Shown here piece by piece: positions 1 through 64,000 of a DNA stretch of 64,000 nt. Numbering within the stretch: position 1 is the first letter of the stretch; every line of letters starts with the position of its first letter. The notes beneath the pieces are model-generated. The model ran no database searches. It saw nothing but the letters and a program-made list of their open reading frames with translations, and was not told where the DNA came from. This DNA comes from an uncultured Staphylococcaceae bacterium (GTDB lineage Bacteria > Bacillota_I > Bacilli_A > ML615J-28 > CAG-313), in the NCBI GenBank assembly GCA_964507405.1, contig CAZDPJ010000001.1:10504-74503 (forward strand), given 5' to 3'. Position numbers and translations under genes: made by a program.

Positions 1-1379
1 TTTTTAATTTTTTCTTTATCTTTTTTTATAACATCTTCTGAATTATCAAATAGATTTAATTGTTTAATATGAGGAATAAATTTATATTCATTAGCATTTA
101 TCAAGATACTTGCACATATATTAATTCGCCTAACTAATAAGTCAGGATTAACAATTTTTTCATATAAACTAACAATGGCATTCATTAACTCAACTGTTGA
201 TGAAGTATAATCTTCTAGATTAATACTTCCATGAACTCCTTTTGGTACGCTTCTTCCATAAAAGTCAGTATCGACCATTACATCATATTTACGAATTAAG
301 TCATCTTTTAAAAGTCCTTCATTATCATATGCTATAGAAAGAGTTAATTGACTAGTTAATAAACCTTTTTCAACTAAATCAAGTGATAAAAGTTCAGTCA
401 TTTCTTTTACAATTAGTTTAGCTTTTTTAAAATCATACCCACAAGATAAAACTTGACCCGTAGATACACTTTTAGATTTAGGTTTATACATTTTAACATC
501 TTCAATTGTTACTGGTTCAATTCCCCAAGCATGGTCAATTAAAAGTTCAGCATTAATTCCAAATTCTTTATATAACAAATCTTCATTATATGGATCACTC
601 ACCGAACCAACAGAACATTTAGCAATATCACCCATTGTATAAAGTCCAAGCATTTCTAACCTTTTTACATAACCTGCTCCAACTCTCCAAAAGTCTTTTA
701 ATGGTTTATGCGACCATAATTTTTCTCTATAACTTTGTTCATCAAGTTCTGCTATTCTTACTCCATCTTTATCGGCCGGCATTTTTTTCGCAACAATATC
801 CATAGCAACTTTCGCAAGATACATATTTGTTCCAATACCAGCCGTCGCAGTAATCCCAGTTTCTTTTAATACATCTTTAATAATCGTGATTGCAAGATCA
901 TGAGCATTCATATTATATGTATTTAGATATTTAGTCACATCCATAAATACTTCATCAATAGAGTAAACATGAATATCATCAGCACCAATATACTTTAAAT
1001 ATATTCCATATATTTTTGAACTAACCTCAATATAATGAGCCATTTTAGGGGTTGCGACAACATAGGATAATTCTAAGAATGGATTATTCATAACCTCAGT
1101 AATGTTAAATGATTTACCTGAAAAGTTTTGATTATTAATTTTTTTTAATCTTTCTTTATTAATTTCTTTAACTTTTTCTTTTACTTCAAATAATCGAGGT
1201 CTACTTGAAACCCCAACTGATTTTAAGGAAGGTGTCACCGCTAAACAAATAGTTTTATCAGTACGAGATTGGTCAGCAACAACTAAATTAGTTGTTAATG
1301 GATCCAGCTTACGATCTACACATTCAACAGAAGCATAAAATGATTTTAAATCAATACATACATAAGTTCTATTATTCAT
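1..1379 (-). CDS. Y-family DNA polymerase (DinB/UmuC-like), 3' end runs off window
   Basis: Minus-strand ORF starting at ATG 1379 with GGAGG RBS; N-term MNNRTYVCIDLKSFYASVEC typical of UmuC/DinB; open to position 1 (~459 aa seen). Confidence 0.8.
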   Translation of the reverse strand, partial: MNNRTYVCIDLKSFYASVECVDRKLDPLTTNLVVADQSRTDKTICLAVTPSLKSVGVSSRPRLFEVKEKVKEINKERLKKINNQNFSGKSFNITEVMNNPFLELSYVVATPKMAHYIEVSSKIYGIYLKYIGADDIHVYSIDEVFMDVTKYLNTYNMNAHDLAITIIKDVLKETGITATAGIGTNMYLAKVAMDIVAKKMPADKDGVRIAELDEQSYREKLWSHKPLKDFWRVGAGYVKRLEMLGLYTMGDIAKCSVGSVSDPYNEDLLYKEFGINAELLIDHAWGIEPVTIEDVKMYKPKSKSVSTGQVLSCGYDFKKAKLIVKEMTELLSLDLVEKGLLTSQLTLSIAYDNEGLLKDDLIRKYDVMVDTDFYGRSVPKGVHGSINLEDYTSSTVELMNAIVSLYEKIVNPDLLVRRINICASILINANEYKFIPHIKQLNLFDNSEDVIKKDKEKIK

Positions 1380-1551
1380 TTTATTGCCTCCTTTTAATTT
1401 TATATTTATATTATTTTCAATAAAACATATATAATACATGTTATTTTGGTATATATTAGTATACCATTTTTCTTCTATTTTTTTTATATTTTTACATTAT
1501 TTTAACAATGATTACATTATATTATCGAAAAAAAATAAAGTGTAAAACACT

Positions 1552-2205
1552 TTATTTTAAATATTTAATTTCTTTTCCAGTTATTACTTCAAAGTGATAT
1601 TTAGCAATACCTAAATCAATTTTACTATAAAAGCCTTTTTTAGTTTTTATTGTAACTAAATCATTATCATATGTAAAGAAAAACTTTTGTTGATTCATTG
1701 CTGTAGGAGCTAGTAATGCGGCTGCCACGCCATTTTTAAACCAAAGAGGAGTATCATTACTTATATTACTCACTTGTTCAACTGTTTTTATTTTATGTTC
1801 TGCACCACTAGTTTTTCCATAACCTAAGGCAAGGACGCAATAAATTTTTTCACCTTTTTCTTTAGATACTTTAGCTTTTCCTTTTCCATATGTCATTGCT
1901 ACCCAGCATGAATTAAGTCCTAATTCTTGAGCTTTAAGAACTATTTTTTCACCATAATACCCAATTTCTACGTCCTTATTTTTTGTTGCAACTAATGCGA
2001 TATAATTAGTTACTCCTTCAAATTTACCATAATGAGCCATAAATGTATTAAAGGCTTTTGGTTCATCAAAACATGCTTGAATATGCAAATTGGCATTTCC
2101 ATTAATTTCTTTAATTAATTGTTCTAATTGTTCTTTCTTTTCTAGTTCAATTTCCTTTTCATAATAACTTCTAACTGAATGTCTTTGTTTCATTAATTCT
2201 AGCAT
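1552..2205 (-). CDS. nitroreductase family protein
   Basis: 217 aa; RHSVRSY N-terminal motif and overall nitroreductase-like layout; last gene of marR-ABC-nitroreductase operon. Confidence 0.7.
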   Translation of the reverse strand: MLELMKQRHSVRSYYEKEIELEKKEQLEQLIKEINGNANLHIQACFDEPKAFNTFMAHYGKFEGVTNYIALVATKNKDVEIGYYGEKIVLKAQELGLNSCWVAMTYGKGKAKVSKEKGEKIYCVLALGYGKTSGAEHKIKTVEQVSNISNDTPLWFKNGVAAALLAPTAMNQQKFFFTYDNDLVTIKTKKGFYSKIDLGIAKYHFEVITGKEIKYLK

Positions 2206-2220
2206 TTTTATTTACTCCTT

Positions 2221-4863
2221 TTATTCTGTTCTTAAAGCAACTACCGGATCTTTTTTAGCCGCAAGTCTTGCTGGAACAAGTCCAGATATTGATGTAAGTA
2301 AAATGCTTATTAATATCATTATAATTGCTGTGGAAATTGGTAAAGTTGCAATTGTATAAATGCCACTAATACTACCAACTATTAAATTAATCATACCAGA
2401 TAATAAGTATGTAACTAAAATACCAATAATACCAGATATCGCTCCAATAATAAATGCCTCAGCATTAAATAATCTTGATACATCTTTCTTTCTACCACCA
2501 AGTGAACGGATAACACCTATTTCTTTTACCCTTTCAATTACTGATACATATGTAATAATCGCAATCATAACAGTTGAAACAACAAGTGATAGTGCTGTAA
2601 AGGATACAAGAGCAATGGTAACAATTTGAATTAAATTATTGACTACACCAATAATTATTTCTAAATTATCAGTATGAGTAATATTATCTCTTGTTTCTGC
2701 TTTTATTAAATTATCATTTACAATAATATCTTCATCACTATTCCATATTTTTAAATAATCAGTTACTAAATCTTTATTATCAAAATCAATTGGATAAATT
2801 CTAATTGTACTAGGAAGTGCAACTCCACCTAAATCACGAAGACTTAAAGTATATAATTCAACTGCTTCTGTTCCACTCATTGAACTAAGTAAGTTACTAA
2901 TTGATGATGTTGAACCAACAAAACCAGTAACATCTTCATATAATTTATCCTCAAAGCTGTATGAAATATTATAAGTTATACCGCCAACTGTTCCTTTATA
3001 AATTCCTGAACTATATGCATCTTGATTAGTATTATTAAGATATCTAACAATTTTAGAATCTACACCATCACTAATCATTTGATTAGTTAAGGCTTCAGTA
3101 TAATACATACCAGTAGATAAAGTAGGATAATTAAGTCCTTCTTTAGGTCTTACAATACAAGTTATTTTTAATTCAATTCCATCATCCCAGTCACCTTCAT
3201 AAGCATTATATGTAAATGGTGATAATGTATTGACGGGCGTTGTAACATTATAAATAGTATCGTTAGGATAATAAGTAAAAGTTTTTCCTAATAATTCATC
3301 AAAGGTAAATTGACTTTTATCAAGGGAAGGATCATAATTTTCATCATCAGCAGCTTTATAACAAATATTAAAGAATTCATTTTGTGAATAATATCCTAAT
3401 TTACCAAGTAATAAATCCGTCACTGTTTCATTTTTGTCAACTACAAGCATAATTTCATTGGCTTTAGTTGGAATATAGCTATTATTTTTATCTGAAATAA
3501 TATCATATTGAGACAAAATAAAATCAGTATTATTAGGAAGTTGTGAAAATGAATCATCTAATGAAGAAACATATGATGCATATTGTTTTAATTCAGTATT
3601 TTTTAGCATACATGTATATAGATATTCAATTGAAGATAAAGACATTCTTTGGTCTCCATAATGATCTAGATTAATATTTGTATATAAATTATTCTTTATA
3701 TCAATTCCATAATACATTGACATTGCGCGATAATATTCAGTAGGCATATTATTTATAAAGTCAATATACTCATTTGTAATATTATTATTAATTAATGCTG
3801 AACTTGCTATTTTACTTCTTTCAACTAAATAATTAATATAATAATCAACATCAATTATTCCGTCATTTAAGGCGTATTTTAGGCCTTCTTCTTGAGTTTT
3901 TCTTGATGTACTATTAATTATTGAGCTTAAGTCCATTGTCTCTTCACTAATGGTAATTGGGTTTCCTGATAACATATCAGTTTGCATATCATCGATATAT
4001 CCTGTTACACCATTAGATACCGAAAGCACCGTAGCAACCCCAATAATGCCAATTGAACCAGCAATACATACCATTAATGTTCTTTTAAATTTAGATTTCA
4101 AATTTCTAGCTGATAGTTTAAAGGCATTCCAAAATGATAATTTAGATTTCTTTTCATTTTCTTCTTTTTTTGTCTCTTCTTCTTCATTATAAGGATTAGA
4201 ATCAGAAATGACTTTTCCATCTAAAAGTTTTATCATTCTTGTTGAATATTTTTCAGCAAGTTCAGGATTATGAGTAACCATTATAACTAAACGGTCATTA
4301 CTAATTTCTTTAATAAGTTCCATAATTTGTACACTTGTTGCAGTATCAAGAGCACCAGTTGGTTCATCAGCAAGTAAGATATCAGGTTCATTAACTAAAG
4401 CTCTCGCAATAGCTACTCTTTGGCACTGTCCTCCTGATAATTGATTAGGTTTTTTATTATATTGATTAGCAAGACCTACTCTATCTAATGCTTTTTTAGC
4501 ACGTGAAACTCTTTCTTCCTTACTTGCTCCTCCAATAGTTAAAGCTAGTTCTACATTTTCAAGAATCGTTTGATGAGGAATTAAATTATAACTTTGAAAT
4601 ATAAATCCAATTTTATGATTTCTGTAAGTATCAAAATCACGATCAGTATATTTTTTAGTAGATACTCCATTAATAAAAAGTTCTCCACTTGAATAATGAT
4701 CTAATCCCCCAATAATATTTAGTAATGTTGTTTTTCCACAGCCCGATGGTCCTAAGATAGAAACAAACTCACATTTTCTAAATGAAATACTAACTTCTTT
4801 CAATGCTTCAACTTTAGTATCAGCAACGACATAATCTTTTGAAATTTTATTTAATCTTAACAT
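2221..4863 (-). CDS. MacB-like ABC transporter, fused ATP-binding domain and FtsX-type permease with large extracytoplasmic domain
   Basis: 880 aa; Walker A GPSGCGKTT, signature LSGGQ, C-terminal 4-TM FtsX-like permease; 15 nt from marR, 16 nt from nitroreductase. Confidence 0.85.
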   Translation of the reverse strand: MLRLNKISKDYVVADTKVEALKEVSISFRKCEFVSILGPSGCGKTTLLNIIGGLDHYSSGELFINGVSTKKYTDRDFDTYRNHKIGFIFQSYNLIPHQTILENVELALTIGGASKEERVSRAKKALDRVGLANQYNKKPNQLSGGQCQRVAIARALVNEPDILLADEPTGALDTATSVQIMELIKEISNDRLVIMVTHNPELAEKYSTRMIKLLDGKVISDSNPYNEEEETKKEENEKKSKLSFWNAFKLSARNLKSKFKRTLMVCIAGSIGIIGVATVLSVSNGVTGYIDDMQTDMLSGNPITISEETMDLSSIINSTSRKTQEEGLKYALNDGIIDVDYYINYLVERSKIASSALINNNITNEYIDFINNMPTEYYRAMSMYYGIDIKNNLYTNINLDHYGDQRMSLSSIEYLYTCMLKNTELKQYASYVSSLDDSFSQLPNNTDFILSQYDIISDKNNSYIPTKANEIMLVVDKNETVTDLLLGKLGYYSQNEFFNICYKAADDENYDPSLDKSQFTFDELLGKTFTYYPNDTIYNVTTPVNTLSPFTYNAYEGDWDDGIELKITCIVRPKEGLNYPTLSTGMYYTEALTNQMISDGVDSKIVRYLNNTNQDAYSSGIYKGTVGGITYNISYSFEDKLYEDVTGFVGSTSSISNLLSSMSGTEAVELYTLSLRDLGGVALPSTIRIYPIDFDNKDLVTDYLKIWNSDEDIIVNDNLIKAETRDNITHTDNLEIIIGVVNNLIQIVTIALVSFTALSLVVSTVMIAIITYVSVIERVKEIGVIRSLGGRKKDVSRLFNAEAFIIGAISGIIGILVTYLLSGMINLIVGSISGIYTIATLPISTAIIMILISILLTSISGLVPARLAAKKDPVVALRTE

Positions 4864-4877
4864 TCATTTACCCCCTT

Positions 4878-5306
4878 TTATTCATCTAGTGTTAGTTTCA
4901 TATTTTTAATCTTATAAATAATACTTATTAACTTGTTAATTTCATCTTCATCTAAAGATTCTAATATAGAATTAAATAGTATAAGTAATTTAGTTTCTCT
5001 TATACTTAGGACTTTAAGCCCAGTTTCAGTTAGCTCAACTACTGTTTTTCTACGGTCATTTTTTGATTTATGTTTTTTTACATATTTTTTTCTTTCAAGT
5101 GTATTTAAAGCAACCGCTACTCTTGCTGTGCTAATATTTAACTCTGAAGCAATATCTCCAGCAATAATTTCACCAGAATGATCTCTAATTACTTTTAAAA
5201 TGAGATATAATCCTTTATATCCTTCTTCTAAAGTATTGATGATTTTTCTATATGTTTCACCTTTAAATCCATCAAGAATTAGACTTATATATTTATCATT
5301 ATCCAT
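4878..5306 (-). CDS. MarR family transcriptional regulator
   Basis: 142 aa winged-helix MarR-like; first gene of operon, perfect palindrome operator candidate just upstream. Confidence 0.8.
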   Translation of the reverse strand: MDNDKYISLILDGFKGETYRKIINTLEEGYKGLYLILKVIRDHSGEIIAGDIASELNISTARVAVALNTLERKKYVKKHKSKNDRRKTVVELTETGLKVLSIRETKLLILFNSILESLDEDEINKLISIIYKIKNMKLTLDE

Positions 5307-5320
5307 AACATCACCTTTTT

Positions 5321-5337
5321 ATCTAACACTGTTAGAT
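5321..5337. promoter_or_regulatory. perfect 8-1-8 palindrome ATCTAACA-C-TGTTAGAT between putative -10 (tgtataat) and RBS of marR; candidate MarR operator
   Basis: read directly from sequence; 15 nt upstream of marR start. Confidence 0.4.
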
Positions 5338-5449
5338 ATTATACACTATTGTTTATAATAATGCAAGAATAATGATAAAAACTCATCTTTTTAGATAACG
5401 TGTATAACATTAAAACTGTTAATAAAAAGAAGAATGAAAATAAGTAAAA

Positions 5450-5471
5450 GGCTAGGATGAAAATCCTAGCC
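5450..5471 (-). terminator. intrinsic terminator hairpin (GGCTAGGA-loop-TCCTAGCC) followed by T-rich tract on minus strand
   Basis: perfect 8-bp stem; homologous copy at 6645-6665. Confidence 0.5.
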
Positions 5472-5589
5472 CTTAATATTATGACTATATAGAAAATTTA
5501 ATTATATTTATTTTAATATTTTTTTAAAAACATAAAAATTAAGTTTTCATTAGAAATTTTTATACAATAATTGTATCTTTTAAATTTCA

Positions 5590-5880
5590 TTATTTTTTAA
5601 TAGTTAAATAGTCAATATTATTGTTTTGACAATATTGCTTAAAATTATATAACTGTTCAAAATAAATTACAATAATTTTGCCAGCTGGTTTTTCACCAAA
5701 TTGAACTATAATTACATTACTAATCTCTTCAATCCATAATTTATAATAATTATCAAAAGAATATTTTTGTTTTATTTTTTCATCACCATAATTCAATTCA
5801 AGAGATAAAAATCTACCATCAAAAATATGTTTTCTGGTAACTGACTCATTATTATTATATTTAGATAATTCTTCTGACAA
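5590..5880 (-). CDS. hypothetical protein (96 aa)
   Basis: ORF only; no recognisable domain; located between two homologous terminators. Confidence 0.3.
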   Translation of the reverse strand: MSEELSKYNNNESVTRKHIFDGRFLSLELNYGDEKIKQKYSFDNYYKLWIEEISNVIIVQFGEKPAGKIIVIYFEQLYNFKQYCQNNNIDYLTIKK

Positions 5881-6644
5881 AAATTTAATGTACTATACAT
5901 TTAAATCTCGATTTGTACATATTCAAATTTTTGTTAATATCAAATATAAAGTTAAAAAAAGGTAAAGTTAATTTAATCATTTTCTATAACTTAGTTTTAT
6001 CACATTTTTAAACAAATTTAATATTATTCTTAGTTTTATATGTTCATCTTATAAGAGTAAAGACTTTTAAATGATGTAATAATCTATCTAATATAGCATT
6101 AGTTAATATAGTACTCAAAAAGACTTCTCTCCCTTTAGATAAGTTTTTATTTGTAGTTAAATTTAATATTTCTTTTCATATCTTTTAACTAGAAGTTAAA
6201 ATAGTAAATTTAAGACTTCTATATTTAATGATAAAAAGCCTATTACATTGATACTTAGAATTTATTTTTTAGACTTAACAATACGTGTTGATAGCACAAT
6301 ATAAATAATACTGATAGAAATATATTATTCAGTCATACATTTTAATAGAATAGTAGAAAAAATATACTAAAGTCTATTAAAGTAGTACCCTTAGGGTCAT
6401 TATGAATACCAATATTAAGTTTATTTATAATACTTGTAATTCCACTTAGTATGTCATAAAGTATTATTATCAATTACTGGATAACTCCTATATAATTAGT
6501 TTTGTCTTAGGTTACTTCAACTAATTTCATCATGAATGTATTTTTACTGTAATCTAGCTGTATGTTTTTTGATAACACCTGAATATCGGGTAATTTTATA
6601 ACTTAAAAATGATACAAAGTATCATTGTTTAAGACATAATAAAA

Positions 6645-6665
6645 GGCTAGAATGAAATTCTAACC
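6645..6665 (-). terminator. intrinsic terminator hairpin (GGCTAGAAT-GAA-ATTCTAACC) downstream of DUF3899-like gene
   Basis: stem-loop homologous to 5450-5471 with compensatory base changes. Confidence 0.5.
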
Positions 6666-6678
6666 TTTAATATTATTT

Positions 6679-7053
6679 TTAAAAAAGCATTAATATTACT
6701 GATATAAGTAATCCTATAATTCCAACAAAAATATACATTGCGAATGAATAAGAACCCTTATGTGCAGCAGTTTTTCTTTCATTGTAATCATATAAATCCT
6801 CATAACCTTTACGATTACCAAATATTTTTGCAATTCCATATCCAAAGGTATTGAACGCACCAAGTTTTGTTACTAGTACTAATCCCCCAACAAAGATATC
6901 AACAAAGCCAGCGATAGTAAAAGCATCAATATAATTAACAAAATAATTAAATCCATTAATTATTAAATATAACAGTGAAAGAATTACGAAAATAGAAATT
7001 GATACAATATAAGTGATGGGTTTATGACAAAATAATTTTTTTAAAATATTCAT
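6679..7053 (-). CDS. small membrane protein, DUF3899-like
   Basis: 124 aa, two TM segments flanking a charged loop (NRKGYEDLYDYNERK); 2 nt downstream of oppF. Confidence 0.4.
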   Translation of the reverse strand: MNILKKLFCHKPITYIVSISIFVILSLLYLIINGFNYFVNYIDAFTIAGFVDIFVGGLVLVTKLGAFNTFGYGIAKIFGNRKGYEDLYDYNERKTAAHKGSYSFAMYIFVGIIGLLISVILMLF

Positions 7054-7055
7054 TA

Positions 7056-8609
7056 CTAATCCTTAATTTGTTTACGATATTCAGCAAGTTCTGCTTCATT
7101 ACAATAAACATAATGTCCAGGTCTAAGTTCTCTTAATTCAGGTTTATCAACGCTATAATCATGAATACTTGGATCATAAATTATACGTTTTCTAACTTTT
7201 TCAGATTTAGGATTAGGTTTAGGAATTGCTGAAAGAAGAGCTTTTGTATATGGATGCATTGGATTTTTGAATAATTCATCATTAGTTGTAATTTCAACAA
7301 TTTTACCAAAATACATAACAATGATACGATCACAGAAGTATTTAACTACTGATAAGTCATGCGCAATAAAGATAATAGATAATCCAAATTCTTGCTTTAA
7401 TTCATTAAGTAGGTTAATAATTTGAGCACGAATTGAAACGTCTAAGGCACTAATTGGTTCATCACAAATTAATAATTTTGGATTCATAATTAATGCTCTT
7501 GCAATACCGATTCTTTGACGTTGACCACCAGAGAATTCATGAGGATATCTAGATGCATGTTCAGCAACAAGACCTACTTTTTCAAGCATTTCAACGACTT
7601 TTTCATGATTCTTAGCACGTTGTGATAACTGTTTATCAGTTTCTTCATCATAGCCTTTAAGTTCATGAAGTTTTTCTTTATATTCAATAGTAAGTTTTGT
7701 TTTTTGTTCATCATAATTTGGATCATCTTCATTAAGATTTTTAAGTGCTTCTTTATATTCATACTTTAAAATCTTAAGTTTAGCTTTTTCATCTTTACCA
7801 CGTTGAATATTTAAACCTTCTTGAATGATATCTTCTACTGTCATTCTTGGGTCTAATGAATCAACAGGATCTTGGAAAATCATTTGAATTTCATTTAAAA
7901 GTTTTGAACTAACATGAGCATTATCATACTTGATTTGTTTAATTTTAGCTTTTTGAGTTTTAACAATTTCACTTGTTTCTTCTCTAATTTTCTTGATTTG
8001 TTCATCAATTCTAGAATTAATTTCATCAACTTTTGCTGTATATGAGCCATCTGCACTATCAAGTTCACTTATTAAAGATTCTCTTTCTTTATTAAGCTCT
8101 TTAATTTGATTTTTAGCTTTAATTCTTTTCCACTTAATTTCTTTTTCATTCCATCTTTTACCTGCAGAAATTCTAACTCCACGATAATAAATAGAACCAG
8201 ATGTAATATCATATAGTTTAATAATTGAACGACCTGTTGTTGTTTTACCACAACCAGATTCACCAACGATACCTATACATTCACCTTCATATAAATCAAA
8301 TGAAATATTAGATACAGCTTTTAAATGAGTGTGTTTTAATGCTGAACCAAATGTAAAGAATTGTTTTAAATGTCTTACTGATAATAAAATATTTTTATCT
8401 CTTAATTCTGGTATATTTTTAACTTTAGGATTAACATGATAAAATTTATTAAATTCATTAATACTTGCGAAATCAGGATGATTATTACTTTTAACAACTG
8501 AATCTTCTTTTTCATCTTCATGATCATCGCTTATTTGTTTAATTTGATCATCAAGGATAACATCAATATATTCATCTTCAGCATGATAATTTTGATTTTT
8601 AGTTGCCAT
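7056..8609 (-). CDS. oppF: oligopeptide ABC transporter ATP-binding protein OppF with two long Lys/Glu-rich insertions
   Basis: Walker A GESGCGKTT, Q-loop IFQDP, signature FSGGQRQR, C-terminal oligopeptide/dipeptide tail; insertions before and after Q-loop. Confidence 0.8.
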   Translation of the reverse strand: MATKNQNYHAEDEYIDVILDDQIKQISDDHEDEKEDSVVKSNNHPDFASINEFNKFYHVNPKVKNIPELRDKNILLSVRHLKQFFTFGSALKHTHLKAVSNISFDLYEGECIGIVGESGCGKTTTGRSIIKLYDITSGSIYYRGVRISAGKRWNEKEIKWKRIKAKNQIKELNKERESLISELDSADGSYTAKVDEINSRIDEQIKKIREETSEIVKTQKAKIKQIKYDNAHVSSKLLNEIQMIFQDPVDSLDPRMTVEDIIQEGLNIQRGKDEKAKLKILKYEYKEALKNLNEDDPNYDEQKTKLTIEYKEKLHELKGYDEETDKQLSQRAKNHEKVVEMLEKVGLVAEHASRYPHEFSGGQRQRIGIARALIMNPKLLICDEPISALDVSIRAQIINLLNELKQEFGLSIIFIAHDLSVVKYFCDRIIVMYFGKIVEITTNDELFKNPMHPYTKALLSAIPKPNPKSEKVRKRIIYDPSIHDYSVDKPELRELRPGHYVYCNEAELAEYRKQIKD

Positions 8610-10131
8610 TGCTATGATCCTCCTTTAATGCAATTTTAATTCTTTCAGATACAATCTTTGGCATTTCTACTTTTGGAGCTCTAGGATCTAGTAGCCATGT
8701 TGCCGCATAATGAGTATCAGTTACCTTAAATAGTGGTGGTTCAGCTTTATAGTCAACAGCCATTGCATATTTACTACGAGGAGCGAACGCATCACCAACA
8801 GGCGGATAAATCATGTTTGGTGGAGTACCAGGAATTGCTTCTAGTTTTTCTTTACTATCAACATCAGGAATACTTGATAGAAGTGCCCAAGTATATGGAT
8901 GACGAGGATCATAGAATACTTCTTCAGCAGTACCATATTCTACAATTTTACCAGCATACATAACAGCAACTCTATCTGCCATATTAGCAACAACACCAAG
9001 GTCATGAGTAATAAATATACATGATAAGTTACGGTCTTTCTTTAATTTGTTGATTAATTCAAGAATTTGAGCTTGAATAGTAACGTCAAGTGCAGTTGTA
9101 GGTTCATCACAAATTAAGATATCAGGAGTTGCAGTTAAAGCTATCGCGATAACAATACGTTGTCTCATACCACCAGAGAATTCAAATGGATATTGACGGA
9201 AACGCTTTTCAGGCATTGGAATACCAACTTCACGCATTATTTCAATTGCTCTACGTTTTGCTTCTGCTTTAGTAATTTTTGTTTTATCAATAAATTCTTT
9301 TTTAATATCTTTTAATTTTTGTTTAGCTTCTGCTTTTAATTTTGCAATTTCTTCACTTGCATAATTAGATTCTAAAGTAACTAATTTTTCTTCAAGTTCT
9401 GCTTTTACTTGAGCAGTTTTATCAACATATTCTTCTTTAATTTTATGTTTATATTCTGCAACTTTTTCTTTCGCATTACTTTTACTTTCTTTTAAGTTTG
9501 CTTTAAATTCTGGAAGTGTTTCTTTTAACTTAGCATTAATTTCTTTAACTTCAACTTTTACTTGATTTTTTCTTTCTTTTAGTTGTTCTTTTAGTGCCAC
9601 AACTTCATCAGGAGTAGCAGTTTCTATTTTCTTTAGGCATTCAGCTTCAAAAATTTCATAATTAGAAGTAACTTTTTTAATTTTGATTTTAGCATGAGCA
9701 ATTTCATTTTTATAAGCTATTAATTCTTTTGAAATTAATTCATCATACATTTGTTTTAATTTATTTGAATTAATTAAAGTTGCTTCAGTTATTTGTTTTC
9801 CAATTCTAACAATTGGATTTAAACTAGATAGTGGGTCTTGGAAAATCATTCCAATTTTATGCCCACGAATCTTATAAAACTCTTCTTCAGATACTTCAAG
9901 TAAGTTTTCACCTTCATACATAATACTACCACTTTCAATGATAGCATTATTAGCTAAGATTTGCATGATTGCTTTTGATGTAACAGATTTACCAGAACCA
10001 GACTCACCAACGATACAAAGTGTTTCACCTTCATATAAATCAAAAGAAATATTACGAACAGCTTTAACAAGACCATGGTCAGTTTTAAAGGTTATTTTTA
10101 AATCTTTGACTTCAAGTTTTTTATTAGCCAT
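8599..10131 (-). CDS. oppD: oligopeptide ABC transporter ATP-binding protein OppD with ~200-aa coiled-coil insertion
   Basis: Walker A GESGSGKS, Q-loop IFQDP, signature FSGGMRQR, C-terminal Opp tail; insertion between Q-loop and signature. Confidence 0.8.
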   Translation of the reverse strand: MANKKLEVKDLKITFKTDHGLVKAVRNISFDLYEGETLCIVGESGSGKSVTSKAIMQILANNAIIESGSIMYEGENLLEVSEEEFYKIRGHKIGMIFQDPLSSLNPIVRIGKQITEATLINSNKLKQMYDELISKELIAYKNEIAHAKIKIKKVTSNYEIFEAECLKKIETATPDEVVALKEQLKERKNQVKVEVKEINAKLKETLPEFKANLKESKSNAKEKVAEYKHKIKEEYVDKTAQVKAELEEKLVTLESNYASEEIAKLKAEAKQKLKDIKKEFIDKTKITKAEAKRRAIEIMREVGIPMPEKRFRQYPFEFSGGMRQRIVIAIALTATPDILICDEPTTALDVTIQAQILELINKLKKDRNLSCIFITHDLGVVANMADRVAVMYAGKIVEYGTAEEVFYDPRHPYTWALLSSIPDVDSKEKLEAIPGTPPNMIYPPVGDAFAPRSKYAMAVDYKAEPPLFKVTDTHYAATWLLDPRAPKVEMPKIVSERIKIALKEDHSNGN

Positions 10132-10133
10132 TC

Positions 10134-12068
10134 TTATTCACTTCCTTTCAATGATGGGTTAAAGGCATCACGTAAGCCATTACCAAATAAGTTGAATGAT
10201 ATCATAATTAATGAAATAATGATCGCAGGGAATACAATTAACATTGGATAGTTAGATATATATTGTTGATTCTTTGATAGAATATTACCAAATGAGTTAG
10301 AACCTTGTAAACCTAGATTTAAATAAGAAAGAGTTGTTTCACTAAAGATTGTACTTGGAATCATTAAAACACTTGATGTAATAATTGTACCCATTGCATT
10401 AGGTAAAATGTGTTTGAAAATTAATCTAAAGTCACCAGCACCTAAAGTACGGCTTGCTAAAATATATTCACGACCTTTAAAACGATAGAACTGAGTTCTT
10501 GTTCTTGCGGCTGTACCCATCCAACCTGTTAAACATAAAGCAAGAGCGAATGTAACGATATTATTACCCATTAATAAAATTGCAAGAGTCATCATAACAA
10601 TCCAAGGAATACCACCTAAGATATCACAGAAACGTTCCATAATTAAGTCTACATTACCACCAAAGTAACCAGAAATAGCACCCCAACATAATCCAAAGAT
10701 AAAGCATACAGCACTACTTGCAAAAGCGATAATTAAAGACATACGTAAACCTTTAAAACATAATGTAATTAAGTCGTAACCTGCATCATCAGTACCAAGT
10801 ATGAACTTCGGCATATCATCATATCCTAAAGTTTTATACTTTAATATTTCAGCGTTAAGTTCATATGTAGCTAAACTTTCATCACAGTTTTTAACAGACG
10901 CAATACTATCAATTGGACATTTATCAGATAATTTAACAAATTCATATTCACCAGTTGACATATCAATTTCAAATTCGCACCAACCATTATCCATATATTC
11001 TTCAATATCAGATTTACCAACAGTTCTAATATCAGCACCAAGTTTATCATTATACCAGTCATATAAGAAATCAATTTTTTTAATGCTTGCATGATATAAT
11101 TCTTTACTACCAGTTGATGCCCAATACTTATCTTTATTTGCTTCATCAGTACTTGTAATACCTACAGTTTCATTCGCATCATTAATAGAAATTCTATCAA
11201 ATGATTGATTTAAAGAATTAGTTGTTGCTTCAAATACTAGGCTTTGAATACCAATATATGCTTGACCCATAGGTTGTTCTTTTACTAATTCATAATCATT
11301 TTGTTTTAATTCAATTTGAATTCTACCTAAAACATTATTAAGTGAACTTGCTTTTAATGCATCACTTACATTAATTGTGATTTCACCATAATTTCTAGAC
11401 CAATCTTGTAATACAGCTTTTTCAACATAGGAAGTTGTTTCACCACTAACTACTTTTTCCATTAAAACAATACGATATTCACCATTTTGATAGTTTTTAA
11501 CTTTATCTAATTCACTTAGTTTTAATTTAAGAACTAAATTATCTTCTTGAATAAAAGTTATATTACTATTATGGTAAAAAATAGCAGTTGAATTTGCATT
11601 AGTTTTATTAAAGTTATTTGCGAAAACAAGAGTACCGCCTTTCGCATACTTACTATATGAATCAATATAATCATCACTCATTTTATAAACTTTTACAACT
11701 GAATTAGCCTTAAAATCAGCCGGACAATTATTTTCTTCATCAAATACTATATTAGTATATTTTTTAGTACCATCCCAGAAACCATTACCAGTTTTAAATA
11801 GTTTTGGTGGTAAGAATGTTGTATAAATTTGAGATGACTCAACATTATGAGGTGATACCATTGGAATTACTATTGCAAGTAAGATAATTAATCCTATAAT
11901 TATCGCACCAACAACGGATGATTTATTTTTACAAAATCTTTTAAATGCATCTTTTAAGAATGTTGTTGCTTTGGTTTCTAGTTTTTCATCATAAATTTTA
12001 GTATTTTCATGTACTAGACAAAAATCACTTTCAGTGATTTCAACATTTTGATTTTGAATTTCAGCCAT
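10134..12068 (-). CDS. oppC: oligopeptide ABC transporter permease OppC with ~390-aa extracytoplasmic N-terminal extension
   Basis: 644 aa; N-terminal TM then large non-membrane domain then BPD-transporter permease core; ATGA overlap with oppB. Confidence 0.8.
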   Translation of the reverse strand: MAEIQNQNVEITESDFCLVHENTKIYDEKLETKATTFLKDAFKRFCKNKSSVVGAIIIGLIILLAIVIPMVSPHNVESSQIYTTFLPPKLFKTGNGFWDGTKKYTNIVFDEENNCPADFKANSVVKVYKMSDDYIDSYSKYAKGGTLVFANNFNKTNANSTAIFYHNSNITFIQEDNLVLKLKLSELDKVKNYQNGEYRIVLMEKVVSGETTSYVEKAVLQDWSRNYGEITINVSDALKASSLNNVLGRIQIELKQNDYELVKEQPMGQAYIGIQSLVFEATTNSLNQSFDRISINDANETVGITSTDEANKDKYWASTGSKELYHASIKKIDFLYDWYNDKLGADIRTVGKSDIEEYMDNGWCEFEIDMSTGEYEFVKLSDKCPIDSIASVKNCDESLATYELNAEILKYKTLGYDDMPKFILGTDDAGYDLITLCFKGLRMSLIIAFASSAVCFIFGLCWGAISGYFGGNVDLIMERFCDILGGIPWIVMMTLAILLMGNNIVTFALALCLTGWMGTAARTRTQFYRFKGREYILASRTLGAGDFRLIFKHILPNAMGTIITSSVLMIPSTIFSETTLSYLNLGLQGSNSFGNILSKNQQYISNYPMLIVFPAIIISLIMISFNLFGNGLRDAFNPSLKGSE

Positions 12069-13105
12069 TATTTCTTCGCCCCCATTCTAATTCTTGGATC
12101 AATAAATCCATAAGAAATATCAAGAATTACACCAGCAAGTAAGCCAATTGTTGTAAACAAGGCCATATCAACAAATAATACATTATAGTCTTTATAATTT
12201 AATGCTTCAATAAATAAACTACCAATACCAGGAATACCATATAGCTTTTCTAGGATCATTGATCCACCCATAATACCAATAAATTCAGATAAAATTGATG
12301 GAACAATTGGAACCATTGCATTTCTTAATGCATGTCTTAAAATTGCTTGACGTCTTGTTAACCCTTTGGTTCTAGCAAGTAATAAATAATCACTTTCCAT
12401 AACTTCACATAGTTCAGCTCTTGTAAATCTTGCGTATCCACATATAGAACCAAACGATAGACAAACCACTGGTATTATATAACCAAGTATTTTATCAGAT
12501 GTCGGTGCGGTCGATGCTGGCCATTGAGTAGGTAACCACTTTAAGGTATAACAGAATATTAACATTAAAAGTGTGATTAAAACGAAACTTGGTATTGAAA
12601 TAAATACCATTACTGACGTAGAAATAATATGGTCAGTTTTTCTATTTTTATTTAATGCCGCAACAATACCAAGTAAAATTCCAATAGGAACTGAGAATAA
12701 TACTGATAATATATTTAATTTCATTGACGTAGGTAAACGTCCAATAATAATTGGTAAAGCTTGGTTACTAGGTAAAATAAATGTAGATTGTCCCCAGTTC
12801 CATTCTGTTACAATATTTTTTAACCAACTAGTATATTGTTTTAATACAGGAGTTTTATAAAAATAATGTTGTTGATTACTACTATCTTTAAATTCCCATA
12901 AAAGTTCACCATATGTAGGATCTTTATATTCAAGGTCAGTAACAAAGCCTAATCCTACTTCTGTTTGATAATATGCATATTGAACCTCAGGTTTACCAGC
13001 AGGTTTTGAAAATGGAAGCAACTTTATCAAAATAAATGATAATGAAAGAATAATGAAAGATGTAACTAAAGCTAGTCCCATTCTCTTTAAAACATATTTC
13101 CACAT
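12068..13105 (-). CDS. oppB: oligopeptide ABC transporter permease OppB
   Basis: 345 aa, OppB-like permease. Confidence 0.85.
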   Translation of the reverse strand: MWKYVLKRMGLALVTSFIILSLSFILIKLLPFSKPAGKPEVQYAYYQTEVGLGFVTDLEYKDPTYGELLWEFKDSSNQQHYFYKTPVLKQYTSWLKNIVTEWNWGQSTFILPSNQALPIIIGRLPTSMKLNILSVLFSVPIGILLGIVAALNKNRKTDHIISTSVMVFISIPSFVLITLLMLIFCYTLKWLPTQWPASTAPTSDKILGYIIPVVCLSFGSICGYARFTRAELCEVMESDYLLLARTKGLTRRQAILRHALRNAMVPIVPSILSEFIGIMGGSMILEKLYGIPGIGSLFIEALNYKDYNVLFVDMALFTTIGLLAGVILDISYGFIDPRIRMGAKK

Positions 13106-13231
13106 AGTTTTTTCCTCCTTATTAACTATTTTTTATGTTCTTTAAAATTTGGATTTATAAAATAAATTTATATACTTATTATATCATATTTTTACAATTA
13201 ATGCTTTCTTTTTATACTTTTAATTTACATA

Positions 13232-13260
13232 ACAAATGGGGTCATTTTATTGACCCCATC
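13232..13260 (-). terminator. stem-loop ATGGGGTCA-loop-TGACCCCAT between oppA and oppB; likely partial terminator/attenuator
   Basis: perfect 9-bp stem read from sequence; weak U tract. Confidence 0.4.
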
Positions 13261-13270
13261 AATATTTTAA

Positions 13271-15997
13271 TTATTCGCCTTGAACAGGTAAAGTATCATA
13301 GCAGCTAACAATACCAGAACCATCAATTTCTAGAATTACAGTTGAGAAATAGAAATCAAATCCAAATGGGAATCCAGCTAAAGAACCACTATATTTTTCA
13401 TATAATTCTGCACTTACAGTAACAGTGATTGTATCAGTTTCAGCATCATATACAGCAGCAACTGAATCTTCATCATATGCATAACCAGCTTCAGTATCAA
13501 CTGCGAAGTATGAGAATACTTTAACATCAGCTAAATCAACAGATACTTGTTCATAAACTTCTTCTAATAAGTCTTCTCTATTAGTAACAACATTTGCTTT
13601 ATAAACTAAAGTTGCACTACCATCTTCATTAACTTGAGATGAAGTAAGTTCAGGAGCATATAAATCAACTACATTACCATTTTCGAAATATCCACCAGTT
13701 TCAGCAGCTTGCCATAATGAATCAAATGACCAAGCACCACCGTCAAATACTAAATCGTTAGAAACTTCACTAGTATCAGGACCCCAGTTTAGAGTGAATC
13801 CACTTGAGTTGTCTGATTTTAATACTTCGAAGAAGTTAAGTGGGTTAAGTGTGTTACCATTAACACCACCAAAACCGATATCATATTGTCCAACCATCAT
13901 CTTATCATAGTAAACTAAATCCCATTGAGCAGGAACCCATTTAACGATTTCAAGTTTTAATTTGCCTTCACAAACACTTTCATGGTTAAATGCTGTTTTC
14001 CAGAAGTTTTCAAGTGGGTTTTGATATGTTTGAACGTTAGTTTCAGATTGCCATGCCATTTCAAGTGTGATTGTATCGCCTTCTTTATAAGCACCAGTTG
14101 CTAATAATTCAATACAAGCTTTCTTGAAATATTGTCTAGCAAGTTCTAAGCTATATCCATAACCATCAGTACCTTTAATTAAATCAGCGATTGCAGTTTT
14201 ATGAGCTTCAGTATTGTTATAAGCAATACCATTTTCAGGGTCAGCCATATAAGCAGCACCGAAGTAACTTACAGATGGAGTAGCACCAACTGTATCAGCA
14301 AGTGTAACACGGTCGATTGCATAACTTAATGCTTTAACAAAGTTTTCATTACTTAATGCAGGTTCGCATTCCCAATAATCACTTTCTTTAGTTTGAGTAA
14401 TTGAACCATTTTCACCGAATAATTTAATCCATTCTTCTTGAGTACATGTATTAATATTTAATTTAGTTGTAGTAGCACCAACAGTTTCAGCAGCACGAGG
14501 GTCATTCTTATATTCTTGTAATTTAGTTGAAGGAATACCAACAGCACTTAATTTACCAGCAAGGAATTCATTGAATGCAGCTTCTCTGTTTTCAGTTGCA
14601 GCTTTAAGAATTGCGATATGGATACCAGGAACACCTTGGTATAATTCAGTATTATGATATAATGCATTTTTCTTAAATACGATTTGTTTATCTTGTTCCC
14701 AAGCTTCTAAAACGTAAGGACCAGTTGATAAAGTAGTATCAGCAGGAGTTAAACCTTTATCAGTATCAAATTTACCATATTTGCTAGGTCCGCCGATTTC
14801 ATCAACGAATTCTTGAGGAATAGGAGCATATAAAGAACTAGCTAAATAATACATAGCATAGAATGAAGAACAAGGTTGATTAAATTCAAATGTTAAATAA
14901 GCTTTTCCGTCTTCAACACTTGTAGAAATTCCAACTTTTTCCCATGCAACATCGCTATAACCATCTTTAGTTGAATTGTAGAATCCAGCCATACCTTTAA
15001 TAGCACTTGCACCTTCAAGATTTTCAGCACCACGTTTCCAACCATTTGCTTGAGTGTGTAATAATTTGTATGGAGTTAAGTAGTCTTCAAGAGCAACTTC
15101 ACGTCCATTGTATTTTGCAAATTTGCTTGAGCTTGTAGCATATTTTAATTGTTCGCCAACTTTAACTTCAAATTTATAAATTGTAGCAAGACCAGTTACG
15201 CTACTCTCATTTTGAGCTTGAGGCATTTCATTTGCTAAAGAAGAATACCAAACATAACCATCTTTAGTTTCATTCATCTTAGTGCCCCAGTAACTGTCAG
15301 ATGTATAACCAACTAAATCACCAACAACTTCACCTTTATCATCACCATAGTTCATACTCTTAGGGTCAGATGCTTCATAAGTATGATAGTAACGTTTCCA
15401 AGCAGCATTTGTTTCACCAGGTAAATCAGCAGTTATTTTACCTTCAGAAACAATACCAAATCCATAACCAGGAATATAATTTTCTGTACCTTTTGTAACT
15501 GAGTAATCATATAAAGCAAAACCAGAATCTTCAAATACTGTAATACCAGTTAAACCAGCATCAACAGCATATTTTTCAAGTAAACCTAAAATTTTAGTAC
15601 GATCTGCATAACTAGAAGCAACGAATGATTTAACACCACTGAAGCCAGTAGATACAACTGAAGAACTTTCAACTTTAGCAACATGTTCTTTAATTAGATT
15701 AGCAGTTAATGTAGCATACTCAGATGCTCTACTAGCCTTAGTTGCACCATTGATAAGGCTTAGTCCATATGTATTTAATTGATTAATAAAATCAACATCA
15801 ACTTGAGCGTATTTGCTTAAATCAACACTTTCATAAGCTTTTTGTAATTTTTCAACTGCTTCGTCTTTAGCCTTTTGTAATTTTTCAGCTTCTTGTTGTT
15901 CATTGCCACCATCTTCATTTGTTTGACAACCAACAACAACTGCAGTTAAAGAAAATAAAAGCATGAAACATAATAATAATTTTCCAAATTTTTTCAT
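13271..15997 (-). CDS. oppA: oligopeptide-binding lipoprotein OppA (large, ~900 aa)
   Basis: start placed at MKKFGKLLLCF with GGAGG RBS 8 nt upstream rather than ORF-track start 16057; signal peptide + lipobox VVVGC; family 5 SBP-like body with inserted regions. Confidence 0.75.
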   Translation of the reverse strand: MKKFGKLLLCFMLLFSLTAVVVGCQTNEDGGNEQQEAEKLQKAKDEAVEKLQKAYESVDLSKYAQVDVDFINQLNTYGLSLINGATKASRASEYATLTANLIKEHVAKVESSSVVSTGFSGVKSFVASSYADRTKILGLLEKYAVDAGLTGITVFEDSGFALYDYSVTKGTENYIPGYGFGIVSEGKITADLPGETNAAWKRYYHTYEASDPKSMNYGDDKGEVVGDLVGYTSDSYWGTKMNETKDGYVWYSSLANEMPQAQNESSVTGLATIYKFEVKVGEQLKYATSSSKFAKYNGREVALEDYLTPYKLLHTQANGWKRGAENLEGASAIKGMAGFYNSTKDGYSDVAWEKVGISTSVEDGKAYLTFEFNQPCSSFYAMYYLASSLYAPIPQEFVDEIGGPSKYGKFDTDKGLTPADTTLSTGPYVLEAWEQDKQIVFKKNALYHNTELYQGVPGIHIAILKAATENREAAFNEFLAGKLSAVGIPSTKLQEYKNDPRAAETVGATTTKLNINTCTQEEWIKLFGENGSITQTKESDYWECEPALSNENFVKALSYAIDRVTLADTVGATPSVSYFGAAYMADPENGIAYNNTEAHKTAIADLIKGTDGYGYSLELARQYFKKACIELLATGAYKEGDTITLEMAWQSETNVQTYQNPLENFWKTAFNHESVCEGKLKLEIVKWVPAQWDLVYYDKMMVGQYDIGFGGVNGNTLNPLNFFEVLKSDNSSGFTLNWGPDTSEVSNDLVFDGGAWSFDSLWQAAETGGYFENGNVVDLYAPELTSSQVNEDGSATLVYKANVVTNREDLLEEVYEQVSVDLADVKVFSYFAVDTEAGYAYDEDSVAAVYDAETDTITVTVSAELYEKYSGSLAGFPFGFDFYFSTVILEIDGSGIVSCYDTLPVQGE

Positions 15998-16336
15998 TTT
16001 TTTACCTCCGTATTTAATTAGTTTATTGATTAGTTTGGAGACACTTAATCTCCTCAAATAAAACTAATGTACCATCATTATATACTTTTTTTTAACACAA
16101 GTCAAGTATATACTCAATGAAAACGCTTACTTTGATGTTTTTTTAAAAATTTATTTTTAATGTTTTTTAATTTTTTCTGAATTTTATTAAGTAAAACAAC
16201 ACTTTTTTACCATTTTTAATTATTTTTTAGTGTTTCTATTTTTTACCATTTTTTCAAAATTTAGCTAAAATCCAATATATTTAATATAATTTCGATAGTT
16301 TCATCTAAACAAATTTGCTAAACGAATATTTCAAAA

Positions 16337-16373
16337 AAAGGTTTGACTATTAACAAAATAATCAAGCCTTTAT
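16337..16373 (-). terminator. intrinsic terminator after DUF11 gene (AAAGGCTTGA-loop-TCAAACCTTT + T7)
   Basis: 10-bp stem with one mismatch followed by TTTTTTT on minus strand. Confidence 0.45.
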
Positions 16374-16378
16374 TTCAT

Positions 16379-17233
16379 TTAAATTGTACCTGTTACAACT
16401 AGTACTGCAACACCTGGAGTAACACTTACAACACCAGTTGTACTATCTTGAACAATATCTGCTGCTGGAACAGTTATGGTGCCAGTTGTTGTTTTAAATT
16501 CTCCAGTTACTTCATCATAAGTATAATCATCAGGTGATGTAATTGTAACACCATTTAATGATACAGATACATTTGATAAAACCGGATTAAATGTATCTGA
16601 TAATACAACATTATCAAGGGCATTTGCATCTTTATTTCCAGTATTAGTTATCGTAAATGTATATGTAATTGTTCCATTTTCAGTCACAGGATTTGGACTA
16701 ATTGCTTTTTGAATTGCAAGTACAGCAGAAAGCGTCGCTGCTACAGTATTAGTTAATTCCAATGGATTAGTTAAACCTCCACCAGAAACAACCGCACTAT
16801 TTGTTATAGTTGATCCTTCTAAAAGTGGCGCGAATTCATTAGTTAAAGTCTCATATATCACAAGAACATTACCATTTGCTGGAACATTTAATCCTGATAT
16901 AACAAGCCCATTTTGAGTAGCAATTGTTGGAGTCGCTTGTTTTATTCCATTAACATAATAAATCGTCGAATTATCAACATATGATAATGGAGTATACTCA
17001 TTTTCATTTAAGTTGTACTTACCTAAATTATCAGTTATAGTAATATTAGAAAGTGGCATGTTTCCACTATTAATTAGACTTACAATAAAAGTTAACTTTT
17101 CACCATTAGTATAACTTGATAATATAGAGTTTTTAGTACCAGTTAAAACATCTACTACTTCACCTCTTGCAACATTGGAATTAACAACAATATTGTTATA
17201 AGTTAAAGTAGCTTGGTTGGTAATAGTAGCCAT
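16379..17233 (-). CDS. tandem DUF11 / conserved-repeat-domain protein, no signal peptide
   Basis: 284 aa; two ~120-aa Thr/Asn/Val-rich repeats with ITYTFTITNTGN...DNVVLSDTF pattern typical of the B. anthracis/Chlamydia conserved repeat. Confidence 0.5.
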   Translation of the reverse strand: MATITNQATLTYNNIVVNSNVARGEVVDVLTGTKNSILSSYTNGEKLTFIVSLINSGNMPLSNITITDNLGKYNLNENEYTPLSYVDNSTIYYVNGIKQATPTIATQNGLVISGLNVPANGNVLVIYETLTNEFAPLLEGSTITNSAVVSGGGLTNPLELTNTVAATLSAVLAIQKAISPNPVTENGTITYTFTITNTGNKDANALDNVVLSDTFNPVLSNVSVSLNGVTITSPDDYTYDEVTGEFKTTTGTITVPAADIVQDSTTGVVSVTPGVAVLVVTGTI

Positions 17234-17294
17234 TTTTATTCTCCTTTCTATTACTATATTATGATTAATAAATAAAAAGGTGAATATAATTTAA

Positions 17295-17810
17295 TTATTT
17301 TTCAAATTTTAAAGAAACACATGAAAAATCTTTTTTTGTTAATGCTTCTTTTGATATTTCAAATACTATTTTTCCACTTGTTTTATTAAATCTTGGAAAA
17401 GAAAGTGGAACAAAGTCTAAATCAATTTGTAATAAAATTACTGTTGATTCTTTTTCTAAAAATAAAGCATTGTTACTTTCATCGCATTTTTCAATAAATA
17501 ATGCGTTTGAATCTTCCATATTAAAATCTTCATTAATATTATCATATACTTCAACAAGTTCATCAGTTGTATAAATTACTTTTGGTGTACATGGATTATG
17601 ATCTAAATTTAAAAAGAAATACAAAAAGCCATTTTGAGGAAATAATGAATTTTGATATTCATTTAAATTAAGCATAAAAAAGAAGAAATCATTTTCTAAA
17701 TTATTATTTTCTAAAAAGTTTTCAGGAAAAACAGGACTTCCAAAAAATTTACTATTATCTAGATTTTCATCTGTTTCTTGAATATTAGTTAATATTTTAA
17801 ATTTATACAT
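17295..17810 (-). CDS. hypothetical protein (171 aa), acidic, Phe-rich
   Basis: ORF only; no confident family. Confidence 0.35.
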   Translation of the reverse strand: MYKFKILTNIQETDENLDNSKFFGSPVFPENFLENNNLENDFFFFMLNLNEYQNSLFPQNGFLYFFLNLDHNPCTPKVIYTTDELVEVYDNINEDFNMEDSNALFIEKCDESNNALFLEKESTVILLQIDLDFVPLSFPRFNKTSGKIVFEISKEALTKKDFSCVSLKFEK

Positions 17811-17858
17811 TTTACCTCCTAAATATAGAAATAGTGGTAATGAATACCACTACCACTA

Positions 17859-19706
17859 TTATTCTAATGTTATTGTAATTGCAGGTCTAACCGCAAGTTT
17901 AGTTGTGCAACTATACCATAGTGCTACAGTATTTACTTCTGAAGTTTCATTTTCAAGACCAACTACTACAGATATACCATTTTGATTATTATCAAATGGA
18001 GAACGAAGCATCCAGTTTGTATATCCAAAATATTCATTAGATAAATTCATAACTGCACCTTTTGCTCTTGCATAATCAGTAGCAATACAAGCTTTATTTA
18101 CATCGACTTCATCATATGAACTAATGAAGCCATTCTTTACAGATGTTGCTTGTTTATATGATAGTAAATAAACTTTATCATTTGTATTATTTGATGCATA
18201 TTTGTTATCTGTTTTAGATGATGTAGATAACGAAGAGTTATCAACTAATGTTGTATTAATATAATTCTTCTCATCACTACTAAATGCTTGATTATAGAAG
18301 TCATCATTTAGCCAGTTTCTTATAACTGAATTTTCATAATTATTAGCATATGACTTTTTACCATTTAATGTTTGTTCTTGTCCAAACACACTTGCATCTA
18401 ATGCATATTCACATAATAATTCAAGTTTACCATCTTTAGAAGTTAACACACGCCATTTAATTGGTTCAACTTTAAAGTAATAAGTTAATGAAGAAATTGT
18501 AGATGTTACATTTAAAGAACCATTTAACATATTTTGAACAGGATTATTAAATTTAGATGAAGTTGCTGGTGTTGCTTTTAGTTTAACATACTCATCACCA
18601 TTATATACACATGAATCACTTTCTTTACATAAAGCTTCTAATTCTTTAATAACATCATAATCAGTTACTACAGTTTGAGGATATCTACCAAAGTAAATAT
18701 AATTTTTACCATCTTCTTCAAATACTAAATTATCTATTACTTTTTCCCATTTAGCATATAGTGAGATATCAGTAGGTTCAGTTTGATAAATTGATGTAAC
18801 AGCATCACCTGAGAAATCACTAGTTGTATACCATCCTTTAAACTCATAGCCGAATTTAGTTGGATTTGTAAGTGAAACATTTGTTCCAATTTCATATTTA
18901 GTAGGAGCATCATATGAATTTGCACCACCATCTAAATAGTAATTAATCACTTTAACCCATTTTGCTGTTAAAACTAAATCACCAATTAGTTCATCGGAAA
19001 TAACATATAATCGTTTTCCATTTTGGTCATACCAACCATCAAATGTATAATTTTCTCTTGTAGGATTAATTAAGACAATATCATCCGTATCAATTTTATA
19101 TTCAGTAGGATTACTAGTTACTGTACCACCATCAAGTACGTAGTCAATTTTATATGTATGTAGTTCCCATTTTGCTTTTAATTTTAAGTCACCAGTTGTT
19201 CCTGTTTTAATTTCATCATATAAAGTATTTTTTAAATACCATCCCATAAAATCATAACCAGGGTTTACAGGTTCAGGTAATACATATGATTCTTTAATTG
19301 TATATTTATATGGTGGATTTACTGAAGTTGGAAAATAACCCTTAGCTAAATCATATGAAATTTCATAAGAGTATATCGCTTTATCAAATTCAGCAACAGC
19401 TTTATATGGACGGTCTTCAGTAACTTGAACAAATTGAACAAGTTCATCAGTATAATCAACATGCCATCCTTTAAATACATAAACATAACCTGGAGTTTCA
19501 CATGGCTTTTGAGGTCGATAAGTAATATCACCAGTTTTACCAATTGCTACTTTTTCAGTATGAAAAACAGTTGTTTCATCAGAATCATAATATGTTATTA
19601 CTGGGCGCTTAATATTTAAGCCAACAATTAGTAAAGTTAAACCAATAACAAATAAAACTGATCCTATAACAGTTGTTATAATAATTCTTTTTTTACTATG
19701 TTCCAT
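17859..19706 (-). CDS. membrane-anchored surface protein with 3-4 Listeria-Bacteroides (InlB B-type) repeats and C-terminal DUF6273-like domain
   Basis: N-terminal signal-anchor; repeated YxFxGWY motifs (YVFKGWH, YDFMGWY, YTFDGWY, YEFKGWY); C-term YFGRYPQ...IKWRVL...WMLRSP...VRPAI pattern. Confidence 0.6.
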   Translation of the reverse strand: MEHSKKRIIITTVIGSVLFVIGLTLLIVGLNIKRPVITYYDSDETTVFHTEKVAIGKTGDITYRPQKPCETPGYVYVFKGWHVDYTDELVQFVQVTEDRPYKAVAEFDKAIYSYEISYDLAKGYFPTSVNPPYKYTIKESYVLPEPVNPGYDFMGWYLKNTLYDEIKTGTTGDLKLKAKWELHTYKIDYVLDGGTVTSNPTEYKIDTDDIVLINPTRENYTFDGWYDQNGKRLYVISDELIGDLVLTAKWVKVINYYLDGGANSYDAPTKYEIGTNVSLTNPTKFGYEFKGWYTTSDFSGDAVTSIYQTEPTDISLYAKWEKVIDNLVFEEDGKNYIYFGRYPQTVVTDYDVIKELEALCKESDSCVYNGDEYVKLKATPATSSKFNNPVQNMLNGSLNVTSTISSLTYYFKVEPIKWRVLTSKDGKLELLCEYALDASVFGQEQTLNGKKSYANNYENSVIRNWLNDDFYNQAFSSDEKNYINTTLVDNSSLSTSSKTDNKYASNNTNDKVYLLSYKQATSVKNGFISSYDEVDVNKACIATDYARAKGAVMNLSNEYFGYTNWMLRSPFDNNQNGISVVVGLENETSEVNTVALWYSCTTKLAVRPAITITLE

Positions 19707-19812
19707 TTGTTTACCTCCAATATAAACACTTAAATTTACATTTTACTACAACATATTATACCATTAATAAAAGTTTTTATCAAGTAATAAATTCTAATTT
19801 TATTTAGATAAT

Positions 19813-19846
19813 AAAAAAAAGAAGTAAAACAAATACGTTTTACCTC
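19813..19846 (-). terminator. rplS intrinsic terminator (GAGGTAAAAC-loop-GTTTTACTTC + U8)
   Basis: read from sequence; A8 run on plus strand 19813-19820. Confidence 0.6.
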
Positions 19847-19856
19847 TTTTCTTAAA

Positions 19857-20207
19857 CTAATTACGGCGTTCTTTAATTCTTGCTGATTTAGCAGATAAGC
19901 CACGGATGTAGTTAAGTTTAGCACGACGAACTTTACCAAGACGTACAACTTCAATCTTAGCTACCATTGGTGAATGAACAGGGAAAATTCTTTCAACACC
20001 AACACCAGATGAAATCTTACGAACAGTATATGTTTCGCTAATTCCACCACCATGACGACCAATAACTAAACCTTCAAAAATTTGGATTCTTTCGCGGTCT
20101 CCTTCTTTAATTTTTACATGAACTTTAACAGTATCACCAGGACGGAATTCTGGGATGTCATCTCTCATATAAGATTTTGTAACCGCGTTAATTAATTGTT
20201 GACTCAT
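19857..20207 (-). CDS. rplS: 50S ribosomal protein L19
   Basis: [24 protein letters not shown]...KIEVVR; start moved to MSQQLIN (ORF-track start 20240 likely an upstream extension). Confidence 0.85.
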
Positions 20208-20423
20208 ATTAACACTCCTTATCTTCTGGTATTCATTCATATTTCATATCAACCTAGAATATATTAGCGGAATACCATGTTTTTTGCTATATTATTATAG
20301 CATATTTATTTTACTTTTGCAAGTCATTAATCCTTTTTATTAAGTATAACAAATATAATTACTAAAGTTTTGATTTTTTTTTATATTTATGATATCATTA
20401 TATATAGAAATGGAGGTCGTTTT

Positions 20424-21278
20424 ATGGCACTTAATATTGGAGAAGTTAATAAATTTATTGTAAAAAGAGAAACAGATATTAGTTATACTTTAAGTCCTGA
20501 TGATGATGAACTAACAACTTATGTTTTTTTACATTTTAATCAAGCAACAAGACGCCTTACTCCTGGTGAAAAAATAGATGCTTTTCTTTATTATGACCAA
20601 AAGAAACGTCTTTGCGCAACAATGGAAGCACCAATCATTACTACTCATAAATTTGATTTTGTTGAAGTTGTTGATGTACTTGAAAAAGCAGGGGTTTTCG
20701 TAAATATTGGTATTGCAAAAGACATCCTTCTTTCGAAAGATTTCCTACCAGGCAATATAAACCGTTGGCCTAAAAAAGGAGATTTCGTACCTTGTATATT
20801 AATTGAAAAAATGCATCAATTAGTAGCACGTCCAATTATTCCTCAAGATTTACATTTTAGAGAGCCATCACTAAATATAAATGATACTATATCAGGAAGA
20901 GTCGTTAAATTAAGTTCTGAAGGTATAACAATTTGTACAAGTCTTTATCAATTCGTTTATTTACATAAAAGCTATCTTCGTAAGGAATATCACATTGGCG
21001 AAGAAGTTACTTGTAAAATAATACATATTAATGAACAAGGTCATTATCATGCATCAACAATTGAGAAAAAAGAATATGCAAGACTAACAGATAGTGATAT
21101 TATCTTAAACTATTTAAAAAAATTAGGTGGTATTTTACCTCTTGGAAATGCATCAACTCCAGAAGATATTAATCGATATTTTAAAATGAGTAAAAGTGCT
21201 TTTAAAAGAGCAGTAGGCGCATTATATAAGAATAGGTTAATTTCAATTGAAGATCATAAAATAACTTTATTAAATTAA
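20424..21278 (+). CDS. CvfB/YitL-family S1-like RNA-binding protein
   Basis: start at ATG 20424 with GGAGGT RBS; ~285 aa with three S1-like segments and C-terminal winged-helix region. Confidence 0.65.
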   Translation: MALNIGEVNKFIVKRETDISYTLSPDDDELTTYVFLHFNQATRRLTPGEKIDAFLYYDQKKRLCATMEAPIITTHKFDFVEVVDVLEKAGVFVNIGIAKDILLSKDFLPGNINRWPKKGDFVPCILIEKMHQLVARPIIPQDLHFREPSLNINDTISGRVVKLSSEGITICTSLYQFVYLHKSYLRKEYHIGEEVTCKIIHINEQGHYHASTIEKKEYARLTDSDIILNYLKKLGGILPLGNASTPEDINRYFKMSKSAFKRAVGALYKNRLISIEDHKITLLN

Positions 21279-21305
21279 AAAAGTATATATTCTATCTATA
21301 TACTT
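21277..21305. terminator. bidirectional terminator hairpin (AAAAGTATATA-loop-TATATACTTTT)
   Basis: perfect 11-bp stem between convergent cvfB and protease genes. Confidence 0.55.
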
Positions 21306-21374
21306 TTTTAACCATAATATCAAATAAGAAAGATGAAGTCTGAAATTTTATATTCCACACTTCATCTTTTTTTA

Positions 21375-24300
21375 CTATTTAATTGTTACTGTTATAACCG
21401 CTTCTTTATCATTCATGCTAACTACTTTTAATTCAAAATTAGCATTTGAACCATCATACCATTTTACATTTTTGAATACATCATTTACTTGGAATAAATC
21501 ACTATTTGCACTATATTCATTTTCATTTTCAATATCGTTTCCACTATCAGCTTCAACAAGTGAAATTAGTTTATGGTTTGTAGAACTATTATTATATTGA
21601 TAAATATCCCAAATATACCATGCATCTTCAGCTTCTTTTAGAGTAGAATCTATATGATAAATTCTAATGCCTTTAGTACTAAATAATCCAGAAGAACCTG
21701 CTTCTTTTTCATTTAATCCATCAGGAGTATAGAAATCAACAATATAATATTCATCAAAGTATGTTCCATTCCAATTCTTTGGAATAATTAAACAATCGCC
21801 ACTTGAACCAAATGATTTTAAAGTAATAGTCGCACTATCTTCGCCCATTATTAGTGGTGTAACCCAACCAAGAATAGCCTTAGAGAACGCATTATGATCA
21901 CCAACATTATAGTCCATCATATCGCCTCCACCGACACCGCCATCAGGACCAGTTGAAGTATCAGTATCATAATAATCATCAAGTCCTAGTAAATGGCCAG
22001 TTTCATGAATGAATGTTTCTAAATTATATGTAGGATTATATCCAGAAGCAAATGTTTCATCAAGGAAATCATACCCCGCAAGTAAATAGAAATCAGCTTC
22101 CACGGAATCATAATATTCATAATCATCTGTCACATATTCAGATGTATATGCCCACCACATTGAATTATCATCTTCACGATTAATTTCACAGGAATATACT
22201 AAATAAATTGCGTCAATATATCCATCACCATCTGAATCATATTTACTATAATCAATCGTTGCATCATAATATGTAAGTGCAGCTTTTAGTATTTCATAAT
22301 CACCATCTTCAATTGAATCGTAATATGTAGATTTTTTACCTGTACTAAATACTGGTAACACCGTACCTGTAATATTTAAAGCACCATATGAGGCTTTTTT
22401 ATAATAACTTGCGAGACTTTCCCAACCAGTTTCAGCACTTGTTCCAAAAAAGGCAGTTTCAATATTTTTAGCCATATTAGTTGGAGCTAAATAATCAGTG
22501 AAGTCAACAGGAATAACTAGAATTGAAGGATTACCAGTTGAAGGTAGGCCTCGATTAATTCCATATAATGTATCTGTGTCTTTATCATATCCAAGTTCTT
22601 TGATAACATCTTCTAATACTTTTGTATCGGATGGTGCTTCAAATGGTTTACTTTCTTCTAGGGAGACAACAATATTAAATTTAGTTGTAAATGATTCATA
22701 TTTAACTGTTACTTCATATGTTGTTTCAACTAAAGGATTATATTCATGGATAAATTCACAATTATCGTTATTTATTTTAGTAGTTGTATTGTTAGAATAA
22801 CATAATAAAACTTCTAAGTTTTTAATGGCATCATTAAATGATGTATTAGGTTTTACTTTAATTGAAGTTAAATTAGTTTTAATTCCACTTTCTTCAACTT
22901 TTCCTTTTGATATTGTTGTATACTCAGTAATTACAATTTGACATGTATTGTGACAACTAACAACACCATTTGTTATATTAATTGTTTCACCAATAGTTAA
23001 ACTTTTTAAGATAGTAAATATTTCTGTTTTCTTATTTGAACTTACATATTTAGAAATAAATACTGTCGTTTCATTTGTTCCGTCACTAATCTTAAAACTA
23101 TTATCTTTTCCTTCTAATTGATAACTAGAAGGAAGAGAAGATATACTAACTGTTAAATTTACTAAATTACTAATATATTTATTTAAATTATTTTCGCTAA
23201 CACTTGTTAAAGTAACAGGTGTAAGTTCTATTTCATCGTTTGTATATTCTAATGAAGTAATATTGGTTAATTCAACTAAACCACTATAGGTTGTTTTTGT
23301 TCCTTTAACCGTTATACCTTTTCCAAGAGAAGCATAAGATCCAAGTAGTGAAGATTGACCACAATATACATATATTCCACCAGTATGGTCTTCAATATAT
23401 ACATTATTACCTACAACACCACAAATATATCCTTTTGTATATACTACTGTATTATCAGCTGAATTAAGTGCTTCTTCAATTGTAATTGTACTTGGAGTAT
23501 CACTAATTTCAGGTAAAGTAATTTTAACTTTACCAAAATTACTAAATTCAACTTTATAAGTATATTCCATAGTTTCATCACTTGATTTATATTCTGATGT
23601 TGCTTCTATTTTAGTAAGATAATTTTCATTTACAATTAACTTTAAAGTTTTATATGTATCATCTTCATATTCACCAATTATTAAAGATGTAACTTCATGA
23701 ACTTTAGTCATATCTTTTAAAACATATTCACCATTAACTACTTCAAATAAAGATGAATTAATAGCAGATAAATCTAAAATTAGATAACTATATAAATAGT
23801 TTTCATAATCTTCATCATCTTCAGATATAACACTATAATTATCATTATAATCGGGAATATAAACATAACCAACATTATCTTTTTCAGTAAAATATACTAT
23901 ATATGAATAATCATCATATATATAACTAACCTTTAATGTTGTTCCATCATAATCATAATAAATTATTTCAGAATTAGTTAAATCTTTAGATTGATATGAA
24001 TAAGTAAATGAATAATTAGTCATATTATCTAAGGCATCTTTTAAAGAATTTACGACAACTTCTTCTTTTTTCCAGTTAGCCACTAAAGTAATGTTACCAC
24101 TTACTGATTCATCAATACTTGTTATAAATTCACCATTTAAAGTCCAACCTAAGAATTCATAATTAGGTTTTACGGGAGTAGGAAGTTCTTCTAAACCAGT
24201 ACCAGAAACATATGTTTCCGCTGCATCAAGAGGAAGTGCACCACCATTTAATTTATAAAGAATTCTGTATGTTTTATTTAGGGTACTTTCGATTTTCGCA

Positions 24301-24578
24301 TAGAATGTTTTATCACCAGTTGCTGTTTTTTTAATTTGTGTTACTTTACTACCAGTAAAATCACTTGATTCATACCATCCAACAAACCCAGTATCATCTA
24401 GGGGAACTAAGGGAGTTACTTCACCAGAAACATATTCACTCGGTTCATGGTCAATCAAAACACCATCTACATAATATTCAATATCATAGATATTACCATC
24501 ACCATTTGTTACAACACATCCTGTAATACTAACAAATAGTATTAATAAAAATAATATACTTAAAATTTTCTTTTTCAT
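21375..24578 (-). CDS. large lipoprotein with Listeria-Bacteroides repeats and C-terminal M6-like zinc metalloprotease domain
   Basis: 1067 aa; lipobox ITGC; GWYESSDF / YEFLGWTLNG repeats; HETGHLLGLDDYYD (HExxHxxGxxD) near C-terminus. Confidence 0.6.
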   Translation of the reverse strand: MKKKILSILFLLILFVSITGCVVTNGDGNIYDIEYYVDGVLIDHEPSEYVSGEVTPLVPLDDTGFVGWYESSDFTGSKVTQIKKTATGDKTFYAKIESTLNKTYRILYKLNGGALPLDAAETYVSGTGLEELPTPVKPNYEFLGWTLNGEFITSIDESVSGNITLVANWKKEEVVVNSLKDALDNMTNYSFTYSYQSKDLTNSEIIYYDYDGTTLKVSYIYDDYSYIVYFTEKDNVGYVYIPDYNDNYSVISEDDEDYENYLYSYLILDLSAINSSLFEVVNGEYVLKDMTKVHEVTSLIIGEYEDDTYKTLKLIVNENYLTKIEATSEYKSSDETMEYTYKVEFSNFGKVKITLPEISDTPSTITIEEALNSADNTVVYTKGYICGVVGNNVYIEDHTGGIYVYCGQSSLLGSYASLGKGITVKGTKTTYSGLVELTNITSLEYTNDEIELTPVTLTSVSENNLNKYISNLVNLTVSISSLPSSYQLEGKDNSFKISDGTNETTVFISKYVSSNKKTEIFTILKSLTIGETINITNGVVSCHNTCQIVITEYTTISKGKVEESGIKTNLTSIKVKPNTSFNDAIKNLEVLLCYSNNTTTKINNDNCEFIHEYNPLVETTYEVTVKYESFTTKFNIVVSLEESKPFEAPSDTKVLEDVIKELGYDKDTDTLYGINRGLPSTGNPSILVIPVDFTDYLAPTNMAKNIETAFFGTSAETGWESLASYYKKASYGALNITGTVLPVFSTGKKSTYYDSIEDGDYEILKAALTYYDATIDYSKYDSDGDGYIDAIYLVYSCEINREDDNSMWWAYTSEYVTDDYEYYDSVEADFYLLAGYDFLDETFASGYNPTYNLETFIHETGHLLGLDDYYDTDTSTGPDGGVGGGDMMDYNVGDHNAFSKAILGWVTPLIMGEDSATITLKSFGSSGDCLIIPKNWNGTYFDEYYIVDFYTPDGLNEKEAGSSGLFSTKGIRIYHIDSTLKEAEDAWYIWDIYQYNNSSTNHKLISLVEADSGNDIENENEYSANSDLFQVNDVFKNVKWYDGSNANFELKVVSMNDKEAVITVTIK

Positions 24579-24590
24579 CTTTTTTCCTTT

Positions 24591-25091
24591 CTAGCATCCA
24601 CAATCATCGGTGCCACTTACGACATCTATTACATCGTTATTATATTTTATAAGGCTGTTATATCCATTTTCATAGACGTATATTTTTTTATAATTTTGAT
24701 TAAATAATTTTATTGCTTCTTGTTTAGCAATTGAGCCATCACTATCAATTAAGAAAATTGTTAATGATGTACTGTAATTAAGTTTCATCCATTGTCTAAA
24801 GTTTTCACTCATTCTGGCTTCATATTCTGAGTCAGATTCTGAAGTATTTCTTGTTTTATAATACTGATAACTAATAAAACCTTTTAAATGCCCTTCAGCA
24901 TATTCTTCATTTAAATTTCTTAAATCGATTGCGACAAAGCCATGTTTTTCATCAGATAAAAAATCATAATATGCATCTATATATTTCTTTCCATCATCTT
25001 CTGATATTACTTTAACTTTTTTACAACTTGTAAAACTTAAGATAATAATACTAAATACAAGTATTGTTAATAATCTTCTAATTTTGTTCAT
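24591..25091 (-). CDS. small lipoprotein, possibly rhodanese-like domain lacking catalytic Cys
   Basis: 166 aa; lipobox FTSC; 14-nt overlap with trmD stop; weak rhodanese-like pattern AIDLRNLNEEYAEGHLKGFI. Confidence 0.3.
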   Translation of the reverse strand: MNKIRRLLTILVFSIIILSFTSCKKVKVISEDDGKKYIDAYYDFLSDEKHGFVAIDLRNLNEEYAEGHLKGFISYQYYKTRNTSESDSEYEARMSENFRQWMKLNYSTSLTIFLIDSDGSIAKQEAIKLFNQNYKKIYVYENGYNSLIKYNNDVIDVVSGTDDCGC

Positions 25092-25806
25092 TTTTAATAT
25101 CCTCTAACATCTTTTTATCTTCAATAGATAAAGTGGCTTTTTCTAATATATCAGGGCGAACATTATAAGTCTTTTTAAGAGACATATAACGTTGCCATTT
25201 TTTGATATTTGCATGATGACCTGAAATTAAAACATCAGGCACTTTTTTTCCATCATAAATTTGAGGTCTCGTATATTGAGGATACTCAAGCAAATTATCA
25301 CTAAATGATTCATCTAATGGCGAATTCTCACTTATTACACCAGGAACAAGTCTACTGATGGCATCCATTATGATTCCTGCCGGCATTTCCCCTCCTGTTA
25401 ATACATAATCACCAATAGATATTTCATCATCAACATAATCTAAAACTCTAGCGTCAATTCCTTCATAATGGCCACAAATAATAACAATATGTGATTCTTT
25501 TGATAATTCTTTCGCCATTTGTTGAGTAAATACTTTACCACTAGGTGAAGTTAAAATTACACGAGCATCCTGATAATTATCTAAACTTTCAAGTGCACGG
25601 TGAATAGGGTCAACTCTGATTAACATACCAGCACCACCACTATAAGCATAATCATCGACAGTAGAATGCTTATTACCAGAAAATTCTCTAAAATTAATTA
25701 AATTACATTCTATTAATTTATTATCAATAGCTCTTTTTAAAATTGAACTATTAATTAAGCCTTCTAACATTTCGGGAAATAGCGTTAATATATCAAACTT
25801 TATCAT
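25078..25806 (-). CDS. trmD: tRNA (guanine37-N1)-methyltransferase
   Basis: 242 aa; canonical TrmD sequence (ILTLFPEM..., YEGIDARV, VLTGGE). Confidence 0.9.
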   Translation of the reverse strand: MIKFDILTLFPEMLEGLINSSILKRAIDNKLIECNLINFREFSGNKHSTVDDYAYSGGAGMLIRVDPIHRALESLDNYQDARVILTSPSGKVFTQQMAKELSKESHIVIICGHYEGIDARVLDYVDDEISIGDYVLTGGEMPAGIIMDAISRLVPGVISENSPLDESFSDNLLEYPQYTRPQIYDGKKVPDVLISGHHANIKKWQRYMSLKKTYNVRPDILEKATLSIEDKKMLEDIKNEQN

Positions 25807-26303
25807 CTTAATCCCTCTATTTCTTCAATAATAATTGAATCATCATTTATTTTTTTAATAAATGCATCAACAAAAGGAACTAGAAATTTATGATTATCTT
25901 TACTAATTTCTAGTAAATAGCCACTAGGTATTTCTATTACTTCACTAATTATACCTAATAATTCATCACAGGTATTATAAGCATTAAGACCTATTAATTG
26001 GTCAATATAATATTCATTTTCATCAAGGGGAGGAATATCTAATGAACTTGTATATATCTTCAAACCTACATTATCTAATACTTTATTAATATCATAAAGT
26101 TCATCGATTGTAATTAATACATTGCCTTTATGAAATCGAAAAGATGATACTGTATGTTCGGTATTGTTACTAAATATTATTAAAGCTCCCTTTCGAAAAC
26201 GATAATCAATAAAGTCACTTTCACTATGAACTTTAAGTTCTCCTTTGATTCCAAAGGTTCCTGTTATTTGTCCTATTAAGATTAAATCATTCTTGTTTTT
26301 CAT
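25803..26303 (-). CDS. rimM: 16S rRNA processing protein RimM
   Basis: 166 aa; IGQITGTFGIKGELKV; start ATG overlaps cadA stop by 1 nt (TAATG). Confidence 0.85.
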   Translation of the reverse strand: MKNKNDLILIGQITGTFGIKGELKVHSESDFIDYRFRKGALIIFSNNTEHTVSSFRFHKGNVLITIDELYDINKVLDNVGLKIYTSSLDIPPLDENEYYIDQLIGLNAYNTCDELLGIISEVIEIPSGYLLEISKDNHKFLVPFVDAFIKKINDDSIIIEEIEGLR

Positions 26304-28813
26304 TAGCTTTTTTTCTTTCTTTTTTTTACTTTAAAATTATAATCAAACATGATTAACATTGAATTAAATATCGCAAGTAGGGAAACACCAACATCTGAGA
26401 AAATGGCAAGCCATAAAGGTACAGGTTGTGATGGAACAAGAGCAAGAACCATTACAATTACTTTTATTGCAAGAGAGAATACAATGTTTTCATATACTTT
26501 TAATCTAGTTGTTTTAGCAAGACTAATAACTTGAGGTAATTTATTTAAATCATCACTCATAATAACAACATCAGATATGGCGATAGTCGCATCACTTCCC
26601 GTTGTTCCCATAGCAATTCCGACATCACTAGTTGCGATTGCTGGAGCGTCATTAATTCCATCACCAACAAAGATGGTTTTACCTTTTTTCGCACTATCTC
26701 TTATTTCTTGTAATTTTTCTACTTTTTCATTAGGTAATAATTCAGAATATACAGTATCAATATTTAATGTTTTCGCAACACTTTCACCAATACCTTTACT
26801 ATCACCAGTTAAAATATAGAATTTTTCAACACCTTGTTTTCTTAATTTATCGATTGCTTCTTTTGCTTCTTCACGAATAGTATCACCAATAATAACATAC
26901 CCTAAATATTGTTTTTCTTTCACAACATAAATAACTAAACCATTTGCTTCTACAACTGGTACTTCTATTTTCAAAGATTGCATTAATCTTAAATTACCAA
27001 CCACTACTTTTTTTCCATTAATTACTGCTTTCGCACCACCTTGGATGCTTGCGAAATCGGAGATTATTTCCGAATAAATATTTTCACGTCCATAATCATC
27101 AACTATTGATGACCCAATAGGATGATTGGAATAAAACTCAGTATACATTAAATTACGAAGTACTTCATCATCACTAGAAGTTTCCTCACTTACTACCTTA
27201 GTAATTTTAAATTCACCTTTAGTTAGGGTTCCCGTTTTATCAAAAACAACATTTTCAGGATTATTTAATGCTTCTAAATAATTGCTTCCTTTTATTAAAA
27301 TACCATTCTTACTTGATACCCCAATACCAAGGAAGAAACTTAAAGGAATTGAAATTACTAAAGCACATGGACAAGAAATTACTAAAAATACCATTGCGCG
27401 ATAAACCCAACTTACAACTAAATTCCAAACTCCATCAGTATAGCTTCCTAACGTAAATTGCATTAAGAACCCCGTTAAGCTACATACAAAAGCTAAGAAT
27501 AATAAGGTAGGAGTATAATATTTTGAAAACTTAGTAATGAAATTTTCAGACTTTGATTTGGAAGTTGAAGCATTTTCAACCATATCAATAATTTTAGTTA
27601 TCATTGATTCTGAATATGGTCTTATTACTTTAATTTCAATCATTTGGCCCATATTAACACTACCAGCCATAATTTCTTCATTCTTTTTTACACTTCTATG
27701 GATTGCTTCTCCTGTTAAGTTTTTAGTATCAAGTATAGCATGATTATCAAGTAAGATACCATCAAGCGGAATCATTTCCCCTTTATTAACAACAATAATA
27801 TCATCTGGTAATATACTTTCAACATCTATTTCAATGATTTCATCATTTTTCTTTAATTTAGCTATTTTAACATCTAGTTTTAATAATTCTTCAATAGACT
27901 TTCTACTCTTATTTACAGCATAATGTTGGAGCGTTTCTCCGATTTGAAATAACGCCATAACAAGGATTGCCTCAACATAATGAGTAGTGACTATCGCCCC
28001 AATACTTGCAATTGTCATCAATGAATTTTCATCAAAAAACTGACGTCGATAAAGGTTTTTAAAAAAGCGAATAATAATTGGGTACCCAATTAAAATATAT
28101 GTACATATCATTAAAACTACATGCGTTATTAAGAAACCATTAGGATCTTGATTTAAGGCATCATCATGATTAAAGATAAGTGACCAGTCTTCAAGTTTAA
28201 ATTCAATTAAAAATAACATTCCAATAACAAATGTTAAAATACCTAAGATAATTGATATTTTTCTTAAGGTATAGAAATTTTTAGTTTCTTGCTTTACAAT
28301 TTTTTCTTTATCTGTTTTTCTTGTTACAACAATTCTATCATCTACTTTATGGGAAATCTCGGTAACAAGTTCGGTAATATTTTTCATTTGTTCTTCATCT
28401 GAGCTTTCAATTATAAAACGAAAGCTTGTATAGTCAACTAATATCTTTTCATAACTAAGTGTTTTTTTAGCAATCGTTTCAATTCTTGTTGCGCAATGAG
28501 CACAATCTAGGCCGTTTAAATATAAAACATCTCGATATACTTTTTTATTTACCACTTGTTCTAACGATACTTTTTTCTCGTATTTAGCCAGTACTTTTAA
28601 TATTTTTTCTTCTATTTCACTAATTTTCTTATCAACAACTTTTTCTTTATCGTTAAACTTATATTCTAATCTTAGAATATCTTTTTCTTTATCAATTGTT
28701 ACACTTTCAACATATTTGATTTTATTTATATCATGAATTACTCTTCGTATATTTTTGGTATTTACTTTACTAATTTGATAATTTCTAATTATTTCATTCA
28801 TTTTAATCACCAC
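26303..28813 (-). CDS. cadA: heavy-metal (Cd/Zn/Co-type) translocating P1B-type ATPase
   Basis: 836 aa; two N-terminal HMA motifs GLDCAHCATRIE, CPC motif SCPCALVISIP, DKTGTLT, GDGINDAP. Confidence 0.85.
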   Translation of the reverse strand: MVIKMNEIIRNYQISKVNTKNIRRVIHDINKIKYVESVTIDKEKDILRLEYKFNDKEKVVDKKISEIEEKILKVLAKYEKKVSLEQVVNKKVYRDVLYLNGLDCAHCATRIETIAKKTLSYEKILVDYTSFRFIIESSDEEQMKNITELVTEISHKVDDRIVVTRKTDKEKIVKQETKNFYTLRKISIILGILTFVIGMLFLIEFKLEDWSLIFNHDDALNQDPNGFLITHVVLMICTYILIGYPIIIRFFKNLYRRQFFDENSLMTIASIGAIVTTHYVEAILVMALFQIGETLQHYAVNKSRKSIEELLKLDVKIAKLKKNDEIIEIDVESILPDDIIVVNKGEMIPLDGILLDNHAILDTKNLTGEAIHRSVKKNEEIMAGSVNMGQMIEIKVIRPYSESMITKIIDMVENASTSKSKSENFITKFSKYYTPTLLFLAFVCSLTGFLMQFTLGSYTDGVWNLVVSWVYRAMVFLVISCPCALVISIPLSFFLGIGVSSKNGILIKGSNYLEALNNPENVVFDKTGTLTKGEFKITKVVSEETSSDDEVLRNLMYTEFYSNHPIGSSIVDDYGRENIYSEIISDFASIQGGAKAVINGKKVVVGNLRLMQSLKIEVPVVEANGLVIYVVKEKQYLGYVIIGDTIREEAKEAIDKLRKQGVEKFYILTGDSKGIGESVAKTLNIDTVYSELLPNEKVEKLQEIRDSAKKGKTIFVGDGINDAPAIATSDVGIAMGTTGSDATIAISDVVIMSDDLNKLPQVISLAKTTRLKVYENIVFSLAIKVIVMVLALVPSQPVPLWLAIFSDVGVSLLAIFNSMLIMFDYNFKVKKRKKKS

Positions 28814-29111
28814 TAGTAAAGTTATTTATACTTGATTCAATAATTGATTTAACATTATTATTGTTAAGTGTATAATATACTTCTTTGCCTTTCTTTTCTG
28901 ATTTTAAAATTCCCGCATCTTTTAAGACTCTTAAATGATGTGAAATTGAAGGTTGACTTAGATTTATATGTTTAGTTATTTCACTAACATTAGCAACTTT
29001 ATCCATTAAATAAATAATAATTGATAATCGTGATGAATCACCCATAAGTGATAGCGTCATAGCTAACTTATCTACATTTTCAATGGTAGGCATATTCATA
29101 CTATTTTTCAC
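28803..29111 (-). CDS. cadC: ArsR/SmtB-family metalloregulator (CadC-like)
   Basis: 102 aa; HTH ...ISHHLRVLKDAGIL...; immediately upstream of P-type ATPase. Confidence 0.75.
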   Translation of the reverse strand: MKNSMNMPTIENVDKLAMTLSLMGDSSRLSIIIYLMDKVANVSEITKHINLSQPSISHHLRVLKDAGILKSEKKGKEVYYTLNNNNVKSIIESSINNFTSGD

Positions 29112-29120
29112 CCTTTCTTT

Positions 29121-29151
29121 TATATCAATATATGTTTATATATCAATATAT
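29121..29151. promoter_or_regulatory. two identical 13-bp direct repeats TATATCAATATAT spaced 5 bp apart, 10 bp upstream of cadC start
   Basis: read directly from sequence (29121-29133 and 29139-29151). Confidence 0.35.
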
Positions 29152-29207
29152 ATTATATACTATTTCACTTTTTTTTGCAAGTTAAAAAGGTACAATTACT
29201 GTACCTT

Positions 29208-30053
29208 TCAATTTTTTCTTTTAACAATTTCACAATTTCCTTTATATTTGGCATTGTAATTAATTATTTCGTCGCATTCATCAAATATAATTTTACCACT
29301 TAATGGATTTTTGATGGATATGATTTTACCAATAATACTAGCACTTACTTCACTATATTCAAACGCTAAATCACCATCAATTATTTCACAATCTACAAGT
29401 TCTAAGTTTTTTACATAACAAAGAGGCTGTGTACCAATAATTTTACATCTAACAAATTTGATATTAGATGCATACCATCCTAGGTATTCACCTTTAATCA
29501 CCGAATCATAAACAGTAACATTATTAGCATGCCAAAATGCATCTTTTGTATTAAGAGTACTATTTTTAATTTCTAAATTATTAACATACTGAAATGAATA
29601 TTTTCCTGAAAAATTTAAATTATCAATCGTAACATTATTACTTTCAAAAAATGCATATTCACTATTTACCGATGATGATTTAATTGTTATTGTATTACTT
29701 TTCCAAGAAAATTCAGCTGATGTAATTGATGAATCAACTATATTTATATTTTTACATTCACGTAATGCTTTGACCCCATTTAGTTCTGTATTATTAATTT
29801 CAATATTATTACTATACCATAAAGGAGCACGACAATTTAGAGTAAATAGTGAATCGTTGATTTGAATATTATTTACATGCCAAAAAGGATATCTTAAATC
29901 CATAAAACATTTATCAATTAAAACATTACTACTTTCTTTTAAAGCTGACTCCCCATCAGCTTCACCTTTAAATGAGCAATTAATTAAATGAATATTTGAT
30001 TCATTATATAAAGCTCTTTCTTCTTCGAATTGTTTATTTTCTATTATTTTCAT
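29208..30053 (-). CDS. DUF3737-family protein (parallel beta-helix repeats)
   Basis: 281 aa with repeated ~22-aa N/V/I-rich units (YPFWHVNNIQI, WYSNNIEI, FWHANNVTVYDS, GEYLGWYASNIKFVRC, GTQPLCY) resembling DUF3737. Confidence 0.5.
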   Translation of the reverse strand: MKIIENKQFEEERALYNESNIHLINCSFKGEADGESALKESSNVLIDKCFMDLRYPFWHVNNIQINDSLFTLNCRAPLWYSNNIEINNTELNGVKALRECKNINIVDSSITSAEFSWKSNTITIKSSSVNSEYAFFESNNVTIDNLNFSGKYSFQYVNNLEIKNSTLNTKDAFWHANNVTVYDSVIKGEYLGWYASNIKFVRCKIIGTQPLCYVKNLELVDCEIIDGDLAFEYSEVSASIIGKIISIKNPLSGKIIFDECDEIINYNAKYKGNCEIVKRKN

Positions 30054-30098
30054 ATATCACCTATTTAAAAAATTATCCGGTCTCCCAGATAATTTGAT

Positions 30099-30362
30099 TT
30101 ACTCAATACTTGTAAATTCTACCGTAACATGTTGTTCATTACGTGTTGCGGCAGCATGAGTTAAAGTTCTAATGGCACTCGCTACTCGACCATGTTTGCC
30201 GATTATTCTACCAAGATCATTGGGATGTACTTTTACAGTAACAGCTAATTCATTATCACTTGCTGTTTCTACTAGAACAACTACCTCTGATGGGCGAGTT
30301 ACAAGTGGCTTAACTAATCCTCCAACTAATGTTTCGTAATTAATATCAGCCATAAAGTTCAC
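30099..30362 (-). CDS. KH-domain RNA-binding protein (YlqC-like)
   Basis: 87 aa; GRIIGKHGRVASAIRTL KH motif; directly downstream of rpsP. Confidence 0.75.
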   Translation of the reverse strand: MNFMADINYETLVGGLVKPLVTRPSEVVVLVETASDNELAVTVKVHPNDLGRIIGKHGRVASAIRTLTHAAATRNEQHVTVEFTSIE

Positions 30363-30638
30363 CTATTTAGTAGTGTTTTCTTTATTCGCAAACTTAGCTA
30401 TAATGCCTTCTTTTGATAATAAAGATTTTACAGTATCAGTAGGTTTTGCACCATTATTTAACCAACCTAATACTTTTTCTTCATCGAATTTTACAGTAGC
30501 AGGAGTAGTTAAAGGATTGTATGTGCCAACAATTTCAATAAAACGACCATCACGTGGGTTTCTTGAATCAGTTACAACTATACGATAAAATGGTTTTTTC
30601 TTAGAACCAAATCTTTGTGATCTTATTTTTACAGACAT
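30363..30638 (-). CDS. rpsP: 30S ribosomal protein S16
   Basis: 91 aa; [22 protein letters not shown]. Confidence 0.9.
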
Positions 30639-30680
30639 ATTATAATCCTCCTTATGTTCTTTTTTATTAAATCCTCAAAT

Positions 30681-30709
30681 ATTATATCATAATAAGCAAT
30701 AGCTGTCAA
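30681..30709 (-). promoter_or_regulatory. sigma-A type promoter TTGACA-17-TATAAT for rpsP, embedded in a 12-bp-stem hairpin that terminates the upstream ylbE-like gene
   Basis: minus-strand TTGACA (30704-30709) and TATAAT (30681-30686); hairpin ATAGCTGTCAAG/CTTGACAGCTAT 30699-30730. Confidence 0.5.
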
Positions 30710-30726
30710 GTTAAAAGGCTTGACAG

Positions 30727-30963
30727 CTATGAATTTAAATATTTTAACATTCCACTAATAAAATCAACTTGTTTTTTAAAGTTATTAATCTTATCATATG
30801 TCGTTAATTTTAGATTTACTTTTACTTCTTTTTCATATTCACTATATGCATCTGGATTATCATTTAAAATGATATACCATTTAGGATGATATCTTAAATA
30901 CGTTAAATATAAATCATTTTGATATAATTTATCTAATACATCTTGTCTCATTAATCCCACCAA
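30727..30963 (-). CDS. YlbE-like small protein
   Basis: 78 aa; YHPKWYIILNDNPDAY pattern resembling B. subtilis YlbE; overlaps ylbD-like gene by 13 nt. Confidence 0.45.
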   Translation of the reverse strand: MVGLMRQDVLDKLYQNDLYLTYLRYHPKWYIILNDNPDAYSEYEKEVKVNLKLTTYDKINNFKKQVDFISGMLKYLNS

Positions 30964-31325
30964 CTATTATAATTTGCATTATATAAGCCACCACTTGGTT
31001 TTCCACTAAATGTTTGGGTTATTTGTAATACTTTTTGAACCGTGTTTAATGTTTTACTAATCGAATCTGGATTTATTTTTTTAACATAACCCCATATATT
31101 TTTTAAATTTTCTGATGAAAGTAAGTCTTCAAGTTTTTTGTTATCTGTTTGTTTTATGCCTTCTTTTTCATATTTTTTCCACGATTCATCGTTTTCTCCT
31201 ATTATTACCCAATCTTCATATATTGATTGCCATGTCTTAGTTCCGCTTAAGACCTCATTTCTTACTAGTGGATGCTTAGAAACAAATTCTCTAAATTCAT
31301 TCATTCTACTTGCCAAATAAATCAC
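30951..31325 (-). CDS. YlbD-like putative spore-coat protein
   Basis: 124 aa; FREFVSKHPLVRNEV...WQSIYEDWVIIGENDESWKKY matches YlbD family pattern. Confidence 0.5.
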   Translation of the reverse strand: MIYLASRMNEFREFVSKHPLVRNEVLSGTKTWQSIYEDWVIIGENDESWKKYEKEGIKQTDNKKLEDLLSSENLKNIWGYVKKINPDSISKTLNTVQKVLQITQTFSGKPSGGLYNANYNSWWD

Positions 31326-31409
31326 CCCTACTTTAATTTATTACAAACAACTAATTTTGGTGACAAATAAAAGCTTGTTTTCATATTATATAGAGAAAGG
31401 AGGAATTAA

Positions 31410-31649
31410 ATGTTTTTTAAAAAGAAAGAGGAAAGATATAATTCAATGATGAATCCATATATGATGCCTCATCCAAATAGTCCAGAATATATGTATAATT
31501 ATCAAGAATTAAATCCTAACAATTATGATATGAGTAGACTCCAAACCGAAATTAATGAATTAAAACGGCTAAATAATGAAATGTTAAAAAGAGTCAGTAG
31601 ATTAGAAAATTATTTAGGTATTAGAGGAAATGATTCAACAAATTATTAA
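31410..31649 (+). CDS. hypothetical small protein (79 aa), Met/Asn/Tyr-rich N-term, coiled-coil C-term
   Basis: ORF with AAAGGAGG RBS; no family recognised. Confidence 0.35.
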   Translation: MFFKKKEERYNSMMNPYMMPHPNSPEYMYNYQELNPNNYDMSRLQTEINELKRLNNEMLKRVSRLENYLGIRGNDSTNY

Positions 31650-31921
31650 TTTTCTTTTAAAGTTTTAATGGTATGATAAATTGAAATACCTGTTGCCTCA
31701 AAAAAACTTTTATCATACTTTTTTTCTAAAGATACATTATTTATTATTTTACGATATTCATTATAGCTTTCAAGTAATTTTTCTTTTTTAACTAAATGAT
31801 GTTTAGTACTTTCTATCAATGAATAAAAGTTAAATATTTTCACTATTTCTTCTGTCGTAAATAAATCATAATCGATATTTAAAGCTATTTCTTGTTCATG
31901 TTTTTGTTTCATTATAATCAC
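31646..31921 (-). CDS. UPF0223 (YktA-like) family protein
   Basis: 91 aa; IDYDLFTTEEIVKIFNF...LLESYNEYRKIINNVSLEKK...FEATGISIYHTIKTLKE resembles UPF0223. Confidence 0.5.
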   Translation of the reverse strand: MIIMKQKHEQEIALNIDYDLFTTEEIVKIFNFYSLIESTKHHLVKKEKLLESYNEYRKIINNVSLEKKYDKSFFEATGISIYHTIKTLKEN

Positions 31922-32040
31922 CTATTTAAATTCTACCATATTTTTTTAAAAAGATAAATCAATATGATTTATAAACTTGGGTTATAACATAAACAAATAA
32001 TTATCTTTTATCATAATATAAAACAAAAGGAGGGGAATTT

Positions 32041-32184
32041 ATGTATCAACCAAATTATGGATTTAATTGTTGTCAACCAACAAATACAACATGTGGCTCT
32101 ACAGGTTGTGGAGGCGGTTACGGATACGCCTTAATTCTTGTATTATTCATTTTATTAGTAATTATTGGTACTGCTCGTTGGTAA
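32041..32184 (+). CDS. YjcZ-like small sporulation protein (47 aa), not in ORF track
   Basis: AAAGGAGGGG RBS 4 nt upstream; MYQPNYGFNCCQPTNTTCGSTGCGGGYGYALILVLFILLVIIGTARW: Gly/Cys-rich head + hydrophobic tail typical of YjcZ family; terminator follows. Confidence 0.55.
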   Translation: MYQPNYGFNCCQPTNTTCGSTGCGGGYGYALILVLFILLVIIGTARW

Positions 32185-32195
32185 TATAAGTTTTA

Positions 32196-32232
32196 AAAGA
32201 CTGCTGAAGAAATTTAGCAGTTTTCTTTTTAC
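32196..32232 (+). terminator. intrinsic terminator (CTGCTGAAG-loop-AGCAG + T-run) after yjcZ-like ORF
   Basis: read from sequence. Confidence 0.5.
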
Positions 32233-32289
32233 TTGTTTTTTTAATCATCTTTTAGTATAATTAATTTAACATAGAAAGCAGGTGGCATT

Positions 32290-32853
32290 ATGTTAACAAT
32301 GAAAGATATACTAAGAGAAGGAAATCAAGTATTAAAAAATAAATCCGTTGATGTTGAGATTCCGTTATCAAAAGAAAATAAAGAAACTATAGAAGAAATG
32401 ATTGAATATATTTTTAATTCAATTGATCCTGAAATATCAGAAAAATACAATTTACGTCCTGCTGTTGGTCTTGCGGCACCACAAATTGGTAAAAATATAA
32501 AAATGCTGGTGATGAACTGTGATGATGAACGTGGTAATAATCATTTTTACCCAATGATTAATCCCAAAATTGTTAGTTATTCCGAAGAGCAAACTTATCT
32601 ACCAAATGGTGAAGGCTGTTTATCGGTTGACCGAAATGTGGAAGGATTAATTCATCGTGCTAAAAGAGTTACTGTTGAAACATATTTATATGATAACGGT
32701 AATCTAGTAAATGTAAAACTTCGTTTAAGAGGTTATCCCGCTGTTGTATTTCAACATGAATATGACCATTTAAATGGGATATTATTTGTTGACCATATAA
32801 ATAAAGATAAACCATTCTTCGTTCCTAGTAATTCAACACCAATCGAATTTTAA
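32290..32853 (+). CDS. def: peptide deformylase
   Basis: GLAAPQIG, EGCLS, QHEYDHLNG motifs. Confidence 0.9.
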   Translation: MLTMKDILREGNQVLKNKSVDVEIPLSKENKETIEEMIEYIFNSIDPEISEKYNLRPAVGLAAPQIGKNIKMLVMNCDDERGNNHFYPMINPKIVSYSEEQTYLPNGEGCLSVDRNVEGLIHRAKRVTVETYLYDNGNLVNVKLRLRGYPAVVFQHEYDHLNGILFVDHINKDKPFFVPSNSTPIEF

Positions 32854-32871
32854 AACATATCATAAGAAATC

Positions 32872-33672
32872 TTATGATATGTTTTTTTCAATAATATATT
32901 TATTTATACTTTTAACTAATCCTTCATCTTTAATATCTTCACATATATATTTTGATGCTTCTTTAGCAAGCGTTGTTCCGTTACCCATACAAATTGATGT
33001 ACCTACTTTTTCAAACATCACGGTATCATTATCTGAATCACCAAAGGCATAAGTATTTTCTAGTTTATAATCCATCATCTTCATAACTATTTCCACACCA
33101 TGGCCTTTTGATGTTCCACTTGGAATAATATCTGCTCCAAAGTTGCCCCATTTAATAATGTTTAAATTAGGAAACATTGGTCTTAATTTATCAATTTCAT
33201 CATTATTAATAAAAATCCACATTTGGTTGATTTCATCTTTTTTTCTAAATTTAGTTTTTACTGTAAAATCAACATGGGCATTAATATATTTTCTAAAATT
33301 ATCAATTGTTACATCATCTAAAAAATTAATATAAAGTTTTTCAAGAGTTAACATCATTAAACACATTTTATTATTTAATGCATATTCACATAACTTATTA
33401 ACTTCATTATAATCAATTTTATTAGAATAAACAACTTTATTATCGATTATAATGTATTGTCCATTCGCAAGAACAAACCCTTTAAATAAGTGTTTATATG
33501 GATCTAAACAACTAATTGTATTCATTGTTCTTCCTGAAGCAATATATAAATCATAGTTATCATCACTACTAAGTTTTTCAAGCATTTCAACTGTTTTTTC
33601 ACGTAATCCTTTAATTGAACTATCATATAACGTTCCATCTATATCAAAAAATAATGCTTTTTTATTATTCAT
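32872..33672 (-). CDS. Cof-type HAD-IIB family hydrolase
   Basis: 266 aa; FFDIDGTL motif I, GDSDND motif IV. Confidence 0.75.
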   Translation of the reverse strand: MNNKKALFFDIDGTLYDSSIKGLREKTVEMLEKLSSDDNYDLYIASGRTMNTISCLDPYKHLFKGFVLANGQYIIIDNKVVYSNKIDYNEVNKLCEYALNNKMCLMMLTLEKLYINFLDDVTIDNFRKYINAHVDFTVKTKFRKKDEINQMWIFINNDEIDKLRPMFPNLNIIKWGNFGADIIPSGTSKGHGVEIVMKMMDYKLENTYAFGDSDNDTVMFEKVGTSICMGNGTTLAKEASKYICEDIKDEGLVKSINKYIIEKNIS

Positions 33673-33835
33673 AATAACCCCCTAACTATTTTTGTAAATT
33701 TAGAATACCATTTATTTTTTATAAATTCAAATCAAATGCTAAATAAATTTAATTTTTATTTGTTTTATACTAGATGAAAAATGAAAAATTTGGTATAATA
33801 ATATAGTAATAAATTTTATAGAAAGGAGGAATAAA

Positions 33836-35584
33836 ATGAATAAAGTACCAAATAAAATGAAGCATTCATCTTCTAATGATATCAAAATATATTCACTAGG
33901 TGGACTTGGTGTTGTCGGAATGAATATGTATGTAGTAGAAACAAAAGACGAAATCTTAGTAATGGACGCTGGAATCTTATTCGCCGATGATGAAGCCAAT
34001 GGCGTTAACTATATAATTCCGGATTTTACCCATTTAATTAATAATGAACAAAAGATTGTTGGTTTATTTATTACTCATGGACATGAAGACCATATAGGCG
34101 CTATACCTTTTTTATTACAAAAAGTAAAAATACCAGTGATATATGCAAATGGGATTGCACTTGGTTTAATTAAAAATAAAATGCAAGAATTTCCAAAAAT
34201 ATCATATAACCTTCAGCCTTTTAATGATAATACTGAACTTAATTTTAAAAGTTTTTCTGTAAGTTTCTTTAGAACAAATCATAGTATTCCCGATTCTTAT
34301 GGAATCGCAATTAAGACAAGACTTGGATATATTGTTAATACCGGAGACTTTAAATTTGATTTTAGTCCTATTGGTGAAAAATCAGATTACTATAAAATGA
34401 CTAAGTTAGGTAATGATGGTGTATTATGTTTAATGGCCGATAGTACAAATGCTGATATAGCTCAATTTTCAGCAAGTGAACGAAAGATTGGAGAAAACTT
34501 GAATAATTTATTCTCACAAATAGAAGGTCGAATAATAGTGGCTACTTTCGCTTCAAATGTTTATCGTGTACAACAAATACTAGAAGCAAGTATTAATTCA
34601 AATCGAGATATAATTGTTTTTGGTCATAGTATGGAAAAAACAATTGAAGTTGCTTCACGCCTAAAGTATATTACCATTCCAAGAGAAAGAATTCATTATG
34701 GACGTGATTTAAGAAAATTAGAAAATAGTCGGGTTACAATTTTATGTACTGGCTCACAAGGAGAACCACTTGCGGCACTATCAAAAATTGCTAATGGAAC
34801 GCATAAACAAATAAAATTACTTCCTAACGATACGGTTATATTCTCAAGTAAACCCATTCCTGGAAATGAACAATTCATAAATCGTAACATTAATAAGTTA
34901 GTTCATGCAGGGGCACATGTAATTAAGAATAGTCCCCTAACTGATACTCATACTACAGGTCATGCCTCACAAAATGAGATACGTTTAATGCTTACGTTTA
35001 TGAATCCAAAATACTTTTTACCAGTCCATGGTGAATACTCAATGTTAAAAAAACATGCGGATATAGCAATATCAATGGGTGTTCCTAAAAATAATTGTTT
35101 TATTTTAGAACAAGGTGATGTATTATCAATTGGCCAAAAAAATGCTAAAGTAATTAAAAATGGAGTTGTTGCATCTGACGTATACCTTGACGCATCTTTA
35201 AGTGATGTCGATAGTAATATCTTAAAAGAACGTAAAAAAATGAGTGATGGTGGACTTGTTGTTGTTAATTTTTCCATTAATAAAGAAAAAACAATTACAT
35301 ATCCAACTAAGGTCGTAACAAGAGGATTTATGGATCCTTCTTTAGCCAATGAATTCTGTGAAATGATTAGACAAAAAGCAGATGAAACTATTCTAAATGC
35401 TTTAAATAATTATAAAATAATCAATAAAAACTATTTAGAAAGACAAGTAAATATTAGTCTAAATCAATTCATCTATAAAAAAACTGAACGTAAACCATTA
35501 ATAATTACATCTGTTAATATTATTGAAACTACAAAAAAAGTAGAACCAAAATTCAAAAAGAATTATAATAAGAAAAATAAATAA
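33836..35584 (+). CDS. rnj: ribonuclease J
   Basis: 582 aa; metallo-beta-lactamase HGHEDHIG, beta-CASP and C-terminal domain; GGAGGA RBS. Confidence 0.9.
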   Translation: MNKVPNKMKHSSSNDIKIYSLGGLGVVGMNMYVVETKDEILVMDAGILFADDEANGVNYIIPDFTHLINNEQKIVGLFITHGHEDHIGAIPFLLQKVKIPVIYANGIALGLIKNKMQEFPKISYNLQPFNDNTELNFKSFSVSFFRTNHSIPDSYGIAIKTRLGYIVNTGDFKFDFSPIGEKSDYYKMTKLGNDGVLCLMADSTNADIAQFSASERKIGENLNNLFSQIEGRIIVATFASNVYRVQQILEASINSNRDIIVFGHSMEKTIEVASRLKYITIPRERIHYGRDLRKLENSRVTILCTGSQGEPLAALSKIANGTHKQIKLLPNDTVIFSSKPIPGNEQFINRNINKLVHAGAHVIKNSPLTDTHTTGHASQNEIRLMLTFMNPKYFLPVHGEYSMLKKHADIAISMGVPKNNCFILEQGDVLSIGQKNAKVIKNGVVASDVYLDASLSDVDSNILKERKKMSDGGLVVVNFSINKEKTITYPTKVVTRGFMDPSLANEFCEMIRQKADETILNALNNYKIINKNYLERQVNISLNQFIYKKTERKPLIITSVNIIETTKKVEPKFKKNYNKKNK

Positions 35585-35597
35585 TATTATAATAAAG

Positions 35598-35626
35598 CAA
35601 AAAACACCATTATTTGGTGTTTTTAT
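35598..35626. terminator. bidirectional terminator (AAAAACACCA-loop-TGGTGTTTTT) between rnj and exonuclease gene
   Basis: perfect 10-bp stem flanked by A/T runs; overlaps stop of minus-strand gene. Confidence 0.5.
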
Positions 35627-36485
35627 TTTTCTTTTTTATTTCCTCTAAAAATAAATGAAATATTTCAGATGTTGCGACAGCATCATTTAAAGAATCATGA
35701 TCTTGTTCATTAGGTGCGTGACGTCCAAATAATTCATAAGCATTAAATAAACCTATATCTGATTTAATACTATAATAATTTTTGATTACTTGCATAATAT
35801 TTACTATTTGTCTACGTTCTAATAATTTAGGCTTATGATGCATTTCACAAGATAAATCTATAACATATATATCATTACGTCCCCAGACATATACAATTGG
35901 TTGATATAGACTAATGATATTTTTTAATGTATAATAAAATTGATTATATGTTTGTGCATTTTTAAAATCATCTTTTGTTAAATTTAAAAATTCACATGTA
36001 CGATCCGTTATGCTATTATTATCAAGTGGTAAGACATTATCATGTAATGTTAAGACAAAATTACCTTCACTATCTTCTAAATATACACCATATTGAATTA
36101 TTTCTGGTTTAAAGCCACTACCATGAACATATGAATAACTAGGCATAGTAAATTCTAAATCAATAAACATTCGATATGAATCTTTAGATAATAATTTATC
36201 AACACTTTTTTTAATCATATCTAAATCATAATATGTGATGCATTTTCGTTTAGTATGACGCATCATCTTCGTAAAGCTAATAACCTCACGCATTGAATGG
36301 TGGCACTTAATGATTTTAGTTTCTTTACATATAAAGAATACATATAAACCTTCATGTAAATAAGGTTTAAATTTTTTATACTGACTTCTGCTAAAATAGA
36401 AAAATTCTATTTTGTTATTAATCTTTATTTCAAAAGTTCTATCATCTAAATTGATTTTTCTAATTTTACCAAAGAGTGTCATCAA
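35610..36485 (-). CDS. DEDDh-type 3'-5' exonuclease with ~100-aa N-terminal extension (KapD-like)
   Basis: 291 aa; Exo I FIDLEFTMP, Exo III HDSLNDAVATSEIF. Confidence 0.5.
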   Translation of the reverse strand: MMTLFGKIRKINLDDRTFEIKINNKIEFFYFSRSQYKKFKPYLHEGLYVFFICKETKIIKCHHSMREVISFTKMMRHTKRKCITYYDLDMIKKSVDKLLSKDSYRMFIDLEFTMPSYSYVHGSGFKPEIIQYGVYLEDSEGNFVLTLHDNVLPLDNNSITDRTCEFLNLTKDDFKNAQTYNQFYYTLKNIISLYQPIVYVWGRNDIYVIDLSCEMHHKPKLLERRQIVNIMQVIKNYYSIKSDIGLFNAYELFGRHAPNEQDHDSLNDAVATSEIFHLFLEEIKKKNKNTK

Positions 36486-36503
36486 GAGCCATCACCTTCT
36501 TTC

Positions 36504-36713
36504 TTATAACTTTATTTCATTCATTTTAATTAATTCAAGTAGTGCTTGACTTCGTCCTTTTACTCCAAGTTTTTGAATAACATTTGAAATATGATTTCTT
36601 ACCGTTTTACTACTTATACCAAATTCAGATGCTATTTCATTTGTATCATAGTTTTTAACTAATAACTTGAATATTTCTTTTTCACGAGTTGTTAAGAACT
36701 TACTCTTTTGCAT
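36504..36713 (-). CDS. GerE/LuxR-family helix-turn-helix protein (69 aa)
   Basis: LTTREKEIFKLLVKNYDTNEIASEFGISSKTVRNHISNVIQKLGV; size and sequence GerE-like. Confidence 0.65.
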   Translation of the reverse strand: MQKSKFLTTREKEIFKLLVKNYDTNEIASEFGISSKTVRNHISNVIQKLGVKGRSQALLELIKMNEIKL

Positions 36714-36751
36714 CTAATCCCCACACTTTCATTTTATTTTATGAGGGACTA

Positions 36752-38557
36752 TTACATTTGGTCACGATTATTTACAACTTCAAGGATTTTTTTAGCAAGA
36801 GAACTAGGAAATCCAAGTGATTTTAGTTTATCGATTGAACAAGTTGCAAGTTCATCTAAAGAAGAAAATTCTTTCATTAAAGTTATTTTTCTCATTTTAC
36901 CAATTCCTTTAATATCATCAAATATCGAAACAAAAGAATTTTTAGAATGAGTTTGTTTAAAGAAAGAAATTGCAAAGCGATGGACTTCATCTTGCATAGC
37001 TTCTAAAAGAAGGAAAGTATTATTCTTTTTATCTAGTTTAATTTCCTCTAAATTACTAGTTATTATCATATCTGTACGATGCTTATCATCTTTCGCAAGT
37101 CCAATTAAATTAAGATTTAAATTTAATTTTTCAAGTACGAGTTTTGCGGCTCTAACTTGAGGAGCGCCACCATCAACAATAATTAGATTTGGAAAACGAC
37201 CATTTTCTTTTTGGATTCTACTATATCTTCTTTCAATTATCTCCTGCATAGTATGATAATCATCAGCACCTTGAACAGTTTTTACTTTATATTTCCGATA
37301 ATCTTTAGGAGATGGAACCCCATCAATATATGTAACCATCGCACTAACACTAGATACACCATTAATATTTGAGTTATCAAAGATTTCTATTACTTTAGGA
37401 TATTCTATTTTTAATATATTTGCTAAATCCTCAAGAGGAGTTGTTGTTTTACTTAATTTAATTAAACGCATTTTTTGTAAGTTTTCTAAATTATTTTGTG
37501 CATTTTCATTAACTAAATTAACAAGTTGTTTTTTAATTCCTTTAACGGGGACAACAACATTTAAATCAAGAGCATCCCTTATAATTTCATAACCTTCAAT
37601 ATAAGGTATTAATATTTCTGATGGTTTAACAGCATTATTTTTTTCATAAAACTGATATAAATATTCACATAATATTTCATTAACATCATCAATAATATCA
37701 AATACTTCACCATTTCTTTCAATTAGTTTTCCCGACCTCATATGAAGTAACTGTACACATACTAAATCATCTTTAATGTAAAAGCCAAAGATATCTCGAT
37801 TCTTACCATCTTGAATCGTCATTTTTTGAGGGGTAAGTAATTCCTTTACACTCTCAATAATATTACGATATTCAATTGCTTCTTCAAATTGAAGATTACC
37901 AGCCGCATCATTCATTTTTATAGTAAGATCTTTTATTAATGTTTGATTACTACCTGATAAAACTTCATTTACTTCATTTATTAAAGGTGTATATGCTTCT
38001 TCTTCTATTTTATTAATGCATGGTGCAAGGCATTGTTTTATATCATAATATAAGCAACTTTTTTTAGGTATATTCATACATTTTCTAAATGGATATATTT
38101 TATTTAATAACTCTACTGTTTCACGACATGCTTTAACATTAGGAAAAGGACCATATATTTTTAATGGTCTTTTTTTTCCTTTTAATTTTACATCACGAGT
38201 CATAATTAATCGTGGATTAGATTCATTAGTTATTACAATATAGGGGTAAGTTTTATCATCCATTAACATAATATTATATTTAGGACGATATTCCTTTATA
38301 TAATTTAATTCAAGTAAAAATGCTTCTAATTCACTACTTGTAATTATATATTCAAAATCAAAGACATTTTGGACCATTTTTGTTGTTTTAGCATCGTGAG
38401 AACCAGTAAAATAACTTTTCAGACGATTTTGTAATATTTTAGCTTTTCCTACATAAATGATATTACCAAATTCATCTTTCATCTGATAACATCCTGGTTT
38501 TTTCGGAACAAGTGATAATTTAATTTTAATATTCTCTAAAATTTGTGAGCGGTCCAT
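36752..38557 (-). CDS. uvrC: excinuclease ABC subunit C
   Basis: 601 aa; N-terminal GIY-YIG (GCYQMKDEFGNIIYVGKAKIL), UvrBC, RNaseH-like and HhH domains. Confidence 0.9.
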   Translation of the reverse strand: MDRSQILENIKIKLSLVPKKPGCYQMKDEFGNIIYVGKAKILQNRLKSYFTGSHDAKTTKMVQNVFDFEYIITSSELEAFLLELNYIKEYRPKYNIMLMDDKTYPYIVITNESNPRLIMTRDVKLKGKKRPLKIYGPFPNVKACRETVELLNKIYPFRKCMNIPKKSCLYYDIKQCLAPCINKIEEEAYTPLINEVNEVLSGSNQTLIKDLTIKMNDAAGNLQFEEAIEYRNIIESVKELLTPQKMTIQDGKNRDIFGFYIKDDLVCVQLLHMRSGKLIERNGEVFDIIDDVNEILCEYLYQFYEKNNAVKPSEILIPYIEGYEIIRDALDLNVVVPVKGIKKQLVNLVNENAQNNLENLQKMRLIKLSKTTTPLEDLANILKIEYPKVIEIFDNSNINGVSSVSAMVTYIDGVPSPKDYRKYKVKTVQGADDYHTMQEIIERRYSRIQKENGRFPNLIIVDGGAPQVRAAKLVLEKLNLNLNLIGLAKDDKHRTDMIITSNLEEIKLDKKNNTFLLLEAMQDEVHRFAISFFKQTHSKNSFVSIFDDIKGIGKMRKITLMKEFSSLDELATCSIDKLKSLGFPSSLAKKILEVVNNRDQM

Positions 38558-38568
38558 ATTTACTCCTA

Positions 38569-38907
38569 TTATTTTTTTAGGCTATCTAAAATAGAAGTAA
38601 TTCGATTACCATATTCTAGTGACTCATCATATTTAAAACGAAGTTCAGGTGTTTTTCTTAAATCAATACGATGAGCAAGTTCACTTCTTAAAAAGCCACT
38701 AGCATTAACTAATTGTTTCGATGTTGCCTCTTTTTCATTATCATTGCCTAATACTGTATACCATACAGTTGCTTGAGATAAATCATTAGTAACGACAACT
38801 TTGGTTACCGATACATATTTTAACAATTCATTTTTAGCTTCATCTCTAAGAATATATGCTAATTCTTTTTCAATCATTTTTTCAATTCTATCAATACGAT
38901 AAGCCAT
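38569..38907 (-). CDS. rbfA: ribosome-binding factor A
   Basis: 112 aa; position after infB. Confidence 0.85.
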   Translation of the reverse strand: MAYRIDRIEKMIEKELAYILRDEAKNELLKYVSVTKVVVTNDLSQATVWYTVLGNDNEKEATSKQLVNASGFLRSELAHRIDLRKTPELRFKYDESLEYGNRITSILDSLKK

Positions 38908-38910
38908 TAA

Positions 38911-41271
38911 TTAATCCCTCTCTACTTCTTCCATAACAAAGCACTCTAATACATCGCCAACTTTAATATCATTGTAGTTTTCAATCGTAATACCACATTC
39001 ATATCCTGCTTTAACTTCTTTAGCATCATCTTTAAAACGTTTTAATGAACCAATCTTACCACTATAAACAACAATACTATCACGAATAATTCTTACGCCA
39101 CCATTACGAACAATACTACCACTTACAACATAGCATCCAGCAATGGTTCCAACTTTACTAACTTTATAAATTTCACGTACTTCAGCTTGTCCAGAATTTT
39201 TTTCTTCATAAACAGGGTCTAACATACCTTTAACAGCTTTTTCAATATCTTCTTGTAATTTATAGATAATATTATATAATCTAATTTCAACGCCTTTTTC
39301 TTTAGCAATATCAGAAATGGAAGCAAGTGGACGAATATTAAATCCAACAATTATTGCTTTTGAGGCAATTGCTAAACTAATATCATTATCCGTAATTCCA
39401 CCAACTCGAGAACTGATAACATTTATCTTTGTCCCTTCGATATTAATCTTTTCAAGTAAGCCTTTAATGGCTTCAATTGAACCTTGAACATCACATTTAA
39501 TAATTAAATTTAAATTCTTTAAAGATTCATCTTCTTGATTTTTAAAGATATCATTTAATGATGCTGCTTTGCCAACACCTTTTTCTTGATTAAATTTATT
39601 TAATGATCTCGTTTCCGCAATTTCTTTAGCTTTACGTTCATCATTAATTACCATGAATTTTTCACCAGCAAATGGAACTTCCATAATACCAGTTATTTCT
39701 ACTGGTTTTGATGGACCTGCAGACTTAATTGATTGACCTAATTCATTTTGCATGGCACGGATTTTACCATATGTATTACCAACAACAACGATATCACCAA
39801 CTTTTATTGTTCCATTTTGAACAAGTAATGTGGCAACTGGGCCTTTTCCTTTATCAAGCTTCGCTTCGATGACAGTACCAATACCTAAACGATTTGGATT
39901 GGCTTTATATTCTTTCATATCACTTAATAAAACAATCATTTCAAGTAATTCATCAACACCCTTACCAGTTAAAGCAGAGATTGGAACAAAGATTGTATCG
40001 CCACCCCAGTCTTCAGCAAGTAAATTATATTCTGTTAATTCTTGTTTAATTCTATCAGGTGTAACTCCTGGTTTATCCATTTTATTAACCGCAACAATAA
40101 TTGGAACATTAGCCGCTTGAGCATGTTCAATTGCTTCTTTTGTTTGAGGCATTACTCCATCATCAGCAGCAACAACTAATACAACAATATCAGTAATTTG
40201 AGCTCCACGTGCTCTCATTTCTGTAAATGCGGCATGTCCTGGAGTATCAATGAAAGTAATTAAATGGCCATTCTTTTCAACTTGGTACGCACCGATATGT
40301 TGAGTAATACCACCAGCTTCACCAGTAACAACATGGCTACTACGAATTGTATCAAGAAGTGTTGTTTTTCCATGGTCAACGTGACCCATAATAGTAACGA
40401 TGGCTGGACGTAAAACTTTATCTTCTTCACTATCTTCAAAAGACATTTCATCAAATCTAGTCATATCAGTGATTTGTTTATCTTTAATTTCATAGTCATA
40501 TTCAATAGCTATAAGTTCAGCTGTATCGCGATCTAAGCTTTGTGTAGCATTAGCAAGAATGCCCATTGAAACAAATAATTTTTTAACAAGTTCAGTTACA
40601 TTAATATTTAAGGCATTAGCAATTTCACTAACTGTCATTCCATTTTCATAATATAAAACATGGTCTTGTTTTTCTTCTTTTCCAGGGATATTACTTGTTC
40701 TTTTTTCTTTTACTTTTTCATGACGATTTTTATTACTATTTTTCTTTTTTATTTTAATTGTTTCTTCACTTTGACTAGACTTTTTACGAGAACCTTTATT
40801 TTCTCTTGTAATATTATATTCATCGTCTTCTAAGAATTCTTGATATTTTTCTAAAGTAGCTTCATCAACACGAGGTTGGATTATTTCATCAATTATCGGT
40901 CTAACGACTACTTTTTCGACTTTCTCTATTTTTTTCTCTACTTCTTTTGGTTTTTGAATTTCTATTTTCTTAACTTCAGGTTTTTTTACTTGAGGTTTAT
41001 CATTTTTATTAAAACGAGGAGCTTCTTGTTTTTTTACTTCTTGCTTTACTTGAGGTTTAGAAGCAACTACTGGTTTAGGTTTAGTTGGAACTACCTTTTT
41101 AAATGGATAAGGAACCCCATATCTTTTGGCTAATTTCTTTTCCACATCTTTATCAACCATTGTTTCTTCTTTCATTGAAGTATCTACACCTACATTTGGT
41201 AATATATTTAATAATTCGGTAGATGAAATTTTAAATATTTCTGCTAATTCTTTGACTTTCATATTAGTCAC
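38911..41271 (-). CDS. infB: translation initiation factor IF-2
   Basis: 786 aa; [21 protein letters not shown] GTPase motifs. Confidence 0.95.
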
Positions 41272-41569
41272 CTTCTCTTTCTAATTCAAGAATGGCCTTT
41301 GTAAATCCTGTATCTGTAAGTCCTATTACTTTAGGATTGTTTAATCCCAGTGATTTACCAAGTTCATCAGTTGAATATTTTTTTATTATCGGAATATTGT
41401 AGAAAAAAGCTTTTTTATCTACTTTATCGATTGTGGCAAATGATGAATCATTCGCAAGAAAAATTAATTTTATTTGTCCTTTATTTAAGTTTTTTAAAAC
41501 AGCATCTGTTCCTGCAACAATTTTACCTGCTCTTTTAGCAAGTCCTAAATAATTAAAAACTTTATTCAA
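41264..41569 (-). CDS. L7Ae-family RNA-binding protein (YlxQ-like)
   Basis: 101 aa; conserved position between ylxR and infB. Confidence 0.7.
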
Positions 41570-41570
41570 T

Positions 41571-41858
41571 TTATTTTATACCTTCTTTTTCTAAAAATTC
41601 AATCATTTGATTATATACCTCATCTGGTACCGTAATTTCTAAATGACGATCTAGAATTTTCTTTTTCATTGAAGCAACAACAGCTGATTTTTTCTTACAT
41701 ACATAAGCACCATGGCCTCTTACTTTACCGGTAAAATCTAGTACTACTTCACCGTCACTTGTTCTTACAACTCTAAACATTTCCATTTTTGGATATTGTT
41801 CATTTGTAACAACACATTTTCTGAGTGGTACTTTTTTTACTTTTTTTAATTCTGCCAT
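41571..41858 (-). CDS. YlxR/DUF448 family RNA-binding protein
   Basis: 95 aa; PLRKCVVTNEQYPKMEMFRVV; conserved position after nusA. Confidence 0.75.
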   Translation of the reverse strand: MAELKKVKKVPLRKCVVTNEQYPKMEMFRVVRTSDGEVVLDFTGKVRGHGAYVCKKKSAVVASMKKKILDRHLEITVPDEVYNQMIEFLEKEGIK

Positions 41859-41865
41859 ATATCAC

Positions 41866-42954
41866 CTAAATTGTATAAACATTTGGTTTAAACTTGATAC
41901 CAAGTTCATATGCTTTATCTTCATTCTTAATATCAATTTTCCAACCAGTAACATTTGAAGCAAGTCTTGCGTTTTGACCGCCTTTACCAATAGCAAGTGA
42001 ATACTGATTATCAGGAACAATCGCAATACATTTCTTTTCTTCTTCGTCAACAAGAACACTGATTACTTGAGCAGGAGTTAATGCTTCAGCAATAAGTTTA
42101 ATTGGATTATCATTCCATTCAAATACATCTATTCTTTCACCATTTAATGCTTCATTTATTTGTTTAATACGACTTCCTTGTGGACCAATACATGCACTCT
42201 TACCATCCACATTGATATTATTACTCTTAATACCAACTTTTGTTCTACTTCCAGGATCACGAGCGATGCCAACTACTTCAATTACACCACTAGCAATTTC
42301 AGGAATATATGTTTCAAATAAACGTTTAATAATATCACGATGAGTACGAGAAACATAGATTTTAGGGCCTCTTCCTGTTTCTTCAACTTTAGTAATGCAA
42401 ACCTTTAATGTGCTACCTATTACATAGTTTTCACCAGGTAATGATTCTTCAAGAGGAAGAACAGTGTTGGTATCCATACCAAGATTAATAATTACAACAC
42501 GATCAGTAACATTAACAATTGTTGCGGTTAAGATTTCGCCTTCTTTTTCTTTAAAATATTCATAAGCACGTTTACCACCAAGTTCTTTTAAACTTTGGAT
42601 AAAGATTTGTTTAAATCTAGTTGCACCTTTTCTACCAATTGAGTTAATACTAATTTCAGTTCTAAAGTCTTGTCCAACTTTAACTCTGGCTCTCATTTCT
42701 TTTGCTTCTTCTAATAAAATTTGACCATCAGGTCCTTCAGGATCAATTTCTTCAACAACATGGAAAGTTTGAAAAACTCTTATTTTCTTTTGGTCTTCAA
42801 TAAATTCAACATTAATTTCACCCTTAGCCCCTTCTAATTGACAAGCTTTAATTAAAGCAGTTTCAACTGACTTAAATACATCTTGTAAATCTAAGTGTCT
42901 TTCATTTGCTATTATTACTAATTCTTCATAAAATCCTTTACTAATCATTTTCAT
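41866..42954 (-). CDS. nusA: transcription termination/antitermination factor NusA
   Basis: 362 aa; S1 and tandem KH domains. Confidence 0.9.
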   Translation of the reverse strand: MKMISKGFYEELVIIANERHLDLQDVFKSVETALIKACQLEGAKGEINVEFIEDQKKIRVFQTFHVVEEIDPEGPDGQILLEEAKEMRARVKVGQDFRTEISINSIGRKGATRFKQIFIQSLKELGGKRAYEYFKEKEGEILTATIVNVTDRVVIINLGMDTNTVLPLEESLPGENYVIGSTLKVCITKVEETGRGPKIYVSRTHRDIIKRLFETYIPEIASGVIEVVGIARDPGSRTKVGIKSNNINVDGKSACIGPQGSRIKQINEALNGERIDVFEWNDNPIKLIAEALTPAQVISVLVDEEEKKCIAIVPDNQYSLAIGKGGQNARLASNVTGWKIDIKNEDKAYELGIKFKPNVYTI

Positions 42955-43441
42955 CTACCTCTTTTTCTTTAAAATTTACCGCAAGTCTTATTTTCGCAAT
43001 ATTATTTTTTGTTATTGTTAATTCTTTTATTCTTGTTTTTATCGTAGCTAATACTACAATTTTTTCATCATCATAAGATTTTAATGTACCATATACTTCT
43101 TTTAAGTTATCTGCACTTTTCTCTTTTTGATACATTGATACATATATGTACTTATCAATTGCTCTTTCAAAGTCTTTTTCTGTAATTAATTCTCTTTCCG
43201 CACCTAAACTTGTTACTTCTAAATAATAACCATCGGGAATTAAATCATTAATTAAATCTAAAATTTCCTCATTAATTGTGGCTACTTCATCAATATCTAA
43301 AATAAAAGTCAAAGGATCATCAATTGTAAAGACAATTTTATTAATACCAAATTCCTTTACTTTTTTTACACTAACTAACTCTTTATGATATTTTTCAATA
43401 ACACTAAGACCTAGTCTTTTCATTTCTTCTAAATTAATCAT
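42941..43441 (-). CDS. rimP: ribosome maturation factor RimP
   Basis: 166 aa; first gene of rimP-nusA-infB operon; AGGAG RBS. Confidence 0.85.
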   Translation of the reverse strand: MINLEEMKRLGLSVIEKYHKELVSVKKVKEFGINKIVFTIDDPLTFILDIDEVATINEEILDLINDLIPDGYYLEVTSLGAERELITEKDFERAIDKYIYVSMYQKEKSADNLKEVYGTLKSYDDEKIVVLATIKTRIKELTITKNNIAKIRLAVNFKEKEVDEND

Positions 43442-43471
43442 ATCTTATCAACTCCTACTTTGCAATTAAAA

Positions 43472-43505
43472 GGTGAGCTAACTATTAAAGCTCACCACCA
43501 AAATA
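43472..43505 (-). promoter_or_regulatory. leader hairpin GGTGAGCT-loop-AGCTCACC followed by UUUUAAUU in rimP 5' UTR; candidate NusA-dependent attenuator
   Basis: perfect 8-bp GC-containing stem 30 nt upstream of rimP RBS, downstream of promoter. Confidence 0.4.
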
Positions 43506-43517
43506 TCTACTATAGAT

Positions 43518-43546
43518 ATTATATCATACTATCATATAAAAGTCAA
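43518..43546 (-). promoter_or_regulatory. sigma-A promoter TTGACT-17-TATAAT for rimP operon
   Basis: minus-strand -35 at 43541-43546, -10 at 43518-43523. Confidence 0.5.
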
Positions 43547-43677
43547 ATAAAACTAATTTTGAATTAAATATTGCATAATCTTACTTATTGAATATTTCCT
43601 ATATATTATTCAATTACTTGAATTATTTATAAATTTTGGTATAATAATATTATAAAAGAAATGAAGGATGATATAGA

Positions 43678-45336
43678 ATGATTAAAATTAATTTAAATGG
43701 TAAACCATTAGAAGTTAAAGAAGGAACAAAAGTCATTGATTTAGTCAGTGATAATGAAAAGACAAATTATTGTGTTTGTCAAATAAATAATCAAATTAAA
43801 GAATTAAGATTTGTCTTAACAGAAAAGCAAAATAATGCTATTATTAAATATGTTGGATTAGATAATATTGAAGGTGGAAAGGCATATGAAGCAACATTAA
43901 GATTGGTCATTGCTATGGCTTGTCATATCTTATATCCTAACATTAAAATTAGATTTAGTTATAATGTTTCAAGATCAATATTCTGTCAAATATTAGATGA
44001 AAAAATTCATCTTACTAAATTTTGTGAAAGCATTCAAAAAGAAGTACAGCGAATTATCGATTTAAATCTTCCCATTGAACGTGTTACAACAACAGTAGCC
44101 GAAGCTTTAAATATATATAATGATATGGGTCATACTGACAAAATTGCAATTTTAAAATATCGACCAGACCAAAATATACACTTACACAAAATTGGCAACT
44201 ACTATGATTATATGCATGGATACGTGCTTCCATTCACTGGATGTTTAAAGAACTTTGTTATTAGACCATATAGTCCTGGTTTAATTATTCAATATCCTCG
44301 TTATGAACTTAACGCTAAAATTCCAGAGTTTTCAGAAGAATCAACATATGGCAGAACCTTAAAACAAGCTTATAAATGGGGACAAAAAACAAAAACACAA
44401 ACAATAGTTGATATTAATGAAAAAATAGAAAATGGAAACTTAGTTGATTTTATTCAAATGTGTGAAACTAAACATAATAATATGTTAGCAGAACTCGGTG
44501 AAAACATTCAAAAGGATATCGAAAATATAAGATTAATCTGTATTGCGGGGCCTAGTTCAAGTGGTAAAACAACTTTCTGCAATCGTTTAAGAATAGAACT
44601 AATGTCTAGAGGCATTAATCCCGTAATGATTTCGATGGATAATTACTATCGTTCAAGACAAGAAATAGCATCTATTCAAAATACTACTACTGATAATGTT
44701 GATTTAGAACATATTAATACTTTAGATATTGAATTATTTAATCAAAATCTATTTGATCTAATTAATGGTGAAGAAGTCACACTTCCATATTTTAACTTTA
44801 ATACGGGAAAAAGAGAAAAAGGACCAACAATTAAAATTGAACAAAATAGTCCAATAATAATTGAAGGAATTCATGCCTTAAATGAAAAACTAACTTCTTC
44901 TATTCCTAAGCATCAGAAATATAAAATATATATTGCTCCACAAGCACAAATCAATATCGATAATCATTCACCTTTAAATACAACGGATTTACGATTAATT
45001 AGAAGAATTGTGCGAGATATGAAATTTAGAAATTGTCCTGCAGCTGGTACCATTAATATGTGGCAATCAGTAAGAGAAGGTGAATTCAAATGGATTTATC
45101 CAAATCAAGAAGGCGCAAACTATGTTTTTAATTCCGAATTAACCTATGAACTTGCGGTACTAAGAACACATGCCCTTCCAGCCCTACGTGAAATCAAACC
45201 AACTGATCAAGAATATTTAGTAGCTAACAGATTAATTAAATATTTAAAATACTTTAAACCAATTGAAGATGAAAGCATTATTCCTTGTAATTCATTATTA
45301 AGAGAATTTATTGGTGGAAGTTGTTTTAATGTCTAA
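43678..45336 (+). CDS. TGS/ThrRS-N-terminal-like domains fused to uridine kinase-family nucleoside kinase
   Basis: 552 aa; N-terminal ubiquitin-like TGS-type fold region, then P-loop GPSSSGKTT and uridine-kinase-like body; own TTGAAT-17-TGGTATAAT promoter. Confidence 0.55.
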   Translation: MIKINLNGKPLEVKEGTKVIDLVSDNEKTNYCVCQINNQIKELRFVLTEKQNNAIIKYVGLDNIEGGKAYEATLRLVIAMACHILYPNIKIRFSYNVSRSIFCQILDEKIHLTKFCESIQKEVQRIIDLNLPIERVTTTVAEALNIYNDMGHTDKIAILKYRPDQNIHLHKIGNYYDYMHGYVLPFTGCLKNFVIRPYSPGLIIQYPRYELNAKIPEFSEESTYGRTLKQAYKWGQKTKTQTIVDINEKIENGNLVDFIQMCETKHNNMLAELGENIQKDIENIRLICIAGPSSSGKTTFCNRLRIELMSRGINPVMISMDNYYRSRQEIASIQNTTTDNVDLEHINTLDIELFNQNLFDLINGEEVTLPYFNFNTGKREKGPTIKIEQNSPIIIEGIHALNEKLTSSIPKHQKYKIYIAPQAQINIDNHSPLNTTDLRLIRRIVRDMKFRNCPAAGTINMWQSVREGEFKWIYPNQEGANYVFNSELTYELAVLRTHALPALREIKPTDQEYLVANRLIKYLKYFKPIEDESIIPCNSLLREFIGGSCFNV

Positions 45337-45356
45337 GATGAATAAAAGGAGAAACT

Positions 45357-45668
45357 ATGAAACAAGTAAATGAAAATGATTTTAAACAAGAAGTACTAGA
45401 TGAGGTAAAATTAACATTTGTTGATTTTTATGCTGACTGGTGTGGGCCATGTCAAATGTTGAAACCCATTTTAGAAGAAGCAAGTAATAATTATCCAAAT
45501 ATTAAAATAGTAAAAGTAAATGTAGACCAAAATGCATCTTTATGTGGAGAATATAATATATATAGCATTCCTCATGTTTTAATATTTAAAGATGGTGTGG
45601 TTGTTGACCAATTTATTGGTTATAGAACTAGTGAACAAATTGATGAAATAATAAAAAAATTATCATAG
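45357..45668 (+). CDS. trxA: thioredoxin
   Basis: 103 aa; WCGPCQ active site. Confidence 0.9.
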   Translation: MKQVNENDFKQEVLDEVKLTFVDFYADWCGPCQMLKPILEEASNNYPNIKIVKVNVDQNASLCGEYNIYSIPHVLIFKDGVVVDQFIGYRTSEQIDEIIKKLS

Positions 45669-45674
45669 AAAAAT

Positions 45675-45711
45675 GGAATTAAGGGTAATACCTTAATTCC
45701 TTTTATTTTTT
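45675..45711 (+). terminator. intrinsic terminator (GGAATTAAGG-loop-CCTTAATTCC + T-run) after trxA
   Basis: perfect 10-bp stem; overlaps trxB 3' end. Confidence 0.55.
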
Positions 45712-46586
45712 AATATATAGTTACTTGCCATAGCACCAGCAATAGCGCCTTCATATACTGCCTTCGAGACTTGGTAAATGGGACCTGTTACATCACCACA
45801 TGCGAATAAACCAGGAACACTTGTTTTCATTTCCTCATCTACAACTATTCTTTCATCTTTAATCATTGCACCTATTTTTTTAGCGAAGTCGTAACCACCT
45901 GCGTTATTCCAAGCAATAAATAAACTAGGAACATCAATTAGTGATTTATCTTCAAATTCAATTTGTGATAATTTATTTTCACCAATAAATCGAGAAATTT
46001 TTCTAGAATCAACTTTTATTTTTTCATTATCTACATCAAGAGAAATACCATTAGATAAAATAACTACTTCACTTGCGTTTTTACTAAGTTCCATCGCTTC
46101 TGATAAAGCATAGTCACCACTACCTAAAACAAATGCTTTTTTATTACGATAGAAAAATCCATCACATACTGCACAAAAACTTAAGTTTTTATCGATATAA
46201 TCTGATAAATTAGCTATATTAGGAAGACTTCGCTTAGTGCCACATGCAATAATAACGGTTTTTGATATATATTCATTATCGATTGTTTTTACTTTAAATG
46301 AATAACTACTTGGTTCAAAACTATTAAAATTAATTGAAACAACTTCTTCTGTTTTAACAATAACACCTAAATCTTCTGCTTGATTGATTCCTTCATAAAA
46401 TAAAGTTTTACCATTAACTTTAGGCATTCCATAATAATTATCAATTGAAGTTGCTTTTAATAAAGCACTATCATCAAGTCCTAAAACTAATACATTTAAA
46501 TTACTTCTTCTTGCATATATACTTGATGATATACCTGCAGGTCCTTTTCCTATAATAATAACATCATAAATCATTTCATTCACCAT
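45693..46586 (-). CDS. trxB: thioredoxin-disulfide reductase-like flavoprotein
   Basis: 297 aa; FAD-binding GxGxxG, redox CAVCDG motif. Confidence 0.75.
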   Translation of the reverse strand: MVNEMIYDVIIIGKGPAGISSSIYARRSNLNVLVLGLDDSALLKATSIDNYYGMPKVNGKTLFYEGINQAEDLGVIVKTEEVVSINFNSFEPSSYSFKVKTIDNEYISKTVIIACGTKRSLPNIANLSDYIDKNLSFCAVCDGFFYRNKKAFVLGSGDYALSEAMELSKNASEVVILSNGISLDVDNEKIKVDSRKISRFIGENKLSQIEFEDKSLIDVPSLFIAWNNAGGYDFAKKIGAMIKDERIVVDEEMKTSVPGLFACGDVTGPIYQVSKAVYEGAIAGAMASNYILKNKRN

Positions 46587-47332
46587 TATTTCAAAACATA
46601 CATTACAATGCTAGATGCCGATAAAACATTAAGTGATTCAACTTTATTTTCCATTGGAATAATAACATTTTGATCCATTAATTTACTTAATTCTTCACTC
46701 ATACCTCGTGCTTCATTACCAAAGCAAATACCAAATTTATCTAATTTTTTGATAGAGGCAATATCTTTGGCGCTTTTAAGACTTGTTCCAAGACATTTAA
46801 TATTATATTCTTTTAATTTAAGAATTAGTTCACTTAAATTACTATAATAAAAAGGAATTTTAAAAATTGCACCTTGAGTAGCTCGTAAAGTTTTTTCATT
46901 ATATATATCAACTGTATCCGTTGACATATATATCGCATCATATCCAAGAGCAGCTGCGGTTCTAATAATAGACCCTAAATTACCTGGGTCATTAATTGAT
47001 TCTAATAATACTACCTTTACTTTATTTTTTGTTAAATCAATTGGACTAAATACTGGCATTTTAACAACGCCGATAATACCTTGTGGATTTACAGTTTTAG
47101 TTAATTTTTTAATAATTAAATCATTTACTAAAAAATGCTCTACACCTTGATAAGAATTAAAGTCATTTTCATTAACAGATAAAACCATTTCTAATTCATT
47201 ATGTAAATATGCTTCATTAACTAAATGATACCCTTCCACTAAGAATTTTCTTTTAACATATCTTGTTTTTTTATCATTTAATTTATCAAGATTCTTAATT
47301 AATTCATTCTGAACTGATTGTATTACTTTCAT
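46586..47332 (-). CDS. TrmH/SpoU-family RNA 2'-O-methyltransferase
   Basis: 248 aa; N-terminal substrate-binding domain plus SPOUT core (ESINDPGNLGSIIRTAAA). Confidence 0.75.
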   Translation of the reverse strand: MKVIQSVQNELIKNLDKLNDKKTRYVKRKFLVEGYHLVNEAYLHNELEMVLSVNENDFNSYQGVEHFLVNDLIIKKLTKTVNPQGIIGVVKMPVFSPIDLTKNKVKVVLLESINDPGNLGSIIRTAAALGYDAIYMSTDTVDIYNEKTLRATQGAIFKIPFYYSNLSELILKLKEYNIKCLGTSLKSAKDIASIKKLDKFGICFGNEARGMSEELSKLMDQNVIIPMENKVESLNVLSASSIVMYVLK

Positions 47333-47342
47333 ATATTCACCA

Positions 47343-48137
47343 TTATAATCTATTTTTTAGATATAATAATATATATACTTCACAGCCTAATAAACATAAT
47401 ACAAAGATTAACCAAGTAAAATTCCAAAAGCCAAATAAGAAAGAAACACAAAGATAAATAGTAGTCACAAAAGCAAGTAAATTTAAACAATTTCTAATTA
47501 ATCTTTTTTTAGGAGAACTATGAGGATAAATTAATTTATCAACAAGCAAATATATATATCCTACAACTAAAATAATCAACCAACTAGGATGCCAAAGATT
47601 AATATCAAATATTGATGTTAATATAAAGTTAGGTACAACATATAAGCAAATAGCAAGTGCAAAGAATGATAAACCAAGACAAATTCTTGTCATGACTTCT
47701 AATTTCATTTTCTTACAATATAACAAAATATATACTGATGTAATCAAACTAAAAATAATACTTGGAACTACTACAATACTAATTGTATTATGATAATTAT
47801 TTGTTACAAATTGACTTATTAATACATATATTAATACAACAAATAAGAAATAACATGTTCCAAAAATACTAAAACCTAATAGTTTATCTTTTAAAAATGG
47901 ATGAGAAGCCTCTACTTCAATATCATGTAATACTTCTTTATAAGAAGCCATTATTTCCATACATTCTTTATATTTTTGTTTTTCAGGTTCATCACTTAAA
48001 TCATTATATTTATCAATCATAATAGATAATAATTCTTCTTTTAAATCAAGTACTTCCCTCGTTTCTGGATAATAAGAAAATTTACGGTCTATTGTTTTTT
48101 TGATTTTATTAATTGTTTTAGGATTACTCATTTTCAT
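47343..48137 (-). CDS. membrane protein partnered with PadR regulator
   Basis: 264 aa; soluble N-terminal region then 5-6 TM helices; overlaps padR by 14 nt. Confidence 0.4.
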   Translation of the reverse strand: MKMSNPKTINKIKKTIDRKFSYYPETREVLDLKEELLSIMIDKYNDLSDEPEKQKYKECMEIMASYKEVLHDIEVEASHPFLKDKLLGFSIFGTCYFLFVVLIYVLISQFVTNNYHNTISIVVVPSIIFSLITSVYILLYCKKMKLEVMTRICLGLSFFALAICLYVVPNFILTSIFDINLWHPSWLIILVVGYIYLLVDKLIYPHSSPKKRLIRNCLNLLAFVTTIYLCVSFLFGFWNFTWLIFVLCLLGCEVYILLYLKNRL

Positions 48138-48465
48138 TTTCCCCCCTAATTAAATTATTTAAAATATGATTTACTTTATTCCATTCTTCTAATCTTTCTT
48201 GATAATTTTTTTTACCTTCTTCGGTAATATGGTAATATTTACGACGGGCAGTTTGTGTATCATCACCCCAATATGTTGTAATTAATCCATCATTTTCCAT
48301 TCTTTTAATGGTTGTATAAATTGTTGCATCTTTCAAATCAAAAATACCACCACCTTGGTCATTAATACTTTTAAGTACCGCATAACCATAACTATCACCT
48401 TTCATTAAAATTGCCAAGATAATGGTTTCAGTATTGCCTCTTAACATTTCACTTGAATATTTCAT
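48124..48465 (-). CDS. PadR-family transcriptional regulator
   Basis: 113 aa; GDSYGYAV...YTTIKRMENDGLI. Confidence 0.8.
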   Translation of the reverse strand: MKYSSEMLRGNTETIILAILMKGDSYGYAVLKSINDQGGGIFDLKDATIYTTIKRMENDGLITTYWGDDTQTARRKYYHITEEGKKNYQERLEEWNKVNHILNNLIRGENENE

Positions 48466-48614
48466 ATATATACCTACCTAATCTCATTAGATATAATATA
48501 CCATATTAGAGTATTTTTTGCAAGAAATAAAAGTTAGAAAATAAAAAAAGTGCATAAAGTAAATGTCATAATCATTATAACATCTATCTTATACACTTTC
48601 AATTAGTTATATTA

Positions 48615-48809
48615 TTATTTATTACCTAATTGAGATTGAGCCATTGATACTAAACGACGAGTGATTTCACCACCTACTGTACCATTTTGACGAGCTGTAG
48701 CGTCAGGCCCAAGATTAACACCTAATTCACTGGCGATTTCATTTTTCATTTGTGCAATCGCACCAGTTGTAGGAGCTACATTTTTATTTCTGTAAGATGA
48801 GCTATTCAT
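48615..48809 (-). CDS. alpha/beta-type small acid-soluble spore protein
   Basis: 64 aa; [46 protein letters not shown] matches SASP signature; GGAGGAGG RBS; CATACTA -10-like element upstream (sigma-G-like). Confidence 0.85.
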
Positions 48810-48886
48810 TATTTCACCTCCTCCTCAAAAATAGTATGTGTTATTTTTAAGGATTTAATCATCATTTTTTTGGTAAATAATGGTAG

Positions 48887-50125
48887 CTATATTAACTTAC
48901 TTAGTTCATCATCAACTGATAATTTTTTGTTTATATAATCATAATGACGATTTGCTTTAATAACAATGCGCTCAATATTTTCATATGCTTCATTAATTAA
49001 AGTCTCATAATCAAATTTTTGTTCTTCTCTTTCAGCGATTTTTAATAAAGGCTTAATTTGAGGATGTTTAGGAACAAAGACTGTACAACAATCTTCATAT
49101 GGTTTAATTGATGTTTGATATGTATCAATCTTTATCGCAAGTTCAGTAATTTCGGCTTTATCAAATGTCGCAAGGGGACGAATAACCGGAATTTTTACAA
49201 CACTGTTAATTGTATTCATACTTTCTAGAGTTTGACTAGCTACTTGTCCAATGTTTTCGCCATTTACTATTGCTAGATTACCTTTATCAATGGTTAGTCT
49301 TTCACCAAGTCGATACATCATTCTTCGCATAATTGTTATTCCATAGTCTTCTCTTTCATATTTATAAATTGCATCTTGAATTTTAGTAAAAGGTACAACA
49401 TATAAATTAATACTTTGATACTCTGTGTATGGAGCAATTTTTTCTAATAAATCAATTACTTTTTGTAAAGCTAAATCACTTGTATAAGGAGGTGATGCAT
49501 AATGAATTGCGTCGATTGAAACTCCTTTTTTAATTGTCAAGTATCCAGCAACAACACTATCAATACCACCAGATATCATCAAAGTAGCTTTACCAAGTGA
49601 CCCAGCAGGAAGTCCGCCTAACCCCATGTATGTCTTAGTAAATATAAATGCCCCTTCTTGTCTAACATCTAAATCTAGTGTAAAATCAGGATGATGAACA
49701 TCTGCTTTTAATCCTTCAATATTTTTAAATAAATAGCGAGCAACTGCTTGTGATATTTCAATAGAAGTCATTGGAAATGTTTTGTCTGCACGATTTGTTT
49801 CAACTTTAAATGTTTTGTTTCCATTTTGTAATTCTTGTTTTACTTTTTCTAATGCAAGTAAACAAATATCGTCAATATTAGGATTTGCGCGATCAACAAT
49901 GCTAAACGAATATAATCCTGGTATTTTTTGTAAAATAGGGATTATATCATCAGCACTTGTATCATTTAAATGAATATAAAATCGCATACCTCTTGATTCA
50001 AAAGTTAATCCTGTAAATTCTTTTAATGCACGTTTAATACTATTTGTTATTTTTAAAATAAATTGATTACGATTTGTTTTCTTTAGGCTTAATTCGCCAT
50101 ATCTTATTAAAATGTGATTTGCCAT
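48887..50125 (-). CDS. thiI: tRNA 4-thiouridine synthase
   Basis: 412 aa; THUMP + PP-loop SGGIDS. Confidence 0.85.
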   Translation of the reverse strand: MANHILIRYGELSLKKTNRNQFILKITNSIKRALKEFTGLTFESRGMRFYIHLNDTSADDIIPILQKIPGLYSFSIVDRANPNIDDICLLALEKVKQELQNGNKTFKVETNRADKTFPMTSIEISQAVARYLFKNIEGLKADVHHPDFTLDLDVRQEGAFIFTKTYMGLGGLPAGSLGKATLMISGGIDSVVAGYLTIKKGVSIDAIHYASPPYTSDLALQKVIDLLEKIAPYTEYQSINLYVVPFTKIQDAIYKYEREDYGITIMRRMMYRLGERLTIDKGNLAIVNGENIGQVASQTLESMNTINSVVKIPVIRPLATFDKAEITELAIKIDTYQTSIKPYEDCCTVFVPKHPQIKPLLKIAEREEQKFDYETLINEAYENIERIVIKANRHYDYINKKLSVDDELSKLI

Positions 50126-50126
50126 A

Positions 50127-51251
50127 TTATCTATTTCCTATTTCTTTTAATTTTTCAATAACTTCTTTTATTTCTTCTAATGTATTGCTATCATCTAAAC
50201 TAATTCTAACTGCATTACTGGCTCTTTGTTCATCACTAAATGTTGCCATTAAAGTATTTTCTAATGATTTAGTTTTTGCATTACAAGCAGAACCATATCC
50301 TAAATAAATTTGATATTGTTCTAAATAATGCATAAATGTTTCTCCTTTTAAATTATTTAAACTAAAATTTAAAACATATGGTGAATAAGATAAACGTGGA
50401 CTATTTATTTTTATAAAAGGCAGTTTATCTAGTTCTTGGATTAAATAATCATTTAAAGATTTAACATAATTATAACGTTCTTGAATGTTTTCATTTGCAA
50501 AGCTCAATGTTTTAGCAAGACATACCGCCCCCGCAACATCAAAAGTACCACCTCTTAAGTTATTTTGTTGATGACCACCTTTAGTTATTTTTTCTAAATT
50601 TATTTTATCATTTACAACTAAAAGGGCAGTTCCTTTTAATCCATGTAATTTGTGAGCTGTAAAGGTAAATAAATCTAAATCATTAAAATCAAAATTAGGT
50701 ACTATTTTAGTTATTCCTTGAACTAAATCACTATGGAATTTTACTCTAGGATAATCTTTTAAAATCTCTTTTATTTCTTTAATTGGTTGAATACTACCAA
50801 TAATATTATTTACCCACATAATTGATACTAAAATAGTATCTTTCGTTAAACTTTGTTTTAACATATCTAAATCAATGATACCATTTTGATCAACATCTAA
50901 ATAGGTAACATTAAATCCCTTTTTTTCTAAATCTTGAAAGCACTCTAAAACCGAAGGATGCTCAATTTTTGTTGTAATAATATGTTTACCTTGATTAAGG
51001 TATTTATTACATATTCCATATATAGCTAAATTATTCGCTTCGGTTGCTGAAGAGGTATAAATAAATCGCTTGTTATTTAAATGGAGAGTTTCACTAATTA
51101 AATTATTGGCTCGTTCAATTAAAGTCTTAGAAGTAACTCCTAATTTATGAGTACTACTTTCGTTATACCAATATTCACTATTAATTTTATTATATAATTC
51201 TATAATAGACTTATGAGGTTTAGTCGTTGAAGCATTATCAAAATAAATCAT
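50127..51251 (-). CDS. cysteine desulfurase (NifS/IscS-family aminotransferase class V)
   Basis: 374 aa; PLP-lysine region TFTAHKLHG, catalytic SACN-like loop GSAC; adjacent to thiI. Confidence 0.8.
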   Translation of the reverse strand: MIYFDNASTTKPHKSIIELYNKINSEYWYNESSTHKLGVTSKTLIERANNLISETLHLNNKRFIYTSSATEANNLAIYGICNKYLNQGKHIITTKIEHPSVLECFQDLEKKGFNVTYLDVDQNGIIDLDMLKQSLTKDTILVSIMWVNNIIGSIQPIKEIKEILKDYPRVKFHSDLVQGITKIVPNFDFNDLDLFTFTAHKLHGLKGTALLVVNDKINLEKITKGGHQQNNLRGGTFDVAGAVCLAKTLSFANENIQERYNYVKSLNDYLIQELDKLPFIKINSPRLSYSPYVLNFSLNNLKGETFMHYLEQYQIYLGYGSACNAKTKSLENTLMATFSDEQRASNAVRISLDDSNTLEEIKEVIEKLKEIGNR

Positions 51252-51438
51252 AAACTTTAGAATTCCTTCCTAAATACTTAATTACATATATGTATTATAC
51301 CACATTCTTAAATTTTACAAACATTTTTGACAATAATAAATTAATAGAGTTATTTTATCTTAAAATTTATTAATTTATGCTATACTAATTATTGTAAAAA
51401 ATCTATATATTTATTATTACTAAAAATGGAGGAAAGAT

Positions 51439-51690
51439 ATGAGACACATTACTTACAAACCTACAGGTGTATGTTCAAGAGAAATTAATTTTGATATAGA
51501 TGAAAATGGAAAGATCCATAATTTAACATTCGTTGGTGGATGCAATGGAAATTTAAAAGCAATAGGTCGTCTTTTAGAAGGACAAGATGCATCAAATGCA
51601 ATGAAAATACTTTCAGGCAATACTTGTGGTAGTCGAAATACAAGTTGTGCTGACCAATTATCAAAAGCAATTGAAGCTAATATAAAATAA
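51439..51690 (+). CDS. TIGR03905-like four-cysteine (TSCPD-type) small protein
   Basis: 83 aa; GVCS...FVGGCNGN...CGSRNTSCADQL pattern. Confidence 0.55.
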   Translation: MRHITYKPTGVCSREINFDIDENGKIHNLTFVGGCNGNLKAIGRLLEGQDASNAMKILSGNTCGSRNTSCADQLSKAIEANIK

Positions 51691-52317
51691 ATAGTATAGA
51701 GAGGAAATATTAAATATTTTCGCCCCTCCCATTGTACAGAACGTACGAATATTATAAACGTTGCAACATTTATATTGATCACAATCTACATGAAATAATA
51801 AACTAAGAGGTCGACTAGTCATGGTCTACCTCTTTTTTTGTGTGTTATAAATGTTAAAATAAAAGTACCAAATTGTGCTCATATAAGAATTACCCATTAT
51901 TAACAACACAAATGAGTACTTTTTTATAATAATTACAGAAAAGAAGTAATTATATTGTTAAAAAACTTAAAGATGATAAGAGGATTGAACATTATAATAT
52001 GCTTAAAAGAGATAATAAAATTCTTCTTCCTAATAAGTACAATGTTAGTAAATTATATTACGAACGAACATTCTATTGTAATATCAAAAAAAGAAAGGTC
52101 ACCTTATAAGAAAAACTTAAAGTTCTCCTATTTGATTAGTTATATAATAATATATATTCTTTTCATTATTTGTTGCTTTTACAACTGATATTATTATCAT
52201 TATCATATATATAATCTAATATATATTCTGTTGTTTCTTTTCTTATTGCTTTTATTAGATTTCTTCCATAAAATTAAATAAAAAAAGTTAGTTCATCTAA
52301 AACTAACTTTTTTATAT

Positions 52318-53073
52318 TTAAATGTTTGTTTTTATTTTCCAAATATTTTTTCTACCTTCTTTTTTTTCTATTTCAATTATATTTAATTCTTTTAATACTT
52401 GAATAGCAGATGAGGCTTTATTATAACTCAATTTAAAAGTTTTACTAAAATCATTTACTGTAAATAATTTCTTATCCATTTCACTAGTCAAAATTTTTAA
52501 ATAATCAGTTGAATTTTTTAAATCATATTCTTTGACTATATAATTTGGAACTTGTTTAAATCTAACATATCCTTTTGAACGATAATGAATTTTAGGTACT
52601 ACTGTTCGATATTCATCAATATCCATATATATCACTTTAATATCTAAATTAGGATGACTAATAAAAGATTTAATCTTATACAATTCAACAAGAACTTGGA
52701 AAACAGTTCCTTTTTTTGGTGATTTTTGCTCTTTTAAGAATTCTCCATTATCATTTATACTATATATTTTTTTAATTCTTGATGTAGGATAAACAATAGT
52801 AACATGATAATCATTTAAAAATAAAGTTAACTTTTTTCTTAACATATTAAAGTTTTGTGTTTGTATTTCATATATATGATTATTTACTAATACATCTGCA
52901 TATAAATTTCCAACTTTAATTTCATGAAATTTATTATTCGGTTCAATATAATATTTCAATATTTTGTGAAGTATTTTTTCTTTTTGAATACCTATTGATA
53001 TGTTTTCAATTCGTTCTGATACTTGACTAATAGCCTTTTGTAATTTATCTGTTTCCATATTAAATTCTAGCAA
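52318..53073 (-). CDS. hypothetical protein with CoiA-like / PD-(D/E)xK nuclease-like motif
   Basis: 251 aa; GNLYADVLVNNHIYEIQTQ resembles nuclease core motif; bidirectional terminator downstream. Confidence 0.3.
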   Translation of the reverse strand: MLEFNMETDKLQKAISQVSERIENISIGIQKEKILHKILKYYIEPNNKFHEIKVGNLYADVLVNNHIYEIQTQNFNMLRKKLTLFLNDYHVTIVYPTSRIKKIYSINDNGEFLKEQKSPKKGTVFQVLVELYKIKSFISHPNLDIKVIYMDIDEYRTVVPKIHYRSKGYVRFKQVPNYIVKEYDLKNSTDYLKILTSEMDKKLFTVNDFSKTFKLSYNKASSAIQVLKELNIIEIEKKEGRKNIWKIKTNI

Positions 53074-53887
53074 ATCGTTTTTTTATTATTCCCGCAATAG
53101 AGAAAGTAACAAATACAATTAAGTTAACAATTACAACACTAGATGCTGAAGAATAATTTGAGAAACAGAAGAAAGCTACAATAAAGCAAAGTACAGATAT
53201 TATAGAAGAGGCAATGATTACTTTTTTAAATTTAGTAAATACTTGCATTGCTGAAAGAGATGGAAGAATAATTAAACTTGATATCAATAATGCACCCATA
53301 ATCTTTATACCAATAACAACAGTTATAGCAGTAAATAATGCAAATATCATATTATATACTTTTGTTTTAATACCCGTTGCTTTAGCAAAATCTTCATCAA
53401 ATGTAACACAGAATATTCTATTATAGAAAAAGACAAAGATAAATATTACACATAAAGTAACAGGTAAAATAATTAGAAAATCTTTTTTGGTGGCAAGTAC
53501 TATACTACCAAACATCATACTATTAATATCTTTTGTAAATCCTTCACTTAATGAACCAACAAAATAGCCAATTGCAAGAGCAGCACTTGATATTAATCCA
53601 ATCGCCGCATCTCCTTTGATTTTTGTACTTTCACCAAGACGAAGTAAAATATATGCTATCGCCATAACTATTGGAATCGCAATATAGGTAACCATTTCAT
53701 CTACTAAAGGACTAACCGCCATTATAACAGCGAATACACCAAAACTAACATGGCTTAAACCATCACCAATCATTGAGTATCTTTTTAATACAAGGACAAC
53801 ACCTAAGATTGCGGCTGTAAGAGAAATTAGGATTCCAACTAATAAAGGATATTTAATGATATCTAAATTTTGAAATAAATTACTCAT
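53060..53887 (-). CDS. znuB: metal (Zn/Mn) ABC transporter permease
   Basis: 275 aa; ZnuB/MntB-like 8-TM permease. Confidence 0.8.
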   Translation of the reverse strand: MSNLFQNLDIIKYPLLVGILISLTAAILGVVLVLKRYSMIGDGLSHVSFGVFAVIMAVSPLVDEMVTYIAIPIVMAIAYILLRLGESTKIKGDAAIGLISSAALAIGYFVGSLSEGFTKDINSMMFGSIVLATKKDFLIILPVTLCVIFIFVFFYNRIFCVTFDEDFAKATGIKTKVYNMIFALFTAITVVIGIKIMGALLISSLIILPSLSAMQVFTKFKKVIIASSIISVLCFIVAFFCFSNYSSASSVVIVNLIVFVTFSIAGIIKKRFARI

Positions 53888-54626
53888 TATTTTGCCCTTC
53901 CTTTACTACTGGTAAATTAAGATATTTACTCTTATATTCATCTTTTGAACCACAAAATACTTCGGGTTTTTCTAATTGAACAATTTTGTTTGCATAGTCT
54001 ACGATTTCTTCTTTGTAATGAGAAACAATAATTAATGTAACTCCTAATTCTTTATTAATCTTATTTAATATTTTATATAATGATGTTGTTGTATTTTTAT
54101 CAAGGCCGGTAAATGGTTCATCTAAAATTAATAACTTATCAGTTGCACATAATGCTCTTGCAAGTAATACTCTTTGTTGTTGGCCTCCTGATAATTCTCT
54201 AAAAGGACGATTAGCAAGATTAGTTATACCTAATAGTTTCATATTTTCTTTTGCCATTTGTTTTTCTGCTTTGCGATAAAAAGGAAAATAACGTAATCTA
54301 CTTACACACCCAGATATTACTACTTCAAAGGCTGATGCTGGGAACTCACCTGGTATTTTTGATTGTTGAGGCAAATAACCCACCATATTTCGATTTAATT
54401 TATCGGTTCTTTTAATTGTACCCCTAACTGGTGGAATTAATCCTAATGTAGTTTTTAAGAAGGTTGTTTTTCCAATTCCATTATCACCGAAAACACAAAC
54501 ATAATCCCCTTCTTCAATTTGAAGATTTATATTATTAACTATTGATTTATGTTCATAACCAATACATAATCCTTTATATTCTAATATCATTTCATTTACC
54601 TTCCTTAATATCATCATAGTTGACAT
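53880..54626 (-). CDS. znuC: metal ABC transporter ATP-binding protein
   Basis: 248 aa; GDNGIGKTT, LSGGQQQR. Confidence 0.8.
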   Translation of the reverse strand: MSTMMILRKVNEMILEYKGLCIGYEHKSIVNNINLQIEEGDYVCVFGDNGIGKTTFLKTTLGLIPPVRGTIKRTDKLNRNMVGYLPQQSKIPGEFPASAFEVVISGCVSRLRYFPFYRKAEKQMAKENMKLLGITNLANRPFRELSGGQQQRVLLARALCATDKLLILDEPFTGLDKNTTTSLYKILNKINKELGVTLIIVSHYKEEIVDYANKIVQLEKPEVFCGSKDEYKSKYLNLPVVKEGQNNE

Positions 54627-55578
54627 TTAATCCTTTAGCTAATGCCTTAATATTATCTTCCATAATATCTAAATAAGTTTTACCATTATCAAAATCTTCT
54701 TTACTTACATTATGACAAGAATGTAATAATACAATTTCAGCACCAGTAGATTCAGCAATCATTTCAGCAACATTTTCACTTAATAATTCTTTAACATATA
54801 TTACTTTTACATTTTCTTTTTTCATATCATTAATAACATTAATAATTGTATTAATTGAAGGTTCAACTTCTATAGAACAAGTAGCATATGTTAATACATA
54901 TTCTAGCCCATATTCATGTGTCCAGTAATAGAAAGAAAAAGGACTACCAAAATAAATCTTTTTAGTTTCACTATTTTCAACTACTTTTCTTATTTTTTGA
55001 TCAATCTGATTTAAAGATTCAATATAATTACTTGCATTAATTTTTATTTGTTCTTTACAATATGTATCTTGAATTAAATCAACCATTAAATCTCTAATTA
55101 CCTCAACCATATGAATAGCATTTAAAGGATATAACCAGTAATGAGGATCATATTCATGAGATGAATGTACATGATGATGGTGATGATCTGCTTCTTCTTC
55201 AACGGGAAATAATTCAATTCCATCAGATAAATCTATAACTTCTGTATATTTACTGATATCTAGTTTTTTAACCCATTGTTCAATTTCATCACTTGTATAT
55301 AAAAATAAATCTGAATTCTTAATTTCAATTAAATCATCAACTCTTAAATCAAAACTATGTGAATCTGCTCCTGGAGGAATTAATAAAGATACTTCGAAAC
55401 TATTTTTTAACTGTTTATTATCGCCTATTAATGCTTTTACAAATTCATATTGAGGAAATTGAGTAGCAACTATTTTTTTCTTATATAAAACACCATTATC
55501 AATAATACCACAACTACAAATTAATAATACCATAATAACAGCTATAAATAATGATATTATTTTTTTAATTTTATTCAT
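54592..55578 (-). CDS. znuA: zinc ABC transporter substrate-binding lipoprotein with His-rich loop
   Basis: start moved to MNKIKK (GGAG RBS; 8-nt overlap with zur stop); EEEADHHHHHVHSSHEYDPHYW loop typical of ZnuA/AdcA. Confidence 0.75.
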   Translation of the reverse strand: MNKIKKIISLFIAVIMVLLICSCGIIDNGVLYKKKIVATQFPQYEFVKALIGDNKQLKNSFEVSLLIPPGADSHSFDLRVDDLIEIKNSDLFLYTSDEIEQWVKKLDISKYTEVIDLSDGIELFPVEEEADHHHHHVHSSHEYDPHYWLYPLNAIHMVEVIRDLMVDLIQDTYCKEQIKINASNYIESLNQIDQKIRKVVENSETKKIYFGSPFSFYYWTHEYGLEYVLTYATCSIEVEPSINTIINVINDMKKENVKVIYVKELLSENVAEMIAESTGAEIVLLHSCHNVSKEDFDNGKTYLDIMEDNIKALAKGLNVNYDDIKEGK

Positions 55579-55987
55579 GTGGTTTCTCCAAACATTCCTT
55601 ACAAGTTCCATAGATAAGAGTTTTAGTATTATCTATTTTAAAATTAAGGCTTTTTTCTAATTTTTTATCTAATAACTTTATATCTTCCTTATTAGCATTT
55701 ATTAGTTTTCCACATTGATCACAAATTAGATGAAAACAATTTTGGCTCTCTTTATTATTACCCACATATTGATAACAAGAAGCATTATCAATAACATATT
55801 TATTTACTTCACCATTTTCTACTAAAACATCTAAAAAACGATATAATGTAGTTTTACTAACTGGGGTTTCCTCGTCTTTTAATATATTTAGCATCTGTTC
55901 TGCCGTCATATGAATTTTATAGTTTTCTTTTAATAAAGAAAAAATAGCTGATTTTTGTTTGGTTTGATAATTACGACAAGAATTCAT
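55571..55987 (-). CDS. zur: Fur-family regulator, likely Zur
   Basis: 138 aa; Fur-family fold with CxxC pairs (CDQCGK, CKEC); leads a zinc ABC operon. Confidence 0.7.
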   Translation of the reverse strand: MNSCRNYQTKQKSAIFSLLKENYKIHMTAEQMLNILKDEETPVSKTTLYRFLDVLVENGEVNKYVIDNASCYQYVGNNKESQNCFHLICDQCGKLINANKEDIKLLDKKLEKSLNFKIDNTKTLIYGTCKECLEKPHE

Positions 55988-56002
55988 ATAATCCTCCTCA
56001 AT

Positions 56003-56019
56003 TTGAAACTTAGTTTCAA
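56003..56019. promoter_or_regulatory. perfect 8-1-8 palindrome TTGAAACT-T-AGTTTCAA between -10 region and RBS of zur; candidate Zur/Fur-family box
   Basis: read directly; 16 nt upstream of zur start. Confidence 0.45.
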
Positions 56020-56140
56020 TTTATATAATAATTATATACTTAATTTTTTAATGAGTCAAGAAAAAAGTTTTACTATTTTTATGTATTAATATGTTTTAAA
56101 AAATGGTAATTTTATACTACCATTTTATTTATTAAATTAT

Positions 56141-56455
56141 TTAATTTGATTCATCTACCATATATGTTTTAGTTTGACAGTATGGACATTTTACTTTTTT
56201 CCCCATTCTTCCAGCACTAACAGAAAAAATATCTTTAATAAAATTAATCTTAAATTCTTTATGACAATGAGGGCAATTATAATGAGTAGTTAGACTATGA
56301 ATTATAGCCATACAAAGATAACCTAAAAATATTATTAAGATAGTTGTTATAATTATTGCTAGATTATGGAACACAATAATTAAAGCAATTGATAATAAAG
56401 ATGCAACAACATATATAAGTAAACCAATTATACGAATTTTCTCACTTTTTTTCAT
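56141..56455 (-). CDS. small membrane protein with C-terminal zinc ribbon
   Basis: 104 aa; 2 TM then CPHC...CPYC. Confidence 0.4.
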   Translation of the reverse strand: MKKSEKIRIIGLLIYVVASLLSIALIIVFHNLAIIITTILIIFLGYLCMAIIHSLTTHYNCPHCHKEFKINFIKDIFSVSAGRMGKKVKCPYCQTKTYMVDESN

Positions 56456-57464
56456 TTATAAATTCCTCTATTTCTTTTTGTTTATTAATATAATAAGATG
56501 AACCTGTTAAGTCAATCATAATTTGTAAAAGATAATTTAAACTTTTATAGTTTTTAGTTTGTGTAAAATAATTAGAAAAATCATTTACTGTTTCGATTAA
56601 TTCTTTAGATGGTCCATAATTTATATCTTCTGTTTTAAATAATTCTATTATTTTTTCTGGAGTTTCAAATTTAATAAAGCCTGCAACTTTTACAATTTCC
56701 CCAATTTCCTTTTTATTAAATGCGTCACCAGCAAAGTGATCACTAACCACAAAACTAGCAATGCTTATTGGATAATTTTGTTGTTGTTTAAAACAAATAC
56801 CTGCTGATTGATATAAAAAGGCAAATTGTTCTTTTTTATAAGCAAACCTAAGAGCTTCTTTTGTTAATGTAAATGCGTCACTATACATTGATTTTTTTAA
56901 ATAAAGTTTTATTAATTCTTCATATAAATACATACCACGAGGATTAAATGATAATGCTTTTTTCAAATAGTTTATAGCATCATTTTCTAATCCTTGTTCA
57001 ATTGAAATTGCGGCTAAATGATAACAGAAATTTGTAACAGGTTCAGGAAATCGATGAATATTTAATTTAACCGAATTATTAAATGTTTTACAATAAATTA
57101 TATATTCAATCATCTGTTCAAAATCATAATATAAAGCAGATTCAACATGCCTCATTTTATCATAAGAACTAAGTAAATCAAGCAAGATTAATTTAGCTTG
57201 TTCTAATTTAGAATTCTTAATAAGTTTTAAAGCATTTAAATATTGTTCTTTTCTTTTCATTAATACTTCTTTAGCAAAATTATCATATTTTTTTCTTTCA
57301 TTTTCATCTAAATAACTAAATAAGATTTGAGAGATAAAAAAGGTAACTTGATTATTGTTTTCTTTTTTATATTTTGCTAATTGTTCTTTTAAATATTTTT
57401 CATCTTCTATTTTGTTTCCAGTTAATTCACTTTTAATTTCATTCATTATATCTTGATTATTCAT
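56442..57464 (-). CDS. hypothetical helical-repeat (TPR-like) protein
   Basis: start placed at MNNQD (ATGAATAA overlap with upstream stop); alpha-helical repeat composition; no motif. Confidence 0.35.
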   Translation of the reverse strand: MNNQDIMNEIKSELTGNKIEDEKYLKEQLAKYKKENNNQVTFFISQILFSYLDENERKKYDNFAKEVLMKRKEQYLNALKLIKNSKLEQAKLILLDLLSSYDKMRHVESALYYDFEQMIEYIIYCKTFNNSVKLNIHRFPEPVTNFCYHLAAISIEQGLENDAINYLKKALSFNPRGMYLYEELIKLYLKKSMYSDAFTLTKEALRFAYKKEQFAFLYQSAGICFKQQQNYPISIASFVVSDHFAGDAFNKKEIGEIVKVAGFIKFETPEKIIELFKTEDINYGPSKELIETVNDFSNYFTQTKNYKSLNYLLQIMIDLTGSSYYINKQKEIEEFINEKK

Positions 57465-58329
57465 CTTCTGTTTCTTCCTCATGTATTTTATGTAATTGAT
57501 TAGAATGAAGTTTTGCAAGATGGTCATTAATAGCCATTTTATGAATTATTTGTTTAACCGTTAATTCAAGTTCCGAACCAGCCGAATAATCAGCTTTCGC
57601 AATGTAGCCAACACGATTTTCTTTAATTAACTTATAAACTTTAGAGCGTTCTTTTTTATGATATAAAGCGATAGATTCACCACCCCTAGAACGAACAACT
57701 GTCATACATGGAACATCAGTTAATCCATCACCAATATAAACCATATTACGATATGGTATTCTTCTTTCATCTTCTGGTACATATGAATTTAAAGTATAGT
57801 CATCCATTTTATCTAAAACACCTTTTGATATTCTAAAAATAAATTGTGTTTTAGTTGTATAATTTATAGCTTGTTGTGCCCAGTCTGCATTTCCACGTTC
57901 ATTATAATGAAATTCACAAGCATAAATTCTTTTAAAATATTTAGCTATTGGTGTTCCTTCTATTATTTCAGCAAGCCCAGATGAAATGATATAATGTTCA
58001 ACCTCTATATTTAATTCTTTAGCGTAATCATCGATTCGTTTAAACCAGCTTTTTACACCCTTTAATAATACAACATCTTGACCTAACTTATTAAAAGACT
58101 CTTTAGTAATTGGTATATCTTTCTTTTTAGCAAGTTTTATCATTAAATACATATATGCTAAAATCTTATCCATATTACTTTTAGTCGCAATTCGATTAGC
58201 TTCTCCCCAAAATTCTTCAGAATTCATTCCAAGGCTTGGAATAAAACTATACTCTTGCATATCTTTTTCACATAAAGTTTTATCAAAATCATACATTAAG
58301 GCAATTATTGTTTTTTGATTAGTTGCCAT
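57457..58329 (-). CDS. HAD-superfamily (subfamily IB-like) hydrolase
   Basis: 290 aa; motif I DFDKTL, motif IV YIGDGLTD. Confidence 0.6.
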   Translation of the reverse strand: MATNQKTIIALMYDFDKTLCEKDMQEYSFIPSLGMNSEEFWGEANRIATKSNMDKILAYMYLMIKLAKKKDIPITKESFNKLGQDVVLLKGVKSWFKRIDDYAKELNIEVEHYIISSGLAEIIEGTPIAKYFKRIYACEFHYNERGNADWAQQAINYTTKTQFIFRISKGVLDKMDDYTLNSYVPEDERRIPYRNMVYIGDGLTDVPCMTVVRSRGGESIALYHKKERSKVYKLIKENRVGYIAKADYSAGSELELTVKQIIHKMAINDHLAKLHSNQLHKIHEEETEDE

Positions 58330-58342
58330 TTGTTTTTCCCCC

Positions 58343-59152
58343 TTATATTTTATTTTTAATCTCGTCTATTTTTTTACTTGTTAATAGTAGGTCTTCATAA
58401 CTATTAAATAATACTTCTGAACTATATAAACCTTCATATGAGATTTCCTTTAAAGTTTTAAAATAACTAACAAAATCGATAGTTCCCGTACCTAATGCTT
58501 GATGTTCATCTCTAATTCCGTGGTTATCACTTAAATGAATATGCGCAAGATATTCCTTTAAATATTTTACAAATTCATTTATTGGAGTTTTATTAATAGT
58601 ATTAGAAGCATGACAATGTCCACAATCAAATGTCATTAACACTTGATGATTAAAATTACTTAAATAATTCTTCATTTCTTCTTTATTTAAACAAAGTTCA
58701 TTTGAACCTACTAAATTTTCAATCATAATTGTCATATCATATTTAGAAGCAAATTTAGCTAATTTTTTAACATTTTCAATAGAAAGCTTAACTGCTTCTT
58801 CTTTAGATAATGTTCCATCTAATTCCCCAGGATGAAGGGTAAGCTTATGAACATTGAACATACTTGCGAAAGATATAGCATTATAATATCTTTCCATAAT
58901 ATTATCTAAATCTGTATAGCTTGCTATATTATTAGCTTTTCCATGAGGAAGATGACATACTATTTCAAAATTATCATATTTCATATATGACTTAATACCT
59001 TCAACATAATCATTATATTGTTCTACAGATACATTATATGGATAAAAGATTTCACATCCAGCAAATAAACCTGTTTTAATTAAATGATTTTCATAGCTTA
59101 ATATTTCTTCTTTTGTTCTTAAAGGATTTATTGTAAAGCATTTTCTAATCAT
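58343..59152 (-). CDS. sugar phosphate isomerase/epimerase (xylose-isomerase-like TIM barrel)
   Basis: 269 aa; HLSDNHGIRDEHQALGTGTIDF metal-site pattern. Confidence 0.6.
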   Translation of the reverse strand: MIRKCFTINPLRTKEEILSYENHLIKTGLFAGCEIFYPYNVSVEQYNDYVEGIKSYMKYDNFEIVCHLPHGKANNIASYTDLDNIMERYYNAISFASMFNVHKLTLHPGELDGTLSKEEAVKLSIENVKKLAKFASKYDMTIMIENLVGSNELCLNKEEMKNYLSNFNHQVLMTFDCGHCHASNTINKTPINEFVKYLKEYLAHIHLSDNHGIRDEHQALGTGTIDFVSYFKTLKEISYEGLYSSEVLFNSYEDLLLTSKKIDEIKNKI

Positions 59153-59832
59153 CGATGATTCCTCCCTTTTTTTATTATTAAATTAACAAGTTTATATATA
59201 TAATATGGAACAGTTATTAAAACACCAACTGCTTCAACAAGTACTGACACTGTAGAAAAGCAAAATACATGCCACCATACAAAATGATAATTATACTTTC
59301 TTAAAACATTAATTGTAAAAATAACGCCAGTAATAATCGAACAAATAATATATGCTATAACATACTTTATGTTTTCACCAATTAGATTATATAAAGTAGA
59401 ATCAGTAAATGCATTTTTACTAAGTGGATAAAAAACAAAAAGGCCAAGTATAAATAAAATAGGAACACAAATTAAATAAATTAAATCGAGTACTACTCGT
59501 TTAGTACTTCCATAATACCAATCATAGTTTTTTCGATCTTTACTGTTTCTCATTGATTTATCAGCGATACTTCGTTCTTCTTTAATATTTCGAACCATAA
59601 TATCACGATGACTAATTCTAAGAGCCTTAGAGATTGTTTCAACTTCATCAAATGATGGTATAACTTTACCTTGTTCTATTTGTTTAATAATATTTTTATC
59701 AATATTAACTATTCCTGCAAAATCATCAATACTTATTCTTTGTTCTTTTCTTAATATATTAATATTAGAACCTAAATATATCGACTCATTCGGTATATCA
59801 AGATCTTCTAAAAATTCTTCATATCTATTCAT
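59149..59832 (-). CDS. XRE-family HTH protein with C-terminal multi-TM anchor
   Basis: 227 aa; HTH ISIDDFAGIVNIDKNIIKQIEQG; 3 predicted TM helices; 4-nt overlap with downstream gene. Confidence 0.55.
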   Translation of the reverse strand: MNRYEEFLEDLDIPNESIYLGSNINILRKEQRISIDDFAGIVNIDKNIIKQIEQGKVIPSFDEVETISKALRISHRDIMVRNIKEERSIADKSMRNSKDRKNYDWYYGSTKRVVLDLIYLICVPILFILGLFVFYPLSKNAFTDSTLYNLIGENIKYVIAYIICSIITGVIFTINVLRKYNYHFVWWHVFCFSTVSVLVEAVGVLITVPYYIYKLVNLIIKKGRNHR

Positions 59833-59843
59833 TATTTACCTCA

Positions 59844-60377
59844 TTATTCCATTGTAATTTTAACTTTATTATTATATTTATATTGCTCGCCATTATCTTT
59901 TACATTAAATTGTAAAGTTATTTGGTCTTTCATATATGAAGTAATATAACAAGTACCATCTTCAATTTTATAACGAAAAGATATTTTCTTTCCATCATAT
60001 AATGAATCAAGTATTTCTACTTGAATATCTTTATCAGAAATACTATCACCATATTCAAGTTTAATTTCAATAGTTTCTCCTATATTCATATTATAAGAAC
60101 TAATATTAATATTTACATATCCTTTTGGTTGTAGTAAAGAATAAACAAAAACAAAAGTTAAAAGCACAAAAATAAGCCCAAAAACAATACCTAATTTTTT
60201 TAAAAGTTTTTTTCTTGATCTTTCTTTTCTTAAAGTTTCTAATTCATCTTGAATTAATTCATCTTCAAGTTCTTCTTTACTAAATTCTTTTTCACATGAA
60301 ATATCCATACCACATACTTGGCATTTAATTGCATTATTCTCTTCAGTTATACCATTACAATATGGGCATACTTTCAT
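59844..60377 (-). CDS. zinc-ribbon / single-TM / extracytoplasmic beta-domain protein
   Basis: 177 aa; CPYC...CQVC N-term, acidic linker, TM, beta-rich C-term. Confidence 0.45.
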   Translation of the reverse strand: MKVCPYCNGITEENNAIKCQVCGMDISCEKEFSKEELEDELIQDELETLRKERSRKKLLKKLGIVFGLIFVLLTFVFVYSLLQPKGYVNINISSYNMNIGETIEIKLEYGDSISDKDIQVEILDSLYDGKKISFRYKIEDGTCYITSYMKDQITLQFNVKDNGEQYKYNNKVKITME

Positions 60378-60459
60378 ATAACCACTCCCTCATATATTTA
60401 TTATATCATTATTAGTAATTTTTGTCAATTTTACGATGAAAAAAATGCTCAAGAAATTC

Positions 60460-60909
60460 TCAAGCATTTACTAAACTAGAATAATTATTATTATTTGTTT
60501 TTAAAACAATTTGTTTTATTTGTCTAACTATTTCTCTATATATTTCAAGCATTCTATTTTGCATTTGTAAAATTTGTGACTTAATAGGCATCGTAAAATC
60601 ATTTATTAAATTATAATATGAAACTTTAATAATTATTACTAAATCAATACTAGTAATATCAGGCATTGATTTTGAAGGTTTAAGTCTAATTTGTGATAAC
60701 ATTCTTAATAATGCTTTACCATATCTTGTTAAACAAAAAGATATAAGTACATTTGTTTCATTAATATAGTAACATATAGCCATAGCTATTATTATTACAA
60801 TTGTTAAATTACAAATGCTTAACATTGATTTATTTATTCTATTATTTGTGACAACATATACTAAAATAATGATAGCAAGGGCATTTTCAAAAGCCAAAAT
60901 ATCTAACAT
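60460..60909 (-). CDS. hypothetical membrane protein (149 aa)
   Basis: ORF with 2 TM helices; no family. Confidence 0.3.
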   Translation of the reverse strand: MLDILAFENALAIIILVYVVTNNRINKSMLSICNLTIVIIIAMAICYYINETNVLISFCLTRYGKALLRMLSQIRLKPSKSMPDITSIDLVIIIKVSYYNLINDFTMPIKSQILQMQNRMLEIYREIVRQIKQIVLKTNNNNYSSLVNA

Positions 60910-61091
60910 AGCTAGGCCTCCTTTTTAAAGTTTTCTAGTATTATATCATTTGTTTTGTTTAAATGTCAAGTGTTTTAAACTAGATTACACAAATATTTGT
61001 GTTTAATTTATGATAATAACCTAAACTGTAAATCATAATATAATACTAACTGAGGTATTAACAGTGGAACAATATAAATACAAAATAATAA

Positions 61092-61135
61092 AAAACTATA
61101 GTTATTTTCTAATAATACAATAACTACAGTTTTTT
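61092..61135. terminator. bidirectional terminator (AACTATAGTTATT-loop-AATAACTACAGTT + T6) after UbiB gene
   Basis: 13-bp stem, one mismatch. Confidence 0.45.
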
Positions 61136-61147
61136 AAATAACAATTC

Positions 61148-62740
61148 TTATTTTTTTCTTTCTTTTAACATGCTATAAAGCAAGAAGATAATTAAAACAA
61201 TTATTAAAATAATAGTTAAGCAAGCAAATACAGCTGAAATAATAAATATCCATTTAGCATTTGTTTTAATAATTAGTGCCGCAACAACAATTCCCACAGC
61301 AAAAATCATACTAGCAATTAAGATACCAAATATTAAATGATTAGTGATACGACCAATTTTATTAACATTTTCTCTTAAATTAACTATTTCAACATTTTCA
61401 TGACGTTGGCCTTTAATTGTCAGATTTAATAAATCCGATAATTGAGAAGGAATTTCTGCAGTTTTAGATGCACTTTTATAAAGTTTTAATCCTGCTTCTG
61501 GGATCTTATTTTTTATATCAAATTCTTCTTTGTAATTATCTTTAACATGATTACTAAAGAAATCCATTAAATTAGATGAAGGATTAAGGGTTGCAACCAC
61601 CTTTTGTATTATAACAATACTTCTACCAAGTAGCGTTACTCCTTTTGGTAAGCTGATACCATTTCTTAACGCAATATTCATTATTTCTTGAAGAAGGATG
61701 CCCATATCCATATCATTAATATCCATGCCTAAATACTTTGACATCATATTTTCGATATCTTGATATAACTTAGCATGATTTACTTCATAACGGCAAACAC
61801 CTATTGTTAAGATAACAGCTTTAATTTCATATATATCATTATTAATAACTGCTTTAATAGCACGTTTATATAATGCACGGTCTCGTTTTGAAATTATACC
61901 TACCATTCCTAGATCAAGCCATACAATTTTTCCATCACAAACAAGAATGTTACCACTATGAGGATCAGCATGAAAAATACCTAAATCAACTACTTGTTCA
62001 GTAAAGTTTTCAACAAGCTTATTACAAATTTCTACTGGGTCATATCCATTTTCTTTTAAATTATCAATATCATTTATCTTAATACCATCAATATATTCCA
62101 TAACTAAAACATGCGTTGTTGTATATTCTTCGTATGTTTTAGGTAATTTAATATATTTAGTATTTTCATGATTTTTAGTAAATAATTTAATATTATTTAA
62201 TTCATTATAGAAATTCATTTCTAATTTCATTGCTTCAAATGTTTCATCAAGAATGATATTTAAATCAACTATTTCATCTAATGTTGTAAATAAATTTAAA
62301 TATCTAATAGCCTGTTTTAATATTTTAAAGTCTTGTTCAACAATTTCTTCAATATTAGGTCTCATTACCTTAATTACAACTTTTGTATCATCATGAAGTT
62401 TAGCAAGATGTACTTGACCAATTGAAGCAGATCCAATTGGTGCCTCACAAATTTCTTTAAATATATCAGCAATACTAATATTTAGTTCTTTTTCGATGAC
62501 ATCTTTAACAATATCAAAACTAAGTGGTTTAACATTTTCTTTTAATTTACTAAGTTCCTCACAATATTCATGAGGTAACATGTCTTCTCTTGTTGACATG
62601 ATTTGGCCTAATTTAACATAAGTAGGTCCTAAATCTTCAATTGTTTCTCTAATTTTTATAGGGTCAATTCCCTTTTGAAGTTTGTGTTTTAATAATATTT
62701 TAGTAATCTGTCTAAAGCGATGTTTATTCTGCTTCTTCAC
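61148..62740 (-). CDS. ABC1/UbiB-family atypical protein kinase with C-terminal TM helices
   Basis: 530 aa; ABC1 domain (LGPTYVKLGQIMSTR, GSASIGQVH, HADPHSGN). Confidence 0.85.
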   Translation of the reverse strand: MKKQNKHRFRQITKILLKHKLQKGIDPIKIRETIEDLGPTYVKLGQIMSTREDMLPHEYCEELSKLKENVKPLSFDIVKDVIEKELNISIADIFKEICEAPIGSASIGQVHLAKLHDDTKVVIKVMRPNIEEIVEQDFKILKQAIRYLNLFTTLDEIVDLNIILDETFEAMKLEMNFYNELNNIKLFTKNHENTKYIKLPKTYEEYTTTHVLVMEYIDGIKINDIDNLKENGYDPVEICNKLVENFTEQVVDLGIFHADPHSGNILVCDGKIVWLDLGMVGIISKRDRALYKRAIKAVINNDIYEIKAVILTIGVCRYEVNHAKLYQDIENMMSKYLGMDINDMDMGILLQEIMNIALRNGISLPKGVTLLGRSIVIIQKVVATLNPSSNLMDFFSNHVKDNYKEEFDIKNKIPEAGLKLYKSASKTAEIPSQLSDLLNLTIKGQRHENVEIVNLRENVNKIGRITNHLIFGILIASMIFAVGIVVAALIIKTNAKWIFIISAVFACLTIILIIVLIIFLLYSMLKERKK

Positions 62741-63053
62741 TTGGTTGTTCTTCTAATGATGCGATTTTTTCTTTAATCTTTGTTAAATCTTCTTTGCTTA
62801 AAGTATCCATTTTTTCAATGAATTCATCAGTTGTTTCATCTTTTACTACTGTTACATTAATAACTTTATCAACTGCTTCTTTAATGTTATGTTTTAATTC
62901 TTCATTATTTACTTGACATTTTTCACAAGCAGCTTTTCCTTTTTCTTGAAATTCACTAACCATTTCTTTAGCTTTTTCAAGTGCAACACTAGCAGCACCA
63001 ACTGTTACATAAACAACATTTTTTAATTGTTCTTCTAATTTTTTAGTTTCCAT
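62724..63053 (-). CDS. phasin-like small coiled-coil protein
   Basis: 109 aa acidic helical protein immediately upstream of and overlapping UbiB kinase gene, a recurrent pairing. Confidence 0.4.
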   Translation of the reverse strand: METKKLEEQLKNVVYVTVGAASVALEKAKEMVSEFQEKGKAACEKCQVNNEELKHNIKEAVDKVINVTVVKDETTDEFIEKMDTLSKEDLTKIKEKIASLEEQPSEEAE

Positions 63054-63117
63054 TATTATTTCCTCCTATTAAAGAGATTTACTCTCTACTAATATTTTAT
63101 CACTTTTTATATTTTTG

Positions 63118-63178
63118 TAAATAGACAAGAAATAATTTATGTCAATTATTTAGACAAATATATAAATTTGTCTATTTA
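63118..63178. promoter_or_regulatory. nested inverted/direct repeats built on half-site TAGACAA (AAATAGACAA ... TAGACAAAT-ATATAA-ATTTGTCTA-TTT)
   Basis: read directly; lies in divergent region between phasin/UbiB operon and small plus-strand ORF; TetR gene nearby. Confidence 0.35.
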
Positions 63179-63228
63179 CTTTAACCAATAAATCTGTTAT
63201 AATTTTAATAGATTTATGAGGTGAATTT

Positions 63229-63465
63229 ATGTTTAACAAAGATTTAAAAGCAGTTATTATAGATGTAAACATCGATTTATTACTTAAGAATATTACTAAA
63301 TCACCAACACGTTGTGCAAGAAATATCATTGAGCTTGGATTATCATCTACACTTAATGAGAACTTAAAAGCTAAAAAAGATGAATTATATCACAATCTTT
63401 TAGAAATTCTTGAAACACATAATATTGAAAAAATTAAGAAGTGGTTTTTTCAGACATTCTTTTAA
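63229..63465 (+). CDS. hypothetical small protein (78 aa); 3' end overlaps convergent TetR gene
   Basis: ORF only. Confidence 0.25.
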   Translation: MFNKDLKAVIIDVNIDLLLKNITKSPTRCARNIIELGLSSTLNENLKAKKDELYHNLLEILETHNIEKIKKWFFQTFF

Positions 63466-63952
63466 ACATTTTACAAGTCCATGAAGCAAGTTCTTCTGGA
63501 CTTTCTTTCATTCCAGTCTGAATCCATTCAATTATTAATCCAACAAGGCCATAGGTATAAAATTTTATATCTTGGCTTTTTTTATTTTGATTATTCATTT
63601 TAATTAATTCTTCTAATACCGAATATAAGTATTGTTTAAATCCATATTCAGTATTCATAGATAATGCATTATTATATAAATATTTTTCTTCATGCATAGT
63701 TGTAAACATATTTCTAAAGGCTTCTTCATAATTATTATTTTCTAATTTTTTAACAAGTGGTAAAAAAATTTCATTATAATAAATCCAATTCATTAATTCA
63801 TATTTATCTTGAAAATGATAATAAAAAGTTTGACGATTTAAATTACAAACATTAGTAATATCACTAATTGATATTTTATCAAATTGTTTTTCTTTCATCA
63901 ATTTTTTGAAAGAATAAATAATTGCTTGTTTAGTAATAGTTTGTTCTTTCAT
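63434..63952 (-). CDS. TetR/AcrR-family transcriptional regulator (DhaS-like)
   Basis: 172 aa; N-terminal HTH ISISDITNVCNLNRQTFYYHF. Confidence 0.8.
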   Translation of the reverse strand: MKEQTITKQAIIYSFKKLMKEKQFDKISISDITNVCNLNRQTFYYHFQDKYELMNWIYYNEIFLPLVKKLENNNYEEAFRNMFTTMHEEKYLYNNALSMNTEYGFKQYLYSVLEELIKMNNQNKKSQDIKFYTYGLVGLIIEWIQTGMKESPEELASWTCKMFKRMSEKTTS

Positions 63953-64000
63953 ATTTACTCCTTTTATTTTAGGATTTTACTCACTATTTTTTGTTTCTTT

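Follow-up and report, generated by a model that had tools for sequence, protein, structure and literature searches.

How do rimM and trmD come to lie behind a heavy-metal pump, and does this place them under metal control? TrmD, an antibiotic target, is essential in most bacteria, and normal assembly of the 30S subunit depends on RimM; both are usually linked in their expression to ribosomal protein genes. We considered these questions for a 64,000-nucleotide stretch of DNA from an uncultured Staphylococcaceae bacterium (the window), in which the initial annotation had proposed that rimM and trmD are driven, at least partly, from a metal-responsive promoter.

Gene content and conservation of the cluster

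All five genes of the core cluster (rpsP, khpA, rimM, trmD, and rplS) are present, with their order and strand unchanged. They are not contiguous, and six other genes lie among them. We identified the genes from open reading frames and from matches to Pfam and NCBIfam profiles. On the minus strand, rpsP (ribosomal protein S16; 30363-30638; Ribosomal_S16, PF00886, from the annotation of the 99.9%-identical locus L025) is followed by khpA or ylqC (a KH-domain RNA-binding protein; 30099-30353; PF13083, KH_KhpA-B, 71 bits versus a cutoff of 32), a hairpin, a DUF3737 gene (29208-30053; PF12541, 362 bits), a second hairpin, and a promoter. Then come an ArsR/SmtB-family winged-helix regulator (28803-29099; NF033788, 83 bits versus a cutoff of 55; PF01022), a P1B-2 (ZntA/CadA-type) heavy-metal ATPase (26303-28801), rimM (25803-26303; TIGR02273, 125 versus 66), and trmD (25078-25806; TIGR00088, 299 versus 195). 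After trmD, still on the minus strand, there is a lipoprotein with a rhodanese homology domain (24591-25091; PF00581, 37.4 versus 22.2), a 1067-residue M6-like zinc metalloprotease lipoprotein (21375-24578; an M6 domain and Listeria-Bacteroides repeats), and a terminator. Next are a convergent cvfB-like gene on the plus strand (20424-21278; CvfB_WH, S1_2, and CvfB_1st) and, on the minus strand, rplS (ribosomal protein L19; 19857-20207; TIGR01024, 155 versus 91), with its own promoter.

The gene calls of the initial annotation are borne out by the reading frames and by both sets of profiles, and so is the interruption of the cluster at two places. The gaps had been given as 3.6 and 4.8 kb and are slightly larger: about 3.8 kb from khpA to rimM (with DUF3737, arsR, and the ATPase) and about 4.9 kb from trmD to rplS (with the two lipoprotein genes and the inverted cvfB).

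This arrangement is lineage-wide rather than strain-specific, and no close relative has the uninterrupted operon. (The clade loci that share the order are L001, L002, L014-L016, L025, L026, L027, L028, L029, L030, and L031-L033.) An intact ATPase gene overlaps rimM in 10 of 10 lineages from three subclades, which are 53-57% identical over ATPase, RimM, and TrmD. Wherever the contig of a lineage extends past trmD, the next gene is that for the rhodanese lipoprotein or its syntenic equivalent. The DUF3737 gene is more restricted: among the loci that cover its position, it is found only in the window species (the window and L025) and in L002, L014, and L016, and it is absent from L027, L029, L030, L031, and L033. 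In distant bacteria used as outgroups, rpsP, khpA, rimM, and trmD are adjacent. We conclude that the gene-order variant is real, old, inherited, and common to a clade of uncultured low-GC gut Bacilli.

The window shares its five core genes, with their order and orientation, with the cluster of Bacillus subtilis (ylxM-ffh-rpsP-ylqC-ylqD-rimM-trmD-rplS) and the trmD operon of E. coli (rpsP-rimM-trmD-rplS). Other likenesses to these operons are a terminator or attenuator directly behind the KH-protein gene (T1 below, at the position of the B. subtilis T1), a monocistronic rplS with its own promoter, and an ATGA overlap between rimM and trmD. The window differs in lacking ylqD, in not having ffh and ylxM upstream, in its two insertions, and in having a dedicated promoter before ATPase-rimM-trmD. 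In B. subtilis, ylqC is already followed by a terminator, and rplS is transcribed on its own from a separate promoter (PMC10100781). Because the breakpoints coincide with these signals, the split is less radical than the claim of a split universal operon implied. Furthermore, in several unrelated genomes that we sampled, trmD is apart from rplS or khpA is apart from rimM.

Transcription and translation of rimM and trmD

The stop codon of the ATPase gene and the start codon of rimM form TAATG (26301-26305), as had been reported. This junction (26301-26331, minus strand) includes a poly-A-rich tail (A8-G-A3-G-A7) and a weak Shine-Dalgarno sequence (AGAAAG). The TAATG is strain-specific: the run of eight As in the window gives an overlap of 1 nucleotide, but in two 99.9%-identical contigs (L025 and L026) the run has seven As and the overlap is 17 nucleotides. 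(These are the extremes among the sequences examined.) The ATGA of rimM and trmD, the 14-nucleotide overlap between trmD and the lipoprotein gene (25078-25091), and the 12 nucleotides between the lipoprotein and M6-like genes can all be read directly from the sequence; the last two agree with the initial description. Also, all loci that extend beyond trmD show it overlapping the gene behind it. These overlaps are the evidence for the translational coupling that had been proposed. But the relatives have strong Shine-Dalgarno sequences before rimM, inside the ATPase tail (AAGGAG or AAGGAGG), so independent initiation at rimM would be equally possible.

Where might transcription begin and end? 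A caveat is that all of the signals below are predicted, from consensus matches or from folding, and that promoter-like matches as a whole are close to what chance would give in this AT-rich genome (99 found versus 87 expected). On the minus strand, the predicted rpsP promoter (30681-30709; TTGACA-17-TATAAT with TG) matches the consensus at 12 of 12 positions, and its -35 box falls on the 3' arm of the hairpin (30699-30730; -17.5 kcal/mol, z = -6.2) that would terminate the upstream gene. A terminator-like hairpin with a T-run, T1, follows khpA (30067-30094, with the hairpin proper at 30071-30094; -12.4 kcal/mol, z = -2.8), and a second terminator-like hairpin, T2, follows DUF3737 (29185-29209; -12.9 kcal/mol, z = -3.6). 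(The promoter/terminator scan lists T2 on the plus strand.) The promoter of the arsR-ATPase-rimM-trmD unit is predicted at 29152-29180 (TTGCAA-17-TATAAT), and a strong hairpin, T3 (21329-21369; -20 kcal/mol, z = -5.5), would close the unit after the M6-like gene. The region of the rplS promoter and its structured 5' leader (20208-20322) includes a TTGCAA-17-TATAAT match with TG at 20294-20322; the leader is conserved in five loci, with compensatory changes in the stem, and rplS is followed by a predicted terminator (19814-19853; -17.9 kcal/mol, z = -6.5).

The promoter match before arsR or the ATPase, of the sigma-70 type, is found in the window and in L002, L014, L016, L027, L029, L030, L031, and L033. 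Its spacer is 17 nucleotides, its -35 box is TTGCAA or a near variant (TTGAAA in L031 and TTGAAT in L030), and its -10 box is TATAAT (TATTAT in L029). It is the sole promoter conserved between khpA and trmD, and our comparison across the clade relatives found no conserved promoter inside the ATPase gene. Our best inference from these patterns is that rimM and trmD are transcribed through the ATPase gene. To this extent, the proposal that they are driven from the "cadC" promoter survives.

A hairpin and T-run also lie 3' of khpA in every clade locus that covers the region (nine lineages), which fits the claim that rpsP and khpA now terminate separately. However, T1 is probably a leaky attenuator: we found no promoter for DUF3737 in the 45-nucleotide spacer behind khpA, so its expression would require read-through from the rpsP promoter. 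This raises the possibility that rimM and trmD, too, are expressed mainly by read-through from this strong promoter, with a minor role for the arsR/ATPase promoter. The rpsP promoter fits the consensus perfectly, T1 and T2 are of moderate stability, and the rimM transcripts of B. subtilis come from read-through of the terminator after ylqC (PMC10100781). On the other hand, this organism has two serial hairpins to pass, and the dedicated promoter behind the hairpin, which would be needless if read-through sufficed, is kept in every covering lineage. We consider it possible, but somewhat doubtful, that read-through is the main source.

Alternatively, rimM and trmD could have their own constitutive promoter in the 3' end of the ATPase gene, and the fusion would then have no regulatory effect. 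There is a weak promoter-like match (TTCAAT-16-TATAAT, 9 of 12 positions) at 26336-26363, which ends 32 nucleotides before the rimM start codon and is found in L001 as well. But the -35 box agrees with the consensus in just 3 of its 6 bases, L002 has TATCAT for the -10 box, and L027, L029, and L030 have nothing comparable. The other promoter-like matches within the ATPase gene track conserved amino-acid motifs and are disrupted in the relatives by synonymous changes. An internal promoter therefore seems unlikely.

The metal pump and its regulator

We then examined the functional residues of the pump and the regulator. The ATPase has the motifs CAHC (in the HMA domain), CPC (in TM6), DKTGT, and GDGIND, and its translation includes NIVFSLAIK (N-x7-K, TM7) and DVG (D-x-G, TM8). 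(We take the P1B-2 signature definitions to be those of the established P1B classification.) The CAHC, CPC, DKTGT, and GDGxND motifs are intact in all of the clade ATPases examined. The protein scores above the curated subfamily cutoffs (TIGR01512, 459 versus 313 bits; TIGR01525, 515 versus 346), and its best solved match is ZntA of Shigella/E. coli (4umv; E = 4e-87), with which it shares the three transmembrane signatures and an N-terminal CxxC domain. Unlike ZntA, it has an extra, cysteine-free HMA-like N-terminal domain, and its gene is within a ribosome-maturation cluster. By its scores and motifs, the ATPase is a Zn/Cd-type P1B-2 pump, with transport of Zn, Cd, or Pb predicted.

The regulator (98 amino acids) has the ArsR/SmtB winged-helix domain. 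The fold is shared with S. aureus CzrA (E ~1e-10 to CzrA chains) and cyanobacterial SmtB, which are alpha5 zinc sensors that repress an efflux operon. As in those systems, the regulator gene comes first, then the metal exporter, with an AT-rich repeat operator at the promoter. The operator-like element (29121-29151, minus strand) is just downstream of the -10 box and has two copies of ATATATTGATATA flanking a conserved core, TATATAAACATATAT; in L027 it is near-palindromic (TATAAACATATGTTTATA). Comparison of intergenic regions shows that the core is absent from L029, L031, and L033, which lack arsR. In contrast to CzrA/CzrB, the exporter is a P-type ATPase instead of a CDF transporter, and the unit has essential housekeeping genes downstream. 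The pairing of a regulator with a P1B-2 ATPase, in nearly abutting genes, also resembles CadC-CadA from S. aureus pI258, but the locus in the window is chromosomal and ancient, not plasmid-borne. We rejected the name cadC for this ArsR/SmtB-family protein: CadC's N-terminal and alpha3 cysteine ligands (the alpha3N site, Cys7, 11, 58, and 60) have no counterpart, and the match to 1u2w is weak (E = 6e-5).

In fact, the window's regulator has no cysteines at all. Alignment to CzrA chains and to the relatives shows that its alpha5 ligand positions have changed as well (D84N, H86N, H97N, and H100S). The D-x-H...H-x-x-H/C site is kept in L027 (D, H, H, H) and L030 (D, H, H, C). Could zinc or cadmium nevertheless release the repressor and induce the pump and the ribosome/tRNA maturation genes together? 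An ArsR-family gene, an operator-like element over the promoter's start region, and a gene for a Zn/Cd-type pump immediately before rimM would all suit such control, and it is plausible in L027 and L030, with their complete ligands, and in the ancestor. However, the ligands are also lost in L001 and L016, the L002 copy has internal deletions, and L029, L031, and L033 keep the promoter without the regulator. The missing cysteines, the lost alpha5 ligands, and the three lineages without a regulator leave metal-responsive control of rimM and trmD, as initially proposed, unsupported here. We view it as improbable; in this organism, the arrangement is probably not metal-controlled. The regulator could sense a ligand at a non-canonical site. 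It is not decaying, as it is 71% identical to its orthologue from L001 and the neighboring genes are 68-76% identical. If the repressor is blind to metal, one might expect excessive repression of the essential genes.

Origin of the arrangement and the downstream lipoproteins

We think it likely that the locus reflects an old, vertically inherited remodelling of rpsP-khpA-(ylqD)-rimM-trmD-rplS in a deep clade of uncultured low-GC (27-30%) gut Bacilli. Judging by B. subtilis, the insertions would have fallen at two sites that carried transcription signals even in the ancestral cluster. Behind the khpA terminator, the clade would have gained the ArsR-type regulator and the P1B-2 ATPase, with DUF3737 in the window species and its nearest sampled relatives; before the rplS promoter, it would have gained the rhodanese-fold lipoprotein, the M6-like protease lipoprotein, and the inverted cvfB. 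An mRNA for arsR-ATPase-rimM-trmD-lipoprotein(-M6), starting from the promoter after the khpA hairpin, would carry rimM and trmD, and read-through from the rpsP promoter across two moderate hairpins may add to their transcription. The regulator in the window appears to have kept its DNA-reading helix and its operator while losing every canonical metal ligand. It is most likely a plain negative autoregulator that steadies expression instead of a metal switch. The regulator would have been lost in at least two lineages, and the metal site on the branch leading to the window. These losses are consistent with selection that disfavored control by metal after essential genes had come to rely on the promoter. 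As for a recent, strain-specific horizontal insertion of the metal cassette, ArsR-ATPase pairs are frequently mobile elsewhere, but the synteny data (ten lineages, down to 53-57% protein identity) refute this idea, and the region has no foreign-DNA signature in its base composition (GC 0.23-0.33 throughout) and no integrase, transposase, or flanking repeats among its ORFs.

On the reading that we favor, rimM and trmD would be transcribed across a whole gut clade downstream of a heavy-metal pump, and their promoter would be one that was under zinc control in the ancestor (the ancestral presence of arsR is judged from a midpoint-rooted neighbor-joining tree of nine taxa). The clade would also offer a natural series for the capture of essential genes by a conditional operon, with the sensor intact (L027 and L030), metal-blind (the window, L001, and L016), or deleted (L029, L031, and L033). 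For annotation, the lesson is that finding an ArsR/CadC gene beside cadA does not by itself imply a response to metal. Every gene is otherwise of a known family and the rearrangement is at joints already present in B. subtilis, so the general significance is modest.

Finally, we considered the lipoproteins downstream of trmD. The first has a rhodanese domain without the catalytic cysteine. In the active-site loop (FLIDSDGS), which we placed by eye on the basis of the fold, an aspartate takes its place, and this aspartate is invariant across six aligned orthologues. The C-terminal D-C-x-C end is also invariant, and the cysteines of C-x-C are the only conserved ones. A speculative reading, which we consider unlikely as a whole, is that the invariant core of ATPase, RimM, TrmD, and this Cys-x-Cys lipoprotein (usually with the M6-like lipoprotein) is a functional unit and no accident. 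Zinc from the pump would reach extracytoplasmic lipoproteins: the Cys-x-Cys protein would accept or chaperone it, and the protease would be a client. Zinc handling would thereby be coupled to production of the ribosome and tRNA maturation factors. Essential genes that had come to depend on a stress operon would have "domesticated" it, and the recurrent losses of the regulator or its metal site would be the record of this.

The M6-like protein has no solved relative detectable by sequence, and its gene is absent from L031. Its match to the M6 domain model (TIGR03296; 104 bits, E = 1.3e-29) is just under the curated cutoff of 110.8. It differs from Bacillus InhA (M6 immune inhibitor A) in being a lipoprotein and in carrying a long region of repeats at its N-terminus. 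Like InhA, it has the HExxHxxGxxD zinc motif (HETGHLLGLDD, at residue 858), which is conserved in all five orthologues compared.

Extent and age of the split cluster

The rpsP-khpA-rimM-trmD-rplS cluster is indeed split, and the split is lineage-wide. The whole cluster lies on the minus strand, from 30709 to 19814, except for cvfB. rpsP (30363-30638) and khpA (or ylqC; 30099-30353) are followed by a DUF3737 gene (29208-30053, starting 45 nt past khpA), an ArsR-family gene (28803-29099), and, 1 nt past it, a P-type ATPase gene (26303-28801). Then come rimM (25803-26303), trmD (25078-25806), and the genes for two lipoproteins, of 166 amino acids (24591-25091) and 1067 amino acids (21375-24578). 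Beyond these are cvfB (20424-21278, plus strand) and rplS (19857-20207). Families were assigned with Pfam and NCBIfam, except that the S16 assignment for rpsP comes from the annotation of a 99.9%-identical contig (L025). The initial annotation described two interruptions, of 3.6 and 4.8 kb; both are present, but we measured about 3.8 and 4.9 kb. All of the genes belong to known families and are ordinary members of them; together they form a variant trmD operon that retains the order and orientation but not the contiguity. We found no description in the literature of rimM-trmD behind a heavy-metal P-type ATPase.

We searched for relatives by scanning one genome per GTDB species with a TrmD pattern, metagenomes with RimM, and proteins with TrmD. 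The first scan found two MAGs with 83% TrmD identity and the window's gene order, and the second found three further contigs. In the protein search, relatives grade from 100% to 68% identity (among the best 120 matches listed). TrmD of the L029-type species (P0085) is present in 604 assembly-collection blocks. In every context that we looked up (L025-L033, from other genomes and metagenome contigs), an intact ATPase gene overlaps rimM, and trmD overlaps the small lipoprotein gene wherever the contig extends that far. (The ATPase gene of L028 looked like a pseudogene, with ORFs of 81, 129, and 574 amino acids, but the scaffold has stretches of N at the breaks, and in its sister contig L029 the gene is whole (811 amino acids).) cvfB is convergent, with rplS beyond it, in the relatives whose contigs reach there. 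The large lipoprotein is missing from L031 and is shorter in L032, so the clade's invariant core is the ATPase, rimM, trmD, and the small lipoprotein.

These relatives are diverse. A neighbor-joining tree of ATPase, RimM, and TrmD has three subclades whose mutual identity is only 53-57%, and S16 identity falls to 71-77% in L029 and L030, the most divergent members compared. Also, rpsP-khpA-(rimM)-trmD are adjacent in 19 loci of distant bacteria, including Lachnospiraceae, Nitrospirae, Actinomycetota, and various metagenome contigs. Because divergent relatives share the order and distant bacteria have the genes adjacent, the split arrangement is an old trait inherited within one clade. The synteny check proposed in the initial annotation thus points to a lineage-wide arrangement (ten lineages), not a strain-specific one. 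A recent horizontal transfer or strain-specific insertion is ruled out by this synteny and by the uniform GC content (27-30% in all clade loci, with no compositional step at the inserts in the window). We found no nearer outgroups that would bracket the node of the insertion: the best 120 TrmD matches all have at least 68% identity, the sampled ones are all within the clade, and the genome and metagenome pattern scans returned nothing between about 68% and 33% RimM identity.

The breakpoints are less unusual than the initial annotation implied, because Bacillus subtilis already has a terminator or a promoter at both joints. The B. subtilis operon is ylxM-ffh-rpsP-ylqC-ylqD-rimM-trmD-rplS, with a terminator directly after ylqC; rimM-trmD are transcribed via read-through, and rplS has a separate promoter and a monocistronic transcript (PMC10100781). 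The insertion points in the clade are exactly these two joints (after ylqC and before rplS), and the inserted block occupies the place of ylqD. By this comparison, the split follows pre-existing joints. Among the outgroup loci, trmD and rplS are apart in four: by 0.9-2.1 kb in L004, L010, and L012, while L003 has no rplS within 10 kb of trmD. In an unrelated metagenome contig (L022, 8930-9918), the cluster is independently broken at the joint after khpA: a 143-aa ORF, which we judged by eye to be ylqD-like, and then rimM-trmD lie behind a divergent ABC-transporter operon, and rpsP-khpA were not found within 9 kb upstream.

One of these joints keeps accepting DNA. In the sister species L014 and L016, an additional 0.7-0.95 kb lies between DUF3737 and the arsR promoter (6239-7184 and 6479-7189, respectively), with ORFs of 108-126 amino acids, versus only 100-190 nt at this spot in the window and in L002.

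Transcription signals and gene junctions

We then examined the predicted transcription signals, all on the minus strand. rpsP has a perfect sigma-70-type promoter (TTGACA, a 17-nt spacer, and TATAAT; 30681-30709). (Its -35 box is inside the 3' arm of the hairpin (30699-30730, -17.5 kcal/mol) that serves as terminator for the ylbE-like gene upstream, which is a very compact overlap.) khpA is followed by an 11-bp hairpin with a T-run (30067-30094, -12.4 kcal/mol, z = -2.8), and DUF3737 by another hairpin (29185-29209, -12.9 kcal/mol, z = -3.6). Then there is a promoter-like match for the ArsR-family and ATPase genes (TTGCAA, 17 nt, and TATAAT; 29152-29180) and an AT-rich, operator-like repeated element (29121-29151). 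A strong terminator (21329-21369, -20 kcal/mol) lies past the large lipoprotein gene, and rplS has its own predicted promoter (20294-20322) and terminator (19814-19853).

All clade loci covering the region have a hairpin and T-run after khpA. Four of these hairpins match the window's sequence except for a G-U to A-U change in the stem and some loop bases; the remainder are unrelated in sequence. Every such locus also has a promoter-like match beyond the hairpin, either directly or past DUF3737. These matches have TTGCAA or a close variant, a 17-nt spacer, and TATAAT (TATTAT in L029).

Could rimM have a promoter within the ATPase gene? We searched the whole ATPase gene in eight lineages and, in six, the 800 nt preceding rimM. 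The sole candidate near rimM is a weak match (TTCAAT-16-TATAAT, 26336-26363) that is common to the window and L001 only. Two stronger matches, farther from rimM at 27795-27822 and 28410-28437, were rejected: their hexamers fall on codons for conserved residues (VES..DDII and VDY..FII), and substitutions disrupt them in other lineages. The best-supported inference from these predicted signals is that transcription of rimM-trmD would start at the arsR/ATPase promoter and run through the ATPase gene, as the initial annotation proposed, and this part of its model is reasonable; the metal control that it attached to this promoter is unsupported for this organism (see below). Read-through from the rpsP promoter probably adds to the transcription of rimM-trmD. 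In the window, DUF3737 has no promoter of its own, so read-through at the khpA hairpin must occur, as otherwise DUF3737 could not be expressed.

The overlaps between genes are real and are conserved across relatives. In the window sequence we read the same TAATG at the ATPase/rimM junction, 14-nt overlap between trmD and the small lipoprotein gene, and 12-nt spacer between the two lipoprotein genes that had been noted initially; rimM and trmD overlap at ATGA. The tail of the ATPase gene is rich in poly-A (A8-G-A3-G-A7, 26306-26331, minus strand). The first run is A8 in the window versus A7 in two conspecific, 99.9%-identical contigs (L025 and L026). With A8, the ATPase gene stops at TAATG, and with A7, it stops 17 nt inside rimM. 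So, an overlap is always present, but not always as TAATG. (A9 would give an in-frame ATPase-RimM fusion.) The Shine-Dalgarno sequence of rimM lies inside the ATPase tail; it is good in relatives (AAGGAG, AAGGAGG, or GAGGT) and weaker in the window (AGAAAG). Translational coupling from the ATPase gene to rimM is possible, but it would not be required.

The ArsR-family regulator

The initial annotation had identified the regulator as CadC and its promoter as metal-responsive; the first does not hold up, and the second is unsupported for this organism. The protein (98 amino acids) matches the ArsR/SmtB model (83 bits, cutoff 55). It has no cysteine, so the thiolate site of CadC is impossible. 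At the positions of the alpha5 zinc ligands described for CzrA (D84, H86, H97, and H100), the window's protein has Asn, Asn, Asn, and Ser. (Positions 84, 86, and 97 were aligned to solved CzrA chains; H100 was placed with a MAFFT alignment, with the tail of CzrA confirmed by the chain sequence.) The ligands are also lost in the close relatives L001 and L016. The regulator is not CadC, and it probably does not sense metal here. More distant relatives have D, H, H, and H (L027) or D, H, H, and C (L030), and metal-responsive control is plausible in relatives of these types.

The window's regulator is not a pseudogene, as it is about as conserved as its neighbors (71% identical to L001, versus 68-76% for RimM and the ATPase) and retains the recognition helix (SQPxISHHLRxLK). 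The gene is absent, with the promoter kept, from L029, L031, and L033, and these three also lack the operator-like core ATATAAACATAT. In L002, arsR (6594-6872) is missing two internal segments relative to its close relative L016, around LSLLGDSSR and VSEIT, which reflects either decay of the gene or an artefact of assembly. The most parsimonious scenario starts from a repressor that sensed zinc in the ancestor: its metal site was lost on the branch to the window organism, where the protein would now be a plain autorepressor, and the gene itself disappeared at least twice elsewhere in the clade.

The ATPase, the lipoproteins, and the rplS leader

The ATPase is predicted to be a P1B-2 (ZntA/CadA-type) pump. 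It scores 459 bits against TIGR01512 (cutoff 313), and its closest solved relative is ZntA (PDB:4umv). All clade ATPases that we examined have CAHC, CPC, DKTGT, and GDGIND, and the translated window sequence has N-x7-K and D-x-G in the last two helices.

In the rhodanese-homology domain of the small lipoprotein, Asp takes the place of the catalytic Cys. Pfam finds the domain in L025, L028, L029, and L031; L027, L032, and L033 have a detectable or syntenic orthologue with no Pfam match recorded. A C-terminal Asp-Cys-x-Cys (codons at about 24594-24605, minus strand) is invariant in six divergent orthologues. It is possibly an extracytoplasmic metal- or redox-active tail, near a zinc pump and a zinc protease. 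Listeria-Bacteroides repeats occur in the large lipoprotein, along with an HExxHxxGxxD motif of the M6 type that its orthologues conserve. Sequence searches found no solved-structure relatives of either lipoprotein. A more ambitious reading joins the pump, the Cys-x-Cys lipoprotein, and the protease into a unit that delivers zinc outside the cytoplasm and to which the expression of rimM-trmD is tied, with the loss of metal sensing being an adaptation to carrying essential genes; we consider this quite unlikely.

The 5' leader of rplS (20208-20290, minus strand) is nearly identical in nucleotide sequence across clade members (16312-16396 in L014, 16994-17078 in L016, 16030-16114 in L027, and 17670-17754 in L029). 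It folds into a stem, UGGUAUUC/GAAUACCA, in which L029 carries compensatory changes. No known RNA elements (L19 leader or riboswitches) reached the gathering threshold anywhere in the window, and no Rfam family, including the known L19 leader, matched at E ≤ 1 within 19600-31100. The leader may be a lineage-specific autoregulatory leader for L19. Downstream of rplS is a gene for a 615-aa membrane-anchored protein (17859-19706, minus strand) with Flg_new repeats and DUF6273. The M6-like lipoprotein shares this repeat region, in its N-terminal part, and in all relatives whose contigs extend to here the two genes lie on either side of rplS.
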